Shown here piece after piece: positions 1-64,000 of a stretch of DNA of 64,000 nt (within the stretch, counting starts at the first letter, position 1; every line of letters starts with the position of its first letter). A program made the position numbers and the translations under genes. Source of the stretch: a virus. The stretch spans positions 1 to 64,000 of IMG/VR virus record IMGVR_UViG_3300036770_008715. The stretch is one strand, 5' to 3'. The notes beneath the pieces were generated by a model that did not search any database, had not been told where the DNA came from, and saw only the letters and a list, made by a program, of their open reading frames with translations.

Positions 1-660
1 GAGCAGCTGATCAATCTGAATCTCGTTCAGATCAAACTTACTGAGGATATTATTGATAACGTAATCCTTTCCGCTGCCTGGACCGCCAACAATAAAGGTG
101 GCTCTTTTAGCTTCGATTTCTTCTGACATGGCTTTTTTTACCTTATCGTGGAGCTCGGCTCCTAGTTTTTTATCGCTATAGTGGCTAATAAACTCATCTC
201 TCTTTCCTGAAGATACGAGTCCCCTCATCTTCGAAGCTGACATCCCTTCAGCCCCTTCGGCATCAGGATCGCGATGTCCTGCGCTTTTAACGTGAATCTT
301 TTTGAATTTGTATTCTTTGCCGTTGTAATCATTGAGAAGTTTCTTAAACCCTTCAACTCTATCTGAGCCTGCAATCATTGTGACATGCGTGTGACCCTGT
401 TTCTCGAGGTGTTTCATTGCATCAATAACAGTCTTGTGCTCGCCACCGACTACATTGGCACCCTTGAACATCTTTCGCATTGCCCCAGTTTTATCTGAGT
501 GACTCAGCGGATTCTTTTTCTTATCCTGAGAATGAGAGGCAAAGACATAGTGCTTTCCGCCTTCACTCTCTGCATGAGACTGAACAGCTGAAACTAGTTT
601 GCCATGCCCACTTTCTGTTGGTGGGTTGAACCTGCCAAAGGCGAACGTTGCTTTACTCAT
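1..660 (-). CDS. HIGH-superfamily nucleotidyltransferase (cytidylyltransferase/NMNAT-like) fused to a P-loop kinase; runs off the window
   Basis: Not in the ORF track. My translation from ATG at 660: MSKATFAFGRFNPPTESGHGKL...VTMIAGSDRV...AGHRDPDAEGAEGMSASKMR..., then FIVGGPGSGKD (Walker A). Coupled to the upstream ORF by a TAATG overlap. Confidence 0.85.
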   Translation of the reverse strand, partial: MSKATFAFGRFNPPTESGHGKLVSAVQSHAESEGGKHYVFASHSQDKKKNPLSHSDKTGAMRKMFKGANVVGGEHKTVIDAMKHLEKQGHTHVTMIAGSDRVEGFKKLLNDYNGKEYKFKKIHVKSAGHRDPDAEGAEGMSASKMRGLVSSGKRDEFISHYSDKKLGAELHDKVKKAMSEEIEAKRATFIVGGPGSGKDYVINNILSKFDLNEIQIDQLL

Positions 661-1847
661 TATTGGTTTGCTCTGATTGCTTTGATACCACCACCGACTC
701 TATTAGCTGCTGCGAATCCAGATGGAGAACGATCAACTAACTTAGTCGGCATATTATTTAGAACTGCTACATGGCCCTCTGGACCAGTTGGACGACCATC
801 AATACTGTGTTCGAACTTATCGCCTTTGCCTGACGATAAGCTCTTGACCAGTTCTTGTTTGGCCTGTTGAATATGATGGTGGATTGCAAAGGTACGATTG
901 AAGTTTTCTTTATTGTCAGCGATATGGCTAAGTGCGCTTTGTGTTTCGCCAGCTGCCTTGGCCTTACCTTTCTCAGACTTTAGTTTACCTTCAGCAGCTG
1001 ACATCTTCGACTGCACATGTGCCTTGAATCCCTCATAACTTGGCTTTTCGTTAGAAGTCACAAGGCTATTGATATAGGTCTTAACATGCGGTAGATGAGG
1101 AGTAACGTGAGAATAGTCATGACCTTGGTTTAGTTTCTTAGCCTGATCTAGATGCGCTTTAAACTTTGACTTAGCTTCATCGCCATACTCTGGATTGTTA
1201 TCCATAGCAACGTCAATAACATGGACGTCTTTATGGCCTTTAAACGCTGAGGTTCCAGGGGCAAACTGGGCTTTCATGCTCTCTAGGTCTTTGCCCTTAT
1301 ACTCTGTGTGGACTGCAACACCAACCTTGGCGTTCTTTATCTTCTTACCTTCGGCTGAGTCTTTGGGCGTCGAATAGGTTATGGTGTTGGGCTTGAAATG
1401 ATATTTACCTTCTCGCTCTTCAACATCATCCTTGGTATACATCATATCGCCCTGATACACTTTACCCTTTGGAGTTACCTTGGGTAGATGCTCAAGAGCT
1501 TGGGAGAGTTTGCTAACTAGACCAGGAGCATGGCCATGGTTCTTTTCAATATCAGCTTTGGTGTAGTTTAGCTTGGGGTTCTTGTTAAAGGCAGACTTGG
1601 AAGCGACGAAGAACTTGCCATTGGCTGGATTAGTTCCAAATACAATGGATGGTGCTCCGTCGTATTTTGTTGTTATCTTAACAGATGACTTCTTACCAGA
1701 GAGGGCTTTGTGTGTGCCTTCGAGGGTTTTAATCGCATGACTAAACCCTTCTTTGCCTGCATTAATTACATGGTCTTCGGCATGCTCAAGGTGTTTGAGC
1801 TTTTCAGTAGCCAATGATTCGGAAATGTACTGTAAAAATCCTAGCAT
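660..1847 (-). CDS. Conserved T4-like phage protein (DUF6267-like) with RNA-ligase/nucleotidyltransferase motifs
   Basis: KYDG (motif I KxDG), FFVASKS, YQGDMM, PEGHV and TKLVDR occur in ligase motif order. The N-terminus MLGFLQYISE resembles a capsid-targeting peptide. Confidence 0.65.
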   Translation of the reverse strand: MLGFLQYISESLATEKLKHLEHAEDHVINAGKEGFSHAIKTLEGTHKALSGKKSSVKITTKYDGAPSIVFGTNPANGKFFVASKSAFNKNPKLNYTKADIEKNHGHAPGLVSKLSQALEHLPKVTPKGKVYQGDMMYTKDDVEEREGKYHFKPNTITYSTPKDSAEGKKIKNAKVGVAVHTEYKGKDLESMKAQFAPGTSAFKGHKDVHVIDVAMDNNPEYGDEAKSKFKAHLDQAKKLNQGHDYSHVTPHLPHVKTYINSLVTSNEKPSYEGFKAHVQSKMSAAEGKLKSEKGKAKAAGETQSALSHIADNKENFNRTFAIHHHIQQAKQELVKSLSSGKGDKFEHSIDGRPTGPEGHVAVLNNMPTKLVDRSPSGFAAANRVGGGIKAIRANQ

Positions 1848-1876
1848 TATCCACCCTATGGGATATATTTCTAGGG

Positions 1877-1884
1877 TATTTATA
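1877..1884 (-). promoter_or_regulatory. T4-type late promoter TATAAATA
   Basis: Exact TATAAATA on the minus strand 30 nt upstream of the ATG at 1847. Confidence 0.8.
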
Positions 1885-1889
1885 TAAGT

Positions 1890-2642
1890 TTAACGTTTGA
1901 TTGATTTACGTTTCTCAATTAGATCAAGAACTGATGCATCATTTTCTTGTTCTTTAGTAGGAACAAAGAGAGCTCTGAATCGATCACAAACGGTTTCAGA
2001 TGGACTCTGGACATAATAGATAGCCAGAGTCTTGCGAAAATGATCTTCGGGGCACTTCAAAGGTTCTGGTAAACCATGCCATGAGTGTTGGGTAGTATCG
2101 AATATCACAGCTCGATTAAACTTCAAATCATACTTCTTAACCATTTCTTTTGGTTTATTCGTTTCCTCATTGTGCGACCAGAACTCAATACCACCGCCCC
2201 ATTCTGGCTTCCAGTTTTGCGATAGATGGATAATTATGTTTAGTTTGCGTTCGTATGGAATTTTTGGGTGGATGCTATAGTCTTGATGGATATTCAGCTT
2301 CCCACCTTTACCATGCATATGCCAACCGCCACCGTTGAGACCATAGTCAGCTCGAAGGGTTAGATCGAATCGTTTTTCGAGAACGCTATTAAACTCTCTA
2401 GAGCATAAAGCCCAGAATGCTCGATATGTTGCAGGAGGAAACCTATCCCAAGAATTACAGGTCCGCTTTACTTCTATTGGACTGTCATAGGTATACCAAA
2501 CTTCACTATCGTATGCTGGGAATTCGGTAGTTAAAAGTTCAGCATACGTTTGATCGAAGAAATCATCAATCACCAAATGATCAAAAGGCTCATGACAAAT
2601 TTCTGTTTCTAATAATTTATCAATCGTATCACGATTTAGCAT
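1890..2642 (-). CDS. 2OG-Fe(II) oxygenase (prolyl-hydroxylase-like)
   Basis: HQD...WHG...RKTLAIYY facial triad/2OG motif; KFNRAVIF. Confidence 0.85.
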   Translation of the reverse strand: MLNRDTIDKLLETEICHEPFDHLVIDDFFDQTYAELLTTEFPAYDSEVWYTYDSPIEVKRTCNSWDRFPPATYRAFWALCSREFNSVLEKRFDLTLRADYGLNGGGWHMHGKGGKLNIHQDYSIHPKIPYERKLNIIIHLSQNWKPEWGGGIEFWSHNEETNKPKEMVKKYDLKFNRAVIFDTTQHSWHGLPEPLKCPEDHFRKTLAIYYVQSPSETVCDRFRALFVPTKEQENDASVLDLIEKRKSIKR

Positions 2643-2649
2643 AAAACCT

Positions 2650-3615
2650 CTATGGTTGAAATCCTAATTTATCTAATTTCAATCTTCCGCTGCTGGAACT
2701 TCTTCTTTCTACTCCTTGCTTCGATCTCAAAATTGCTTTTTTTGTTGATTCTTTTGGATCTGATATTCCATATTGCAGGATTCCTTTATTGCTAATATCA
2801 AACTTAAAAAATTGAACATTACCAGAAGTTACATCTACGAATAGTTCATGATACTTACCGTCTTTTTTAGATTCTTCAACTAAAGACTTTTCAAACAAGA
2901 AGTTTAACATAGTTCCTGCTGCCGCCCCATTTTTAACATAGTGGGCGTATGCGATTGGATCTGCTTTTATTAATCTCATTAGAGGTTCTGGTATTTCTTT
3001 TGGTTGGATCATAACTTCATTTTTGTCCATCTTCTCAAGGATTCTTGTATAGTCTAGTTTTTTTATTGGATGTTTGTTTGGATATTCTTCAGAAATAGCT
3101 TTCATTGGACCTGATATGACGTTATTATCATCCAATATTTTGAATATGTTGTAATATTTTGTTTTTTTCCATTTCTTAGTCAAATCTGAATCGGAATCGA
3201 CTAATCTTATAACATCTCCAGGCTTCAGAGTATTAGTTCCGCCTTTAAGCTGTTTATTAGAAACTAATATTTCTTTATTATTATGCAATAATTTGAAATC
3301 GTATAAACGTTCAGTATCGGAATCAGAATAAAAGACTTTAGATGTCTTTGAAATTCCTGTGATTAGATTATTATTTTTAACCAATATCGGAGCAGCAACT
3401 TCTGCAAAATAATTTTTTATCTCATTAATATCTGGTTGCTTCAAGCCAACAATATTAATCTTAGCGCCAGGCGGAGAATCTAGAATATCAAGACAAACCG
3501 ATTTCACTAATTTATTAGTTAGACTGTTTATTTTTGATTTAAGTAACTTCTCATGATCAGAAATAGATCTATATCTACCTGTTAATTGTAAATCTGATGG
3601 TTTTAGTTTAACCAT
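2650..3615 (-). CDS. Hypothetical protein, possible PD-(D/E)XK nuclease
   Basis: AT-rich and Lys-rich. FAEV...LYDF...ILVSNK resembles a degenerate PD-(D/E)XK core. Confidence 0.4.
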   Translation of the reverse strand: MVKLKPSDLQLTGRYRSISDHEKLLKSKINSLTNKLVKSVCLDILDSPPGAKINIVGLKQPDINEIKNYFAEVAAPILVKNNNLITGISKTSKVFYSDSDTERLYDFKLLHNNKEILVSNKQLKGGTNTLKPGDVIRLVDSDSDLTKKWKKTKYYNIFKILDDNNVISGPMKAISEEYPNKHPIKKLDYTRILEKMDKNEVMIQPKEIPEPLMRLIKADPIAYAHYVKNGAAAGTMLNFLFEKSLVEESKKDGKYHELFVDVTSGNVQFFKFDISNKGILQYGISDPKESTKKAILRSKQGVERRSSSSGRLKLDKLGFQP

Positions 3616-4991
3616 TACACTTTCAACCCTCTAAACTTACTGTATTTGCCCATATCAATGGGTTCGTTCTTTTGGCCTGAATCTGCTATATCTTTCTGGG
3701 CTGACTGCTCGAGATCATATAACTTCATCTTTGCCCGATCGATACCGACAGTGAACCTCTTATTTAGCGTTGGATCGTTATATCGGTTCTTGAGCTGCTT
3801 AACAAGTATCTGATTTAGATTATCAAGCTCTTCGGTTGATACCAATGCAAACATCATATCAGCAGTTGCAGGAAGACCAAATGACTCGGCAGTATCTTCA
3901 AGGCCAGGATCAGAGGAAGTATATCCCGATCGAGTTACCTGAGTGGCTGACAGAATCGGAACATCAAACTCAACCGCTAGCCCTCGCAGTTCTTCAGCTA
4001 TAGCTTTGACATACACATAGGTATTGACGTTAGATCCAGGCTTGACCCGAGCAGAAGCACAGATATTAAGATAATCGATGATAATAACATCAGGCTTGAA
4101 ATTCTTCTTTAGATTTAGTTCCTGCAGCAACGCCCTAAAGTGATTGGCATTAGCTGATGCAGTTGGATATTCTTTGATGATCAGTTTACCTTTGACTCGC
4201 TCCTTGAGTTTTTCCATCCGCTTCACATACATATCCTTCGGCATCTTCATCAGATCGTCGATGGTTACGTTGAGAAGGTTGGCGTCAATACGCTCAGCAA
4301 CTTTTTCTTCGGCGAGCTCAAGTGTGATATACAGAACGTTGTGGTTTCGATTCAACACCGAAGCTGCATAATGACACATGAACAGAGACTTACCAACACC
4401 AACACCAGCAGCTGCAATGTTTAGCGATTTTCTTGGGAGTCCACCACGTGTAATTTTGTTAAAATAATCGAGATCAAAAGGAATCCTGCTCTCCACACGA
4501 TGGTAAAAATCATAGCGATCGCTGTAATCATCAATATAATCGTGGCCAACACTAGGCTCGAAAGATACACTGAGTGCGTCACTAAGGAGTCCAGGGATAG
4601 ATCCTTTAGGTCTCCCTCCCTCCTTCCCGTCCAGAATGCTGATTGAATCCATGATTGCATTGTATATGGCCCGTTCTTGACAGAACGCTTCAGTCTGATC
4701 GATAGCCCACTGAAGATCTCGGCTAGCTTCAACGTTATTGATTTTATCGAGAATTTCATTACACGCCCTATACTCTGGTTCAGTCAGGTTTTGTACGTTT
4801 TGGAGCGTTAGACTTAGAGCTTCGACGCTTGGTGGGTTGTTGTACTTCTGAATGTAGTTCTGTATCTCCTTGAACAGTTTTCTTTCTGCGCTTTCTCGCA
4901 GGTACTCGCTCTTCAGAAATGGAAGCACTTTCCTCATGTACTTCTCGTTCTTCAACAGATTCGTCAGGATCAATAGTTCCTCTTTGTTCAC
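3615..4991 (-). CDS. 41: Replicative DNA helicase gp41 (DnaB family)
   Basis: AGVGVGKS Walker A, IIIDYLNI, AESFGLPATAD, KQLKNRY. Confidence 0.97.
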   Translation of the reverse strand: MNKEELLILTNLLKNEKYMRKVLPFLKSEYLRESAERKLFKEIQNYIQKYNNPPSVEALSLTLQNVQNLTEPEYRACNEILDKINNVEASRDLQWAIDQTEAFCQERAIYNAIMDSISILDGKEGGRPKGSIPGLLSDALSVSFEPSVGHDYIDDYSDRYDFYHRVESRIPFDLDYFNKITRGGLPRKSLNIAAAGVGVGKSLFMCHYAASVLNRNHNVLYITLELAEEKVAERIDANLLNVTIDDLMKMPKDMYVKRMEKLKERVKGKLIIKEYPTASANANHFRALLQELNLKKNFKPDVIIIDYLNICASARVKPGSNVNTYVYVKAIAEELRGLAVEFDVPILSATQVTRSGYTSSDPGLEDTAESFGLPATADMMFALVSTEELDNLNQILVKQLKNRYNDPTLNKRFTVGIDRAKMKLYDLEQSAQKDIADSGQKNEPIDMGKYSKFRGLKV

Positions 4992-5325
4992 TTTTCTTCT
5001 CCGCTATTTTGATCGACTCAATCAGCAATAATCTTAGTATATCGTTGACCATTGAGACAAATGATTTTTCGTTAATGAAGTCTTTCTTGAGATGACTTGG
5101 TGCCGAAACAATCACTGTCTGAAAATCAAGGAGTCCGCCAGCCCCTTCTTCTTCTCTGACTTTAATATCATCATATGAGAAAACAACGCCAGCATATCTA
5201 CCTTTTTTGATTTTGATGCCAAGCTGGTCAGAATCAACAACCTCGATCAGCTCATCAAGATTGATTGTCTTTTTAGCTAACCAAAAATCAAAGGTTGCTT
5301 TCTTATTCTTCAGATACTTGAGCAT
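4780..5325 (-). CDS. gp40-like head vertex assembly chaperone, 3' end overlapping gene 41
   Basis: Lies between uvsX and 41 as T4 gene 40 does. IKKGRYAGVVFSY...LLDF pattern. Likely start is ATG 5325 (MLKYLK). Confidence 0.55.
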   Translation of the reverse strand: MLKYLKNKKATFDFWLAKKTINLDELIEVVDSDQLGIKIKKGRYAGVVFSYDDIKVREEEGAGGLLDFQTVIVSAPSHLKKDFINEKSFVSMVNDILRLLLIESIKIAEKKSEQRGTIDPDESVEEREVHEESASISEERVPARKRRKKTVQGDTELHSEVQQPTKRRSSKSNAPKRTKPD

Positions 5326-6340
5326 TAACTTGACCATATAGAAATTCCTTCTGGCAGTAGTCATCGATTTTTGTTAGCATATCATCAGAGAAATACTTAG
5401 TTGGGTTCTTGATGATTGCATTTTCAAACGCTTTAGTTCCATCAGGGAACTCATACTTGTTTGCAACTTTCTTGACCAGACCAGCAGCTTCGGCAAAATC
5501 AAGAAGGCCATAGTGTTTATCAAGGCCGCGATCGAAGTATAGCAGCGTTTCTACTTTCTTGTTCTCAATCGTCATTCGAGACTTGTTTAGCTTGGCGGTA
5601 ATAATGTTACCAACATGTGCATCACCTTGCTTTTCTTTTTTCTTGCTGAGGAAGATAATCGTCGAAGCAGCATAGGTAAGACCGTCGCCACCACCCATCT
5701 TTTTGGTTGGGATATAGGAACCAACAACATCATACACATGGTTTGTGATGATCATTGGAACTTTGGCTCGACCAAGTTTCAGCGTAAGAACTCGGAATGC
5801 GCCACGAACTAGTTGCGCCCGAGTCATATCGCGAGTATCTTTGCCGTCGGCAATATCATTAACTTCTTTTTGGGTCGACAGCATACCAAGTGAATCAAGC
5901 ACCATCATGATGGGCTTACGATCAGATTCTTTTTCTTCCAGATATTTGTCAAGGATACGAACTGCCTGAGTACGAAACTCTTGAATAGTTGTTACTGGCA
6001 ACAAGAAGATTCGAGCAGTATCAATACCACGATCTTCCATCATCTGTTTGGTAATAGCAGACTCTGACTCAAAGTAGAACACACCACCTTCTGGATTATC
6101 ATTGAGGAATTGTTTGGCGATGTTCAATGCATAAAAAGTTTTACCAGTCGAAGGTTCACCAGCAAGTGCAGTTACTTTGTTGTTAGGCATCCCACCATGG
6201 ATTGATCCTGATAGCAATGCATTCAATGAATAGCTGCCAGTGTCGACATAGCCACTCACATCTGCATCAGTACCTTCTTCAACAGCGCTGGCAAATTCGT
6301 TACCAGCTTCTTTCAACAAAGATTTAAATAGATTACTCAT
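5303..6340 (-). CDS. uvsX: RecA-like recombinase UvsX
   Basis: GEPSTGKT Walker A, VLDSLGML, RDMTRAQ, MGGG. Confidence 0.96.
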   Translation of the reverse strand: MSNLFKSLLKEAGNEFASAVEEGTDADVSGYVDTGSYSLNALLSGSIHGGMPNNKVTALAGEPSTGKTFYALNIAKQFLNDNPEGGVFYFESESAITKQMMEDRGIDTARIFLLPVTTIQEFRTQAVRILDKYLEEKESDRKPIMMVLDSLGMLSTQKEVNDIADGKDTRDMTRAQLVRGAFRVLTLKLGRAKVPMIITNHVYDVVGSYIPTKKMGGGDGLTYAASTIIFLSKKKEKQGDAHVGNIITAKLNKSRMTIENKKVETLLYFDRGLDKHYGLLDFAEAAGLVKKVANKYEFPDGTKAFENAIIKNPTKYFSDDMLTKIDDYCQKEFLYGQVNAQVSEE

Positions 6341-7226
6341 TACGATCACCCTCTTTTACGATTTGATGCCAAAATTTCTTAACTCCAAACTCAGTCTCTT
6401 GTTTCATTTCTTTTCCAATATCAAATGCCTCTGGTTCAGGTTTCTTTCTATTATACTTCCTTTTAGGAGCAATAACAACTATTTCTTTTGGTTTATCTGC
6501 TAACGATACGTTTCCTGCTATCAAAAGCATCACAGCAAGTGGATCAAATACAACAATAAGCAAAATGATGACAAAGCGCACAGCTTTGTCAAAATGATCT
6601 TGTGCTCCGTCTTCATAGATTAACTCCGCAATATATTTTAGTGGGCCTACTTCGACTTCTTGTTTTTTCACAGTAACATTAAGTTTGTTGACGTTTTCTC
6701 TGAGTGCCAATACCTCAGTTTCAACAGACTGACGTCTATCTTCAAGTTCATTTCGCTGCTTATCAATATTGCCTTTTTGCTCAAGACCTTTTGTTAAGCT
6801 GCCGAGTTCAACATAACGAGCATAGGTTTCATCTAGGGCAAGTATCTGTTTGTCAATTGAAGCAATCAATCTTTGTTTGGCTTCGATCTTCTGAGTCAAC
6901 GTTTGTATTTGATAATCAACATCAGCACCAGAAGTTAGTGAGTGTTCAAGATGCGCTCTAGATAGAAACCCAAACACGCCCATCGATGTAATGAACATCA
7001 ATAGCAAGATGGCAATCATCAGATATGACTTGAGGAATCTGGGTGCAATATCCCAGTTTCTGTATAGCCAAGATACAGCTACAAGTTTGGCAAACTCAAG
7101 TGTTGATCCCATGGCAGCAACAGCAAACGTTGCTCCTGGGAATATCGCTATAAGTCCAATGATTGAATAGTAAGCAGCAGCGATTGATAATAGAAATCCT
7201 GATAGGAATGCTAGGGCTGTTATCAT
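6333..7226 (-). CDS. Membrane protein with central coiled coil (about 4 TM segments)
   Basis: Three N-terminal hydrophobic helices, a heptad-rich middle, and EVGPLKYIA followed by TM ...VFDPLAV. Confidence 0.7.
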   Translation of the reverse strand: MITALAFLSGFLLSIAAAYYSIIGLIAIFPGATFAVAAMGSTLEFAKLVAVSWLYRNWDIAPRFLKSYLMIAILLLMFITSMGVFGFLSRAHLEHSLTSGADVDYQIQTLTQKIEAKQRLIASIDKQILALDETYARYVELGSLTKGLEQKGNIDKQRNELEDRRQSVETEVLALRENVNKLNVTVKKQEVEVGPLKYIAELIYEDGAQDHFDKAVRFVIILLIVVFDPLAVMLLIAGNVSLADKPKEIVVIAPKRKYNRKKPEPEAFDIGKEMKQETEFGVKKFWHQIVKEGDRNE

Positions 7227-9754
7227 CCAAAGAAGTCTTCGAGGGTTGATATCTTTTCTGTTTTCCAGTTAATGCAGTCTAGAACAATTTTGAGAGGTTC
7301 AATGAATGACTTCTCGAATTGCGTATCATAGTCAATGTATTTATCAATACCAAATTCTGGCGGCACAATGCTTATGAATGCAATGGTATTATTCATGAAT
7401 GGATTTGGTTGCTTGAGATAACAGAACTTGATCTTTTCGCCCTCTTTGATTGCTTCATATCTTTTAGTCAGTCCATGTTTCTTCAGTTGATCATTATAGA
7501 TGATTGAGCCCTTAACATGAATTGGTGTTGCTGATTTAAACATGTTAACTTTATCGCGATATTTCGTAAGGCCGTTCACGCTGCGAGGAAAGGAGATCTG
7601 ATCAATCTTGAGTGTTCGGAATTCCTCGCGGAACTTCGCAATATACTCAATCATGTCATCTTCAGTTTTCTCCATGATAACCTTTAGTGCTTCTTTAATC
7701 TTTACTCGGCAGGCTGATGGTGTCGAAGACTTAACAGCTTCGAGGCCCATGATCTTCAACTTTGGCTCTTTGTATTCAACACCCTCGTTGTTCCAGACAT
7801 TGAGGATGTATCGCTTCTTGGCAGTCCAGATTGCTTTGTCTGCAATAGCTTCTCGCTTCATAATCATCTTCTGATCATAAGCATTAACATATTCGGCAAG
7901 TTGCCCATAGAAATCATCAATTGTTTTTTGCACTTTATCTTCACAGGCTTTGTCTAGCCAACGAACAATATCGATAGTAGGTTTCTTTTGCATTCCAACT
8001 TTCTTAACAAGTGGACCAAGATGTAGATAGATTGAATCTGTATCTGATGCAATCACATAATCCTCACCCTTAGTCTTGAGCAAATCATTGAGCCACTCAT
8101 TCATTTTATTTTCAATCCAGCGAATCGAAAGCTGGCCAGAAAGAGTGATTGCTTCGGCGATTCGAATATCAAAGAAGCGAAAGTATTTGTTACCTAGCGC
8201 ACCATAAGCTGAGTTCAGTGATACTTTCTTGGCCAGCTGTAGATTATTATATCTTGATATTTCTTTCTCAAGATATTCTTCTTGGTTAGGATCACCTTTG
8301 GCTTTCTCAAGTTTCTTTTTGGCATCGTTGGCCATCTTCTTGTACTTTGATCGATCAACATACATGTCTGACATAATTTCGCAGAGCAGGCCACGTTTGT
8401 CTGTTCGAAAGAACTGGCCGTTGGGAGTCATCGTGGCATTTTGTTGCTTGAGGAAATCTAAATTCGTCTTTTGATTGAGTAGATTCTCAACCCCAGGCTT
8501 ACCAACCTTATACATTTCTTGGCTGTAATTATCTGGCTCAATCAATGTTTCCATTGAAATGTTATACTGCATAATTAGGTGAGGATACAGCGAGTTCAAG
8601 TCAAATGAAACAACCCAATCGTGCATACCAACTTGTGGATCTTTAACATATGCGCCTTCATATGCTGCAAACTTCTCGCCATTCTTCATCTGTGGAATAA
8701 CGATCTTATTTTTCTTTAGGTGGTTGTAGATGATAGTATCCCACATTCGAACCTGAGTGAACACATCGTCAATATTAACTTTGTTATCGTATGCCAGAGT
8801 CAATGCAAGTTCAATCAATCGACCCTTGTCATTCAGACGTTCAACAAGCTCAACGTCTTTGATGTTATACTCAAGAAACTTTTGGAAGTCTTTGAGATAC
8901 AACTGATGAAGAGTTTCATGCTCAGAGTAATCTAGTTTCTTCTCGCCTATTTCATAGTTGGCTACATGATCAAGTCGATATGACTCTTGTGGTGTGTATG
9001 AATACTTCTTGTAAAGATCAAGATAATCAAGAGTGGCAATGCCAATGATGTCGTATGTGAACTGCTCACGATTCATGATGACTGCTTTGCGCTCATGAAT
9101 GCGTTTCCAAGGTGACAGCTTTCGCGCTTCGTCTTCACCAAACACTGACTTGATTCGATTAACAAGATATGGAATATCAAAGAAGCCTACGTTCCAACCA
9201 CTAATTACATCAGGCCAGATTATTGTCCATTCTTCAATGAACTTACGCAGCAATGTTATCTCATCATCGCATTTGATATACTTCACATCTTCGCGGTCAG
9301 TTTTAAAACTGCCAATACCCATTGAGATAATTTTATCTTTGACCTTCATCGTGACTGCGATGACGGGTTGATCAGCAGTTCTTGGGTCTGGGAATCCATT
9401 TTCTGATGTAACCTCGATGTCAAGATAGACAATCCGAATATTGTCAATATCCCACATCACATCATCAGGGAACTCGTCTGAGATAAATGCATACTCATAA
9501 CGATTATTGCCATAGATTGGGAAAGTTTCAACATCCTTGTATTTCTCAAGAAACTCGCGGCAATCTGGTATAGTGCCAGGCTGAATAGGCTCCACAGATT
9601 GCCCATGGAGCGTTTTGTATTCAGACTTGTTTTTAGAAGGGACGTAGAAAGTTGGAAAATACTCTATCTTACGAGCGATACGCTTGCCGTTTTCGACGCC
9701 TCGATAGAGTATGTTTTTTCCTTGGAGCGCAACATTAGTATAGAATGAACTCAT
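7223..9754 (-). CDS. 43: Family B DNA polymerase gp43
   Basis: Exo DIE, SFDLNSLYP, KVSLNSAYG, SDTDS and KKRY motifs. Uninterrupted. C-terminal peptide STLEDFFG. Confidence 0.98.
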   Translation of the reverse strand: MSSFYTNVALQGKNILYRGVENGKRIARKIEYFPTFYVPSKNKSEYKTLHGQSVEPIQPGTIPDCREFLEKYKDVETFPIYGNNRYEYAFISDEFPDDVMWDIDNIRIVYLDIEVTSENGFPDPRTADQPVIAVTMKVKDKIISMGIGSFKTDREDVKYIKCDDEITLLRKFIEEWTIIWPDVISGWNVGFFDIPYLVNRIKSVFGEDEARKLSPWKRIHERKAVIMNREQFTYDIIGIATLDYLDLYKKYSYTPQESYRLDHVANYEIGEKKLDYSEHETLHQLYLKDFQKFLEYNIKDVELVERLNDKGRLIELALTLAYDNKVNIDDVFTQVRMWDTIIYNHLKKNKIVIPQMKNGEKFAAYEGAYVKDPQVGMHDWVVSFDLNSLYPHLIMQYNISMETLIEPDNYSQEMYKVGKPGVENLLNQKTNLDFLKQQNATMTPNGQFFRTDKRGLLCEIMSDMYVDRSKYKKMANDAKKKLEKAKGDPNQEEYLEKEISRYNNLQLAKKVSLNSAYGALGNKYFRFFDIRIAEAITLSGQLSIRWIENKMNEWLNDLLKTKGEDYVIASDTDSIYLHLGPLVKKVGMQKKPTIDIVRWLDKACEDKVQKTIDDFYGQLAEYVNAYDQKMIMKREAIADKAIWTAKKRYILNVWNNEGVEYKEPKLKIMGLEAVKSSTPSACRVKIKEALKVIMEKTEDDMIEYIAKFREEFRTLKIDQISFPRSVNGLTKYRDKVNMFKSATPIHVKGSIIYNDQLKKHGLTKRYEAIKEGEKIKFCYLKQPNPFMNNTIAFISIVPPEFGIDKYIDYDTQFEKSFIEPLKIVLDCINWKTEKISTLEDFFG

Positions 9755-10044
9755 GTAATCAACAGTTTCTTGCTAGGAGTGATAATGCCGCCGAAGATTT
9801 TATTATACTGGTTCTTCAGCTCATTGTCAACTTCTTTTGCAACAATTACATGTTCAGTTTTGAATTCAAACTCGCGGCTCTCGCAATAGGGAAGATAGGG
9901 AAGAAATCCCATACCAACCTCATTGTTAGGCGTCCTCTGCATCATAATCACGATTGGGTTTTTAACACGAATGCTTGTTGGCAATTCTTGCAAGACTTCA
10001 GCCAAGAGTTCTTCGCCAGAAACCATCTTTAATACTTTAATCAT
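9751..10044 (-). CDS. Conserved hypothetical (Sm-like fold protein usually upstream of gene 43)
   Basis: KVLKMVSGEELLAE...VKNP...Y..IFGGIITP pattern; synteny. Confidence 0.65.
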   Translation of the reverse strand: MIKVLKMVSGEELLAEVLQELPTSIRVKNPIVIMMQRTPNNEVGMGFLPYLPYCESREFEFKTEHVIVAKEVDNELKNQYNKIFGGIITPSKKLLIT

Positions 10045-10229
10045 TTTCCTTTCCTTTTAATGTATTCATTAATTTGCTTTTTACTCATCGGTTCTTTGTT
10101 CTTATAGTATTGACCAAGAACAAGTGTCCAAACATCTCCATTTTTGCATATTAATGCCCAGGAGATGAATTCTTTTATTTTTATTTTGTTTGATTCAAAG
10201 GCTTCTTTCAATTCACTGAGAGAATTCAT
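10041..10229 (-). CDS. Hypothetical protein
   Basis: Co-oriented 62-aa ORF with ATGA overlap to the next gene. Confidence 0.6.
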   Translation of the reverse strand: MNSLSELKEAFESNKIKIKEFISWALICKNGDVWTLVLGQYYKNKEPMSKKQINEYIKRKGK

Positions 10230-10245
10230 GATGCACCATAAAAAT

Positions 10246-10320
10246 TGGTTGCGGGGGGAGGATTTGAACCTCCGACCTACGGATTATGAGTCCGTCGCGC
10301 TACCACTGCGCCACCCCGCG
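10246..10320 (-). tRNA. tRNA-fMet (CAT), initiator-like
   Basis: CGCGGGGTGGCGCAGTGGTAGCGCGACGGACTCATAATCCGTAGGTCGGAGGTTCAAATCCTCCCCCCGCAACCA. C1:A72 mismatch, encoded CCA. Confidence 0.92.
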
Positions 10321-10325
10321 ATAAC

Positions 10326-11042
10326 TTAACTGACCAGAATGCTTTCGCATTTAGCCCAAAAATGTTCTTGCTGCCCTGGATGAAATATTTGATAGGAATG
10401 CCAAAACAATTCCTTACCATATTTATCACCAAATGTAGTACCCAATCCATAGACTGGCATACCATCAGCTAGCTCCCAAAATGGATCTTTATTTTTCTCC
10501 CAATCGTACTTATGTGGCGCACGATCAAATCGAAGTGGCATATAAAGTTCTACTGGAATGCCAATCTTTTCAGCTTCCCAAGTCCATTCTTCAGCAACAT
10601 CAGAACGGGCAGTTTCCATTGCTGGCGGCGCACCTATTTTTTTGAATGTTTCTCGAGAAATAGCGCAAGCTGATGGCGCAGCAAAAACATGTTGACCATT
10701 TTCTAGATGATTAGTTCTTTGAATGTTACCAACAATCTTACCGTTCATCGCTTGATCAAGATAAAAGTCTATTGCATCTTCGCATAGCGGAATACAATCA
10801 ATATCTAGGAAAAGAACAACGTCATGATCTATCTGTTGTTCTACTTTAGACTCTTCAAATAGTTTAGTCTTAACGCCATTCATAGCCCAGAAATAATCAA
10901 TACCGACTGCATGCGGAACATCAATTTTAAACATATAGTATTGATGTTTGCTTTTATTAAACTTTTCAACAACAGATCTCTGCAATCCTAAAGTCTTTGG
11001 GTTGATGTTTTCCATAAAAAACGATACAATGCATGCGTTCAT
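10326..11042 (-). CDS. Putative GT-A glycosyltransferase
   Basis: VLFLDIDCIP DxD motif. Likely start ATG 11042 (MNACIVSF), not 11147. Confidence 0.6.
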   Translation of the reverse strand: MNACIVSFFMENINPKTLGLQRSVVEKFNKSKHQYYMFKIDVPHAVGIDYFWAMNGVKTKLFEESKVEQQIDHDVVLFLDIDCIPLCEDAIDFYLDQAMNGKIVGNIQRTNHLENGQHVFAAPSACAISRETFKKIGAPPAMETARSDVAEEWTWEAEKIGIPVELYMPLRFDRAPHKYDWEKNKDPFWELADGMPVYGLGTTFGDKYGKELFWHSYQIFHPGQQEHFWAKCESILVS

Positions 11043-11043
11043 A

Positions 11044-11796
11044 TTATTTTCCCCTTTTCCAAGGCAGTGAGCCATTATATCGCCGAAGCATTTCTGCATT
11101 TCCTTGCTGAAAGAAATTAGCAGTAACAGAAAGTTCACTGTTACCAACTGTATAATTTACTGAGTAATTATATGTTGAGTCATGATTTGATGCCATTTGT
11201 TTCAGATTCGGACACAAGACTCGGTCTACTTCAGGCACACCAGGTTCTCTAGCTTTTCGATACCAAATCGGAGAAACATATACTGCTAGAATTTTAGGTA
11301 GGAAGTAGCAATTAACATCAATAAAATAATCTGTTTGATCTAATACTGAAGGCCAGTTGCCAAGGCTTTCGCAATCATCATTACAAATAAACTTACCTTC
11401 TTTATCGACAATCTTTCGGTAACTGAAAGTCCAATCTTTTCCAGACTCAATAACTTTCATGCAAGATTCGACATGATCTGGCTCAAGAAAGTTGTCTTCA
11501 TCAAGAAACATGACATATTCTCCTTCGCAGAGATATGTCATGGCAGCGTACATTCGATGGCCATTCCACCTGTCTTTGCCGACAGAGTATGGAAGTGCCA
11601 CAACTGTTTCTTTGAGTGGATTTGATACTGGAAATTTAACTGAACTGAACGCACTCAATACAGCTGGTTGACGTTCAGCACCATCAATAACAATAAGATG
11701 TTGTATGTTCTTATAAGTTTGATTTCTGACCGACTGGATATTTTTTAGAAGTATTGGATTGCCAGTTGTTGGCGTAATAATCGAAACTAATTTCAT
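11044..11796 (-). CDS. GT2 glycosyltransferase
   Basis: VSIITPT...SVRNQTY...VIDG...FLDEDN. Confidence 0.88.
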   Translation of the reverse strand: MKLVSIITPTTGNPILLKNIQSVRNQTYKNIQHLIVIDGAERQPAVLSAFSSVKFPVSNPLKETVVALPYSVGKDRWNGHRMYAAMTYLCEGEYVMFLDEDNFLEPDHVESCMKVIESGKDWTFSYRKIVDKEGKFICNDDCESLGNWPSVLDQTDYFIDVNCYFLPKILAVYVSPIWYRKAREPGVPEVDRVLCPNLKQMASNHDSTYNYSVNYTVGNSELSVTANFFQQGNAEMLRRYNGSLPWKRGK

Positions 11797-12002
11797 ACAT
11801 CCTCTTTCAACAGCTTCTCATAAGTCTTGAACAATTCATTAAAACGCATATTGTATATAGTCTCAAGTCCAATGAGAACATTGGTAATATCATCTTCGGT
11901 CATGGTAGGCCCATCCATAATATTGCGGCCCAGCAGCTTGATGTCGTCGACAACGTTCCATGCTGCCATAATCTTTTCTTCAAGTTCATAGAAGCTCATC
12001 AT
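11793..12002 (-). CDS. Conserved hypothetical protein
   Basis: Co-oriented ORF with overlapping start/stop codons. Confidence 0.65.
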   Translation of the reverse strand: MMSFYELEEKIMAAWNVVDDIKLLGRNIMDGPTMTEDDITNVLIGLETIYNMRFNELFKTYEKLLKEDV

Positions 12003-12367
12003 ATTTTCCTCCCAACATATTTTGCATCTTCGGCTGAAGAAATGTATTGATAGGCACCTTTGTTGTAGGCTACAGCTACACGCTTAGACTTAGCAATGAT
12101 CTCGTTACGAGTTTCTTCTTTCTCGCCAGCAAGGAACATCGGATCAGTCATGCTCTTGCGATGAGCGCCGCCACCAACTCGATCGACGCTGATCGAAGCA
12201 TACTGTACTTTACCAGTATTGTATGATGGAATCTTAGCAGTTGAAAGTGCTTCGAGTTCACGACGGCTAAGTTTAACAGCAACAGGTCCAGCTTTCGGCT
12301 TGCGCTTCTTGCGTGGTTTGAAACTATTGTTCACGTATATCAGCATACCATTTCCCAAGTTTTTCAA
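11999..12367 (-). CDS. Hypothetical basic protein
   Basis: C-terminal VAVAYNKGAYQYI motif common in T4-like phages. True start is probably the internal Met (MLIYVN). Confidence 0.65.
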   Translation of the reverse strand: MKNLGNGMLIYVNNSFKPRKKRKPKAGPVAVKLSRRELEALSTAKIPSYNTGKVQYASISVDRVGGGAHRKSMTDPMFLAGEKEETRNEIIAKSKRVAVAYNKGAYQYISSAEDAKYVGRKI

Positions 12368-12500
12368 GTGGCTCTTCTAGAGCTTTGTCGATATATGCAC
12401 AAAGATTATAGAAGTGCTTAATAATAAAAAAGAACACATCCCAAATAAAGGCAATTGATACTAACAGTGCTAATGCTAACCAGGCTCCATACTTCCTCAT
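12324..12500 (-). CDS. Small membrane protein (58 aa)
   Basis: Not in the track. My translation: MRKYGAWLALALLVSIAFIWDVFFFIIKHFYNLCAYIDKALEEPLEKLGKWYADIREQ. ATGA-coupled to the upstream ORF. Confidence 0.55.
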   Translation of the reverse strand: MRKYGAWLALALLVSIAFIWDVFFFIIKHFYNLCAYIDKALEEPLEKLGKWYADIREQ

Positions 12501-12670
12501 CTATAGATACTCAAATAGTATGTAAACGGTATTATAACGCATATTACGATCAAAATCAATGATTTGATGCTATGTTTTTTCGGTACTTTTTCATAAAACG
12601 TACCATTATTACGATCTAGCGTTCGTTTGGTCTTCATATTTCGGTAGATTGGATCACCCCAGCTACTCAT
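12497..12670 (-). CDS. Small membrane protein (57 aa)
   Basis: Not in the track. MSSWGDPIYRNMKTKR...SLILIVICVIIPFTYYLSIYR. Fills the gap with overlapping start/stop codons. Confidence 0.5.
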   Translation of the reverse strand: MSSWGDPIYRNMKTKRTLDRNNGTFYEKVPKKHSIKSLILIVICVIIPFTYYLSIYR

Positions 12671-12851
12671 TCATGAAATCTCCGTTTGAGAAATCAAACC
12701 ACTCGCTGATCTCATTCATCACATAATATGCAATCTGTTCTTTGATCTGCTCGGGAGTTGGGTTGTCTACGTGTTTGTGCGCACGATTCCAACCATAAGC
12801 CACGCCCTCATCAACACAGCGTTCAATAATTTTGTACATTCTGGGTTTCAT
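12663..12851 (-). CDS. Conserved hypothetical phage protein
   Basis: GVAYGWNRAHKH..P...I...VMNEISEWFDF; SD GAGGTG. Confidence 0.7.
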   Translation of the reverse strand: MKPRMYKIIERCVDEGVAYGWNRAHKHVDNPTPEQIKEQIAYYVMNEISEWFDFSNGDFMNE

Positions 12852-12859
12852 AAATCACC

Positions 12860-14026
12860 TCATAAATTAGCTGATACTATTTCATCATTACAGTTTGGTC
12901 TGAGTCGTTTAATCTTATTGGCGATTTCATCAATAAAATTCCAAGCATAAACCACAATCAAAAGGTCTTCATTATCTTGCGCCAAATAAGATTGAGAAAC
13001 AATTGGTATGTTAACCCCACCAATGACCATACCGATCTTTAGTGGATTCTCATCAACAATATAGTCATGATGTAGGCCAAAGTAGTTTGTTCGAACAACA
13101 CCTTTGGCTGCAACTCCATATCCAACAACTTTTTTATTAGATTTTGTTATCTTCTCTAGCAAGGATTTTTTATTGTTTTCTACTCTAATCCTAAACAGAT
13201 CATATGTATGCTCTTTATATAACAAAGATTCTTCAGCTTTTTTATTTTCTACTGCATTATTTGTTGGAGGATATTTCTTAATCTTGAACAAATAACTAAT
13301 CCCATGAACTGGCCTGTACTCAACATCATGCAACCAAAGCCCTGCATTTTCGCATAACTTTTGCATTGAATTGATAGTGAAGAATGAATGGTGCTCATGA
13401 TATATTGTATCAAACTCACCATTGGTTACCATATTTTTCTGAGAAGTTTGTATATACAAAGTTCCTTCATCTTCAAGAATATTGCCGCAGCTCTTAACAA
13501 ACTCAATAGGATTTGGAATATGGGCAACAACATTGAAGCAAGTTATAGCTGCGAACTTATCTTTGATATTATTTGATGGGAAGTAATCGCAAAGTATATT
13601 AAGCTCTTTATCAGTCATCTCGACTATATTTTGAGCAGGATCTATACCAGCAACTTCCCAATTATATTTCTTGAATGCTTTAAGGAACGATCCATCATTA
13701 CATGCAATATCCAATACTTTTTTAGATTCGCATTTATTTTCTTTATCAATAATAGAAGCGACCTTATCAAATTCTTGCACAAGAGTATTTGTTGTACCGC
13801 TAACATACAGATAGTTTTTGTATAGCATATCGCGATCAACTGCAATAGTCAGTTGACTGTGCCAACAATCCAAACAAACGTTTGTTGCTAGAGGAAACAA
13901 CTCTTCCTTTTCTTCCTTTGATTTCTTTAGGTTATTCGCTAACGGTTGTACGCCAAGATCGCAGAATAACTTCAGATTTGTTCCATTGCAAGCTAAACAC
14001 TTTGTCATAAATTCATAAGAAGACAT
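12860..14026 (-). CDS. NDP-sugar C-methyltransferase
   Basis: N-terminal CxxC..CxxC zinc site, LDIACNDG SAM motif, FDTIYHEH, GYGVAAKG C-terminal domain. Confidence 0.88.
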   Translation of the reverse strand: MSSYEFMTKCLACNGTNLKLFCDLGVQPLANNLKKSKEEKEELFPLATNVCLDCWHSQLTIAVDRDMLYKNYLYVSGTTNTLVQEFDKVASIIDKENKCESKKVLDIACNDGSFLKAFKKYNWEVAGIDPAQNIVEMTDKELNILCDYFPSNNIKDKFAAITCFNVVAHIPNPIEFVKSCGNILEDEGTLYIQTSQKNMVTNGEFDTIYHEHHSFFTINSMQKLCENAGLWLHDVEYRPVHGISYLFKIKKYPPTNNAVENKKAEESLLYKEHTYDLFRIRVENNKKSLLEKITKSNKKVVGYGVAAKGVVRTNYFGLHHDYIVDENPLKIGMVIGGVNIPIVSQSYLAQDNEDLLIVVYAWNFIDEIANKIKRLRPNCNDEIVSANL

Positions 14027-14039
14027 ACTAAACCCTCAT

Positions 14040-14975
14040 TTATAGAAACTTAGAGATGACATCCTCATAGCATTTTCTGAAGTTATCTTCTGTGCATATT
14101 TGTTGATATGCTGATATAGGTTCAAGGCCGTAGCCGATTATATCTTTGATTGGAGTTTTATCAATATCAATTCTATCGCTTAGAATGTGCTTAAACATTG
14201 AAGAGCTATTCACTGCTATAGGTTTCTTTGCCGCCAGTGCATAATCAGTACTGCTGCTGACCAGACCATCATTATTGTTCTGCGCATAATAGAAGATATT
14301 GATATCATTTTTATTCAAGAACAAAATAAGATGCTCTATATCAAGAAAATCGTGGTATATGTTTAATTCTATGTTTGGATTGGCAACGCTTCTGCATTCA
14401 TCAGCTAGCTTCCTAGCAGCAGTTCCAGTTATATCAACATAATCACCAAGGCCAATATTAAAATTTAATATAACATGCTCATCCTTAAATTGATTATTTA
14501 CATGATTTATGATCTTGGCATATTCCTTAGTATACCATCCAAACCCAAAATTTCCAATTTTAATTGGACCATTTGGCGGGCTATATTTAATATCATCAAT
14601 CTCAACTACAGGCCTTGGTATATTAACGCACTTATCATTAAATGGTTTAATATTTGGTGATATTAAAAAATTAGCAGCTGCCGATTGGAAGTTTGGTAGA
14701 AATGTTGGTTCATGGCCAATCGTTAAAAATTTAACACAAGGCAAATGATTTGCTAAATGATCGCTAAACCAATTTAGCAAAGAGCTATCATAATTGAATA
14801 TTATTGCATCTGGTCTATGTATATTAACCCACTGGATAAATTCGTCAATCCCATTGACAGGGGCAAAAAGATAGTTATATTTTTTACTTTTTTCTAGAAT
14901 CTTATATGTTGAAAGTCCGTATTGATAAACGCCACACTGCTTTTTATGCCCCTGAACAATTGCGATATTTTTCAT
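14040..14975 (-). CDS. Putative GT-B glycosyltransferase
   Basis: CGVYQYG N-terminus, GNFGFG..K, SSSTDYALAAKKPI (GT4-like C-terminal motif). Confidence 0.6.
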   Translation of the reverse strand: MKNIAIVQGHKKQCGVYQYGLSTYKILEKSKKYNYLFAPVNGIDEFIQWVNIHRPDAIIFNYDSSLLNWFSDHLANHLPCVKFLTIGHEPTFLPNFQSAAANFLISPNIKPFNDKCVNIPRPVVEIDDIKYSPPNGPIKIGNFGFGWYTKEYAKIINHVNNQFKDEHVILNFNIGLGDYVDITGTAARKLADECRSVANPNIELNIYHDFLDIEHLILFLNKNDINIFYYAQNNNDGLVSSSTDYALAAKKPIAVNSSSMFKHILSDRIDIDKTPIKDIIGYGLEPISAYQQICTEDNFRKCYEDVISKFL

Positions 14976-14985
14976 AATGAACCCT

Positions 14986-15636
14986 TCACAGCAATAGATA
15001 TTTGTTCCACAATTTAATAGATTTGTCGGCGGCCTTGAACCTATCGATAACTTCTCTTGATACTAGATCTGGATGTACATACCAATCTTCAAAATCACCC
15101 AATTCTTGCATAGGGCTGATATTGGAGACTATCAATTCATACCCTTTACTTTCCATAAACTCTCTACTTCTTATTTTGATATCATCGCCCCAAGCATAAC
15201 AATCATGCTCGAAAGTCAAGACAGCAAATCGATGAGTGTCAAATGGTAATTTCGTTAGCACATCAAAAGTGACGCTTGGAGGTTCGCAATCTACACTGGC
15301 ATAATCAATGTCAGTAACAGTTATTCCAGCTCGTAGAAGTAATCCAGGGTAATCCATTGTTCTAGCATCTTGCAGTTCGATGTGGTGTTTTCTACCGAAC
15401 CTTTTATGCTCATCATACCAGCCTCGGCTAATCTCTACGCTGGCTCCTCTCCACCCATAGTATTTCTCTAGAACATAACTGTTGCTTGTCTCAACAGCAG
15501 GGCCAGCTCCAATTTCAAGGTAGGTTCCATTAGTTTTACCATCAAGAATACCAAGAACAAATAAATCTTGCCCTGCTTGGCCGCAACCAGCCTCTATTAA
15601 CTCATGTCCCCTAAAAGGAAATTTTAGGTTATTCAT
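14986..15636 (-). CDS. FkbM-family methyltransferase
   Basis: QAGQD...GTYLEIGAG...SNS..LE...W.G, IDYASVDCEP, TFEHD. Confidence 0.8.
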   Translation of the reverse strand: MNNLKFPFRGHELIEAGCGQAGQDLFVLGILDGKTNGTYLEIGAGPAVETSNSYVLEKYYGWRGASVEISRGWYDEHKRFGRKHHIELQDARTMDYPGLLLRAGITVTDIDYASVDCEPPSVTFDVLTKLPFDTHRFAVLTFEHDCYAWGDDIKIRSREFMESKGYELIVSNISPMQELGDFEDWYVHPDLVSREVIDRFKAADKSIKLWNKYLLL

Positions 15637-15639
15637 ATA

Positions 15640-16860
15640 TTATCCAATAATTTGAAATTTCGGACAAGGAACTACCAGCTTACCGCCAGCTTTAACAAAT
15701 TCTTGTTCTCTCTTGACGAACTCATCGATGAAATGCCAAGGAAGAACTAGAAGATAATCTGGTTTGGCTGCGCGCATTTCTTCTTCGCTAACAATCGGAA
15801 TATTTGTTCCAACTGTGGTCAAGCCAAACTTATATGGACTACGTTCGGCAATAGCAGTTAGAAGATCTGGAGTAATCCCAAAAAGTTGCAGAAGAGTGTT
15901 GCCTTTCGTGCTTGCACCATAACCATAAACTTTCTTGCCTTCTTTCTTTGCTGTTTGAAGGAAATCCATCACCTGTTCTTTTAGTTCCCAGATATTATCA
16001 CCGAAAGCTGCCCAGTGCTTAGGATCAGAAATATCCCACTCTTTTTCTTCAAGAGCTAGGATTGAATCCACTCTGAAATCGCAGACATCTCGAAGTGGGG
16101 CGGTGCCAAAGGATGTTTTATCACTAACGTCTTTTTGGAAATATACTCTAAAGCTACCACCATTAGTATCATTCAAACTGCAATCACGAACAATAAACCC
16201 TTCACTTTCAAACAGTTTCTTAATACTCTTTAAACCATAATAGTATACGTGTTCATGACAAATATTGTCAAATGCAAGTTGTTTAAGCATCAGCGGAGTA
16301 TAGCTCATCTGCATAACAAACACACCATCATCTTCTAGAATATCATATACATCCCTGATGAATTGCCTTGGCTCTTCTAGATCATAGAACATAGCAATAC
16401 AAGTTACTACTTTAGCTTGCTTATGACCAAATCCAGTTTTATTATAAGCATCTCTAGAAAAGAAATCCTGAATGACTTTATTTGCAAATTTGCTGCTTTC
16501 TGCGACATAGGAATCATCGGCAGGATCGATACCAATTTTGATAACATTTTGGGGAATGAACTTAAACATTGTCCCATCATTACATGCAATATCAACCCAA
16601 ACATCATTAGAGTTCACTTTAATTCTACTAGTAATTTCGTCGACGATCTCATTGAGTTGTTTGGTCATGCTAGCGTTAATACCAGAACGATACCAATATT
16701 GGCCATACATCTTATCAAGTGGAACCGTTTGAGCTAGCCTAGCCGCTCCAATTTCATCATCAAGATATAGATCTAGACTATATTTTCCAGCCCTATAATC
16801 AGATCCAGGTTTAACAAAGTCGCTAACAAAATGATCTCCAAGCTCAAGAACTTTTTTCAT
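15640..16860 (-). CDS. NDP-sugar C-methyltransferase (second paralog)
   Basis: YWYRSG, DIACNDGT, FDNICHEH, YGYGASTKGNTLLQ, LVLPWHF. Confidence 0.9.
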   Translation of the reverse strand: MKKVLELGDHFVSDFVKPGSDYRAGKYSLDLYLDDEIGAARLAQTVPLDKMYGQYWYRSGINASMTKQLNEIVDEITSRIKVNSNDVWVDIACNDGTMFKFIPQNVIKIGIDPADDSYVAESSKFANKVIQDFFSRDAYNKTGFGHKQAKVVTCIAMFYDLEEPRQFIRDVYDILEDDGVFVMQMSYTPLMLKQLAFDNICHEHVYYYGLKSIKKLFESEGFIVRDCSLNDTNGGSFRVYFQKDVSDKTSFGTAPLRDVCDFRVDSILALEEKEWDISDPKHWAAFGDNIWELKEQVMDFLQTAKKEGKKVYGYGASTKGNTLLQLFGITPDLLTAIAERSPYKFGLTTVGTNIPIVSEEEMRAAKPDYLLVLPWHFIDEFVKREQEFVKAGGKLVVPCPKFQIIG

Positions 16861-16869
16861 AAAAACTCC

Positions 16870-17874
16870 TCAAATATTGTCTAAATCAGATTTACACATG
16901 TCAGATACAAGATCCTTCAAAGAATATTTAGGTTGCCACTTTAGAACCTTTCTTGCCTTCGAAGCATCTCCTAGTAAATTAACGACATCGACTGGACGAT
17001 AAAAATCTGTATTTACTTTAACAAGAATGTCACCAGTCTTTTTATTTCTTGCGAATTCATCAACGCCAGACCCTTCCCACTCAAGTTGGATATCAAAATA
17101 TTCTGCAGAGTAGTTGCAGAAATCTCTGACGCTGGCTTGTGTTCCTGTTGCAATAACATAATCATCTGGCTTGTCTTGCTGTAGCATCAGCCACATTGCC
17201 CTCACATAATCTTTAGCATGACCCCAATCTCTAAGGCTATCAAGATTACCAAGTTCAATTGGTTTAATTTTACCCATAGCAATATCAACAAATCCTTTGG
17301 TTATCTTGCGCGTCACAAACAATTCGCCTCGGCGCGGCGACTCATGATTATAAAGGATACCATTACAAGCGAATATATTATACCCCAACCTGTAGTTAAT
17401 CACTAACCAATGTGCATAGAGTTTAGCAGCACCATATGGGCTGGCTGGTCGAAAAACTGTTTCTTCGTTTTGAGGGGCTGTTTGTACCATACCAAACATT
17501 TCACTAGTGCTTGCTTGGTAGAATTTAGTGTTAAGATTTAACGCTCGAATTGCCTCAAGAATACGAAGTGGCCCCAATGCATTAATATCAGTTGTATGTT
17601 GTGGCGCCTCAAAACTGATCTTGACATGACTCTGAGCTGCTAGATTATAGATCTCATGCGGGCGAACCAAAGCAATAACTGCTGCCAAACAAATACTATC
17701 GGATAGATCAGCCTGATGTAGAGTTATTTTGTTTTTAATTTTTGCTATGTGTTTATGGTTTGAATCAGAACTTCTTCTGATAATACCATGTACCGAATAG
17801 CCCTTTTCTAATAGGAGTTCAGCCAAATAGCTTCCGTCTTGTCCAGTGATGCCTGTGATTAATGCTGTTTTCAT
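16870..17874 (-). CDS. gmd: GDP-mannose 4,6-dehydratase
   Basis: GITGQDGSYL, YNLAAQSHV, YQASTSE, SPYGAAK, NHESPRRG, RDWGHAKDY. Confidence 0.97.
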   Translation of the reverse strand: MKTALITGITGQDGSYLAELLLEKGYSVHGIIRRSSDSNHKHIAKIKNKITLHQADLSDSICLAAVIALVRPHEIYNLAAQSHVKISFEAPQHTTDINALGPLRILEAIRALNLNTKFYQASTSEMFGMVQTAPQNEETVFRPASPYGAAKLYAHWLVINYRLGYNIFACNGILYNHESPRRGELFVTRKITKGFVDIAMGKIKPIELGNLDSLRDWGHAKDYVRAMWLMLQQDKPDDYVIATGTQASVRDFCNYSAEYFDIQLEWEGSGVDEFARNKKTGDILVKVNTDFYRPVDVVNLLGDASKARKVLKWQPKYSLKDLVSDMCKSDLDNI

Positions 17875-17990
17875 TTTTTTACCTTCTTAGGCTTTTTATT
17901 GCCAAATATTTTTTCCCAGTTTTCCCTATATTTTTGGCTAGAGGGTTTGGTTTTAATAAGATCTCCTGTTATATCATTTTTCGAAGACAT
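17871..17990 (-). CDS. Small conserved-looking phage protein (39 aa)
   Basis: Not in the track. MSSKNDITGDLIKTKPSSQKYRENWEKIFGNKKPKKVKK; ATGA overlap with gmd. Confidence 0.55.
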   Translation of the reverse strand: MSSKNDITGDLIKTKPSSQKYRENWEKIFGNKKPKKVKK

Positions 17991-18636
17991 CGATGTTCCT
18001 CCATCTCCCTGGTTCGAAATAATTGAACCAAACATAAACTTCTGGTAAATACATGGTATGTACTTGTTGTGTTATTGCTGTAATCAACATACCATCGCCA
18101 CAATCATACCTTGGGAATCTAAATCCTAGATCAAGAACCTTACCCTTGACTAAAATTTGTTCAAGCCCAACCTTCATCGGCTGCATAAAAATTGGATGGG
18201 CAATCAAAGTATTTGTGTGGTGATGGCGGTTGGTTCCTTTCACGCTTTCTGGAATCTCATCGCCTCGTTTCATTGAAGTGATGATAACATTAATTTCATA
18301 TGGGAAATTATATATCACATTTCGCAGTTTGTCAAAAAAATCTGGCTCGTATGCATCATCATCATTCAAAAAACAATACATATCTTCTGGTTCTAAAGGA
18401 TAATTATCTAGGAACCAATTGAGAGATGTATTAGACCTATCCCAAAATAGTTCCCTATCGTTATGACAAATATGGTGTTTAATCCAATCTTCTTGTGGTG
18501 GTACGAACTCATGGGATTTCGGATTATCGTCATCAGTCACAATATGCCAAAAAACATTGTGCCCCTTTAATGCATTATAAAGTTTTGGTACATTATCAAA
18601 CCTCGCTAATGGACAAACAACATGGAATTTTTGCAC
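17974..18636 (-). CDS. Putative GT-A glycosyltransferase
   Basis: VVCPLAR, WHIVTD, CFLNDDD motif. Confidence 0.6.
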   Translation of the reverse strand: MQKFHVVCPLARFDNVPKLYNALKGHNVFWHIVTDDDNPKSHEFVPPQEDWIKHHICHNDRELFWDRSNTSLNWFLDNYPLEPEDMYCFLNDDDAYEPDFFDKLRNVIYNFPYEINVIITSMKRGDEIPESVKGTNRHHHTNTLIAHPIFMQPMKVGLEQILVKGKVLDLGFRFPRYDCGDGMLITAITQQVHTMYLPEVYVWFNYFEPGRWRNIDVFEK

Positions 18637-18638
18637 AG

Positions 18639-19262
18639 CTATTCTCCTGTTACAATGTTCATGTTTCCAGCTACAGAAATTCTAGTTTCATCTGAAGTGA
18701 AAAATGGATAGACACAATGAGTCATATTAGCAGGAAACATAATTATTCTCCCTTCGTCTCTTTTGTTTACCCAAATTAGATGGGAGCTCAAGCCCATAGT
18801 GTGAGTTGAATATGTGAGTTCAAATGCTGCAACTCTTGGAGTTTGCGGTTTCTCATGAAAATCTACCTTCAGTTCTTCATCAATATCATATGGAATATTA
18901 ACCCAAATAACAAAAGATGCTTTCCCACCATGAATGTGGTTTGGATTGTACTCACCTTTCTTTTGGTAGTTGATCCAAATGTCATTGATTACTGGATACT
19001 GATTATCTCTTAACTCGTGGTCTGGATCTACTGAAAATGTATTGCGCCAGGATCGATACATCTCTAAAAGAAAATTGCTTAGTTCTAGATCGCTATGGTG
19101 ATCGTATTGATATTCTTCTCGAATGTATGAAATTAGATTGTGATTGTATGTATCTTTCTTAGCAACACCAGAAAGGCAATCAGATTTTAATCTTTCAAAG
19201 ATGTGATTGGGAATTCTGCTTTCCAGAACTCCAGGGTTGTATATTGGTAGTATATTGAACAT
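18639..19262 (-). CDS. 2OG-Fe(II) oxygenase (phage small type)
   Basis: WINYQKKGEYNPNHIH, FPANMTHCVYPF, RISVAGN. Start ATG 19262 after SD GGAGG. Confidence 0.85.
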   Translation of the reverse strand: MFNILPIYNPGVLESRIPNHIFERLKSDCLSGVAKKDTYNHNLISYIREEYQYDHHSDLELSNFLLEMYRSWRNTFSVDPDHELRDNQYPVINDIWINYQKKGEYNPNHIHGGKASFVIWVNIPYDIDEELKVDFHEKPQTPRVAAFELTYSTHTMGLSSHLIWVNKRDEGRIIMFPANMTHCVYPFFTSDETRISVAGNMNIVTGE

Positions 19263-19275
19263 CACACCTCCATAT

Positions 19276-19352
19276 TGGCGCACCCGAGAGGATTCGAACC
19301 TCTGACCAATAGCTTAGAAGGCTACTGCTCTATCCTACTGAGCTACGAGTGC
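19276..19352 (-). tRNA. tRNA-Arg (TCT)
   Basis: GCACTCGTAGCTCAGTAGGATAGAGCAGTAGCCTTCTAAGCTATTGGTCAGAGGTTCGAATCCTCTCGGGTGCGCCA. Confidence 0.95.
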
Positions 19353-19354
19353 AA

Positions 19355-19561
19355 TTAATCATAATTTCCATGAAAATTATAATCTTCTTCGATCGGAGAA
19401 TACCAGAAACTTTCTAGCTCTTCCGCTGCGACTTGAGGTGTGAAGTTGTTTTTGTAGCAGGCAAATAACAAACTTGAATCCACAGCACTCAGCGCATCGA
19501 TTTGTAGAATTTTCATGACTTCTTTTTTATATAGGTCAAACGGATCAATGTACTGAATCAT
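19355..19561 (-). CDS. Hypothetical protein
   Basis: Co-oriented ORF with SD AGGAG. Confidence 0.6.
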   Translation of the reverse strand: MIQYIDPFDLYKKEVMKILQIDALSAVDSSLLFACYKNNFTPQVAAEELESFWYSPIEEDYNFHGNYD

Positions 19562-19569
19562 AGAATCTC

Positions 19570-20109
19570 CTAGAATTTAGGTGCGTCCTTGAATAGAATT
19601 CCAGCAGAGTCTTTGGCTGACAGACTATTAGGTTGCATTGGCCATTGTATGTTTAGATCTGGATCATCCCAGCGTATACATACATTATGCTTTGGGCTGT
19701 ACTTCCTGGTACATTTGTAAACTAGATCAGCTGTTTCACTCAGCACCAAGAATCCATGGGCAAATCCTGGCGGTATCCAGAATATGCGTTTGTTATGTTC
19801 TGACAATATTGTGGCAAACCACTTACCATAGCTGCTTGAGTTCTTGCGTAAGTCTACAGCCACATCAAACACTTCGCCGCTGATTACTCGAACCAGTTTG
19901 CCTTGGGTGTATCGAGTCTGATAGTGTAGACCACGGAGAACTCCGCGCTGAGATCGACTTTGATTATCTTGTACAAATACTTTACTGATGCCTACAGCGG
20001 CAAACAGCTCACGATTCCAAGACTCAAAGAAATATCCTCGGTCGTCGCCAAAGACCTTGGGCTCCAGCAGCACTAGATCTTTGACGCCATTTGTGTCAAG
20101 GAAGTTCAT
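19570..20109 (-). CDS. rmlC: dTDP-4-dehydrorhamnose 3,5-epimerase
   Basis: FGDDRGYF, QDNQSRS..GVLRGLHYQ, DVAVDLR, IPPGFAHGF. Confidence 0.96.
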   Translation of the reverse strand: MNFLDTNGVKDLVLLEPKVFGDDRGYFFESWNRELFAAVGISKVFVQDNQSRSQRGVLRGLHYQTRYTQGKLVRVISGEVFDVAVDLRKNSSSYGKWFATILSEHNKRIFWIPPGFAHGFLVLSETADLVYKCTRKYSPKHNVCIRWDDPDLNIQWPMQPNSLSAKDSAGILFKDAPKF

Positions 20110-20309
20110 GACTTCACGCTGGTAACATCGCGGTGGTCAAGGATCACTCGGTCGCGCATGTCGCCGAATACTTCAATCGGTTGATCGAGCACGATATGGT
20201 GAGAAACTCCGCCACCATACTTGACGCGTGACAGCTCAACCTTACCGACGATAGGAAACGTTTCGAGATACGTTCCCGTGATAGTCAGACCTTCAAGATT
20301 CCAGTTCAT
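20106..20309 (-). CDS. Hypothetical protein
   Basis: Likely start MNWNLEG; SRVKYGG motif. Confidence 0.6.
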   Translation of the reverse strand: MNWNLEGLTITGTYLETFPIVGKVELSRVKYGGGVSHHIVLDQPIEVFGDMRDRVILDHRDVTSVKS

Positions 20310-20310
20310 C

Positions 20311-20634
20311 TTACATGCTCCAGTAGAGTTCAGTGCTGGGATCTGCACAACGCGGAGTGTCGTACGGGATCTCAACTTCCTTACCAGTCATGAGATTCTT
20401 GACCTTCTTGGTCTTCGGGCGGACCTGCTTCTCGAGGTCGGCCAGAAACTTCTCACGCTTGCCAGGAGGCAGCATCTCAAGAGCACGCTTGAGCGTAGAC
20501 TCCAGATACCCACACGCATACGCAAATGCCTCTCTGCTGTATGGAAATTTCTCGCTCCCGCTCTCGCGGAGGATACGGGTCACATCACTCACCCGCTCGC
20601 CGACGGGAACCTTGCTAACTTTCACACGAGCCAT
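20311..20634 (-). CDS. Hypothetical early protein
   Basis: C-terminal KNLMTGKEVEIPYDTPRCADPSTELYWSM; downstream of a TATAAT promoter and SD AAGGTG. Confidence 0.7.
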   Translation of the reverse strand: MARVKVSKVPVGERVSDVTRILRESGSEKFPYSREAFAYACGYLESTLKRALEMLPPGKREKFLADLEKQVRPKTKKVKNLMTGKEVEIPYDTPRCADPSTELYWSM

Positions 20635-20671
20635 TTCATTTCACCTTTGTTTCAATCACCTTACAGTTTCC

Positions 20672-20730
20672 ATTATACTGGTATCAGCAGAAAAAAATAT
20701 AACAAAAAACGTAATGAAATCAAAGACTTA
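20672..20730 (-). promoter_or_regulatory. Promoter: IHF-like box 39 nt upstream of a TATAAT -10
   Basis: TAAGTCTTTGATTT-N39-TATAATGG. Same architecture at 32925 and 35230. Confidence 0.7.
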
Positions 20731-20942
20731 CAAAAAGGGCTAGCCAGCAACATCTGAGCTAAGTTACTGATTCATAAGAAGTTTTTTCACAGTAAATCAA
20801 TGACTTAGCAGCAAACCTTTGCCAGTAGACCGTCAGAGCGCAGTAGTCCCCGCACCAGAACCCTCTCTCGAAAAACTCTAATAAAATCAACAACTTAGCA
20901 AACCACACTCAAAACAGAAATTCTAATAAAATCAATGACTTA
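20718..20942. repeat. Array of five AATCA(A/G)NNACTTA boxes (IHF consensus WATCARNNNNTTR)
   Basis: Copies at 20718-30, 20760-72 (inverted), 20795-807, 20885-97 and 20930-42 in the longest non-coding gap. Confidence 0.8.
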
Positions 20943-20946
20943 TGAA

Positions 20947-21023
20947 TGGTGGGACTTGTTGGGCTTGAACCAACGACCATCCGATTATGAGTCGGGTGCT
21001 CTAACCAACTGAGCTAAAGTCCC
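20947..21023 (-). tRNA. tRNA with CAT anticodon, most likely Ile2 (lysidine-modified, reads AUA)
   Basis: GGGACTTTAGCTCAGTTGGTTAGAGCACCCGACTCATAATCGGATGGTCGTTGGTTCAAGCCCAACAAGTCCCACCA. Close to the enterobacterial ileX pattern; paired G1-C72. Confidence 0.88.
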
Positions 21024-21028
21024 AATGA

Positions 21029-21325
21029 TCAGTGAAAGTCGAACTGCAATCCAATAATGGTTGTTACAATAACAACAATAGAAGGAACAATAAAATCGAG
21101 CAATCCGTCTTTATTCCATTTCAGTGGATTAAGTTGCCACTCTTTTGGTTTTAGATCTTTGATTGATCGACCATTAGCATACTTGTATTGCGCTTGTGCA
21201 TTTTCTCGTCCATAAAAAAGTCCAATTGCAAGAGCTGCCCCAAGAGCAAGATCTTTAGTTATTACAAAAACAATTGCTTGAATGACTAGTGCTTGAATAC
21301 CATGCAACAGTGCCGTCTTAATCAT
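21029..21325 (-). CDS. Small membrane protein
   Basis: Three hydrophobic segments; GLFYGRE..QAQ..LLDF..P. Confidence 0.65.
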   Translation of the reverse strand: MIKTALLHGIQALVIQAIVFVITKDLALGAALAIGLFYGRENAQAQYKYANGRSIKDLKPKEWQLNPLKWNKDGLLDFIVPSIVVIVTTIIGLQFDFH

Positions 21326-21337
21326 TTTAATTCCTCT

Positions 21338-21880
21338 TTAGTCCCAAAGATTGGAATAGTATTTGCCGAACAAATCAAATCCTTCTTGCATTCTCTCGCG
21401 ATGTTTCAGATATCCTTCATAATCAAAAACATGAGTGTCTTTTGGGCCACGCTTCAACTCAAACAACTCAGCATCCTTCTCTGGCACTTCGTTGCCATTT
21501 TTGTCGACAGGAACATGAATGACATCATGCTCGCCCGAGTGAAACTGGTCTTCCCAATCGCCGTTGTTTTCAACAAGCTGGGAGAATGACCAGATCATTT
21601 TGTCGAGAGTATCCATCCACTGCTGATGACCAGCATCCCATGCCGTAGCATCTTCTTCAGCATAAAAAGGAAATGCTAACTGAATAGAGTCTGAGGTTTG
21701 TCGGAAAGCAGGCATATCACTAGGTGCGCCGTGTGTTGTAGCTTTCAACTGCTTGAGCATCGGATAGATGATAAATGCCAATGTAGAATCCATTGACCAA
21801 GTATCCCACTTATCAATGCGAACTCTGATCTTGCGTTCCTTGTCAGGATTCTTAGGATAACTACCGATATAGGCTTTCAT
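21338..21880 (-). CDS. Conserved hypothetical phage protein
   Basis: IDKWDTWSMDSTLA.II.PMLKQLK...HGAP...LFGKYY..LWD. Confidence 0.75.
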   Translation of the reverse strand: MKAYIGSYPKNPDKERKIRVRIDKWDTWSMDSTLAFIIYPMLKQLKATTHGAPSDMPAFRQTSDSIQLAFPFYAEEDATAWDAGHQQWMDTLDKMIWSFSQLVENNGDWEDQFHSGEHDVIHVPVDKNGNEVPEKDAELFELKRGPKDTHVFDYEGYLKHRERMQEGFDLFGKYYSNLWD

Positions 21881-22346
21881 ACACTTGCTCCATAGTATCT
21901 TTCAGATTTTGATGAAGGATTGCCTTTCCGCCAGCTTCTTCAAATTCTATTACGTTTCTATATGTGTCGTCAATTAAAAGATGATGTTCATGGGCAAAGT
22001 CTTTTTTGTATCTTTTACCAGGAACAATGTTAACTGGTATATGGATGTTATTGTTTCGAAGCCAGCTAGTTTTATGTTCAGTGATTTCATCATAGAAAAG
22101 TTCGCCGCCGCTTGATGAAAGAATCTCTATTGGAATTCTGAAAGAACTGAGAAACTGATACAGTTCTTTGCCTTCATGGAACCACTCTAGAGTTTCAAAG
22201 TGGCGGCCCTTAACAAACATTTCCCAGAACTCTGACTTTGTAAACGTTCCTTGAACTTGCCCTGGAGGAACACCATGCAACTCAATGAAACGTTTATCAA
22301 AGTCAGCTATCACACCATCCATATCAAGATATATTTTCTTCACCAT
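21861..22346 (-). CDS. HAD-family 5'(3')-deoxyribonucleotidase
   Basis: IYLDMDGVIADF motif I; LLIDDT motif IV. Confidence 0.85.
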   Translation of the reverse strand: MVKKIYLDMDGVIADFDKRFIELHGVPPGQVQGTFTKSEFWEMFVKGRHFETLEWFHEGKELYQFLSSFRIPIEILSSSGGELFYDEITEHKTSWLRNNNIHIPVNIVPGKRYKKDFAHEHHLLIDDTYRNVIEFEEAGGKAILHQNLKDTMEQVYESLYR

Positions 22347-22620
22347 ACCGTTCTCTGTATTTTACATCAGACCTTTGTTCTTGGATAGTCTTTTCGTTAA
22401 AGAATTTTCTTGGATTACCACACATATGACAAGAACAAAGTTTACCATGATTAGTCATCATACCAGTAGCCTTTCTTATCCAGTCATATCTCTCACTTAA
22501 TTGTAACTCATTCGATAGTCTGTTAGCAACTTTTTTCCACTTATTTTTACTGCGTATTTTTTGTTGAAATCTCCGTTGACGTTTCAGTTTGGGATTGATC
22601 AGTTCTTGCTCTTCGATCAT
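22324..22620 (-). CDS. Hypothetical basic protein with a CxCxxC motif
   Basis: CSCHMCGNPRK...TIQEQR. Confidence 0.65.
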   Translation of the reverse strand: MIEEQELINPKLKRQRRFQQKIRSKNKWKKVANRLSNELQLSERYDWIRKATGMMTNHGKLCSCHMCGNPRKFFNEKTIQEQRSDVKYRERYGEENIS

Positions 22621-23092
22621 TTAACCACCTTTCATTTGAAATTACAGTAAGACCCCCCTTGAGCAGTAAGGATATCCCATCGTTCTTCCGATAGTCAAGA
22701 TCATAGTATACTGCATCAATTCCACTTTGCAGGATTGCCTTAGCGCACTCAATGCATGGAGAGTGAGTTAGAAACATTGTGGCTCCTTCTGTTGAATCGT
22801 GACTTCTTGATACCTTTAAGATTGCGTTCATCTCAGCATGAATGACTTCTGGTTTGGTAACTAATGTTTCAGGCCATTCAATATAACTCCTGGAATCCAG
22901 ATCTACCTCAGTTCCTGCAGGTATCAGAGTTTCGCAGTCGTTGTCAAACCCAGAAGGAGTGCCGTTGAAACCATAAGATAGGATGCGGTGATCTTTTACA
23001 ATCACCGCACCTACCTGGAGCCTTCTGGCTCTTGAGAGTTTTGCAACTCTCCTGGCTACATCAAAATAAAAATCGACAAATCGATTATTCAC
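22547..23092 (-). CDS. cd: dCMP deaminase
   Basis: VGAVIVKD, GFNGTPSG, HAEMNA, SPCIECAK zinc motifs. Confidence 0.93.
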   Translation of the reverse strand: MNNRFVDFYFDVARRVAKLSRARRLQVGAVIVKDHRILSYGFNGTPSGFDNDCETLIPAGTEVDLDSRSYIEWPETLVTKPEVIHAEMNAILKVSRSHDSTEGATMFLTHSPCIECAKAILQSGIDAVYYDLDYRKNDGISLLLKGGLTVISNERWLNDRRARTDQSQTETSTEISTKNTQ

Positions 23093-23549
23093 GTGATAGT
23101 AACTTTGGCGTTTGGATTGGGATCACTCGTGGCTTGTGCTGCTCTGGGATAACGTTCTCAAGTTGAATTGAGAGGACGCCATCTTCCAATTCAGCACCAT
23201 GCACCACCACACTATCGGCTAGGATAAACGATCGAGTAAATGATCGAGCAGCAATACCTTGCATTAGGTATCGGCGCTTCTCATTCTCTTCTTTTTTCCC
23301 AAAGACCTTTAGTGAGTTCTTCTCAACTTTGATTTCAATTTCTTCCTTGCGGAATCCTGATACTGCAAGCTCAATGATATACTTGTTTTCATCTTCTTCA
23401 TCACGAATGATGTTCACAGGAGGATAAGAAGATGTTTGGACTTGGGCTGTTTCAGCAGCTCGATGTAGGTGATCAATTAGGCTGTCATAGCCTAGTGTGC
23501 TTGCAAAGAAACGGTCGTAATTGAAAAGTGATGCGGCTCTGTTCGTCAT
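23085..23549 (-). CDS. hsp20: Small heat-shock protein Hsp20 (IbpA-like)
   Basis: YPPVNI, IELAVSGF, GIAARSFTRSF, AELEDGVL, IPEQHKPRVIPI. Confidence 0.95.
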   Translation of the reverse strand: MTNRAASLFNYDRFFASTLGYDSLIDHLHRAAETAQVQTSSYPPVNIIRDEEDENKYIIELAVSGFRKEEIEIKVEKNSLKVFGKKEENEKRRYLMQGIAARSFTRSFILADSVVVHGAELEDGVLSIQLENVIPEQHKPRVIPIQTPKLLSRE

Positions 23550-23555
23550 TTGGAA

Positions 23556-23613
23556 CTCCTTAAATAAGCAAGTTAATTAATATGGACCCCGAAGGCATCC
23601 GATATTATTTATA
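23556..23613 (-). promoter_or_regulatory. Late promoter plus ROSE-like structured 5' UTR of hsp20
   Basis: TATAAATA (23606-13), hairpin GGATGCC-TTCG-GGGTCC, then CTTGCTT-ATTT-AAGGAG pairing over the SD. Confidence 0.7.
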
Positions 23614-24018
23614 TCAAGATTCGACTTTTTTCTTCTTACCAATATTATATTTTGATACTAAAGTCCAATCATTCTTATCTTTGTGAGCCAACACTTTAAT
23701 CTGCCCCATCGGAACAATAGGATCAGCAGTCTTACTCTTATCAACAATCTTCACCAATCCCCACTCAGCGATTAGATTGGTAATCGTATTGCGGCGAGCA
23801 ATATCGTTTTCGCTGATGCTGGCAGGTTTACCATCAAGAGCGAACAGCTCTTTGAAGTGCACGATATAGTATTTGCCTTGTTTGTGGAGGATGTGGCAAG
23901 ATTGATAAAGAACGTTTTGGTTCTTTGCAGCTACACCAATTCTGGTTAGCGTTTCGCGAACTTTCAGAAAGTCATTTCTTTCTTCTAGTTGCACTTCGAC
24001 AAGATTTTCGATGCCCAT
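23614..24018 (-). CDS. regA: Translational repressor RegA
   Basis: DFLKVRETLTRIGVA, LYQSCHILHKQGKYYIVHFKELF. Confidence 0.97.
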   Translation of the reverse strand: MGIENLVEVQLEERNDFLKVRETLTRIGVAAKNQNVLYQSCHILHKQGKYYIVHFKELFALDGKPASISENDIARRNTITNLIAEWGLVKIVDKSKTADPIVPMGQIKVLAHKDKNDWTLVSKYNIGKKKKVES

Positions 24019-24019
24019 G

Positions 24020-24400
24020 TTAACCACCTTTATATGTTTTTTTCTTCAACTCGCTAATATCTTCATCGCTAAGAATACTGAGAGCTTCAAGTGCCTTGGC
24101 ATCGGAGTAGCCATAGTATTCTTTAACAACCTGCAAATCAGCGGCTTCGACCTTCTTGTGCCATTTAGCAAATGGACGTTTAAAAGGCTTAATGATATTT
24201 AGGCAAAAATCATAGTGGAGTTTATTGTCTAGGTTTGGATACAGATTGAGTTCATTTGCAACCAGAACTGTATCTTGATAGTTAGACAAGGCTCGCCCGA
24301 CCATGAACTTAGGATAGGACTTCTCATCCTGTTCGGTCAGAAGAACGTTTTCCTTCTTTTGCAGAATGCTCGGTATGATTTCTTTAAAGAGGTCGGCCAT
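24020..24400 (-). CDS. 62: Clamp loader small subunit gp62
   Basis: YPKFMVGRALS, VKEYYGYS..KA; between 44 and regA. Confidence 0.93.
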   Translation of the reverse strand: MADLFKEIIPSILQKKENVLLTEQDEKSYPKFMVGRALSNYQDTVLVANELNLYPNLDNKLHYDFCLNIIKPFKRPFAKWHKKVEAADLQVVKEYYGYSDAKALEALSILSDEDISELKKKTYKGG

Positions 24401-25332
24401 TATGAGAATCCACATTCAACCATGATTTCAGTCAAACAGGCAACCATGTTTAGTTCTTGATCGGCAACAAACGCAGCCTGATATTGATACTTGGCCAGAA
24501 TCAAAACCAGAGGAGCAATGCTATCGTGGTCAAGAATATCATACATGTTATCATAGAGCTTGCGGAATACCACAGTTGGATCGTCTCCATTTTCTGCAGC
24601 CCACTTGCGCACTCCACCAAAGTTTTTTTCTTTCAGCGCAGAAACCAACTCAGCAATTGAAAGATCAGCCACATGAGAAAGAATACCAACGTCGATCTTT
24701 CCTGTTGCAGAATACCGCTGAAGCTCATTAAGAACTCGACGATAGTCTGGGAAATACTTTTTGATAACTTCAGCCAGAACAGGCACTTCAAACGGAACGC
24801 TCTCTTGCTTGAGAATTTCCATCGCTCTCTTCATAAACTGCTTGGCCATTGCTGGCTTATCATCCTTGCGCAGTTTAAACTCAACAACAGCACAGCGAGA
24901 ATGCAGAGGTTCGATGATTCGATTCTTATAATTGCAAGTCATAATGAACGTGCAGTTATGAGCAAACTCTTCCATCGCGCTACGCATAGCTGGCTGAGTT
25001 GAGTTTGGATTCAGGTAGTCAGCTTCGTCAATGATGATAACTTTCTTACCACCACCAAATGACATTGTTGACGCATAGCTTTTGATCTTCATTCGGAACG
25101 TGTCAATACCAGACTCGTCCGAACCATTGATCATCAGATAATCACAACCAACTTCCTCGCAGAGTGCTTTGGCAATTGTAGTCTTACCTACGCCTGCTGT
25201 GCCGCAGAGAAGAAGGTTTGGAATATCTTTTCGATCGACGTATTTTTGAAAAGTGTTTTTTAGGTTTTCAGGCAGAATGCAATCTTCAACAGTCTTTGGT
25301 CGATACTTCTCGACCCATAGCGATTCGCTCAT
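24400..25332 (-). CDS. 44: Clamp loader ATPase gp44
   Basis: LWVEKYRP, GTAGVGKTT, IIDEAD, PLHSRC. Confidence 0.97.
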   Translation of the reverse strand: MSESLWVEKYRPKTVEDCILPENLKNTFQKYVDRKDIPNLLLCGTAGVGKTTIAKALCEEVGCDYLMINGSDESGIDTFRMKIKSYASTMSFGGGKKVIIIDEADYLNPNSTQPAMRSAMEEFAHNCTFIMTCNYKNRIIEPLHSRCAVVEFKLRKDDKPAMAKQFMKRAMEILKQESVPFEVPVLAEVIKKYFPDYRRVLNELQRYSATGKIDVGILSHVADLSIAELVSALKEKNFGGVRKWAAENGDDPTVVFRKLYDNMYDILDHDSIAPLVLILAKYQYQAAFVADQELNMVACLTEIMVECGFS

Positions 25333-25337
25333 ATATA

Positions 25338-25994
25338 TCACCCCACATCATCAAAAAGTTCAAGTATATTGATTGCGTTCTTCACGTCTTCTCTGTTCTT
25401 TTTCTCCTGTACATTAGTGGTTGCATTTTTCAGATTAACGACGGAATTACCATATTGCCTTCTTAGCATTTTGATTATATGGTTTTCAGTCTTCCTCAAT
25501 ACTTCTTCGAAACTTCCTGGTTGAATTCGTTCAATCTGTTCAAAACTCTTAGTCATCCAATCTGGAAATAGATAAGCAGAAACTTTTAGGTGTTGAAAAT
25601 TTAAACCGAATAGTTCTTGATATAATCTGATATGATTATAATGCCCCAGTTTTTGATGTTCATCTCTGATACCAACCAGATCTCTACAATTTCTAGCAAT
25701 TCTATCAGAAATTTCTCGAGAAGATCCAACATAAATCCATTTTGGAATTTCAATGCCATTGGTATTCATTAAGATATAAATGCCAGGGCGATTGGCAGTT
25801 TTAAACCCAAACTGTTCTGCATGAATATTAAAAGTAGATCTCAAATATTCACTATTTACACTACCATCTTCTCTTCTTATATTTGGCAACGACATTAAGT
25901 TTGAGTCGTTCGAGAGAAACTCCCAACTCAAACTCAGGAGCAAGTCTTGCATATTATACTTTAGGATTGGTTCACCGCACAAATTAATATTCAT
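25338..25994 (-). CDS. GIY-YIG-family endonuclease-like protein
   Basis: PGIYIL-x12-YVGSS..I..R, with a later conserved E (TENHII) and N. AT-rich and inserted between dsbA and 44. Confidence 0.65.
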   Translation of the reverse strand: MNINLCGEPILKYNMQDLLLSLSWEFLSNDSNLMSLPNIRREDGSVNSEYLRSTFNIHAEQFGFKTANRPGIYILMNTNGIEIPKWIYVGSSREISDRIARNCRDLVGIRDEHQKLGHYNHIRLYQELFGLNFQHLKVSAYLFPDWMTKSFEQIERIQPGSFEEVLRKTENHIIKMLRRQYGNSVVNLKNATTNVQEKKNREDVKNAINILELFDDVG

Positions 25995-26018
25995 AATATA
26001 TCCATAGTATAGTGAGAG

Positions 26019-26088
26019 ATGGGGATGGGAGGGTGAATTCCTCGGCGAGCAGTCTGGTTCTTACCGATGCCTTGCGACACATCCCCAT
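26019..26088 (-). ncRNA. Candidate structured RNA (multi-branch), function unknown
   Basis: Outer stem ATGGGGATG/CATCCCCAT encloses TGTC-GCAA-GGCA, TCGGT/GCCGA and GGA/TCC helices. GC-rich island in an AT-rich gap. Confidence 0.5.
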
Positions 26089-26093
26089 AGTAT

Positions 26094-26345
26094 TTAGCCA
26101 ACTACATCTTCATATGTTTCCTGCAGTTCTTGCATTGCTGCAGTTTCTTCGGCAATATTGCGCTTATGGTAAACTCGGGCAAGTTTGCGCGAAAGCTTCT
26201 TTGGCATCTCAAACTCTTCTTCCATTCGATCAAGAATAGCTTTGATATTATCGCGCTCTGCCTCAATGCGAGTATAAGAGTTTGAGATCTCCTGCAAGCA
26301 GTTCTTGATGTCAGCCTTTTCTTTCGGGCTAAATGTGCGAATCAT
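26094..26345 (-). CDS. dsDNA-binding protein (T4 DsbA-like)
   Basis: EISNSYTRIEAERD.IK...KKLSRKLARVYHK helical pattern. Confidence 0.7.
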   Translation of the reverse strand: MIRTFSPKEKADIKNCLQEISNSYTRIEAERDNIKAILDRMEEEFEMPKKLSRKLARVYHKRNIAEETAAMQELQETYEDVVG

Positions 26346-26353
26346 ATTTCACC

Positions 26354-27031
26354 TCAACCAAAAGTGGATTGCAAAGATTCAATAGCAATGTAATAAACAA
26401 CTTTCTTGTTCTTATTAGTGAACTTAGCAAGACCTTTCTTAGCAATATCAATTTGATAGTCGCCATCAAGCATCTTGAAGTATTCTACCTTCATCACAAT
26501 TTCAAAAGTAGCACCGTCTCCATCACCAATAGTTGTGCTAGAAACGTCAGAGGAGTCATCTTTAATATCAGTTGATACAAACTGAATTTTCTTACCATCA
26601 CTTCTGAATACAAAGTTTGGTGAACCAGAAATTCCTGCGCTCTTACGTTGCCAGTCAAGATCTTTCTGCGTTAGTTCGAATGAATAGTCAGGATGATCAA
26701 CGGCAAGAGATTTAGTAGCAGGAATAGTTGTAATCAACGTTGGCGAACAATAGCGAATGTAATCAGAACGCTTCTTATCGCTTGATACAAATACAACTCG
26801 ATCTTCTTGGAAATCTAGCTCACAATCACCATACAATGAATGCTTGGCAAGAAACTTGTTTAGATCATAGATGGCAAAGTCTTTTGGGAATTTCTCCTCG
26901 ACCGTTGCCATACCAAGAACAGTCTTGATATTAGACACAGTACCAACTGAAGAACCAGCCTTTACGCTGATGCCCTGATTGATTGTGGAGAAGTTCTTGA
27001 GAATCTCAAGAGTGTTAGCACTTAGTTTCAT
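26354..27031 (-). CDS. 45: Sliding clamp gp45
   Basis: MKLSANTLEILKNFSTINQ, FAIYDLNKFL, YYIAIE. Confidence 0.96.
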   Translation of the reverse strand: MKLSANTLEILKNFSTINQGISVKAGSSVGTVSNIKTVLGMATVEEKFPKDFAIYDLNKFLAKHSLYGDCELDFQEDRVVFVSSDKKRSDYIRYCSPTLITTIPATKSLAVDHPDYSFELTQKDLDWQRKSAGISGSPNFVFRSDGKKIQFVSTDIKDDSSDVSSTTIGDGDGATFEIVMKVEYFKMLDGDYQIDIAKKGLAKFTNKNKKVVYYIAIESLQSTFG

Positions 27032-27672
27032 GATAGCCTCACTTTGTGGTCAAGTTCATAATTGAAGGATTCATACATTTCAAAGACATCGTCTTTAAGC
27101 ACATCTAAAGTATAATCGTTTTTTATTGTAAAGTCAACTAAATCCATAAATTGTACCCAAGAATATTCACTAGGATGAACTTCTGGATATTTTTCAGCCA
27201 TTACAACTGATGCATTTTGCTTTCTGGCAACATCAAACCATTCAGGTGAATCTCCTCTGGAAACCCAGACGATGAATCCGCCCAACTCTTTTATTCTTAC
27301 CATTTCATTAGGAAAGCGCACATCAGCAATGACATAGTTCTCTTCTGGATTGACTCGTTTCATCAATGAGAGAATCCACAAGTCTGGATGGAAAATATCA
27401 CGACCAGCCTCAGTACCAATCCATTGTAATGCTTGGCGCGGAGTGAAAGAGTAGCCAAACTTCTCACTCCACCAAGCGTCAGGCTTTTCGCGCCACTCTC
27501 GAGATTCTTTGGTTTCACCCTCAAGCATCTCGCGGTTCCATCCGAAGATCACTGCCGCAGCATCCTTTACACCAGCCGCAAAACTTTCTTTCCGAAAGTT
27601 ATAGTTGCCACTAAGGATGTCTGCGACAGTGCCCTTTCCCGAACCAATTAATCCAACAAGACCAATAATCAT
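27028..27672 (-). CDS. 1: Deoxynucleoside monophosphate kinase (T4 gp1-like)
   Basis: GLIGSGKGT, TPRQALQWIGTE, IADVRFPNE, H.SE. Confidence 0.92.
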   Translation of the reverse strand: MIIGLVGLIGSGKGTVADILSGNYNFRKESFAAGVKDAAAVIFGWNREMLEGETKESREWREKPDAWWSEKFGYSFTPRQALQWIGTEAGRDIFHPDLWILSLMKRVNPEENYVIADVRFPNEMVRIKELGGFIVWVSRGDSPEWFDVARKQNASVVMAEKYPEVHPSEYSWVQFMDLVDFTIKNDYTLDVLKDDVFEMYESFNYELDHKVRLS

Positions 27673-27686
27673 AATATAATCTCCTG

Positions 27687-28484
27687 TTAGAGAGAACCAA
27701 TATGCCCCGCTACTGCTTGTAGATCTCCATTAAATGCATAGGTTCCAATATGGTGAGTCTTCATCCAAGGACAGAGCCAGATCTGACCACCAATGTTACG
27801 CCACCACTGACAGAACATATAATCTTCTGATAGGTATCGATCTGACTTACCATGATCAATTACAGTATCAAAGTATGCATGGATATACCGCGAACCATCA
27901 AAGTTATCTTGGCCAACGTGATCAGGCTTATATCGAAGCTCTGGATACGCAGCCTCAAACTTCTCAAACACATGGCGCTTGATCATCATGTAACCAGTAC
28001 CAATCTCAAGAACTTCTACTGGCTCGGCAACTGAGAATTTATCAGTGCCTGGAACTGGGTTGAACACGTAATCACCAGTTACTTTGTCAAGCTCACCTGG
28101 CTCGATGTTTGGATTATTAAGAATTGCTTGCTTGACTGAAGACCACTTGATTGACTTCTTGGGATATGGTCCGCCGATGATGTCGCGATCAAGTGCTAGA
28201 AGTGCAATAACATCACGCGGATCAAAGTGAATATCTGAGTCAATGAACAACATGTGCGTAAACCCAGAACGCAGAAATTCATCTACCAGATAGTTTCGAG
28301 CCCGAGTGATTAGCGACTCATTAAAGATGAATGAAAATCGAACTTCGATTCCATAATTAGAACACAAACCCTGAAGGTCTAGTGCTGATTTGCAATACAT
28401 ACCAAAACATTGTCCACCATACATCGGAGTGGCAACAAAGAGTTTATGTTTACGCAAATCGTCGAGGGAAATTTCTAGATTCAT
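27687..28484 (-). CDS. GT-A fold glycosyltransferase-like protein
   Basis: FVATPMYGG, ESLITRARN, LFIDSDI, GTGYMMI, LSEDY.FC. Confidence 0.75.
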   Translation of the reverse strand: MNLEISLDDLRKHKLFVATPMYGGQCFGMYCKSALDLQGLCSNYGIEVRFSFIFNESLITRARNYLVDEFLRSGFTHMLFIDSDIHFDPRDVIALLALDRDIIGGPYPKKSIKWSSVKQAILNNPNIEPGELDKVTGDYVFNPVPGTDKFSVAEPVEVLEIGTGYMMIKRHVFEKFEAAYPELRYKPDHVGQDNFDGSRYIHAYFDTVIDHGKSDRYLSEDYMFCQWWRNIGGQIWLCPWMKTHHIGTYAFNGDLQAVAGHIGSL

Positions 28485-28519
28485 AATTAGTCACTCCAAG
28501 TAAAAATAAAGTACATATA

Positions 28520-29320
28520 TCAACCAAAAAAATCTTCTAGAGTTGCACCAACTTCAACTTTTGGTCTAGTATCGCGCAATCTGAGTTCAGCTCTGTTCTT
28601 AGACTCACGGATATACATGGTACAAAGATCAGGATACTGTTCCGCTAACAACTTAGCGTTTTTGGTTATATTCTCTTCCTTACGAGCATCAGTGCCTTGC
28701 ATTCCACCTGGCTCGTTATAGTATTTAGTCTTAATTGTAACATCATCCAATCGAATAACTGCACCATCTTTCAAATAATGTTGCAATGTTCTTTGGTAAT
28801 CTTCCTTCTCGTCAATAGTACAAACTAGATCTGAGTCGTGTCTATTAATGACTCCCCATAAAGCACCAACGCAAAAATACAATCCTACTGAAACTCTGTT
28901 TTTCATAAACATAGGATTGTTGACTGCATATACACCAAATAGATATGCATTATGCTTTATACATTCGTTGAATCCGCGAAAGATAACTTGTTCCTCAAGG
29001 TTCTCCACTGGAACTACAGTTTTATCATCAACCTTGCGTAAGACATCATATACATCATCATCAAAACAAACTAAGTTTGTTCCTACTGGATAATACTTTT
29101 GGATCACTCTACGTTGAGCTTGTAGAGTAATTTCTCCAACAACAATATTTTTATATGGAGTATTTTTTAGTTCTTTGGCATAGTCATCATACTCTTGTTC
29201 ATTAGCAACAAAAACTGTTACCCTCTCAGGATCAATGTTATGCTTACTCAACACAGCAAGAGTTTTTTCACGAACTCCTGATGCTCTACGATAGCTAGGA
29301 ATTGCTATTCTATAATCCAT
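28520..29320 (-). CDS. TET/JBP-associated glycosyltransferase (GREB1/TAGT-like)
   Basis: IAIPSYRR, VCFDDD, KEDYQRT, PGGMQ; directly downstream of the TET/JBP gene. C-terminus ATLEDFFG. Confidence 0.8.
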   Translation of the reverse strand: MDYRIAIPSYRRASGVREKTLAVLSKHNIDPERVTVFVANEQEYDDYAKELKNTPYKNIVVGEITLQAQRRVIQKYYPVGTNLVCFDDDVYDVLRKVDDKTVVPVENLEEQVIFRGFNECIKHNAYLFGVYAVNNPMFMKNRVSVGLYFCVGALWGVINRHDSDLVCTIDEKEDYQRTLQHYLKDGAVIRLDDVTIKTKYYNEPGGMQGTDARKEENITKNAKLLAEQYPDLCTMYIRESKNRAELRLRDTRPKVEVGATLEDFFG

Positions 29321-29331
29321 AGTAACCTCTA

Positions 29332-30681
29332 TTATTCAAATAGATCTTCAAGCGTAGAAATTTTTTCTTTTTCTTGTGGGTGATACTTATTCAACATTTC
29401 TTCGCCGCCAGTATCACGAAGAAAATCATACCACTCTTGCTGATTCCACATATTCTCAGATACGCCATTCCAAAGTGGGCGCCATAGTGGATGTTCTTTG
29501 TTCTTGCGTCGAGCTTCTACATACTGGAAACGGATATCTTCATATTCTTTGCTGCCAAGTTCAAGCATCTTCTCACGAAAATAACAAACAAGGCTGATGC
29601 GTTCTGATCCTTCTTCAGCAACAATCGGAGTGTTGCCATGAATAATTTCATGGTTGTTTACCAGTAGCAAATCACCTGGCCTAACATTAACAGCAATACG
29701 ATACTCAGGAAAAACTAAATAGCCGCCAGTATACTTGCCATCGTTCGATAGTACAAGAAGATTACTTAGGCCATCAGAAAAATCACCAGCGTCTCGATGG
29801 CATGCAGTTTGGAAATTTTTATTTACTGTGATCGTTGTGAAAACAGTCCCTGGAACAAGGAACGATGCATCAATACGATCTGCTGCAGATCTTTGGGCTT
29901 GCCAACGTAATGGAAGTAATTCTCGAAATCCTCGGTTGAGCGACTGAAGGAATGGAAATGCCATCTTGAATTTGTCGAAGTTGTTTTGCGTATAGGCTGT
30001 TGCTCGTCCATATGGAATCCTCGGGTATCGATCGAACCAGCCAGCAATTCCTGAAAAGACTTGGTTGGCATAGGTCGTATCTGAGATATATTTCTTTTCT
30101 ACATTTAGAGCCGATGCCTTTCTATCAGCAGGGCTCATCTTTAGAACAGACTCCAACCAATTCTCAAATACAAATTCGTCTTTCTTAATTTTTGCAGATA
30201 ACCAAACTAATCCTCTTGGTGATTCAGTGTTAGAAAACTTCTCACGAAGCAAGGCAACTTCATCAGCAATATCAAATTCAATAGTTGATTCAGGTATTTT
30301 GGCAAAAAGATCAAGCACCTGAAGTTGGAACTCATTGACCCAATCGCGATTAAGACATTTCTCGCCTTTGGGTCCAGCGGCCAACCCTCGATTTTGCGAA
30401 GGTGCAGCTGCATCGCGCAACCCTAGATATGCTTGCTTCTGTTCCTTGTTAGTAAAAAAATTCTTTCGGAATTTAAATGCGATTGTCGCTTCGTTAGCGC
30501 CCGAAGGGCAATCTTCACACTCAGTTTCACAAGTTGCTTTTGTTACAGCATCACAAGGAGGAATCTTGTAACAATCAGTATCTTCTTCAATCAAAATATC
30601 ATAATGTGATTCGTCAACAAATTGACCGAGAAGATGCTCGCAATCATATTTAGTTTTAGCGACGATTACATTCACACTCAT
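29332..30681 (-). CDS. TET/JBP-family 2OG-Fe(II) nucleic-acid dioxygenase
   Basis: FTTITVNKNFQTACHRDAGD (HxD), GGYLVFPEY, GDLLL..HEIIHGNT, ERISLVCYFRE. C-terminus STLEDLFE. Confidence 0.85.
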   Translation of the reverse strand: MSVNVIVAKTKYDCEHLLGQFVDESHYDILIEEDTDCYKIPPCDAVTKATCETECEDCPSGANEATIAFKFRKNFFTNKEQKQAYLGLRDAAAPSQNRGLAAGPKGEKCLNRDWVNEFQLQVLDLFAKIPESTIEFDIADEVALLREKFSNTESPRGLVWLSAKIKKDEFVFENWLESVLKMSPADRKASALNVEKKYISDTTYANQVFSGIAGWFDRYPRIPYGRATAYTQNNFDKFKMAFPFLQSLNRGFRELLPLRWQAQRSAADRIDASFLVPGTVFTTITVNKNFQTACHRDAGDFSDGLSNLLVLSNDGKYTGGYLVFPEYRIAVNVRPGDLLLVNNHEIIHGNTPIVAEEGSERISLVCYFREKMLELGSKEYEDIRFQYVEARRKNKEHPLWRPLWNGVSENMWNQQEWYDFLRDTGGEEMLNKYHPQEKEKISTLEDLFE

Positions 30682-30710
30682 AACAAAAACTCTGGGAGGG
30701 TGGTATTAGT

Positions 30711-30739
30711 ATTATATATGCAACTTGCATATGAAGCAA
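30711..30739 (-). promoter_or_regulatory. Sigma70-type promoter with palindromic operator
   Basis: TTGCTT-N17-TATAAT. Perfect palindrome ATATGCAA-C-TTGCATAT at 30716-30732. Confidence 0.8.
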
Positions 30740-30740
30740 A

Positions 30741-30764
30741 TAAAAAGGGGGACTTACGTCCCCC
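30741..30764 (-). terminator. Rho-independent terminator
   Basis: GGGGGAC-GTAA-GTCCCCC followed by TTTTTA. Confidence 0.88.
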
Positions 30765-30781
30765 AGAATCAACAGCCAATA

Positions 30782-31069
30782 TTACTGGCTGATTAGAGCA
30801 TCAGCATAGAGCGCACGGCGAGCCCGAGCGATGTGACGACTCTGCATATTACGGACGAAGCTCTGGCTAGGAGTGCCAATGCGGTATGCAAAGGTCTCTT
30901 CACCACGCGAAGTCGTCACCCGATTGGTGTAAATCGGAACACCTTCGTTGCGAAGGCGATAGACAAGATCAGAAACATTGCTGACTTTGAACATGGTACG
31001 AGCCTGCTTGGTCGTAACTTGTTCGCCACGGGAAAGGTAGTTCAGAAAAGAAGAACGAGCACTCATCAT
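30782..31069 (-). CDS. Winged helix-turn-helix DNA-binding protein
   Basis: FLNYL..G..VTTKQA...F.V.NV...VYRLRNEG..IYTN...YRIG. Monocistronic, with its own promoter and terminator. Confidence 0.75.
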   Translation of the reverse strand: MMSARSSFLNYLSRGEQVTTKQARTMFKVSNVSDLVYRLRNEGVPIYTNRVTTSRGEETFAYRIGTPSQSFVRNMQSRHIARARRALYADALISQ

Positions 31070-31126
31070 ACAATCACCTCAGTTGGTTAGGAAACAAACA
31101 TGGCCAGTTTACCCGACCATGTATTC

Positions 31127-31155
31127 ATTATACTCCAGTTCAATTGAAAAGTAAA
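31127..31155 (-). promoter_or_regulatory. Sigma70/T4-early-type promoter
   Basis: TTTACT-N17-TATAAT. Confidence 0.7.
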
Positions 31156-31159
31156 ATCT

Positions 31160-32332
31160 TTATTCGGCTGGAGTCTCTGAATTCTCCACAACAGCTACAG
31201 CTTCAGCTTCAGCATCGATCTTGGTATAAAGATCAAGGAAGCTGGTTTTCACTTCGCTATCATAACGGTTCAAGCACATCTCAATTGCTTTCTTGCGAGA
31301 GCCAAAGATATTGTATGCATTCACGATATGAACAAGGCGGCGAGTCGAGATCACTTCGTCAACTGCATCGTCGTTGAATGCTTTACGGATTACAGTTGCC
31401 CAAGTCACCAGTTTGTTGGCGAACTCTGGCTGATTGATACCGAAGGACTCGAATGCTTTGTTAACAATCTCGAGCTCGACTTTCTGCTCGGGATACTCTT
31501 GTTCCCAGGTAAATGCAAATCGCTCAAGGAATGCCTCGTTGAGGACATTTGCACCAATGAATCGGCCATCGTCTGAACCTTTACCCTTGGTGTTCGCAGT
31601 CGCAATGACAGTGAAACCTTTGGCTGCATGGATGATCTCGCCAGTCTTCTTATCAAAGAAAGGTTTGCCCTCAAGTACACCATTGAGGCAAAGGATCTCC
31701 TCAGTACCATAGTCTACTTCGTCAAGGAGAAGTACTGCACCACGACGCATTGCAGTGATTACTGGACCTTCGCGGCGAATGGTATTGCCATCGATCAGTT
31801 CATATGTGCCAATGAGATCAGACTCGTCGGTACGCTTCGTGATATTGACACGAACAAACTCACGCTTGAGGTTGGCGCAGATCTGCTCAACCATCATCGT
31901 CTTGCCATTACCTGAAAGGCCAGTGATATAGACTGGGCAAAACTGTTTCGACTTGATGATCTTCTTGAGATCATTATAGAAACCGAACGGAACATACCAA
32001 GGGTTGGCTTCAGGCACGAAAGATTCAGTAACGTTCAGAGCACGTTTGGTATGCATCTGGACTACCTGAGCCACCATTGCAGGAGCAGCTTCGAGTTGAG
32101 GAGTAGCATCGACACGTTTTTTCGCGGGAGTTCCGCTGTCAAGAAGGCGATAGACGCCATGGCTGACTTTCTCGGTGAATGATTCGCCGAAGATAAAGTT
32201 GGGTACATCATATCCCTTGGTTGCAGCAAAGCTCTTTACCTCTTTGGCCCTGAAAGTCGTACCGAGCTGATCGAGCACGATAGATACGAATTCATTCTTG
32301 GTTTGCTTGTTCCACATATTCACTTTCCTCAT
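31160..32332 (-). CDS. MoxR/CobS-like AAA+ ATPase
   Basis: GLSGNGKT, LLLDEVD, ATANTKGKG, NEAFLERF, ISTRRL. Confidence 0.92.
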   Translation of the reverse strand: MRKVNMWNKQTKNEFVSIVLDQLGTTFRAKEVKSFAATKGYDVPNFIFGESFTEKVSHGVYRLLDSGTPAKKRVDATPQLEAAPAMVAQVVQMHTKRALNVTESFVPEANPWYVPFGFYNDLKKIIKSKQFCPVYITGLSGNGKTMMVEQICANLKREFVRVNITKRTDESDLIGTYELIDGNTIRREGPVITAMRRGAVLLLDEVDYGTEEILCLNGVLEGKPFFDKKTGEIIHAAKGFTVIATANTKGKGSDDGRFIGANVLNEAFLERFAFTWEQEYPEQKVELEIVNKAFESFGINQPEFANKLVTWATVIRKAFNDDAVDEVISTRRLVHIVNAYNIFGSRKKAIEMCLNRYDSEVKTSFLDLYTKIDAEAEAVAVVENSETPAE

Positions 32333-32712
32333 TACTTAGTCAGAATGTAAGGCTTGTTCCACTGGCCGATGTTGACATCAACATACCAACCCACATCGAA
32401 ATAGTCAGTCATCGCATCCGAGCGATCGTGATTGCCGTCATTGGCAGCAGCCAGCAGTTCTGCAAGAAACTTTTTGCAGTTCCCGCTGAAGTGATCCTGG
32501 TACCAATATGGATTAACGGAGAGACCGTTGGATGCTGGTTTATTGGTGGTCGAATGGTAATTTGTCAAAAAGTCCAGCCTACCCTCTTTGACATTGATAA
32601 CGAGCGTACTGTGACTGCGTACAGCCAGAGTTGCTTTGATTCCATACTTGCTACAGATCTTCTTGATCAGCGGAGCCAGTTTGGCTTTTTTTTCTTGCGA
32701 CATATAGGCCAT
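32332..32712 (-). CDS. Conserved hypothetical early protein
   Basis: D.SDAMTDYFDVGWY..VNIG.WNKPY motif. Confidence 0.7.
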   Translation of the reverse strand: MAYMSQEKKAKLAPLIKKICSKYGIKATLAVRSHSTLVINVKEGRLDFLTNYHSTTNKPASNGLSVNPYWYQDHFSGNCKKFLAELLAAANDGNHDRSDAMTDYFDVGWYVDVNIGQWNKPYILTK

Positions 32713-32729
32713 GATATATACTTTCCTAA

Positions 32730-32912
32730 TTAAAGGTTGGTCTTGATGTAGTCTTTGAGTTCGGTAAGGAACTCGGTGAGTTCTTCTACCCCGTATTTGC
32801 TGAGGTCGTCCTCTCTGGGGTAATCGAAACCTAGTAATATTGCTACTGGCGCGTAGCCGTTGATCTTGCTAATTACGTTCTCTTTTTCCACTTTCTTACT
32901 CCAGTTAATCAC
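32730..32912 (-). CDS. Hypothetical protein
   Basis: 60-aa ORF right after the TATAAT promoter. Confidence 0.5.
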   Translation of the reverse strand: MINWSKKVEKENVISKINGYAPVAILLGFDYPREDDLSKYGVEELTEFLTELKDYIKTNL

Positions 32913-32924
32913 TCTACAATTACC

Positions 32925-32983
32925 ATTATACGCTTGTAGAAAGAAAAAACTAGCATAAAAACGCTTTATAAATCAATAACTTA
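32925..32983 (-). promoter_or_regulatory. Promoter: IHF-like box 39 nt upstream of TATAAT
   Basis: TAAGTTATTGATTT-N39-TATAATGG. Confidence 0.7.
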
Positions 32984-35209
32984 GCAAACATAGTCCATCA
33001 GGGCAGTGGTGAAGATGCGGTCGCTCTTCTTTTTGGCCTGGTTTTTGCCGAATTCTTTGGCTAGGCTATTGACCACCTTCTTGTTAAGCTCATTGACATC
33101 AGTCGTAAGAACAGATTCCTGAGTCATATCATCGTTGATTGCAACGTTGAAGTATGCATCGAACCCTTCTTCCTGAGTAGTGAAGAATCCATTATTCTTA
33201 AGGCTCAGTTTCTGCTGTTGTTTCTCATCTTCTGTAAGATCACGCAGCCGATTGCGGATAGCATACCCATAACCAATGTAGAAACCAATGTTATTGGAGC
33301 CAGTGATCTTGCGAATAAACTTTAACAGATCCGTACGAAGGTTATCTCCACGAGTAAAGTTCATGACTGAACGAGACTTGCGATCTGTGATTCGAAGAAT
33401 TTCTTTAATGTAGCTATCATACTTAGTATAAGTGATTCGTTCGCCAAAACCCTTTTCGTTTTTCAAGAAGAAGGAGTCCGTCTCCTCACCATCAGTCAGA
33501 TAGATGGCATTGACAACATCAAGACGATACTTGTTTTTGAACTGCTCAATGATTTCTCGCGAAACAGCAATTGTAGCAATAAGTGGAGTTGAGTTCAGTT
33601 CGAATGCATAGTAGATCGGATTATTAGATCTGCTATGCGGATAGGCAATATTAAGCAACATTTTGACAGCTTGGCTATAGACAGAATTGCTGAAGGAAGA
33701 GCTCAGAATATGTTTGAGATGGAAGTTGTTGGCAGCATTTGGCCACTCGCTATTGCCAACATACAAATTATCACCAGATACAAACTTATCACCTTTCCTG
33801 GTGTGATGCCCACCATCATTAAATCCATAGATGTCGAAGGGCAAATTGACACGCTTGCAAAAAGTAGAAAGGATTAGCAGCTGCTCAACTGTTTGGGGAA
33901 GTATACGATTCATCGAACCAGAGAGATCGACGAACATGACAATGCCATGCGATTTACCCTTCGGCACAACAGTCATCTTGGCAAAGATATCGTTGGTGAA
34001 CCGATAGCTGTGCAGTTTACCCATATCCAACTCACCAGTCTTGGCAGTCAGCTGGCGGGCATACTGCGACGCATTACGCTTCATCAGAAACTGTTTAACA
34101 AGGAGTTGGATATATTTGTCGTTATTACGGGAAAACCGCTGAGCATTTTGTTTATTACGCAACGCAACATCAAATGTTCTTTGTTCATAGAAAGGTTTGA
34201 ATCGCTCAAGAATTTTATCGATCGGCTCAATGATGTTTGAGAGAATGGGTTCGGGGAAATTGCAATTGTGAATTTGAAGTCCATCGACCACTAGTTCTTT
34301 CTCGCGAGCTCGGAAGATTGCGTCAGTGATGGAGTCATCTTCCGAAACTGTATCTCCCAGCTCATCGAGCATTTTATCTGATGCAGTTGACTCTTCTTCT
34401 TCGTCTTCGTCACTCGAATCAAAAGACTGAGCACCGTCTTGTTGATCGTCATCGTAATCATTGGAGTCGAAGTCATCATCCTGATCTTGTTCTTCACCCT
34501 CTTCGCCTGAATCGCCGAATTGGTAATCGAGCTCTTCGTCGAGCCCATCTTCCTGTTGTTCTTGGTTTTGTTTTTTGATCTCGTTACGAAGATCTTCGAT
34601 TGAATCAATCTGATCGGTTTCAGTTTTGTTCTTACCCATGATGCTGCTGACTCGGCGAGCAATATCAACAACTTCATCAAAGGTTTCAACTTCGTCCAGC
34701 GCCTTTACTATCTCCATTTCCTCTTCGGAGAAGGGGATGTGGTTCAGTGCACCAAACTTGAAATGAACATTGAGTCGATCAGCCAGATTCAGTTTGCTGA
34801 AGTCTTTGAGATCTTTGATACCAAAGAAGTCGCGATTGTGCAGCTCTTTGTATGCACGAAACATTGGGCGCGAAAGGCCAGGATACTTGCGTTTCATCAG
34901 CTTCTCAATGCGCGCATCCTCGCAGACGTTGAGTACTGACTTGTTGACGTCAGAAATGTTCGAGGATCCACCATCGATGGCGCTGTGCCAACCTTCGGAT
35001 GGAGTAAAGAGGGAATGGCCAACCTCATGACCCATGAGTAGATCATAAAGATCGCCGTCGATCACTTCCCAGATCGGGCAGTAGAGAGTGCGCGTCTTGA
35101 GGTCAAACGCAGCAGTTGGTATCTTCTGGTGGACGATATTGATATTCTCGCCCGCCAGAAGTTTAGCGAGTGCGGACTTATTGGCTCTGAGGTCTTGGTT
35201 CATATACAA
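32981..35209 (-). CDS. CobT-like protein: HExxH metallopeptidase-like domain, acidic linker and VWA domain
   Basis: GHEVGH, NVCEDARIE, D/E-rich linker, MIDAS DLSGSM, STPL, LTDGE. Confidence 0.88.
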   Translation of the reverse strand: MYMNQDLRANKSALAKLLAGENINIVHQKIPTAAFDLKTRTLYCPIWEVIDGDLYDLLMGHEVGHSLFTPSEGWHSAIDGGSSNISDVNKSVLNVCEDARIEKLMKRKYPGLSRPMFRAYKELHNRDFFGIKDLKDFSKLNLADRLNVHFKFGALNHIPFSEEEMEIVKALDEVETFDEVVDIARRVSSIMGKNKTETDQIDSIEDLRNEIKKQNQEQQEDGLDEELDYQFGDSGEEGEEQDQDDDFDSNDYDDDQQDGAQSFDSSDEDEEEESTASDKMLDELGDTVSEDDSITDAIFRAREKELVVDGLQIHNCNFPEPILSNIIEPIDKILERFKPFYEQRTFDVALRNKQNAQRFSRNNDKYIQLLVKQFLMKRNASQYARQLTAKTGELDMGKLHSYRFTNDIFAKMTVVPKGKSHGIVMFVDLSGSMNRILPQTVEQLLILSTFCKRVNLPFDIYGFNDGGHHTRKGDKFVSGDNLYVGNSEWPNAANNFHLKHILSSSFSNSVYSQAVKMLLNIAYPHSRSNNPIYYAFELNSTPLIATIAVSREIIEQFKNKYRLDVVNAIYLTDGEETDSFFLKNEKGFGERITYTKYDSYIKEILRITDRKSRSVMNFTRGDNLRTDLLKFIRKITGSNNIGFYIGYGYAIRNRLRDLTEDEKQQQKLSLKNNGFFTTQEEGFDAYFNVAINDDMTQESVLTTDVNELNKKVVNSLAKEFGKNQAKKKSDRIFTTALMDYVC

Positions 35210-35229
35210 ACTCCTATCTGATAGGGTCC

Positions 35230-35289
35230 ATTATATATGACTGATCCCTCTAAAATAGCAACAAAAACTCTTTATAAATCAGTAACTTA
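35230..35289 (-). promoter_or_regulatory. Promoter: IHF-like box 40 nt upstream of TATAAT
   Basis: TAAGTTACTGATTT-N40-TATAATGG. Confidence 0.7.
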
Positions 35290-35838
35290 CGCGGCAGCTA
35301 GTTTTTTCATCTTTTTCAGGTTGGTTTTGATCTTCCGTTTTGCTTCCATCAGCTTCACTTTGGGTACTCGATCGGTGTATACAACACCATCAAGATGATC
35401 CATTTCGTGAAGGACGCAGGTAGCTGTGAGGCCATTGAACTCCTGTTGCTTCCTTTCGCCTCCAACAATATCATATTGGAGAACAACTGAGTCTGGTCGG
35501 CCAACTGTAACGTACAATCCAGGATATGATAAGCAACCTTCTTGGAATTTAGTTTTGGTTTCTGATACTCTGACAATAACTGGATTGACTAGGCACCAGA
35601 TCTGTTTGCCAACATTAAGCGCAAACATGCGATATGGAAGGCCAACTTGATTGGCTGACAGACCAAGCCCGTTTAGTTTGTTAAGAGTTTCCATCAACGA
35701 CAAAGCAGCATAGGCAACATTTTTATCTGTGACATCAACCCAGTGAGTAGGCTGTCGAAGAATAGGATCATAGAAATCTACTAGTTTCAGAATTTCATAT
35801 TCAAACATCTGGCCATTAACAAACTTTAGCTTCTTCAT
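35287..35838 (-). CDS. def: Peptide deformylase
   Basis: GLGLSANQVG, EGCLS, HEMDHLDG. Confidence 0.96.
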   Translation of the reverse strand: MKKLKFVNGQMFEYEILKLVDFYDPILRQPTHWVDVTDKNVAYAALSLMETLNKLNGLGLSANQVGLPYRMFALNVGKQIWCLVNPVIVRVSETKTKFQEGCLSYPGLYVTVGRPDSVVLQYDIVGGERKQQEFNGLTATCVLHEMDHLDGVVYTDRVPKVKLMEAKRKIKTNLKKMKKLAAA

Positions 35839-37553
35839 GCTGCTAGCCTCTTATGTGAGAAGTTGCCTTTCTTTTCAAATCGAATCACGTGTTCAAACTT
35901 ATCTTGAAGTGAATCGCCTTTGTGGGAAATTATGAAAATATTTATATTGTCGAGGCTACTCAGCACTTGCATCAAACACTCAACACCAAACGAATCCAGA
36001 CTGGAATCAAACACTTCATCAAGAATGAGTAAGTTTGTATTGGCACTGTTTTTCATTCGAGCAACATTGCGCCATGTAAACAGCAGAGCAAGATTGATTC
36101 TGGTCTTTTCGCCCTCTGAGAAGTTTTCATAACTAAAGTCATCGCGATTACGGGACTTAATAGTTTCCTTGAACTCTTCGTCCATATGGAAGTTGACAAA
36201 GAAGTCCATTGCAGCCAGATACTTGTTGACCAACTTATTAATAATCGGCAGATACTGTTTAATAATTTTAGCCTTGATGCCGCCATCTTTGAGCAACTGC
36301 GCCGCAGCATCATAATATTGTTTTTCTTCAACTGCTTTCTTGCGCTCTTCAACTATAGTAGTCAACTCGTCAAGCAATTTCTTTGACTGTTCTTTGGATT
36401 GTACGTTGGTATTCTTTTTACTTTCAAGTTCTTCGATCTCTTGTTGCAGAGTTATATTGTACTTCTGCATATGTCGAATCAATGTTTGGTTGCTGTTTAT
36501 TTGTTTTTGCAACTCAATAATACCATCATTGATTTTTTTAATTTGTTCTAGGTTTTCTATTACCTGCCTTTGCTCTTCCCTGAGCGTAGTCAGTCCTTCT
36601 ACGAGATTCTGCATCTTATCCTGACATTCACCAATTATCTGTTTCTTGAACTCAGGCTCAATTTCCTGCTTACAAGAAGGGCACTGATCGTTGTCATTAT
36701 AGAACTCAATTTCTTTCTCAGCCTTCGATATGTTGTTTTCAATCTTAGCCTGATAAGAAGTCAACAGCTTTTGTTTCTTGAGCATTGACTCTTGATGCTG
36801 AATCTCAGACTCCAGCTCTGTTATCTTTGTAGCTTCTTCTTCGTTTGTTGCAATCAACTTTTCTAGTTCTGTTTTGTTTTCTTCAAGTTGTTCTAGTTTC
36901 TTGTCGATGATCTCTTGATTGTTTTTCTTGATGCTCTCAATGTGCGCTTTGTGTAGCTCAATCTTTTCTTTGGTTGACTCAAGTTTGATCTTGAGTTCAT
37001 TCACTTTGTTCTTGAGGCCATTTACCTTTTCTTTGACCACCTGATTCATGTTAGAGAAGATCTGAATATCAAGTAGATCTTCAATTACCTGTCGGCGGTC
37101 GTTGGCTGACAGTTGCATGAATGGAGTAAATGATGCACTACCAAGTATCACAATCTGAGTGAATGACTTGTAGTTCATCTTGATGATACTTTTCTCCAGC
37201 ACTTCCTGATATTCTTTAGCCGAAGAATTCTGATCAAGTAAACTGTCGTCAACATAGATCTCAAAGATATTGGGTTTGATGCCTCGGCGGATGATATACT
37301 TTCTATCTGCAATATCAAAGTAAAGCTCAACAAGACAATCTTTGCCGTTAACTGAGTTCACCAGTTGTGGTTTGTTGATATTGCGATAGGGTTTGCCAAA
37401 CAGAGCAAACGTAATTGCATCTAGAATGGTTGATTTACCTGCGCCGTTTTCACCAAGGATAAGAACATTGCTTTCCTTGTTGAGTTCGACTTCAGTAAAT
37501 ACGTTACCAGTGGATAGTAGATTCTTCCACTTAATAGTCTTGAATGTAATCAT
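35835..37553 (-). CDS. 46: Recombination ATPase gp46 (Rad50/SbcC-like)
   Basis: GENGAGKST, CPSC zinc hook, FSEGEK, ILDEVFDSSLD. Confidence 0.97.
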   Translation of the reverse strand: MITFKTIKWKNLLSTGNVFTEVELNKESNVLILGENGAGKSTILDAITFALFGKPYRNINKPQLVNSVNGKDCLVELYFDIADRKYIIRRGIKPNIFEIYVDDSLLDQNSSAKEYQEVLEKSIIKMNYKSFTQIVILGSASFTPFMQLSANDRRQVIEDLLDIQIFSNMNQVVKEKVNGLKNKVNELKIKLESTKEKIELHKAHIESIKKNNQEIIDKKLEQLEENKTELEKLIATNEEEATKITELESEIQHQESMLKKQKLLTSYQAKIENNISKAEKEIEFYNDNDQCPSCKQEIEPEFKKQIIGECQDKMQNLVEGLTTLREEQRQVIENLEQIKKINDGIIELQKQINSNQTLIRHMQKYNITLQQEIEELESKKNTNVQSKEQSKKLLDELTTIVEERKKAVEEKQYYDAAAQLLKDGGIKAKIIKQYLPIINKLVNKYLAAMDFFVNFHMDEEFKETIKSRNRDDFSYENFSEGEKTRINLALLFTWRNVARMKNSANTNLLILDEVFDSSLDSFGVECLMQVLSSLDNINIFIISHKGDSLQDKFEHVIRFEKKGNFSHKRLAA

Positions 37554-38614
37554 GCTTCGACAGTCAAAGCCTCTGCATATATTTCACGTAGTATACTCTT
37601 TAATTTGGGTTTATTCAAATCAATTTCAACTCCATCAACATATTTGTCAAGGATAGTTAGAGTATCATCTGCCTGATCAATCTCAGACTCATCCTCAAGT
37701 GCTACTTGTTCGCTGAAGTCTTCGACAATAGAAAGATCGGCAGGAGCAGAACGAATCAGATTATCAATGAATGTTTCAAAAACAAACTCATTAGTCTTTT
37801 TGGAAACAATAACTTTGATATACTTTGAAGTGTACTGACTGTAGTCGTGGTTCTTGACTTCATTGTAGAAGAAGTCTTCATCGTTGTAGATGAACTTCTT
37901 GAAGATAGTATGCGGATTCTCAAAGAACTCAAGCTCGCGGGTTTCGGTATCAAAAATATGAAACCCGCGAGGATCATTGTAATCACTCCATGTCATTTCA
38001 TATGGAGTGCCAACATATAGAATATTCCCTTTCTGCGAGCGATGATGAAAATGACCAGTTAGGACAAGCTCATAACGCTTGAGCTCTTCGGCTGATTGTC
38101 CTTCGTGGCATACGTTCCCTCGATCCATTTCAAAGCCAGCCAACTCAAAATGACCAAGACAGAAGCTACTAGTAGAATTTTTAATGTATGCAGCAACGTC
38201 TTCCCGATTCGAATCGCAAATCCAAGGAATAATATCAAAAGCAATCCCACCGAAATGTAAAGTGTTAGGCTCTCTATGTATCCAAACATTACCGTATTCT
38301 CCCAGAACTAGTTCGGTTGAGTTGACATCTAGAGTGTTCTTATAAAACACATCATGATTACCAAGTAATGTGTGGAAAGGAATGTTTCTATGTTTGACAG
38401 GATTGAACAGATATTCCTTAGCCAACTTTAGGCTTTGGAAGTTGATGTACTTCCGTCGATCAAACAAATCACCAAGTTGAACAATATTCCTGACTTCATA
38501 TTTATCAATGATAGGGAAAAACGTTTCCTCATAGAACTTCTTGAACAACTGGTGAAATATTAGGCTGTCGTTCCGAGCGCCTATGTGAGCATCTCCGAGT
38601 ATGGCTATCTTCAA
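37550..38614 (-). CDS. 47: Recombination nuclease gp47 (Mre11/SbcD-like)
   Basis: GDAHIG, LGDLFD, GNHD, GHFH phosphoesterase motifs. Confidence 0.97.
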   Translation of the reverse strand: MKIAILGDAHIGARNDSLIFHQLFKKFYEETFFPIIDKYEVRNIVQLGDLFDRRKYINFQSLKLAKEYLFNPVKHRNIPFHTLLGNHDVFYKNTLDVNSTELVLGEYGNVWIHREPNTLHFGGIAFDIIPWICDSNREDVAAYIKNSTSSFCLGHFELAGFEMDRGNVCHEGQSAEELKRYELVLTGHFHHRSQKGNILYVGTPYEMTWSDYNDPRGFHIFDTETRELEFFENPHTIFKKFIYNDEDFFYNEVKNHDYSQYTSKYIKVIVSKKTNEFVFETFIDNLIRSAPADLSIVEDFSEQVALEDESEIDQADDTLTILDKYVDGVEIDLNKPKLKSILREIYAEALTVEA

Positions 38615-38829
38615 GCAGCTTCCCTCTTAATTTCCCAAGCCCAGTTTACCGCGCACCAATCAACAATGCATCGATCTTTCGAAAGTTTAGCAATGTTCTC
38701 TCCACGTTTAATCATTCGCATACACCAATCATCCCAATACTCTTTAATAATTTCTTCCTCGCTCAGAGTTACTTCTACAGATTGGCCAAACGCATCATCA
38801 GCTGGTATGATATACCTATAATACCTCAT
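38611..38829 (-). CDS. Hypothetical protein
   Basis: EEEII.EYW..WC..M...CI.DW..VNWAWE; coupled start/stop overlaps. Confidence 0.7.
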   Translation of the reverse strand: MRYYRYIIPADDAFGQSVEVTLSEEEIIKEYWDDWCMRMIKRGENIAKLSKDRCIVDWCAVNWAWEIKREAA

Positions 38830-39332
38830 TCTGATTCCCCTTTCAACTTTTTTGTTTTGACAGAAGTTTCATAGTTCTCAATAAACGCTGAAATATTATC
38901 ATACAGTTCAAACTGTCTGTTAACACCATCAGCATCTAGTTGATTGAATTCATCAATAACACCAGACATCTCTGCTGACTTGTACTTGACATAGAGTTGT
39001 TTCTTCTCGCGTTGTATCCGCCTCAAGAATGCATAATATACTATTTGAGTGAAATAAGCAAATGGATTACTGGATTTTGTTGGGTCGAAGTTGTCAGCAT
39101 AGAGCACACAGTTTTCAATAGCATCGGAAATCATTTCATCACGAAAAGTATAAGAGATAAAGTTGGGCTTATGTGATAGGTTCTCAGCTATCATCATGAA
39201 ACACTTCCCAACATACTCAGGAATCCGAGGCTTCTGTTTGTTGGCTTCTTTAGCTTCCTTGATCTTATCCTTGTATGCAATCATTTCTTTCAGGAACATT
39301 GAATTGTCAATATAATGCGTTCTTTTCTTCAT
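38826..39332 (-). CDS. 55: Late-transcription sigma factor gp55
   Basis: HYIDN..FL, NFISYTFRDEMISDAIEN, NPFAYFTQI.YYAFLRRI. Confidence 0.96.
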   Translation of the reverse strand: MKKRTHYIDNSMFLKEMIAYKDKIKEAKEANKQKPRIPEYVGKCFMMIAENLSHKPNFISYTFRDEMISDAIENCVLYADNFDPTKSSNPFAYFTQIVYYAFLRRIQREKKQLYVKYKSAEMSGVIDEFNQLDADGVNRQFELYDNISAFIENYETSVKTKKLKGESE

Positions 39333-39385
39333 AAATATTTGCCTTTTTTCAAAAAGATAGTATAATCACTGTGTGGTCTTTTAAG

Positions 39386-39778
39386 TTAATGTTTCTTTAT
39401 ACTCTTCCAGACATCTTCGAAAGACACTACGGTTTTATCCGCATTTTCCTGCAGTACCTTCTTCTTCATGTCTTCATCAGGAATAATGGAGAAGAAGATC
39501 TCAGAAACCTCAATGTAGTTATCAAGAAAGTTCTTTTGTACTTCTAGAACAAATAGAACATCTTTCATTGAAACTGTCAAATAATCAAACTTAGCAATCA
39601 AGGGTGGTACCCATTCCTTGATATGTAAGATCTGCTGTTCTTCATAGTCACCAACATTATCGTGTTGTATTTGAATAGGTCTTGCCAAATACATGAAGTC
39701 ATCATGCATTTCAGTGTGGGCAACAATATTCTCTCCATTTCGCAGTTTGATAAAGCGAACTGTATCTGGTGTTAGCAT
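39386..39778 (-). CDS. Conserved hypothetical protein (between uvsW and 55)
   Basis: FIKLRNGENIVA...RPI...WVP; synteny. Confidence 0.7.
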   Translation of the reverse strand: MLTPDTVRFIKLRNGENIVAHTEMHDDFMYLARPIQIQHDNVGDYEEQQILHIKEWVPPLIAKFDYLTVSMKDVLFVLEVQKNFLDNYIEVSEIFFSIIPDEDMKKKVLQENADKTVVSFEDVWKSIKKH

Positions 39779-41229
39779 TATTGGATCTCCACTTTCTTTG
39801 TGCTGATTGGGAACTTTTCTTCGTTGTACATTTTAATACGTTCCTCAAAGTGTTTCAATGCAAAGTTCACATTACTTTTATATCGCAAATCATCTGCTAT
39901 ATCGTAGAGCACTGCTTGCTCTTTATCATCACCTAAACGTAAACCTCGACCAATAGACTGAAGGCTTCTAATTCTGCTCTTCGTTGGTGACGCGAAGATA
40001 ATATTATGGAGGTTCCTTATATTTATTCCAGTAGAAAAGGTGCCATACGAAGCTATGATAATTGCATCTTTTTCTTTCTCAGTAATATGACGGATCTCTT
40101 CTCTATCCATCACATCAGTTGATCCGCATACAAAAAATATTTTTCTGTTGTAGTTCTTTTGTTTGAACAGTTCGTGTAATACTTTACCATGCTTTTCAAC
40201 ATAGGTGTAGAGGATTAGAGTGTTGCCTTCAAGACTAGCAGCCAGTCCACGAATAAATTTATTACGCTCTTCATTTGATACAAGGAAATCCATCTCTTCT
40301 GGATAAGTCATACCGCGAACATGTTTGCAAACAGCTTCAGGATACTTGAGTATCATACACTTGATTGCAAAGTTTGCTAGGTGTTTCTGTTCAATCAGTT
40401 CTTTGGTTGTGACAATCTTTTTTACTGGACCAAACAATCCTTCAAGAACTAGTTTGTTTACTTTAGTGCCATCAAGTGTACCTGTTGTACCAATACGATA
40501 GTCGCAGTTAATCAGTTTGGTCATAATATCAGTAAGTGACTTGGCCTTGAATGTATGAGCTTCATCGCCGATCACATAATCAAACTTCGAAAAATATTTT
40601 TTTGGCATATCGTAGATTGATTGCCAAGTTGAAATGATTACAGGAGCAAGTGGTTCTTTCTCTCGCCCCTGATAAATTTTCTGGCAGTAGTTTTCTGCAT
40701 CCCAACCATAGGATTTAAAGTCGCCATACATCTGCTCAACAAGTGATACAGTTGGCACAATCAACAGACCTTGCTTTTTACCAAGAGCCATGAGCTTACG
40801 GATGATCAGATAGATGATAAGAGATTTGCCTGATGCAGTTGGTGAAATAATTACTGCTCTTTTCTTTGTTGCTGAGTAGCCAAAGGCAGTTAGCTGATAA
40901 TCTCTTGGCGCAAAAGGCAGACCGAGTGTATCAACAAAAGAAAGATCTATTGGAGTTTTGCCGAAGTAATTGGTGTTATCTTCAACAGGATACTCATTGA
41001 TATTACAGAACTCGATGATGTATGGGACTAGACCAGCATATATTTTTCTAAACCTATAATTAAAAAGTTTGATAGTACCATCCCAGTGTTTATTTCTATA
41101 TGCAGGAGAAAATTTTGCATTTGGTACTTGAAATGTAAAAAATTGATTTAATTCCATTGCAATAGAATCTTCACAATCTACATGACAATAGATATTGTCT
41201 ATTTTATTTATTTGTATCTGTATTTCCAT
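39778..41229 (-). CDS. uvsW: DNA helicase UvsW
   Basis: PRDYQ, SPTASGKS, GDEAH, LQSIGRGLR. Confidence 0.96.
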   Translation of the reverse strand: MEIQIQINKIDNIYCHVDCEDSIAMELNQFFTFQVPNAKFSPAYRNKHWDGTIKLFNYRFRKIYAGLVPYIIEFCNINEYPVEDNTNYFGKTPIDLSFVDTLGLPFAPRDYQLTAFGYSATKKRAVIISPTASGKSLIIYLIIRKLMALGKKQGLLIVPTVSLVEQMYGDFKSYGWDAENYCQKIYQGREKEPLAPVIISTWQSIYDMPKKYFSKFDYVIGDEAHTFKAKSLTDIMTKLINCDYRIGTTGTLDGTKVNKLVLEGLFGPVKKIVTTKELIEQKHLANFAIKCMILKYPEAVCKHVRGMTYPEEMDFLVSNEERNKFIRGLAASLEGNTLILYTYVEKHGKVLHELFKQKNYNRKIFFVCGSTDVMDREEIRHITEKEKDAIIIASYGTFSTGINIRNLHNIIFASPTKSRIRSLQSIGRGLRLGDDKEQAVLYDIADDLRYKSNVNFALKHFEERIKMYNEEKFPISTKKVEIQ

Positions 41230-41702
41230 GGTTGTACTTTTTTCATCCTTATAGACCTTTTCTCACTATCTGCTAATGCTGCGGCTTTCATTTTTTCTCT
41301 AACTTCTGGCCTTTTTGCAGGGTTTTTGTCTCCTAGAGTTCCGCATTTTGAATGATCTCTGTTGAATCTTCCTTCATCCCACGCTTTTTTTATCTGTTCT
41401 CCACATTTTTTCCTATCGACTCTAGAAGAAAATTCTCGCTGTTTCTTTGCATCTTTAAATACGCAGTTGGACCTTCCTCTTTTCCATCCTTCTGGTATCG
41501 TCTCAAAATTAAAAATATAATTGTCGACAGTCCCATTAGTTATCCATATTTTACCACTAGTGGTCGATCCGCCCAATGAGGTTTTCTTTGAGTCTTCTGG
41601 TATCTTATCCAGTTCCTGATCGCTGAGTGAAGGCATTTCTTCGAAAGGTATTTCTAGAATTTCGCAAAGGTTTTGCGAAAAGTTGTATGTATAAATAGAC
41701 AT
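41208..41702 (-). CDS. Homing-endonuclease-associated DNA-binding (NUMOD-type) protein with no visible catalytic domain
   Basis: WITNG...IPEGWKRGR and GDKNPAKRPEVREKM motifs. Start ATG 41702 with SD AAGGAG. Inserted between uvsY and uvsW. Confidence 0.65.
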   Translation of the reverse strand: MSIYTYNFSQNLCEILEIPFEEMPSLSDQELDKIPEDSKKTSLGGSTTSGKIWITNGTVDNYIFNFETIPEGWKRGRSNCVFKDAKKQREFSSRVDRKKCGEQIKKAWDEGRFNRDHSKCGTLGDKNPAKRPEVREKMKAAALADSEKRSIRMKKVQPWKYRYK

Positions 41703-41769
41703 GCTGGCACTCCTTACAGTGTTAGAGTCCCTGGGAATTGCAGTTCCGCGAGGGACATCTCTATTTATA
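41690..41769 (-). promoter_or_regulatory. Late promoter within a start-codon-sequestering RNA structure
   Basis: TATAAATAGA(G)ATG ... CAT(G)TCTATTTATA inverted repeat enclosing a GTCCCT/AGGGAC stem and the SD. Confidence 0.75.
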
Positions 41770-41775
41770 AAATAT

Positions 41776-42240
41776 TTAATGCTGACCATGTATAAACTTT
41801 TCCCAAGACATATATTCTTTTAATTGCCATGTTCGATTGTTCAATTCTTTCATCACATTTACACAAAATGCAGCTGCTTCTTCGTGGTAACTTTTCTTAG
41901 CCTGGAGCCTAGTCAAATCATCATCACCTTCAAGATGCATTGCTAGATCTTGCTTGAGTACAAACGGAAACTGTTCCCAGCCATACTTATCAAGTTCTTC
42001 CTGAGAAAGTTTTCCATTGTAATACATCCACTTCAGTTTTCTTAGTTTGTTGTACTCAATAGCAATTTTCTTAGCAGCAAGATTGTGGGCTGAAAGAAAC
42101 TTATTGTATTTGTTGTGGAGAATAGGAATACGAATGATTTCTTTTCCAGGTTCAGTGGAATCGACATTTGAGTCTTTGGTCCACTCACTCATAATTTGTT
42201 CGATTGCTACAGCTTCAAGTTTCATAGTCAAAACATCCAT
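41776..42240 (-). CDS. uvsY: Recombination mediator UvsY
   Basis: W.KDS..D, IPILHNKY, YY.GK, NNRTWQLK...W.KF. Confidence 0.92.
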   Translation of the reverse strand: MDVLTMKLEAVAIEQIMSEWTKDSNVDSTEPGKEIIRIPILHNKYNKFLSAHNLAAKKIAIEYNKLRKLKWMYYNGKLSQEELDKYGWEQFPFVLKQDLAMHLEGDDDLTRLQAKKSYHEEAAAFCVNVMKELNNRTWQLKEYMSWEKFIHGQH

Positions 42241-42255
42241 CTTGAATTTATCCCA

Positions 42256-42284
42256 AGTATACTATAAATTATATTTTATGTCAA
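42256..42284 (-). promoter_or_regulatory. Sigma70 promoter for uvsY
   Basis: TTGACA-N17-TATACT. Confidence 0.85.
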
Positions 42285-42285
42285 G

Positions 42286-42831
42286 TCAAACTCTTTCGAT
42301 GTCGTAATAGGAGAACCTGAACGTAGCATCTGATGTAGTGATGACATCAGCTGTATCACCTGTATTGAACAGAATAGATCCAACAGATGTGGGAAATACA
42401 TCTTTAAATTTCACTCTGAAGTTTACATTATTTTTATTTGTATACACTGTAAGTGTAGCATCAGTATATTGAGGAGGAAGTCTGTTTGCTCCTCTGTATG
42501 CTGCAGTTGATGATAGCCTCTCCAGTTCACGATACTCTTTAAAGTCAGTTGGGAAACACATTGCCCGAATCCAGTCATGGAGTGATTGCCAGCCTCTAAG
42601 ATTTTCATCTACAACAAACGTGACATTAAACGTATCATACATCATCTTTTCGCCTGGAACATACAAATCAATGAATGGAGTATTGCGCGGAACTTCAGAA
42701 AGAGATACGCCAGGCAAGTTAGCAGTCTGACAGAAAAACGTAATGTTCTCAAGTCTAGTGAAATTGAGTCTGAACTTAGTTGTTTGTAGAATATCTTTGT
42801 TGAGAGGATTTCTTACTGCAACGTTAGCCAT
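42286..42831 (-). CDS. 3: Tail completion/sheath stabiliser gp3
   Basis: FFCQTANLPG, PGEK..YD, F.VDE, SDATFRFSYY. Confidence 0.88.
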   Translation of the reverse strand: MANVAVRNPLNKDILQTTKFRLNFTRLENITFFCQTANLPGVSLSEVPRNTPFIDLYVPGEKMMYDTFNVTFVVDENLRGWQSLHDWIRAMCFPTDFKEYRELERLSSTAAYRGANRLPPQYTDATLTVYTNKNNVNFRVKFKDVFPTSVGSILFNTGDTADVITTSDATFRFSYYDIERV

Positions 42832-42855
42832 TATAGTTTCTCGAGGAATATAAAG

Positions 42856-42863
42856 TATTTATA
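42856..42863 (-). promoter_or_regulatory. Late promoter TATAAATA
   Basis: Exact match upstream of gene 3. Confidence 0.8.
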
Positions 42864-42864
42864 G

Positions 42865-42891
42865 AAAAGAAAAGGGGGACCGAAGTCCCCC
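42865..42891 (-). terminator. Rho-independent terminator after gene 23
   Basis: GGGGGAC-TTCG-GTCCCCC then a U-tract. Preceded by a second hairpin at about 42893-42924. Confidence 0.9.
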
Positions 42892-42925
42892 AAAAATCGC
42901 TGTTATTGTTATAGTAGCGATTTTA

Positions 42926-44272
42926 TTAACCCGTAAGGTTAAGTACACGGAATCGACGATAGTAGAGGTTGCTATTGTTAGCAAGCGCACCATCACCTGC
43001 CGAAGTAGCGAAAGGATTCGCAACGAGACCATAACGGGTCTTGAAGCCAATCTTAGGCTGGAAGGTGTTTGGATTGATTGCACGTACCATCTGGAGAGGT
43101 ACGTATGGGCAATAGAACATACCAGCGTCATAAGGAGTTGTTCCCTTATAACCGACAACAACGAAGTCCTGAGCCTGTACGGAGTATGGATCAACATACA
43201 CCTTGATTCGACCGAAGAGCGTACCAGCGAAGGTATTGCCCGTGTCGTCAACAGTCAGGTTCGTGCTATTGGTGAGGCCGCTGTTGTAGTCAAGAAGGCC
43301 AGTCATTGCGAGAGCGGATGCTACGTCTGTGGAGACGATAAGCATGTTGCCCTTGCCACGACGGGTATCTTTAGCGATCTGGTTGCTTGCGCGCTCGATC
43401 GCGAACAGAAGTCCCTTGAAACGCTCAACAGCCCAACGGCCAGTTGTATCAGCACTGTTCGTCAGGTTGAAGATAGCAGATGTTGCGGTATTGTTGAGAT
43501 AACCAACTTTAGCAGTTGCGTAGATCTTACGAACAACTTCGCGGTTGATTTCAGCAAGGATTTCCGTTGACAGGATATTGCTGAGTTCTGCTTCGGCGTC
43601 GAGGCCATGGATAGCCTTGAGGTCCTGGGCGAGTTCAAGCGTATATTCTGCCTTCAGAGCGCGGGTTCCTGCAACAACCGATACGCGATCGATCGTGAAG
43701 CCCATTTCACCGAATGCCGTACCACCACCGAGATCTTCAGCAGTGATTGTGGCAATGCTGCTACCCGTGTTACCAAGTTCGAATTGCTGAGTGATTGCTG
43801 GTTGTGAGTTAGCAGTACCGCCAAATGGCGTGTTGTTGTCATGGGTGCCTGATCCAGCGAAGTCGGTGTCGGCTTCGTTGAACAGAGCTTCACCAGTGAC
43901 AGCAGTTGTATTGGCATACTGTGAACGCATTGCGAAGATAAGGCCAGTTGGACCCGTCATTGGCTGAACGCCGCAGATGTCATATGCCATCAGGTTGGGC
44001 ATTGCACGACGGACGAGACCGATGAGGATAGGATCGAAGCCTTTTACGTTGCCTTCTGAACCTTGAATTGGTGACATACCACCAGCAACAGCGTTGACTG
44101 GGGATGCTTCCCAAAGGTTATTCATTGCCATTGCTTCTTCGCGAAGGGCACGCTCTTGGTTCTCCAGAACGAGGGCAGTTACGGCACGACGATAGGGGTC
44201 GGCAATTTTGCTGAGTTCTGGGTGATCAAGAACGGGAGCCCACTTCTTTGTGTGAGTTTCTGATAGATACAT
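42926..44272 (-). CDS. 23: Major capsid protein gp23
   Basis: GVQPMTGPTGLIFAMR, RALKAEYTLELAQDLKAIHGLDAE, FQPKIGFKTRYG. Confidence 0.98.
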   Translation of the reverse strand: MYLSETHTKKWAPVLDHPELSKIADPYRRAVTALVLENQERALREEAMAMNNLWEASPVNAVAGGMSPIQGSEGNVKGFDPILIGLVRRAMPNLMAYDICGVQPMTGPTGLIFAMRSQYANTTAVTGEALFNEADTDFAGSGTHDNNTPFGGTANSQPAITQQFELGNTGSSIATITAEDLGGGTAFGEMGFTIDRVSVVAGTRALKAEYTLELAQDLKAIHGLDAEAELSNILSTEILAEINREVVRKIYATAKVGYLNNTATSAIFNLTNSADTTGRWAVERFKGLLFAIERASNQIAKDTRRGKGNMLIVSTDVASALAMTGLLDYNSGLTNSTNLTVDDTGNTFAGTLFGRIKVYVDPYSVQAQDFVVVGYKGTTPYDAGMFYCPYVPLQMVRAINPNTFQPKIGFKTRYGLVANPFATSAGDGALANNSNLYYRRFRVLNLTG

Positions 44273-44299
44273 GGTTAGTTCTCCGTAGTTCTAGTTGCT

Positions 44300-45487
44300 T
44301 CACTTAGGAAGCGTTTTGGTTATAGCTTTAACATAATAATCCATTGCACCGCTAACCTCCTGGTCATCAACCGTTTCAACCGCAGTGACAGGAGCTTCGC
44401 TTCTGGCAGCTTTGGTTGGGAAGTAGCTCTCGCGAATCACTGCGAGCTTCTCCGTATACTCACCCTCTGTGGTGAACTCAACGCCCTCTGCGAGCGACTT
44501 TATCTTCTGAACCTGCATTTCTGTGAGTCCTTCACAGGTGCGGCGAAGAATTTCGACAGACTTAGACTCATTGAGTTGCTTTTCGAGTTGCTCCATCTGG
44601 CCAAGAGCTTCTTCAAGCAGCCCTTCAGCTTCGACGACTCGACCAGCCATTTCTTCAACGAGGTCAGCCTTTTCTTCGGGAACTTCGATATAATGTTCCA
44701 CGAAGAGATTCTTGAGACCATTGATGAAGTCTTCGGCAATTTCAGCGCGAAGGCCAGTTTCAATGGCTACTTGGTTTTCTTTCATCCACTGCTCAACAAC
44801 ATAGTTGAGATACTCATCAACTTGCTCGGAGAGTTGAGCCTGGATAGCTTCGATTTCAGAAGCAACTTCTTTCTCATTCTCTTCGGCGATTTGATGGACG
44901 ATTGTTTCTACGCGTGCACGAACAGCTGCTTCGAAGATCGTGGTCGCCTTGGTGCGGAACTCTTCGGAGAGTGACTCGCCATTGAAGAGTGCATCAACGT
45001 CTTCTTTGCAAGAACCCATGCTGGAATCAACCATGCCTTTCATCTTAGCCTTACGCGCTTCGATGATTTCTTCTTCGGTCAGTTCGGGGAGTTGCTCGAC
45101 TTCTTCTTGCTCAGCGACAACTTCTTGCGCTTCTTCTGATTCAAGCTCAGCGAAAAACTGCTCGCGCTCTTCGTCAGTTAGGCTCTCAAGGAACTGCTCA
45201 ACTTCTTCTTCGGTGAGCTCTTGCTCTTCCTCAATAACTTCTTCCGTTGACTCAACTTCGTCTTCGGCGAGCTTTTTCATTGGCTCAGAAGTAGCGCCTT
45301 CTTTGCCAGGCTTAGGTGCTTCTTTCTGCTTGCCAGCAGCTGTAACGCCAATAGCAGTTGGCTCGGTTGTTGGCGTTTGTCCGCCAAGTTCTTCGGCGTC
45401 GCCTGGACCCTTTTGCATTGGATCCTTTGCTTTGCCGAGTGTTTGGCTAAGGATTTCAGCGGCAGATTCTGTGAGAGACTTGCTCAT
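44300..45487 (-). CDS. 22: Prohead core scaffold gp22
   Basis: Acidic coiled coil; LSEEF..KATTIFEAAV, YLNYVVEQW..EN. Confidence 0.93.
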   Translation of the reverse strand: MSKSLTESAAEILSQTLGKAKDPMQKGPGDAEELGGQTPTTEPTAIGVTAAGKQKEAPKPGKEGATSEPMKKLAEDEVESTEEVIEEEQELTEEEVEQFLESLTDEEREQFFAELESEEAQEVVAEQEEVEQLPELTEEEIIEARKAKMKGMVDSSMGSCKEDVDALFNGESLSEEFRTKATTIFEAAVRARVETIVHQIAEENEKEVASEIEAIQAQLSEQVDEYLNYVVEQWMKENQVAIETGLRAEIAEDFINGLKNLFVEHYIEVPEEKADLVEEMAGRVVEAEGLLEEALGQMEQLEKQLNESKSVEILRRTCEGLTEMQVQKIKSLAEGVEFTTEGEYTEKLAVIRESYFPTKAARSEAPVTAVETVDDQEVSGAMDYYVKAITKTLPK

Positions 45488-45513
45488 TTGTAAACTCCTA
45501 TAAGAGATTAATT

Positions 45514-45521
45514 TATTTATA
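45514..45521 (-). promoter_or_regulatory. Late promoter TATAAATA
   Basis: Exact match upstream of gene 22. Confidence 0.8.
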
Positions 45522-45525
45522 ATAA

Positions 45526-46170
45526 TTAAAGTTTTGACATAAAGTTTTCAAAGATCTTCAAGGAGATCTCTTCTATTTGTCGTTGCTTTGCCTTCTTCAT
45601 TTGCTCATGGTATTCTACGATATTGACCTCATGGACAACACCATTGTTCCATACCCATTCTTTGCCTTCCATGATACCTTGTACAAAGGCACCTGGAGCT
45701 GAAGGATCTGCAACGATATCTGCCGCTGTAGCTAGATAATAGTCATCTTGCACCACGTTGACACCATTCACTTCTTTGAGTGAACCCATGCCACGCGATG
45801 ATACACCAAGGGTAGCTCCGCCTTCCATCAGTGCTTTGGCGATTTTACCCATTGGAGTTTCAAGAATTTTTGCCTTTCCGACGAAATTGTTTCCCTCTTG
45901 CTTGAGCGAAACAATCATGTGTGATACTCGATCGAGGTTGATTGAAGGTGAGTCGGGATGACCAAGCTCTCCAAATGCTCGATTGTTCTTGACATATTCT
46001 TCGTTATAACGATCAACTTCCTTGGCCAGCGTACCAATTGGATAGATACGGCCATTGCGGTTCTTTTGTTCACCAACAAGGAATGGACCTTGAATGAAGA
46101 GAGACTTAACACCATTTTTAGTTTCGGTGATAATCTTTACTTCATTGATATTTTCGGTGATAAGTTTCAT
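45526..46170 (-). CDS. 21: Prohead protease gp21
   Basis: KNRNGRIYP, GELGHP, GVSSRGMGS, DIVADPSAPGA. Confidence 0.97.
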   Translation of the reverse strand: MKLITENINEVKIITETKNGVKSLFIQGPFLVGEQKNRNGRIYPIGTLAKEVDRYNEEYVKNNRAFGELGHPDSPSINLDRVSHMIVSLKQEGNNFVGKAKILETPMGKIAKALMEGGATLGVSSRGMGSLKEVNGVNVVQDDYYLATAADIVADPSAPGAFVQGIMEGKEWVWNNGVVHEVNIVEYHEQMKKAKQRQIEEISLKIFENFMSKL

Positions 46171-46172
46171 CC

Positions 46173-46502
46173 TTATACTCCAAGTGTTGATCTTTTTCTT
46201 AGTGATCTTTTTCTTTTCATCAACGCTCTGGCTAACTTAGCTTTTCTTTTGAGCTTACCACGACGCTGAGAGATCTTACGATTGAGTCGCTCTTTGGCAC
46301 TCATTCTCTTCATCTTTCCACCACGAAGCGTATAACCAGCGACATTAGAAACTTTCTTTCTTCGCTGAATCTTTCCGCCTCGAACTCTCGCTTTAACTAT
46401 TTTTACTCTAGGTGCTTCATCTAGCTGGATAATATCCTTCAGCATATCCAACTTTTCTTCAAGAATGCGACGAAGTTTTGCTTCAATTATTTCTCTATTC
46501 AT
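46173..46502 (-). CDS. Prohead core protein (gp68-like), highly basic
   Basis: IQLDE followed by an Arg/Lys-rich body ending KRKRSLRKR; immediately upstream of 21. Confidence 0.7.
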   Translation of the reverse strand: MNREIIEAKLRRILEEKLDMLKDIIQLDEAPRVKIVKARVRGGKIQRRKKVSNVAGYTLRGGKMKRMSAKERLNRKISQRRGKLKRKAKLARALMKRKRSLRKRSTLGV

Positions 46503-46720
46503 TCTGCAACACCAGAGATAGGAGCACTGAGCTGACCAATTTCATTGAAAGGAATCGTGAATACCATGCCGTACTGATCGTTTGTGTACATTGCAACTTT
46601 TCTACCATCAGGGAATATACGAATACCACGACGGCGAAGTACCAGCATTGCTGCTGGAATTATTTCTTTATCAAACGATCTAGCTTCGGCTAGATTTTCA
46701 CGAAGCTCCTTAAATCTCAT
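46499..46720 (-). CDS. Head-region hypothetical protein
   Basis: MRFKELRENLAE (capsid-targeting-like), MLVLRRRGIRIFPDG. Confidence 0.7.
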   Translation of the reverse strand: MRFKELRENLAEARSFDKEIIPAAMLVLRRRGIRIFPDGRKVAMYTNDQYGMVFTIPFNEIGQLSAPISGVAE

Positions 46721-48045
46721 TGCATTTTTTCTTTCTTGAGAGCCGACATAGCAGCACTTCTGTTAACAGCACTGAGGCCGCCAGTCTTTTCCATATAGCT
46801 TGTTACCAGAGTACGATGTCCAGCGGATAGCTTATTGATATCGCCGTGCTTACGATATGCTCTGAGTGCATTGATTGTCGAAGAACGCTCTGACCCTTTC
46901 ATCCCAAGAGCAGACATCTTTTGTGTATCAGAAACTTCTTCGCTCATGCCTTTTCTATTTTTTGCCTTCCATGCAGTAGCATACGCAATGGCTTTTTCTT
47001 TGTTAGTCAGAGTGCCATCCTTTGAGTATGATTTTTTGATGTCCTTGACCATACGCTCATACTTTGCGCCAGGAGGAGCTTTCTCTGATACTTGTTCAGG
47101 CTCTTCCTTCATCATTCTATTTTTGATTTTATCTTTTAATTTGGTTTGGACATCTTTGGTAATCTTACCAGCTCTTGGACCTTTAGTTACAACATTTCTC
47201 ATTTGATGAGCTTTGCGAGTTGCTGCATCAACTTTTGGACCACTGTCTGAATAGCCAGTAGTTGTGCCTATAACTTCTTGTACTTGCTCGACTTCTTCCT
47301 TTTTCACTTTTTTTGATATAGCGAGATGCTGTTGTATTTCGTCATCAGTCATTTTTGTTTTGCGTGTTACTCTCGCCAATTTCTGCGCAGCATCACCTTT
47401 GGACATTGACCAACCTTTTTTTCTAAGTTTGCCCGTCGCTTTATCTATGCCATAACCTATACTTGTAAGTTTGCGTCGCAAATCGCTGCGTGGACCTTCG
47501 TCGATTTGCTCGGCTTCTTCTTTCATATTTCTTTTCTCAGCCTTAGCTCGGCCAAGTTTAGCCAGAAACGCAGCTCGATTCTTGACTACGTTGCCATACT
47601 TATCTTTACGTGATGTGCTAGCTTTACGATAAGGCCCAGCAAAAGGAGCATTCTTCTTATCTTCTTCGTAGCCTTCTTTGACCAACTGATCAATTACTGA
47701 TTTGTCAGCTGTGATCTTTTTGTTTGTTACTTTTGGAGGAAGTCCTTTACCACGACCAAGTTCTGTTGTTGTCACATCGACAATACCACGATTGGGCATC
47801 TCAGAAAGAGTTTCTTCTTTCATTTCTTCTTCGTCGTCATCTTCTTCTTCATCTTCACACTCGCAGTCTTTCATTGGTTTGCCACACTCAGGGCACTCTT
47901 TTGCTTCAGCAAACATTGTTGATGCAAGTTCAACTTTCTTCACTTCAAGAGTATCTTCGATCTTTTGAGAAAGAATATTCAGGAAAGAATCAACTGAATC
48001 TTCTTCTTGATTGAGAATTGATACAACAAGGTTTTCCGTGGACAT
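46717..48045 (-). CDS. gp67-like prohead core protein extended into a modular internal-head polyprotein
   Basis: gp67-like N-terminus right after the portal gene. Basic modules separated by repeated KEE.EQ(I/V).E linkers. Confidence 0.65.
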   Translation of the reverse strand: MSTENLVVSILNQEEDSVDSFLNILSQKIEDTLEVKKVELASTMFAEAKECPECGKPMKDCECEDEEEDDDEEEMKEETLSEMPNRGIVDVTTTELGRGKGLPPKVTNKKITADKSVIDQLVKEGYEEDKKNAPFAGPYRKASTSRKDKYGNVVKNRAAFLAKLGRAKAEKRNMKEEAEQIDEGPRSDLRRKLTSIGYGIDKATGKLRKKGWSMSKGDAAQKLARVTRKTKMTDDEIQQHLAISKKVKKEEVEQVQEVIGTTTGYSDSGPKVDAATRKAHQMRNVVTKGPRAGKITKDVQTKLKDKIKNRMMKEEPEQVSEKAPPGAKYERMVKDIKKSYSKDGTLTNKEKAIAYATAWKAKNRKGMSEEVSDTQKMSALGMKGSERSSTINALRAYRKHGDINKLSAGHRTLVTSYMEKTGGLSAVNRSAAMSALKKEKMQ

Positions 48046-49670
48046 TATTGATTCCCCTGAGGAGTAGTGTTAGCATTAGCATTATTTATATTTTGTTGTG
48101 CTTGTAGTTGAGCTTCTGCTTGTGCTTGAATACTTAGTGCGCTCTTCTGCGCTTCGATCTGAGCAATTGCCATAGTCTCATCTTGATCCTCGGCAATCTC
48201 TTTTTTCATCTCATCAATTTCTTCTTCGCTGAGTTTCAGAATATTTTTCCGAACCCACTGCATTGAGTAGTATGTTCCAATGAATGGAGTCATTGTATTC
48301 AGAAGCATTACACGCGAAGTCATTAGATCAGCTTCTTTGAGCTCAGCAAAGTTATTGTCTTCGATGAAATCGTAGTGGATGAATTCTTTGATCTGATCCC
48401 ACTCTTCCATCGAAGCAATATTTTTCAGAGCCAATTGCCTTTTCATTAGCTCGTCAAAAATAGTGCAGAACTTATTACGAAGTTTCTCAACAAACTTTGA
48501 GAACTTCAATTCGTCTCGAGTGATTTCTGTTGTTCGACCAAGCGTAAATCCTTGGTTGGGTTCAAGACGAGATACTGGAACGTTGAGTGATTTGTATAGT
48601 TTCTGCTCAAAGTATTTGACGTCTGTTAGTTCGCCAAGATTCTGACCAGCTGGCAGTGTAGTAATCTCAGTTGATTTACCTTCGCCGCGCCGTGGAATCC
48701 AGAAGTCTTCGATCATTGACATGAATCGACGATCATCTCTGACTTCACCAGTTGATGCGTCGTATACGATCTTGTTACGGAACTTAGTCATAATATCTTT
48801 AAGGTACTGTTCTGCCTTCATCTTGGGCAGATTACCAACGTCAATATAAAACACTCGACGCTCAGGCGCACGAGAGAGGCGATAGATTACAATCGCATCT
48901 TCAATCATACGCAACTGGTTGAGTGGTTTAATTGCCTTGTGTAGATAAGAGAGAACCAGGTTTCTGGAAACGTCCATGAGGCCTGAGTTAATGTTTACAA
49001 CTGAATCTGTTGCAAGTTTAACTGAGTTATCGACTGGACTTGTTACAACGGCAGTACCTGAACTAGTAAGTGACTTGTCGTTGTAAATGTAAAATTCTTG
49101 AACTGATTTGACATATTCTGCACCAGTTCTTGGATCTTTTGCTTTATCAACAGCTTTTACCTTTCGAATCTTTCTTGGATCAAGATATACAAGACCGCTG
49201 ATGCCTTGGGCTGGATTCTTTTGATCAATTTGTACTTGATAGAATAATCTGCCGTCGACATACCAACGGCGGAATACATCTGATCCTGAGTTATTAAAGT
49301 CAAGAAGACGAAGAACGTTTTTAAATTCTTCGCGGATCATGTCTTTAATTTTATCATCAACCTCAAGATCATCAAGAACAATATCGACAGACATGCCTTT
49401 GTCATCGCGGACAATGGCTTCATTGACAATTTCGTCGACAGCTTGTTCGACCTCTGGCTGCATATCCATTGAACGATAGCGAGTGATTAGCTCGTTCTCG
49501 TTCTTAAATGCAGTGTCTAGATTAAGATAGGTTCCATAGTAGCCACCAAGTGCACTGGAACCAAGGACATATGCACCATCATCTTCTTGAGGTGCAGCAA
49601 TCGCTGGTAATTCTGATTGTACCAGGTCTTGCTTTCGAACAATTTCGAAACCGAAAAGTGAAACTGCCAT
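48045..49670 (-). CDS. 20: Portal protein gp20
   Basis: FRRWYVDGR, YLHKAIKPLNQLRMIEDA, RAPERRVFYIDVGN, EDFWIPRR. Confidence 0.98.
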   Translation of the reverse strand: MAVSLFGFEIVRKQDLVQSELPAIAAPQEDDGAYVLGSSALGGYYGTYLNLDTAFKNENELITRYRSMDMQPEVEQAVDEIVNEAIVRDDKGMSVDIVLDDLEVDDKIKDMIREEFKNVLRLLDFNNSGSDVFRRWYVDGRLFYQVQIDQKNPAQGISGLVYLDPRKIRKVKAVDKAKDPRTGAEYVKSVQEFYIYNDKSLTSSGTAVVTSPVDNSVKLATDSVVNINSGLMDVSRNLVLSYLHKAIKPLNQLRMIEDAIVIYRLSRAPERRVFYIDVGNLPKMKAEQYLKDIMTKFRNKIVYDASTGEVRDDRRFMSMIEDFWIPRRGEGKSTEITTLPAGQNLGELTDVKYFEQKLYKSLNVPVSRLEPNQGFTLGRTTEITRDELKFSKFVEKLRNKFCTIFDELMKRQLALKNIASMEEWDQIKEFIHYDFIEDNNFAELKEADLMTSRVMLLNTMTPFIGTYYSMQWVRKNILKLSEEEIDEMKKEIAEDQDETMAIAQIEAQKSALSIQAQAEAQLQAQQNINNANANTTPQGNQ

Positions 49671-49685
49671 ATATTACTCCATTTC

Positions 49686-49712
49686 AAAGAAAGGGGGAGT
49701 TTTACCTCCCCC
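49686..49712 (-). terminator. Rho-independent terminator after gene 19
   Basis: GGGGGAG/CTCCCCC stem followed by TTTCTTT. Confidence 0.8.
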
Positions 49713-49721
49713 GTTCAACTA

Positions 49722-50309
49722 TTAACCACCAGTTACAGGATTAGCAACAGTCTGATCAAGTGAAGTCCAGTACTGATAGGCAAGAGTTACAGAGAACTCT
49801 TCAATCGTATCGTTTGAACCCCAGTCCAGATCGATTGCTGCAATATCCGTTGGGAACGCACCAACAAACTTATACTTCTTGATTGGAACTCCGCCATACT
49901 TAGCGTACTGGCGAACTTCCATATCAACCGCATAAGAAATACCAGGTGTTGCTGGTGATGTGCTTAGAGCACGAACGTCGCGCAAGTTCAGAACGTTCTC
50001 GTTGATCCCACGATGCCAACGCTCAAATGCGTTCTTAAGAAGGAACGTCTCGTCGTTGATAATCGTTACTGACCACTCGGTAAAAGTTCTGTTACCAGCT
50101 ACCTTGACTTCACGGCCCCAGTAAGGAACAGTGATTGCACCAATCGTTGAGCCTGGAAGCTGGGCGCTCTTGCAGAAGAAACGAGAGGTTGTGCCAGCAA
50201 GATTCCCCAATTCAACATAGTTGGGGAACTGCATGACACACTCGAACAGGTTTGGCCTAGCTCCATCAAACACCATTGCAGATCGAAAGATATCTACATT
50301 AAACGCCAT
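49722..50309 (-). CDS. 19: Tail tube protein gp19
   Basis: GARPNLF, AGNRTFTEWSVTIINDE, IEEFSVT..YQYW. Confidence 0.96.
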   Translation of the reverse strand: MAFNVDIFRSAMVFDGARPNLFECVMQFPNYVELGNLAGTTSRFFCKSAQLPGSTIGAITVPYWGREVKVAGNRTFTEWSVTIINDETFLLKNAFERWHRGINENVLNLRDVRALSTSPATPGISYAVDMEVRQYAKYGGVPIKKYKFVGAFPTDIAAIDLDWGSNDTIEEFSVTLAYQYWTSLDQTVANPVTGG

Positions 50310-50341
50310 TTTGTCTTACTCCTATGAGTTTTTATTATTTA

Positions 50342-52051
50342 TTAGAACTGACCAACAACTTCCTCGAAGGAAACACCAGTCGCAACAGCTACGAAGTTCA
50401 ACTGGATAAAGTTGATGCTCTTAGCTGGTTTAATATAGATGTCTCCGACGAACTCATTTCGGTCAATCACATCAGGCGTATTGTTTGATTCGTCGCACAC
50501 TACGCGGAAGTCGTAGATACCACGACGGCCCTGTACGGTGCGTAGGAATGGTTCAACAAGATTGACAAACTGAGCTCTTGTGAATTCGTCATTGAACTCA
50601 AAGAGGCTGGTTCTAGCAGCACGAGAGATTGCTTTCTCTAGCGTGATGAACAGTCGACGGACGTTGATTCGATCGAATGCGCTAGCATAGCTGAGCATCG
50701 TCTTATCGCCAAACAACAGAGTACCATCGCCAGCAGCGCTAACTACTGGGTTGATTCCGTTCTTATAGAGAGTATCTCTTTCAGTTTTGTTTGGATTGTA
50801 TGCCAGCTTCAGAGCATTCTTGATTTGACCGCGAGTTAGACCAGCGGGGGAGAACCAAGGATCTCTTTCAAAGTCTGTACGAGCACAGAGACCAGCGATA
50901 TCGCCGTTGAGTGGAACCCAACGATAGATTTCGTTGTAGCGGTCGTACATATACTTCCATCCACTATCCATTACTGCATAGCTAGAGGAGAGGTTGGCGA
51001 GAGTCGCAGTTCTGAAGTTGACAACTTGAGTTACGTTTGTCGCTCCAACAACGTTAGCCCTGTCTGGTGAAATGAACACAACAACATCTTTTCTAACTTC
51101 AGCAATGTTATCAACAATATATTTTGGAATTGTTGCAGTCTGGTCGCCTCCAGCCATAATTAATGAAACATCAGTTGCTAAATCTTCCGTCTTAAGGAGA
51201 TCGTATGCGCTTTGCATCTGAGCAGCTGTGGCGCCAGTCAAAGATCCGCCAGTTAGGTTAAATGTTGTTCCTCCAGTTTGCCACCCGAAAACTTTTGTAT
51301 TGCTCGTGACAGCATCATCCCAAGCATCTCCATCAGTAATAGCGCCAGGTTTTGAAGTTACATAAATGTATTTGGAGTTTTTATAGATTACATCTCTCCA
51401 CCAGTTGCTTTGGCCGTCTTGAGTTTTTGCATTTCTAGCCTTAGAAACTGCTGCAAACCTCTCAAGAACTGTATTGGCGGCTCCAGTAAATTTGCCTTGG
51501 CCATCAATAACGACAACGTGCATTTCATCGTTGGCGAGAGTATTATTAAAGTTTGATTTAATGTATTGGCTGGTGCCAGGAATTCTGTCAAACAGACCGC
51601 TGTATGGCCAGCTACTGAATGCTGTCGCGTCGGTATTTGCGAAAATCTCAACACGAAGTCCTGTTCCTAATGTACCTGGATAGCGAGCTGTTAGTACAGC
51701 AGTGCTATCAATTCCATATCTGCTAGTTTGATAATCCTCTTCGTTTTTAATGAGAATTGGCGAACCTGCATCGATAGCATTAACATCGCTAGATTCCACT
51801 GAACGAATCACTCGAATATCGCCAGAATAAGAAAGGAAGCTGGCTGCAGTGAAAAATGCGTTTGCTGTTGTATTTGTTGGCTTACCGAACGTTTCGACAA
51901 GCTGCTTTTCTGATGTAATTTGAGTTAGTTGAAGAGCTGGACCCCACTCAAAGTTTCCTGCAACAGCACCAACTGAAGAAGAAGGTGGTGAAATGATGCG
52001 AGTAAGATCGATCTCAGATACGTTCACTCCTGGTGATACTTGAAATGCCAT
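50342..52051 (-). CDS. 18: Tail sheath protein gp18
   Basis: SPGVNVSEIDL, PWFSPAG..RG, FDRINVRRLF, IKPAKSINFI. Confidence 0.97.
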   Translation of the reverse strand: MAFQVSPGVNVSEIDLTRIISPPSSSVGAVAGNFEWGPALQLTQITSEKQLVETFGKPTNTTANAFFTAASFLSYSGDIRVIRSVESSDVNAIDAGSPILIKNEEDYQTSRYGIDSTAVLTARYPGTLGTGLRVEIFANTDATAFSSWPYSGLFDRIPGTSQYIKSNFNNTLANDEMHVVVIDGQGKFTGAANTVLERFAAVSKARNAKTQDGQSNWWRDVIYKNSKYIYVTSKPGAITDGDAWDDAVTSNTKVFGWQTGGTTFNLTGGSLTGATAAQMQSAYDLLKTEDLATDVSLIMAGGDQTATIPKYIVDNIAEVRKDVVVFISPDRANVVGATNVTQVVNFRTATLANLSSSYAVMDSGWKYMYDRYNEIYRWVPLNGDIAGLCARTDFERDPWFSPAGLTRGQIKNALKLAYNPNKTERDTLYKNGINPVVSAAGDGTLLFGDKTMLSYASAFDRINVRRLFITLEKAISRAARTSLFEFNDEFTRAQFVNLVEPFLRTVQGRRGIYDFRVVCDESNNTPDVIDRNEFVGDIYIKPAKSINFIQLNFVAVATGVSFEEVVGQF

Positions 52052-52111
52052 TGCGGTGTACTCCTAATTAGGAAAGAATTGTGAAAGATGTACCTATTAT
52101 TTAGTTTTTTT

Positions 52112-53740
52112 CTAATTTACGACATCCCAAACAGCACCATCAAATACCTCTCGACTGGCCATAAAATCATCACTAGTCATTGGAATCGGAAGCATTTCTT
52201 CATCAATCCGACTCATCTGATCTCTATACAGCCTGTCTTTAATATTCATATTACATATATCAGCAAAGAAACTCTGGTTAGTCATCCAAGAAAATAAAAC
52301 TAGACACATCACCAGATCGTCATGGGACCCTTCATCAGCCTCATAGCTATTCCCTTTATTTATAAATGTAGACAATTCAGAGATAATCTCGAAGTCTTCG
52401 ATGATTATTTTGTAAGATTCAATCATACTTTTCATCAAAGAGCAGCCAAGGCGCTTGACTGATTTGGTTGTTCGAATACCTCGATCGGCTTTTCTGCCTC
52501 CAACTGACCAACTCAAACTTACTCTATTTTTAATCACCGTTGTAGATAATATATTCTCATACTCAAAGTCATCAAATAGACTATCAACTACCTGCTGACC
52601 ATTATCATTAATCTCGACTAGCACATATGCATCATTGTATAATTTACCGATCCTGGATATAATCGAAGGAAACACAACTGGCGATACTTCGTTATCTTTA
52701 TATCGAGCTACAATCTGATAAGGGATTTCACTTACATCAATCACCACAAAGGCAGAATAGTCTAACCCCTTACCTCTAGCTGTATCAGCCACAATTACAT
52801 AATTTCTCCCAATTACTGGTTCCTGGAAGAATACCAGTCCATGAATAACTGGAGCTGAAATCTTTGGAGTCTTGAATACCAGCGACTTCAGAACATAGCC
52901 TGAGATAAGAGTTCCTGCGCTGCCTTGGAATTCCGTTTCCATTTCTTGCAAGTATTTCTCATCACCAAGAACTCTCCGCTGTTCCATGGCCCATTCTTCG
53001 GTTCGACCTGGAACCTGGCGCCAGTTAGCCTCAACATGGACAAATCCATTGCGCCCTTCAGTTGCCTCATTCCACATCTTGTAATAGTGGTTCATACCGT
53101 TAGGCGTCGAAGAGATCAAGATCTTCGAAGATTTACCAGAAGTAATTGTAGGGTAAACTGAGGTGAAGAAGTCTTCGGCTATGTTATTTGGTACGAATGC
53201 AAATTCGTCAAGATACAGTAGAGAGATAGAGAAACCTCGAATAGCAGAAGAAGCAGTTGAGTCAGCTAGAATTCTTGAATTATTCTCTAACTCAATGTCA
53301 CCTTTGTTCCACGTTCGAACTCCCTGCTGAATCCAATGAGGCAATTCTTCATAGGCTATCTTGATACGCGACAGAATTTCTCTGGCTGTCTTTGCTTTGT
53401 TGGCCAGAATAGCAACCAGCTTTTCTTCATTGAATAAAATATACCAGAGAATATAACCAACAACCATCGTGGTCTTACCAACCTGACGGCCAGCTTTGAT
53501 GATCACCATTCGATTGTTGTTGATTTTATCGACAGCTTCTTTCTGAAATGGATAAAGTTGTATTTTCTTTAAGCCTTCGTCAAGAGTAATAATCTTGACA
53601 TATCGCTCAATAAAATAACAGGGATCAGTAGCGCAGCGAATATATTCTTGTACTTCTTCTTCGCGGAGGTTTACTTGGACGCCAATTCGCTTGAGCTTCG
53701 GCGAGCCCATATAGCCACGAAAACGTTCAATCGTCTGCAT
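52112..53740 (-). CDS. 17: Terminase large subunit gp17
   Basis: GRQVGKTT, LYLDEFAF, SSTPNG, HDDLVM. Confidence 0.97.
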   Translation of the reverse strand: MQTIERFRGYMGSPKLKRIGVQVNLREEEVQEYIRCATDPCYFIERYVKIITLDEGLKKIQLYPFQKEAVDKINNNRMVIIKAGRQVGKTTMVVGYILWYILFNEEKLVAILANKAKTAREILSRIKIAYEELPHWIQQGVRTWNKGDIELENNSRILADSTASSAIRGFSISLLYLDEFAFVPNNIAEDFFTSVYPTITSGKSSKILISSTPNGMNHYYKMWNEATEGRNGFVHVEANWRQVPGRTEEWAMEQRRVLGDEKYLQEMETEFQGSAGTLISGYVLKSLVFKTPKISAPVIHGLVFFQEPVIGRNYVIVADTARGKGLDYSAFVVIDVSEIPYQIVARYKDNEVSPVVFPSIISRIGKLYNDAYVLVEINDNGQQVVDSLFDDFEYENILSTTVIKNRVSLSWSVGGRKADRGIRTTKSVKRLGCSLMKSMIESYKIIIEDFEIISELSTFINKGNSYEADEGSHDDLVMCLVLFSWMTNQSFFADICNMNIKDRLYRDQMSRIDEEMLPIPMTSDDFMASREVFDGAVWDVVN

Positions 53741-54131
53741 TTTTTATTTTCTTAAGAAGATCACTAGTTGAACCAACAAACACTGCTTTTTCTACGTTTA
53801 CTTGTTGGACTTCGGCTTTGTTGCCTTCGAGTTCTTTCTTTTGTTTTTGTAGCAGTAAAAGTTTGTCGGTCATATCACTGAGATTCTTTAGCATATTACC
53901 AGCAACTTCATAGGCCCGTGGATGCTGGCCTTCACGAGCAACCTCAAGAATACCTTCAAGTGCTTCGTTACCTTTCTCAATTAAATTATAATAATTTGCT
54001 CGAGAATAGTTGTAATCATCCTGAGCGTCTTTTGGTATAGCCAGAGGTTTCGGTTCTTCACGAACAACTGGAGCCATATCATTAGGAACTTCAAGAATGT
54101 CACTCATGTTATTATCAAATTCTGTACTCAT
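53727..54131 (-). CDS. 16: Terminase small subunit gp16
   Basis: DY.YSR, HPRAYEV, VFVGSTSDL. Confidence 0.93.
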   Translation of the reverse strand: MSTEFDNNMSDILEVPNDMAPVVREEPKPLAIPKDAQDDYNYSRANYYNLIEKGNEALEGILEVAREGQHPRAYEVAGNMLKNLSDMTDKLLLLQKQKKELEGNKAEVQQVNVEKAVFVGSTSDLLKKIKNADD

Positions 54132-55123
54132 GTGATATTAGGTGCTTCCTCAACAGTTTCATCGAATCCATATGCTGAAGTAGCATTGGCCGAAAGTGGA
54201 TCTGGTTGTACAGTCAGATTTACTAGTTGGTTTGATCCATACTCAAAACTATTTAAATTCCAATCTGAGTTGGAAATTATTCCACGAATTCTATTATTAG
54301 ATGCAAAAGTGCCAAAGGTATCATATACAATTAATGTATTGGATGTATTGGCCCAGCCGCTAACATAAGCACGTGCAAAAGAGGACTCAAGCGTTGGCCC
54401 TTGGTATACCAATTCGCCAGTGCTGAATTTGCCTGATCCCGAGGATAACTTTAGAGTTTGAGTTCCATCGCCAGGAATATTGCCAAATGTATTAGCAGTG
54501 ACTTTGCGAATAATTTTGACCGAATTGATTGGCCCAAACAAATATCCTTTCATTGTAAAATTTAAATTCCAGATTAATGTTCTGGTTGGTTCAGGCAGAC
54601 CCTCAAAGTCTGGTTCATAATTGATTGTATTGAATACAATCGGAACATCAAGTTTGACATTATCCATTCCAACAAAGTCAAGAGTGACTGTGTAATCTGG
54701 AGCGAAGTATGGTAGAATCTGCTCAACTATCTGAGTACCATCTTCGGTATTACGAACAAAGATACTTAGATTAAAATCAAAATTATATGGAACCCATTTT
54801 ACTCGATTGGCCGTATCGTTGCCAGCATTTTCGTAAAGGTCAATATGTGAAGACAATTTACGCTGAGCGTCATAAGTTAGCCCAGTCATTTCAAACGCCA
54901 TTCTTGGTAAAACAGTCAGCGTCTGATTGGCTAGGTTTGGATCTTCCGTAATTCGACGATAGAACTTTTCTTTGTTGGCATAACTGATTGGAACATTAAT
55001 GCGTTCAATTTCAGTCAACCCATCTTGAGTGTATCGAACAAGTTTAAGATTGTTGAATACGTTACCAAAGGCAACGACCATCTTACGAATTATGCGATGA
55101 TAATAATGCTGATTAGATAACAT
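54128..55123 (-). CDS. 15: Tail sheath stabiliser/neck gp15
   Basis: YH..IRK..VAFG..FN, LPRMAFE, QIVEQILPYF.P. Confidence 0.92.
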   Translation of the reverse strand: MLSNQHYYHRIIRKMVVAFGNVFNNLKLVRYTQDGLTEIERINVPISYANKEKFYRRITEDPNLANQTLTVLPRMAFEMTGLTYDAQRKLSSHIDLYENAGNDTANRVKWVPYNFDFNLSIFVRNTEDGTQIVEQILPYFAPDYTVTLDFVGMDNVKLDVPIVFNTINYEPDFEGLPEPTRTLIWNLNFTMKGYLFGPINSVKIIRKVTANTFGNIPGDGTQTLKLSSGSGKFSTGELVYQGPTLESSFARAYVSGWANTSNTLIVYDTFGTFASNNRIRGIISNSDWNLNSFEYGSNQLVNLTVQPDPLSANATSAYGFDETVEEAPNIT

Positions 55124-55992
55124 TATACTTCACCGAATGGATTTGTTTCGCTGAAGTCAAGTATATTACTTGCTTCAGTTTGTAATAGAACGTTGTCATC
55201 AAACTCTGATGCTGAATTTTCCATAGGATCAAAATTCGCAAGAGTATAACTTGCCCCAGTTTCTACGCCAATAATAGGCGATGTATTGGTAAATACACCC
55301 TTGATGTTTCTTAGTCTCAGTTCCAGATTGACTCGATCAAACTCAGCAACAATACCTTTGGCTGTTGCGCTTCCGATACTTGCTCCCTGATATACTGGCT
55401 CGCCTCGAATATATGATGTTGTCTGTCCAGCTTCTACCATATCAAACGTCAAGGAAGGAGCAACGTTGTCAGCAATTTGATCTACAACGTCCATACCTGT
55501 ATTCAAGAATTCGCCATTATATTTAAATGTTTCTATTGACAGTCCATACATATATGGTGCAACTTTACCAAGCTGGAAGAAGTTCTTTTCTTCTTCGACA
55601 AATCGAACCTCAAGCAACTTTTCTTGAATAGGAAGATAAATTAAATCGCCTTCCTTTGGAAACTTTCTTACAGCCGAAGGAACTAGGCGCTGGAATGTTC
55701 GACGCGCAACTGCAACTTTGGCTGTCTTGTCAATCTGCAGACCAAACTTAGAAAAGAATTCTTGCTGACCTTCAAAGTCATTGAATGTTTCAAGATACAT
55801 ATCAATCTTATATGCCTTGTCATAATATTTGACAGGATCATCACCAAACAATTTATCAATGCTGCTCTGTGAAGTTCTTGGTAGGTAATAGATGTCGATG
55901 CCGTGATTGCGGATTGATTCAATAATTAAATCTTCGACCAGAAACTGTTCACGAGTTGCATTTTGATTGTTGAAATATACCGATGTTGGCAT
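55123..55992 (-). CDS. 14: Neck protein gp14
   Basis: DIYYLPR, FSKFGL, PKEGDLIY, DFSETNPFG. Confidence 0.93.
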   Translation of the reverse strand: MPTSVYFNNQNATREQFLVEDLIIESIRNHGIDIYYLPRTSQSSIDKLFGDDPVKYYDKAYKIDMYLETFNDFEGQQEFFSKFGLQIDKTAKVAVARRTFQRLVPSAVRKFPKEGDLIYLPIQEKLLEVRFVEEEKNFFQLGKVAPYMYGLSIETFKYNGEFLNTGMDVVDQIADNVAPSLTFDMVEAGQTTSYIRGEPVYQGASIGSATAKGIVAEFDRVNLELRLRNIKGVFTNTSPIIGVETGASYTLANFDPMENSASEFDDNVLLQTEASNILDFSETNPFGEV

Positions 55993-55994
55993 GA

Positions 55995-56756
55995 TTATCC
56001 AACCTCAAACATCGGTGGTTCTTCGTAGGTATCTCTGAGTTCTTCGTCGAGCTTTTCTAGTTCTGTGATTGCTTCAAGATATATCTGAGGGCCATTGATT
56101 ACCATTCCACCTGGCAAAACATAGTTGCCATACTTAGAAAGGTTTGCTCCCCATTGTTTTTTAATTAGCTGAGTTGCATAATTTTTGAGCCAGTTATCAT
56201 TCCATACTTTTGTAAATACTTCTGGATCAAGAACCTTAAAGCATTCAATTAAAATAAACTTTCCTGGAGCTGCTTCGTTTGGCCAGCTCATGTCAATGTG
56301 TAATCGCCCTTCGCGCTTATTGAATCGGAATGGGTTATCGCCAGTAAGAATCATCTCAAGCATTCTAATATGGGATCTGGCAATGTAATAATATGTATAA
56401 GAGGAAGAAGTGAAGTCGTATAATTCGTTTAATCGAAGCTGATAATTCAGATCAAAGATATTGAAGTCGACCGAAGATCCGCCACCAGAAACAGTTCCTG
56501 AAACTGGAAATACTTGTTTAACTCCAATAATTGATTCTGGTAGAGTAAAATAGGTATTGCTAATATCTGCCTGATTGACTTGAATAGCCAGATACTCTTT
56601 GGTAGTCCCATCATAATGATAGTCAGCATACTTTGACAGCGCATCGTCGATACGATCTTCTACCTGATCGTCATCGACATTAATATCAATAACAGGAAAT
56701 CCAAGTTTTCTTAGGCAATAATCTTTGAATTCTGTTCTTGAGGCTGGTTTTGCCAT
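55995..56756 (-). CDS. 13: Neck protein gp13
   Basis: YCLRKLGFPVIDINV..DQ, KQWGANLSKY..LPGG..NG. Confidence 0.94.
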   Translation of the reverse strand: MAKPASRTEFKDYCLRKLGFPVIDINVDDDQVEDRIDDALSKYADYHYDGTTKEYLAIQVNQADISNTYFTLPESIIGVKQVFPVSGTVSGGGSSVDFNIFDLNYQLRLNELYDFTSSSYTYYYIARSHIRMLEMILTGDNPFRFNKREGRLHIDMSWPNEAAPGKFILIECFKVLDPEVFTKVWNDNWLKNYATQLIKKQWGANLSKYGNYVLPGGMVINGPQIYLEAITELEKLDEELRDTYEEPPMFEVG

Positions 56757-56793
56757 TTATTCTTCTCGTTTAATTTGTTGTCCAGTTAACTAT

Positions 56794-57336
56794 TTATTCC
56801 CATGTTAATGGTGGCAATTCTGGTTCTATTTCTTCATAACCAGAAGGTATTGGCCTAGTACCATTTTGAACTTCATCCAATATTTCATAAAGAGTGTTCC
56901 AAGTGCTAGATCGTAATTCTACAGCCCTCTGCCCTTCTGTGGAGAACTTTGGATCTGGATCTGTTGCATAAGTACAAGCAGAAAGAATACCATCATAGTA
57001 TCTAGTTTGCGCAAAAGAGTCTAATCTTGCTTGCGTTGAATCAATAATATTCTTTTGTAGTTTTTGTAATTTAATTTGTTCTTCTGCTGATAATTCTTCT
57101 TCTGATTTGTCTACAACTTCTACTGCATAAACAACGCCATCTTCAATATATGGAATGACAGAAACAAGTCTTTGAGTAGAACTATCATAAGATCTCCAAA
57201 AATTTACTACATAACAAGAATTTTCTATAAGAAATTCTTCAGGTGCGCCTGATGCAGGAAAGGATATATTTGGAAAAATATCTCCCAATTCTGCAACTTG
57301 CTCAATAATATCATCAACAACTCTTGCTACGATCAT
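56794..57336 (-). CDS. Tail-fibre-associated protein (assembly chaperone-like)
   Basis: FPNISFP..G, RLDSFAQTR.YDGILSACTYA, ELP.LTW; follows the fibre/LamG genes. Confidence 0.6.
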   Translation of the reverse strand: MIVARVVDDIIEQVAELGDIFPNISFPASGAPEEFLIENSCYVVNFWRSYDSSTQRLVSVIPYIEDGVVYAVEVVDKSEEELSAEEQIKLQKLQKNIIDSTQARLDSFAQTRYYDGILSACTYATDPDPKFSTEGQRAVELRSSTWNTLYEILDEVQNGTRPIPSGYEEIEPELPPLTWE

Positions 57337-57337
57337 A

Positions 57338-59404
57338 TTATCTTCCTGGTAATCTTTCTGGTGGCGTGAAGTTTGCAGTATAACGAATATTTCCTTTAGT
57401 TATCCTAAAGCCATCCATATAACCTATCCATGGATATGGATTTGTAGTAGAGAAGTAACCAATATATCCTGGTAATGCTTTATCGTGATTTGCAGATCCG
57501 TTTGGAGTATTTTGAGTTGATCTTAGAACTCCATTTAGATATAATTTTAAAGTGTTTCCACTTCTAGTTCCAGCAAAATGCGTCCAAGTGTTAAGCGACA
57601 ATGCAATGTCGCTTAAAACATATTCAGAAGCTGAGCTGTTTCCATATCCAAAATATGGCCGACCAGTAGTAATCGTATGCACAAAAAACCACCCAACACT
57701 TGAAGATGTTCCGTCATTGGCTCGATTGTATATAGACCTATAATTACTAAAAGATGTAGGATACAACCAAGCCTCTAAACAAAAATCAGCTGTACCAAAA
57801 TCTAATGACTCATTGTTTAAAATTTCAATATAATCCCCAGTACCATCAAAATACACAGAAGAACTATTATAATTGGTTATATTAGTTCGAACCTGCGCGT
57901 TTCCTCTAGTTAACAAATTATTTAATTTGGCACCGTCATATATTGGAGCTTCGGAACCAGTTAATAACAGTTTTGTATTTGATATGTCTGTTAATGTCTG
58001 CATCGGCGGCGTAAAATTACTAGTGTATAGAGCTGTACCTCTAAGTACACGTAGGTTTGAAATATATCCATTAAACCATCTTGCCGCAGAAGAAGACGCT
58101 CCTTTACCTGCAGTAACAATAAATCCACTTACACCTGTGCTATTATCAGGAGTTCCTGTTATTGTTCCTGTTGCAGAAGATACACCATTAATATAAATTG
58201 TTAAAGCGTTCGAATTATTAACAAATGCTAAATGAGTCCATCTGTTTAAAGGTATTGTAGCTGATGTTGTCACAGTTCTTATTTGAGGAACTGATGTATC
58301 ATAATAATAAAATCTTACTGTGCCGCCTAATATGGGCCCAAAACTAAAAGACTCTCCTGTAGTTGTTAAAGCTATAGATCCGTAAGCTGGACTGCCTCCA
58401 TTTTCGCTCGAAGAGAACGCTCTCGGATATACCCACATCTCAATAGTATAGTTTGTATTATACCATTGACACAAATCCGAAGAAGTTGGAGCAGTTAAAT
58501 AATCTCCAGTTCCATCAAAATTATAACTACCGCCATTTGTATCTGAAGACCAAGGAGAACTTGAGGTGAACTGACTGAATGGATAGGCTGATGATATTGT
58601 GGAAGTTAATGTTAGAGCAGATGAGCTACTATCTTTAACTATGTAATCTTGTACTGTCAATAACTTAGTATTGGTTATTGCAGTTAATGGTGCAGTTGGT
58701 ACAGTTATAGTACTGGATGTAGCATTGTATGGGTTTGAGCCTACCACGATTCTGGCATTAGAAATATATCCTTGGCATTGATATCCGCTATACCCGTTCA
58801 GATATCTAAATGTACCATTATAAGATGAAGTTCCTGTACCTACTCTAGTGCCATTATAAAATATGGAACAAGTCGTACCAGTTCTACACCAAACTACGTG
58901 GTTCCATTGATTGAATTTAAATGTGCCAGCAGCTGCCGAAGTGGAAGCATTAAATCCTTCCATAATCATTCCTATACTACCATTATTACCTACCTGGAAT
59001 TGAAGATTTCCTGCATTACCACCCGCGCCAAAAATATTAGAACCAGCAAATATATTTCCATATGACTGGCCAGTATTACTACCAGTTAAAAACAACCACG
59101 CTTCGCAGCAGAAATCTTGAGAAGTATTGGCTGTAATATCTGATGGCCAAGTAATATTATTAGAAGTGGTAAATCTAGCGGACCATTTACCAGCTTCTTT
59201 AGAAAAAGGAGAAAATGCACCAATACTGGTATCTCCTAATCTAGTTATTGTATTGTTTATTGATGATATATCATCAGCAGTTAAATTTTGGGCACCATTA
59301 GCAGAGCTAGTCCCTTGCATCAATAATACAACATTTTCGAAAAAAGGATCTGCTGGAGAAGTTTTTCCTCCACTAGCCAATATTGGCATCAATAGTTCAT
59401 TCAT
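57338..59404 (-). CDS. Virion protein with three LamG/concanavalin-A-like domains
   Basis: Repeated FDGTGDY...EAW.YP...W.H...GYISN.R...YT.NFTPP. Confidence 0.85.
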   Translation of the reverse strand: MNELLMPILASGGKTSPADPFFENVVLLMQGTSSANGAQNLTADDISSINNTITRLGDTSIGAFSPFSKEAGKWSARFTTSNNITWPSDITANTSQDFCCEAWLFLTGSNTGQSYGNIFAGSNIFGAGGNAGNLQFQVGNNGSIGMIMEGFNASTSAAAGTFKFNQWNHVVWCRTGTTCSIFYNGTRVGTGTSSYNGTFRYLNGYSGYQCQGYISNARIVVGSNPYNATSSTITVPTAPLTAITNTKLLTVQDYIVKDSSSSALTLTSTISSAYPFSQFTSSSPWSSDTNGGSYNFDGTGDYLTAPTSSDLCQWYNTNYTIEMWVYPRAFSSSENGGSPAYGSIALTTTGESFSFGPILGGTVRFYYYDTSVPQIRTVTTSATIPLNRWTHLAFVNNSNALTIYINGVSSATGTITGTPDNSTGVSGFIVTAGKGASSSAARWFNGYISNLRVLRGTALYTSNFTPPMQTLTDISNTKLLLTGSEAPIYDGAKLNNLLTRGNAQVRTNITNYNSSSVYFDGTGDYIEILNNESLDFGTADFCLEAWLYPTSFSNYRSIYNRANDGTSSSVGWFFVHTITTGRPYFGYGNSSASEYVLSDIALSLNTWTHFAGTRSGNTLKLYLNGVLRSTQNTPNGSANHDKALPGYIGYFSTTNPYPWIGYMDGFRITKGNIRYTANFTPPERLPGR

Positions 59405-62400
59405 AATAATTTCCCATAAACAGTTGTTCCTGCGTTTCTGGTCCAGAAAATGAAGAAATCTGTTCCAGAAGATTGTAAAGTTCTACCTACATCTGTCAAA
59501 TATGTAGATATCGAAGTTGTGAAGGTTCCATCGGATTTAATCCAGTTTACAGTTGGCCATGTAACAGTGGCGGATCCTCCATTTACCAATTCCATTTGAA
59601 GCATACCCATGTTCCCGCTAGGAGGGAAATTGCTGAACGCAATAGTAAGAGCACCACCGACTTGCATTCTCTGCAAACTTCCACCAGTGTAATCAAATGT
59701 TTGCGTACCAGTTGTCTGTGTTCCTTTATCAACATACACAGTTCCCATGTCTTTGGTCATACCACGGGTAATTGTGTTATCTTCAAACGCCACAGTTCCT
59801 GTTGAGAACGTTGTAGTATTAGAGTTGATTGCAAATGCTGTACTTGGTGCTGATGTTCCAGTACTTGACGCAACTCTGAATTGAATTTCACCAGGAACAT
59901 ATCGACCAATAGTTCCTTCTCCTACTAAACCAGCTATTTCCGACGAATCTGTAAATGAGGTGCCATTAGCAGCATTCCAACGAACTTCGCCAATACCATC
60001 TCCAGCAGATACTGCAGTATACGTTCCAATAGTAGAGGAACCACTTCTAGACATGGAAAACCCACCAAGAGTGCTAGGGTTGGTGGTTCTGTCTCTCCAT
60101 TTAACTACACCAACCGCAGAATCGGCAAAGACTGTAGATATAGAGTGTAATTGTACTGATGGTGTTCCTCCTGTTCCTCCTATAGCATAAGCAACTGGAG
60201 AACCAACAACAACAGTTCCAGTAGAATCAATGACAAATGGAGTTGCATCTGGGTTTGTTGAATCTTCTATTACGATTGCGTTACCAGTACCTGTTTGGGT
60301 GATTCGCAGAGCATCATCAACAGTGGTGTTAATGATTAATACATTACCTGTTATGCTGGCACCACCAGAAGAAGTGTTTATTTGACTGGTAAATCGAGGA
60401 ATTCCTATAAAACTAACGTTAGCATTACCAGAAGTCCCTGAACCAACTGAAACTGTAATAGTGGATGTATTGTTAAAATTCAATCCCACGCTAGAAAGTG
60501 TAGAGCCAGTATTTGCTGAAACACGCACAGTGTTTGCAGCCGCAATTGCAGTGGTGGTTGCTGAATTTGCTTGATTATATGCTAAATTTGCTTGGGCATA
60601 TGCCGAGTTTAGTGCAGGAGCTAAAACAACATTTGTTCCTTTGTATGTAAACGCAGCGTTAGAAACTGCCAGCAATTGCTGTGAATATGGACCACCAAGA
60701 ACATTATTTTTATCTATTACATAGAAGCCATCATTGCTGTCATTGCCTCTAATTCCAATAACAAAGTGGGCAGCATCTGCAGCTTCGATTATTGAGCCAG
60801 AAGTGCTTCCTGGTAGTACTGAATCTATATCAGTATCGGAAGAAGTCCATTGTCTTATAAAAGTTGTTCCGCCAATAACTACGTTGTTTAAGAATCTAAC
60901 TCTTCCAGATACAGATAAACTAAATTGATCTAGATCACTAGTCGACCCGATTCCGACTGAACCAGCAAAGTAGTTATTTGCTGTTCCGCTGGCATAGAAG
61001 TTCCATCTATTTGCAGCAGCAGCACTTGCAGATAAAACTCCATAGCTAGTGTTTGCATTTGTAATAGCTTCAACAGAAACTCCATAGAAATTAGAAATAT
61101 TGTTTCCAGAAGCCGCACCAAGAGAAGGATTGGGTACTCTAAGGCCATATGCGTTAGTTATTGTTCCATTTGGCCCTTGAGATGTGATGCTTGTCTGGAA
61201 TGCAGCCATACTTGGAATGGTGCCAGTGAAATTGTGTGTTCCTTGTCCAACAACTCCTACAAGAGCTCCAGTAGATGCATGTCCAGAACTCGTCACAACC
61301 CAACCAGCAACACCAACAGAACTAGCTATACCCGATGCCTTTGTCGCATCAATCCTAGACAAGGTTCCATATTCAGATAATGTTGTATCTGATGCTTGAT
61401 CATACACATATAACTTAGACTGGTTTGTAAACCCTCCAATTCCAACTGTCCCTGCGAAATAGTTATTTGCCGTCCCAGCAGAATAGAACCCCCACTTGTT
61501 TGCACCAGCAGATACTCCAGAATAGAATCCGTAGTCGTTTAAACCAGAAGTTAGATCGCTTGTGTAATACCCAAACAAATTAGTTATTGTATTGGCGCCA
61601 CCAGTTCCTAAGCCAGCATTTTGACAGTAAAAATTATAACCATCTGTTATAGTTCCACCACCGACAGATTGAATATATGAACCGACGCCTGCGGCTGCCG
61701 CGACCGTCGCTGTGCTTCCGTGCGAAAATGCGCCAGCCACTCCTCGAGCAAAATGATCTGTAGAACTAGAACTTGGGCTGGTGAGGGCTAGGCCATAAAC
61801 AGCAACTTTAGCATTTGCACCACCAGCAGAAGAGTCAGTCAGGAGTCCATATATTCCATAGTTCGATTCAATTGAACTAGAATTAAATGTAGTATACAAT
61901 TTAGTAGATGGCACTGGAACAGTTGTTCCAATACTAACGTTTCCACCAGCATCGATGATAAATGGAGTTGCATCTGGATTTGTTGAATCTTCAACAACGA
62001 ATGCATTACCAGATCCTGTCTGATTGATTCGCAGAGCATCAGTTGCGCTATCAACTTGTATAGTTAAATCTGTATATATTTTTGTCTTAGCGATATCATT
62101 AGAGTTTTGGTATGTGGCTAGTGTTTCAGTTCCATTAATATAAAACCGATGCCCCAAAGACCCCGCAGTTATCGGTGTTGTATTGGTGTCACATTTATAT
62201 TTCGTAAATTTCGCATTATTGTTTGCTGAAATTGAAATATATTCTGGCCCAGCCGCTCCTGTATTTTCTAGTATTGAATATTGTGTGCTATTTCTTTTTA
62301 ATATTAGTGATCCGCCAACATCGTCAGCAACTTGCGTTATTGATACATTTCCTTTAATATCTACTGTGTCCGCCCAATTTGAAGCGTCTGTAGTATCAGT

Positions 62401-64000
62401 TTCTCCATATCCTACTCTAAATGTATTAGCAACATATAAGTTACCATCAGTCGTAAGCGCCATCGCACCTTGCGCACTAGTGTGGCTAGAATCTCCCCAC
62501 CAAAAACCTCTATCTGAATTATTACTAAATCTAAATGTCATTGCCCAGTTATTCAGAGGGCCGAAGGTTATAGCACTAACCATTCCTATGCCAAAAGACG
62601 CTTCCGTTCCATACAATGTAAATTTCGTATAACTTGAACTCAACGTTGATGCAAACTGTTCAGAATATACATCCCTCCATAATCTGGTAGAAGAACCAAG
62701 ATCATATGTTAAGTTTGCTGATGGGATTATACTTGCTGCAGCTGCACCAACGTTATTGTCGTTCCATACTTTAGCATTATTAGAAAAAATATCTCCGTCT
62801 CTAAAAACGTAAGTGTCCCAACTAACTAAGCCACCAGCTGTGACTGGTCCATCTTGTACGAAAAGTTGAAATCCTGTTCCACTTCCACCATTTCTGAAAG
62901 CAAATGCACCATCTTGGGTATTTTTAGCTTCCCATCTTGTGTCGACACCATCATAGTATGCATTAAATCCAACATATCCCCCAACCGCAAAATCAGCTGT
63001 GGTTGTTGCAGTCCCACCCACTATCAAAAATTGATCTATATCATACCCATCTAACAAATCAGCATTTAGGTTGTTAACCTTTGTTGTCGAAGAAACAGCA
63101 AATGGTGTAGTGTTTTGGAACAAAACAGTTTTGTTTGATTGGAAAAATGTATTTGAATTTAATGTTGTAGTTGGAGAAGTGATATTTACATTTCCACCAA
63201 CATTCAATCCCCCAGCAACACCCACACCACCAGCTACTTTCAGAGCACCTGTTGTTGTGCTTGTGGAATTGGTATTACCAACAATATTAACATTTTCAAA
63301 ATAATTGATGCTATTTCCAACTGAAGCGTTATATTGATCAGTTCCAGTTGACCCAACAGTGGCGCCATTTTCATACGTTATTGTATGGGTTCCATTAACT
63401 GCATAACATTCAATTACAAGATGATATTCTCTAAATTGAGCTTCGTTTTGAATTTGGATTTCATAGTTGCCTGTTGATGTTTTGACTGCACGAATTCTAT
63501 CTCCTGGTCCGCGAACAACACAAAGATCTGGAGTGTTTGTAGTAGTGCTTTCTGTACGAACGCAGGCAACCATATATGTTTCAAAATCTGAATTGACAGA
63601 TCCTTGTATTGCGTGCGACCAATTTGGATCTGTTACAATTATCTTGAACCCAATCGTTGAGTACAAGACGTCTGCTAGAGAAGCAACAATAAATCTCCTC
63701 CATGTGCCTGCAACAGCACTACCAAAATCTATATTCAGTTTAAATGTTGGTTGAGCCTCATAACCATGGTTCACTCCGCCCAAAAACCTACCAATTCCAG
63801 CAGCTTGTAACACATTAGTAGTTTTATCAAACGTTAAATTGGCATTGGCACCAACAGAACCACCATCATTAAAAAGTATTTGAGTGGTTGATCCTGGTGT
63901 TGTTAATGTTCCTGTTGCGCCTTGGACTCCTTGGAATCCTTGAGAACCAACTGCGCCCTGCCTGCCCTGTTGACCTTGTACTCCTTGGAATCCTTGAGGC
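59401..64000 (-). CDS. Large tail fibre/adhesin, 5'-partial, with collagen-like G-X-Y segment
   Basis: The frame stays open to the window end (PQGFQGVQGQQGRQGAVGSQGFQGVQGATG). Contains NLNADLLDG and Gly/Ser/Thr-rich beta repeats with internal duplications. Confidence 0.85.
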   Translation of the reverse strand, partial: PQGFQGVQGQQGRQGAVGSQGFQGVQGATGTLTTPGSTTQILFNDGGSVGANANLTFDKTTNVLQAAGIGRFLGGVNHGYEAQPTFKLNIDFGSAVAGTWRRFIVASLADVLYSTIGFKIIVTDPNWSHAIQGSVNSDFETYMVACVRTESTTTNTPDLCVVRGPGDRIRAVKTSTGNYEIQIQNEAQFREYHLVIECYAVNGTHTITYENGATVGSTGTDQYNASVGNSINYFENVNIVGNTNSTSTTTGALKVAGGVGVAGGLNVGGNVNITSPTTTLNSNTFFQSNKTVLFQNTTPFAVSSTTKVNNLNADLLDGYDIDQFLIVGGTATTTADFAVGGYVGFNAYYDGVDTRWEAKNTQDGAFAFRNGGSGTGFQLFVQDGPVTAGGLVSWDTYVFRDGDIFSNNAKVWNDNNVGAAAASIIPSANLTYDLGSSTRLWRDVYSEQFASTLSSSYTKFTLYGTEASFGIGMVSAITFGPLNNWAMTFRFSNNSDRGFWWGDSSHTSAQGAMALTTDGNLYVANTFRVGYGETDTTDASNWADTVDIKGNVSITQVADDVGGSLILKRNSTQYSILENTGAAGPEYISISANNNAKFTKYKCDTNTTPITAGSLGHRFYINGTETLATYQNSNDIAKTKIYTDLTIQVDSATDALRINQTGSGNAFVVEDSTNPDATPFIIDAGGNVSIGTTVPVPSTKLYTTFNSSSIESNYGIYGLLTDSSAGGANAKVAVYGLALTSPSSSSTDHFARGVAGAFSHGSTATVAAAAGVGSYIQSVGGGTITDGYNFYCQNAGLGTGGANTITNLFGYYTSDLTSGLNDYGFYSGVSAGANKWGFYSAGTANNYFAGTVGIGGFTNQSKLYVYDQASDTTLSEYGTLSRIDATKASGIASSVGVAGWVVTSSGHASTGALVGVVGQGTHNFTGTIPSMAAFQTSITSQGPNGTITNAYGLRVPNPSLGAASGNNISNFYGVSVEAITNANTSYGVLSASAAAANRWNFYASGTANNYFAGSVGIGSTSDLDQFSLSVSGRVRFLNNVVIGGTTFIRQWTSSDTDIDSVLPGSTSGSIIEAADAAHFVIGIRGNDSNDGFYVIDKNNVLGGPYSQQLLAVSNAAFTYKGTNVVLAPALNSAYAQANLAYNQANSATTTAIAAANTVRVSANTGSTLSSVGLNFNNTSTITVSVGSGTSGNANVSFIGIPRFTSQINTSSGGASITGNVLIINTTVDDALRITQTGTGNAIVIEDSTNPDATPFVIDSTGTVVVGSPVAYAIGGTGGTPSVQLHSISTVFADSAVGVVKWRDRTTNPSTLGGFSMSRSGSSTIGTYTAVSAGDGIGEVRWNAANGTSFTDSSEIAGLVGEGTIGRYVPGEIQFRVASSTGTSAPSTAFAINSNTTTFSTGTVAFEDNTITRGMTKDMGTVYVDKGTQTTGTQTFDYTGGSLQRMQVGGALTIAFSNFPPSGNMGMLQMELVNGGSATVTWPTVNWIKSDGTFTTSISTYLTDVGRTLQSSGTDFFIFWTRNAGTTVYGKLL

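Follow-up and report, generated by a model that had tools for sequence, protein, structure and literature searches.

A polymerase-type C-terminal tail shared by TET and TAGT enzymes of a T4-like phage suggests tethering of DNA hypermodification to the gp45 sliding clamp

A TET-TAGT operon ending in the sliding clamp gene

We analysed a window of 64,000 nucleotides (positions 1-64,000) from the IMG/VR virus record IMGVR_UViG_3300036770_008715, which belongs to a T4-like phage, spans 140,073 bp in whole and is 78% complete. Five minus-strand genes follow one another in the order TET, TAGT, a GT-A-fold protein, dNMP kinase and gp45, with successive intergenic gaps of 11 (TET stop to TAGT start), 35, 14 and −4 nt. 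This order and the domain assignments bear out the initial annotation. The gene upstream of TET encodes an HTH_39 protein and ends in a terminator-like hairpin (30764-30747), and a promoter-like TTGCTT-17-TATAAT element lies just upstream of TET (30739-30711). Both are consensus matches only, and the region that they form (30711..30764, minus strand) is the probable start of the transcription unit.

The first gene (29332..30681, minus strand) encodes a 449-aa protein of the TET/JBP family of 2OG/Fe(II) DNA 5-methylpyrimidine dioxygenases. Its residues 243-370 match Pfam Tet_JBP PF12851 (E=5e-22; 78.2 bits against a cut-off of 34.9), preceded by an N-terminal extension of ~240 residues. The iron triad HxD...H (H295, D297, H348) and the 2OG-binding R361 are invariant among 50 orthologues. 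The AF2 model (pLDDT 85.7) matched NgTet1 best in Foldseek (4LT5; E=6e-10, TM by target 0.51), with TET2, CcTet and CMD1 among the other best fold matches. The protein is probably an enzyme that oxidises a 5-methylpyrimidine in DNA, and probably a thymine dioxygenase. Over the catalytic core it shares 48% identity with the ParB-linked enzyme of pelagiphage HTVC112P, which is a hint only for clade placement. The second gene (28520..29320, minus strand; phrog_842) encodes a 266-aa TET-associated glycosyltransferase (TAGT) of the GT-A type, which matches PF20691 (E=8e-9; 36.1 bits against a cut-off of 27.5) and carries an invariant DDD motif (D87-D89).

The remaining genes of the operon encode a second GT-A-fold glycosyltransferase (27687..28484, minus strand; phrog_1574), a T4 gp1-like dNMP kinase (27028..27672, minus strand; Pfam DNMK; phrog_139, E=3e-49) and the gp45 sliding clamp (26354..27031, minus strand; phrog_223, E=3e-57; gp45-slide_C). 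The AF2 model of the second GT-A protein (pLDDT 80.5) gave STIV A197, Mnn9, LH3 and ColGalT1 as its best Foldseek matches. The PDB matches of gp45 were T4 gp45 (1CZD, 4e-16) and RB69 gp45 (1B77/1B8H), and we propose this clamp as a docking platform. The kinase probably serves ordinary nucleotide metabolism. The initial annotation placed these genes in one operon headed by TET and TAGT. Those two share the C-terminal tail described below; since the second GT-A protein and the kinase have no such tail, and the former is also found in phages without TET, the operon is at most a candidate for a single functional system, and a DNA-modification role of the second GT-A protein and the membership of the kinase are only putative.

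A C-terminal tail shared by gp43, TET and TAGT

Outside this operon, the minus-strand frame at 7223..9772 encodes the family-B DNA polymerase gp43 (Pfam DNA_pol_B and exonuclease domain; an open frame whose start codon is not fixed). Reading the C-termini again from the ORFs confirmed that gp43 ends in ...EKISTLEDFFG, TET in ...EKISTLEDLFE and TAGT in ...VGATLEDFFG. The polymerase tail TLEDFFG (7226-7246, minus strand), read from the frame, served as the reference clamp-binding tail. TET agrees with it at 9 of the 11 final residues (EKISTLED.F.), and its last seven residues, T443-E449 (TLEDLFE; 29335..29355, minus strand), form a candidate gp45-binding epitope on the basis of motif conservation. 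TAGT is identical to gp43 over all 7 final residues (28523..28543, minus strand). No other protein of the 140-kb record ends in TLED[FL]F. When stop-to-stop frames of ≥40 aa were scanned for L[DES][DES][FL][FL] followed by 0-3 residues at the C-terminus, the same three proteins were the only hits among 620 ORFs of the window and 1334 of the record, which extends the claimed uniqueness of the tail beyond the window. The three genes encode the TLED tail with different synonymous codons at nearly every position, and the DNA downstream of it is unrelated among them.

In T4 and RB69, gp45 is bound by C-terminal epitopes of gp43, gp55 and gp33, which combine hydrophobic and acidic residues, follow divergent linkers and are interchangeable from one protein to another (PMC2988020). 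T4 gp43 ends in SLDFLFG and T4 gp55 in SLDFLYEAND. The tails described here resemble the T4 and RB69 epitopes in their position at the extreme C-terminus, their hydrophobic/acidic frame [ST]-L-acidic-x-hydrophobic-F-G, their divergent flexible linker and their portability. They differ in their carriers, which are the polymerase and late-transcription factors in T4 and RB69 and DNA base-modifying enzymes, with predicted gp45 binding, in this phage. Unlike its T4 counterpart, gp55 of this phage does not have the epitope and so provides no second internal positive control.

We surveyed the tail in 80 related IMG/VR loci, using non-redundant TETs and, for comparison, unrelated ORFs of ≥80 aa. A strict form of the motif was found on 56 of 61 TETs, all 10 gp43s and all 4 TAGTs, and on none of 1428 unrelated ORFs. 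Under a loose form, all 61 TET orthologues, 10/10 gp43s and 4/4 locus TAGTs carried it, compared with 2% of unrelated ORFs. The tail conservation called for by the initial annotation was thus seen for TET, and 114 of 120 database TAGT homologues (cluster representatives) also have the motif. The other locus genes were without it (0/32 second GT-A proteins, 0/24 gp45, 0/15 HTH and 0/8 DsbA). Within the TET tail, position L444 is Leu in 48 and F448 is Phe in 43 of 50 orthologues. The preceding linker (residues 436-442) is highly variable, with an entropy of 2.2-3.3 bits ahead of the motif, and comprises 25-41 residues; the last block of the AF2 model (441-449) has a mean pLDDT of 66.

Beside TET, relatives encode three more tailed enzyme families: GT-B glycosyltransferases (9/9), amino-acid:DNA transferases (AADTs; 25/36) and GNAT acetyltransferases (19/27). 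In AADTs and GNATs the tail is less consistent, at about 70%, and we count this against the clamp reading. The slot beside the constant tailed TET holds TAGT, GT-B, or AADT with GNAT, which suggests that the last step of base chemistry diversifies fast from a shared 5-hydroxymethyluracil (5hmU) intermediate. All T4-like carriers of TET or TAGT have the tail, and the distant TET of the T4-like phage Melnitz ends in ...NLNDFLGE. The tail is missing from the TET/TAGT homologues of HTVC112P, P12024L, Donny (both TET and TAGT), Altadena and Lilmac1015, from S-CBWM1 TET and from actinophage TAGT homologues. Searches of four of these genomes (HTVC112P, P12024L, Donny and S-CBWM1) found no gp43 or gp45. 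By sequence comparison, the distribution of the tail among TET/TAGT homologues follows that of gp43 and gp45. The initial annotation had also proposed a test of co-variation between the TET tail and that of gp43, and this was not significant (observed 22.1, shuffled 21.65 ± 0.57; p=0.22; 20 pairs); the test is uninformative because the gp43 motif is nearly invariant in the lineage.

Clamp tethering, its substrate and its partner

Taken at the peptide level, we consider it probable, at roughly 0.72, that the tails of TET and TAGT are copies of the gp43 epitope and act as gp45-binding epitopes that tether post-replicative hypermodification to the clamp. This tether, put forward in the initial annotation, is supported by comparison: the conservation of the tail, the variable linker, the codon usage, the gp45-less controls and the three further tailed families all point the same way. 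For gp45 binding, substrate, sugar and timing we infer the following course. Each epitope would be carried on a flexible linker, through which TET and TAGT would dock onto gp45 trimers placed by the gp44/62 loader on replicating phage DNA, and the enzymes would slide with these clamps or concentrate on them. Modification would then take place on the clamp, directly after the replication fork has passed: TET would convert thymine in duplex DNA to 5hmU, and TAGT would glycosylate 5hmU to a base-J-like product. The outcome would be phage DNA hypermodified after replication, with no need for modified dNTPs in the pool. For this lineage, gp45 may act in DNA retention or as an activator, as a ParB homologue does for related phage T-dioxygenases.

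The initial annotation left the substrate open between thymine and 5mC. Substrate choice in the TET family is unreadable from sequence, and the genomic context makes thymine, converted to 5hmU and then to glycosyl-5hmU, the most likely candidate. It is favoured because no C5-MTase or ThyA was found and because the nearest TET orthologues feed AADT/kinase modules of thymidine hypermodification. The C5-MTase family PF00145, already not visible in the window, had no match in the record, nor in six relatives, of which four are complete deposited genomes and two are IMG/VR genomes that are 96-98% complete. ThyA-family genes were likewise absent from the record and these two IMG/VR relatives, and ThyX from the record. 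These nearest orthologues, at 69-71% identity, stand first in GATase-GNAT-AADT-P-loop-kinase modules, and linkage to AADT, P-loop kinase and GATase extends over orthologues 57-71% identical. This phage has no AADT and TAGT takes its place; the types of cassette are intermingled over the TET tree. In the literature, phage 5mYOXs that lack a C5-MT neighbour are assigned to the T-dioxygenases (PMC13229309), for which clades C1/C2 have been published and 5mYOX89, 97 and 176 are the characterised enzymes.

A clamp tether could also hold with a different substrate, namely 5mC, with a methylase of the host or a phage MTase encoded in the unsequenced 22% as its source, giving glycosyl-5hmC. With the record only 78% complete, a C5-MTase could sit in the missing part. 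The phage TET and GT pairs published for clades A and B have Gp5mC as their substrate (PMC8256090), the best structural matches of TET are 5mC dioxygenases, and Melnitz couples its tailed TET with an HhaI-type C5-MTase. We nevertheless regard this alternative as unlikely, given the lack of PF00145 matches in the record and the six relatives searched, and the wiring of the nearest TET orthologues to 5hmU-using AADT and P-loop-kinase machinery; in the literature, C5-MT co-occurs with only 6% of 5mYOX pathways.

Less probable still is selection of the tail for some other shared function, such as a different replisome or nucleoid partner, a proteolysis signal or a localisation signal. The tailless gp55 and the non-significant pairwise co-variation would be compatible with it, as would the weak score of the predicted complex. 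When TET residues 405-449 were modelled together with a gp45 trimer, the score was 0.57 against 0.00 for every control, which lends weak support to clamp binding and may reflect likeness only since the similar complex 1B8H is already solved. Of 80 solved complexes 58 came up to this mark, as did 2 of the 110 mismatched pairs, and scores ≤0.60 among them comprised just 7 of the 80 solved complexes plus both passing mismatches. Contact agreement between runs was at least 52%, and partner pLDDT at least 43. Against a different partner stand these controls, the identity of the homologous gp43 C-terminal peptide as a gp45 ligand in T4 and RB69 (1B8H; PMC2988020), the clear homology of this gp45 to their clamps, and the way the tail follows gp43 and gp45. 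An accidental resemblance, or a functionless by-product of gene-end recombination that copied DNA, is highly improbable and already contradicted: the motif is only 6-7 residues long, but it is near-universal in five enzyme families and in its strict form absent from the unrelated ORFs, is written in differing codons with unrelated flanking DNA, and is kept down to 47% protein identity.

Relation to known systems and implications

Published 5mYOX and GT pathways (PMC8256090; Pyle et al. 2024, bioRxiv 10.1101/2023.12.21.572611; PMC13229309) resemble the present one in the order Tet_JBP then TAGT and, as proposed here, in acting after replication. Like the TET described here, predicted T-dioxygenase clades have no neighbouring C5-MT, and the orthologues of this TET have GATase, P-loop kinase and AADT as linked genes. 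This TET differs from the published pathways in its N-terminal extension, its polymerase-type clamp tail and its lack of a ParB partner (PF02195 had no match in the 140-kb record). In the literature searched, and apart from a T4 α-GT/gp45 proposal, no TET/GT clamp tether has been described, in agreement with the initial annotation; in the 5mYOX papers, gp45, clamp and clamp loader appear as neighbouring genes only, and no tail is described (PMC8256090; bioRxiv 10.1101/2023.12.21.572611).

ParB-dependent T-dioxygenases (PMC13229309) offer a parallel, as TET there depends on a DNA-bound partner of the ring or clamp type, and may do so here. In that system the gene beside TET encodes the partner, a ParB-like protein, whereas we propose that the enzymes of this phage use a C-terminal peptide to reach the replicative clamp. 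The homologues found in ParB cassettes (ParB-TET-TAGT-deacetylase in actinophages, ParB-TET in HTVC112P) have no tail, unlike TET and TAGT here.

The idea that a DNA glycosyltransferase works at the sliding clamp while DNA is being replicated is shared with T4 α-GT. Its interaction with gp45 was proposed in 2004 and contested in a 2025 preprint that used C-terminal His tags and found no co-purification (bioRxiv 10.64898/2025.12.06.692756). We count this failure to reproduce the interaction against the clamp reading; however, T4 α-GT and β-GT have no gp43-like tail and, unlike what we propose for TAGT, act on hmC incorporated from a modified dNTP pool.

In eukaryotes, DNMT1 binds PCNA through a PIP-box and couples DNA methylation to replication. 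There, too, a short clamp-binding peptide brings a DNA-modifying enzyme to new DNA. DNMT1 maintains an existing mark, whereas the phage system would mask DNA de novo, and clamp, motif, chemistry and domain of life differ.

More tentatively, and at somewhat less than even odds, gp45 may be an obligatory "tool belt" throughout a large T4-like lineage, onto which the gp43 peptide recruits a swappable kit of TET, GT-A, GT-B, AADT and acetyltransferase enzymes, with gp45 and its loader replacing ParB as the activator of ParB-less T-dioxygenases. This would explain why such enzymes, often C-terminally tagged, appeared inactive when expressed alone, and it would let these phages write base-J-like and other thymine modifications selectively on their own DNA and in step with replication. 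A clamp tether, if true, would link two published puzzles, the first being the ParB-dependence of some T-dioxygenases along with the inactivity of ParB-less ones expressed alone, and the second the disputed T4 α-GT/gp45 story. C-terminal affinity tags, the standard in the field, would mask the tail motif. By hypermodifying their DNA, phages gain a major counter-defence to restriction and CRISPR nucleases, and the pathways also supply biotechnology with enzymes; it has been a puzzle how post-replicative enzymes pick phage DNA alone and modify it densely before packaging. A clamp tether, if true, would give a physical answer: the enzymes would ride clamps put by the phage loader on fresh copies.

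Polymerase-like tails at the TET-gp45 locus

The source record (140,073 bp; 78% complete according to CheckV) comes from a T4-like phage; it is labelled 'provirus' in IMG/VR but has the gene content expected for a lytic phage of the T4 type (gp43, gp45, gp44/62, RegA, gp46/47, gp55 and T4-type structural genes). On the minus strand, a Tet_JBP dioxygenase (TET, 29332-30681, 449 aa, ending ...EKISTLEDLFE) is followed by a TET-associated glycosyltransferase (TAGT, 28520-29320, 266 aa, ending ...VGATLEDFFG), a GT-A-like protein (GT-A2, 27687-28484, 265 aa), a dNMP kinase (27028-27672) and the sliding clamp gp45 (26354-27031), and then by DsbA, an unknown 218-aa ORF (u218), gp44, gp62 and RegA. The DNA polymerase gp43 (7223-9772, minus strand) ends in ...EKISTLEDFFG. 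No other ORF of at least 40 aa in the window or the whole record carries such an ending, so the three tails singled out by the initial annotation are real and unique at that scope. A megablast search with the cassette found no match among deposited phages, and phmmer matches of TET to PDB sequences were marginal (E=0.014), making a fold search necessary instead.

The gaps between TET, TAGT, GT-A2, dNMP kinase and gp45 are 11, 35, 14 and -4 nt. Upstream of TET lies a TTGCTT-17-TATAAT element, itself preceded by a hairpin resembling a terminator. This tight packing, together with the hairpin and promoter-like element, is consistent with transcription of the five genes as a single unit, as initially proposed. 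Presence in the operon alone, however, does not place the untailed GT-A2 or dNMP kinase in the modification system, and their membership is unsupported. The GT-A fold of GT-A2 is genuine and its DxD is invariant, but the fold search returned generic GT-A enzymes, and the nearest solved neighbors of GT-A2 are enzymes whose acceptors are proteins or glycans. Members of the family are also encoded by phages that have no TET, such as the Sinorhizobium phiM12 group. A role of GT-A2 as a DNA glycosyltransferase is unsupported but possible. We also considered an N-terminal clamp peptide on GT-A2, where ..LEISVExLRKxKLFVATPMYGG is conserved, and rejected it as it does not match the motif. The dNMP kinase is T4 gp1-like and probably belongs to ordinary nucleotide metabolism.

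The unknown ORF u218 (25338-25994, minus strand) ends in a loosely similar ..ILELFDDVG that falls outside the motif frame and was left out of the counts; it has no Pfam or PHROG match, and a GIY...YVG-like stretch makes it possibly a Seg-type homing endonuclease. The late sigma factor gp55 homolog (38826-39365, minus strand; phrog_234, E=2e-60) ends in ...KTKKLKGESE and lacks a clamp epitope, unlike T4 gp55 (...SLDFLYEAND). Epitope carriers in this record are the polymerase and DNA modifiers only.

Conservation of the tail and its relation to gp45

Full-length TET homologs were found in the T4-like phages DLP6, Cr30 and C48C1, each with a tail resembling that of its own gp43. We then fetched 80 IMG/VR loci with TETs 55-70% identical and counted non-redundant sequences. 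A strict motif ([STANGV]-L-x-x-hydrophobic-aromatic plus 0-2 residues) was present on 56/61 TETs, 10/10 gp43s and 4/4 TAGTs but on 0/1428 unrelated ORFs of at least 80 aa, while a looser motif matched all 61 TETs, 10 gp43s and 4 TAGTs and 2% of unrelated ORFs. None of the 32 GT-A2, 24 gp45, 15 HTH or 8 DsbA proteins in these loci carried the motif. A search of a large protein collection yielded 120 TAGT cluster representatives (46-84% identical), 114 of which end in the motif; at least two of the remaining six look truncated. The tails are therefore kept in nearly all of these TET and TAGT homologs.

Nearly all aligned TETs keep L444 and F448, whereas the seven residues preceding the motif have an entropy of 2.2-3.3 bits, and the C-terminus lies 25 to 41 residues beyond the invariant W417. 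The AF2 model of TET has a pLDDT of 85.7 overall and 66 in the last 10-residue block. In the window, gp43, TET and TAGT use different synonymous codons for the common residues and are followed by unrelated DNA, which argues for selection on the peptide rather than for recently copied DNA. The presence of the tail on TET and TAGT is real and far from random.

In T4, gp43, gp55 and gp33 carry short C-terminal epitopes of hydrophobic and acidic make-up, which follow divergent linkers, bind gp45 and are interchangeable, and RB69 gp45 has been crystallized with the last 11 polymerase residues (PMC2988020; 1B8H). T4 gp43 ends in SLDFLFG, which, like the T4 gp55 tail, shares a seven-residue frame with TLEDFFG of the window. 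Since the window's gp45 is also a clear homolog of the T4 and RB69 clamps, we read the TET and TAGT tails as putative gp45 ligands. A complex prediction of the gp45 trimer with TET residues 405-449 scored 0.57 (runs 0.58, 0.57 and 0.48), against 0.00 for the best control, with contact agreement of at least 52% and partner pLDDT of at least 43. It passed a mark reached in 58/80 solved complexes and 2/110 mismatched pairs, although at scores up to 0.60 only 7 of the 80 solved complexes, together with both mismatches, lie above that mark. Because a like complex has already been solved, the pass may reflect mere likeness, and the model lends weak support to binding of the TET tail.

The co-variation of TET and gp43 tails proposed in the initial annotation was not significant: across 20 distinct phage pairs, the score against the own gp43 tail was 22.1, compared with 21.65 +/- 0.57 after shuffling (p=0.22). 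The test is uninformative because the gp43 motif is almost invariant in this lineage. In Caulobacter phage Cr30 (loci L002, 11235-12161, and L007), the gp43 tail deviates (..ADLSSLFD) and the TAGT homolog has the same deviation (..SDLSKLF), the sole, anecdotal hint of lineage-specific co-variation; the Cr30 TET ends in ..GATLF.

TET/TAGT homologs also occur outside phages with a T4-type replisome, in pelagiphage HTVC112P, Nonlabens phage P12024L, mycobacteriophage Donny and Arthrobacter phages Altadena and Lilmac1015. The tail is absent from all of these homologs and from the S-CBWM1 TET, and neither gp43 nor gp45 was found in the four genomes searched (HTVC112P, P12024L, Donny and S-CBWM1). 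A ParB-like gene adjoins the homologs in HTVC112P and the three actinophages, in the latter with the order ParB-TET-TAGT-deacetylase; the fetched stretch of P12024L contains no ParB. In the T4-like Methylophilales phage Melnitz-3 (L090/L094), gp43, an HhaI-type C5-methyltransferase without a tail and a distant TET (25% identity) lie in a row, and this TET ends in a motif-like ...NLNDFLGE. It sits far from the main tailed clade on the TET tree, which, despite the long branch, suggests a second acquisition; Melnitz may have gained the tail independently on a 5mC-type TET.

A modular cassette and its probable substrate

In a first census, all 29 'other' ORFs matching the motif adjoined TET in relatives and fell into three families: GT-B glycosyltransferases (Glycos_transf_1; loose motif 9/9), AADT amino-acid:DNA transferases (PF18724; 25/36) and GNAT acetyltransferases (19/27). 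The cassette is modular, starting with HTH and a tailed TET, continuing with a variable slot (TAGT, or GT-B, or a GATase-(amidoligase)-GNAT-AADT-P-loop-kinase set) and ending with GT-A2, (dNMP kinase) and gp45. Five unrelated enzyme folds have in common the polymerase tail and, judged from sequence, action on DNA.

The initial annotation had left the substrate open between thymine and 5mC. Its observation that the window lacks a C5-methyltransferase (PF00145) extends to the whole 78%-complete record and six relatives, namely the complete DLP6, Cr30, C48C1 and S-CBWM1 and two nearly complete relatives (96% and 98%). ThyA-family enzymes, which could act as dUMP/dCMP hydroxymethylases or methylases, were absent from the record and from five IMG/VR relatives, a set that includes the 96%/98% pair and lies apart from the four complete deposited genomes. 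The TETs most similar to that of the window (L008 and L009; 69-71% identity) stand at the head of modules of AADT, P-loop nucleotide kinase 3 and GATase, published thymidine-hypermodification machinery acting on 5hmU in DNA (PMC13229309); in such modules, TET is the sole candidate source of 5hmU. TAGT-, GT-B- and AADT-type cassettes are interspersed on the TET tree, which argues for one common TET product. Taken together, these observations favor thymine, and conversion to 5hmU and then glycosyl-5hmU is probably the chemistry in this phage, with 5mC a possible alternative substrate.

Several other genes may bear on nucleotide and sugar supply. With neither ThyA nor ThyX in the record, dTMP must be made by the host or by enzymes encoded in the missing 22%; close to the replication genes, the minus strand encodes a dCMP deaminase (22547-23122) and a 5'-deoxyribonucleotidase-like protein (21861-22361). 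In some relatives, the P-loop kinase and GT-A2 are separated by a protein with a dATP/dGTP diphosphohydrolase N-terminal domain (PF18909; L033:11419-11802, E=1e-34), which suggests that the purine dNTP pool may be manipulated alongside thymine hypermodification. A myo-inositol-1-phosphate synthase gene, within the modification cassette or adjacent to it, lies just after TAGT in Cr30 (L002:12290-13471) and beside an untailed 433-aa AADT in an IMG/VR relative (L068:2710-3858), a hint that a DNA modification or a sugar donor may be derived from inositol. In the window, an NDP-deoxyhexose tailoring cluster (11044-20136, minus strand) comprises a GT2 (11044-11817), two sugar C-methyltransferases (12860-14035 and 15640-16869), a 4,6-dehydratase (16870-17886), a 2OG-Fe(II) oxygenase (18639-19313) and an RmlC-like 3,5-epimerase (19570-20136), none with a clamp tail. 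This cluster could supply the DNA glycosyltransferases with an unusual sugar donor, or else be used for glycans of the virion or the host.

Probable clamp tethering of DNA hypermodification

Previous descriptions of phage TET and glycosyltransferase pathways mention the clamp loader, gp45 or clamp as neighboring genes only (Burke et al. 2021; Pyle et al. 2024), and we found no report of clamp tails on TET, TAGT, AADT or GT-B in the literature on clamp binding with phage DNA modification or glycosyltransferases, in agreement with the novelty assumed initially. The gp45 binding once proposed for T4 alpha-GT could not be reproduced by the authors of a 2025 preprint (bioRxiv 10.64898/2025.12.06.692756); T4 alpha-GT, beta-GT and Dam have no gp43-like tail, so T4 is no counter-example. 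A 2026 PNAS paper showed a subset of phage T-dioxygenases to depend on a ParB-like activator, and noted that ParB-less members of clade C1 expressed alone had no detectable activity, for a reason unknown to its authors (PMC13229309). A requirement for the clamp would be one explanation for these silent enzymes.

The tail is conserved, selected as a peptide and tracks gp45, while the predicted complex is weak. Clamp-tethered, replication-coupled DNA hypermodification, as inferred in the initial annotation, is the best explanation, with a probability of about 0.72. Its parts, phage TET and glycosyltransferase hypermodification and a portable gp45-binding epitope, are known and would here be combined in a new variant, and the clamp-tether reading is directly testable.
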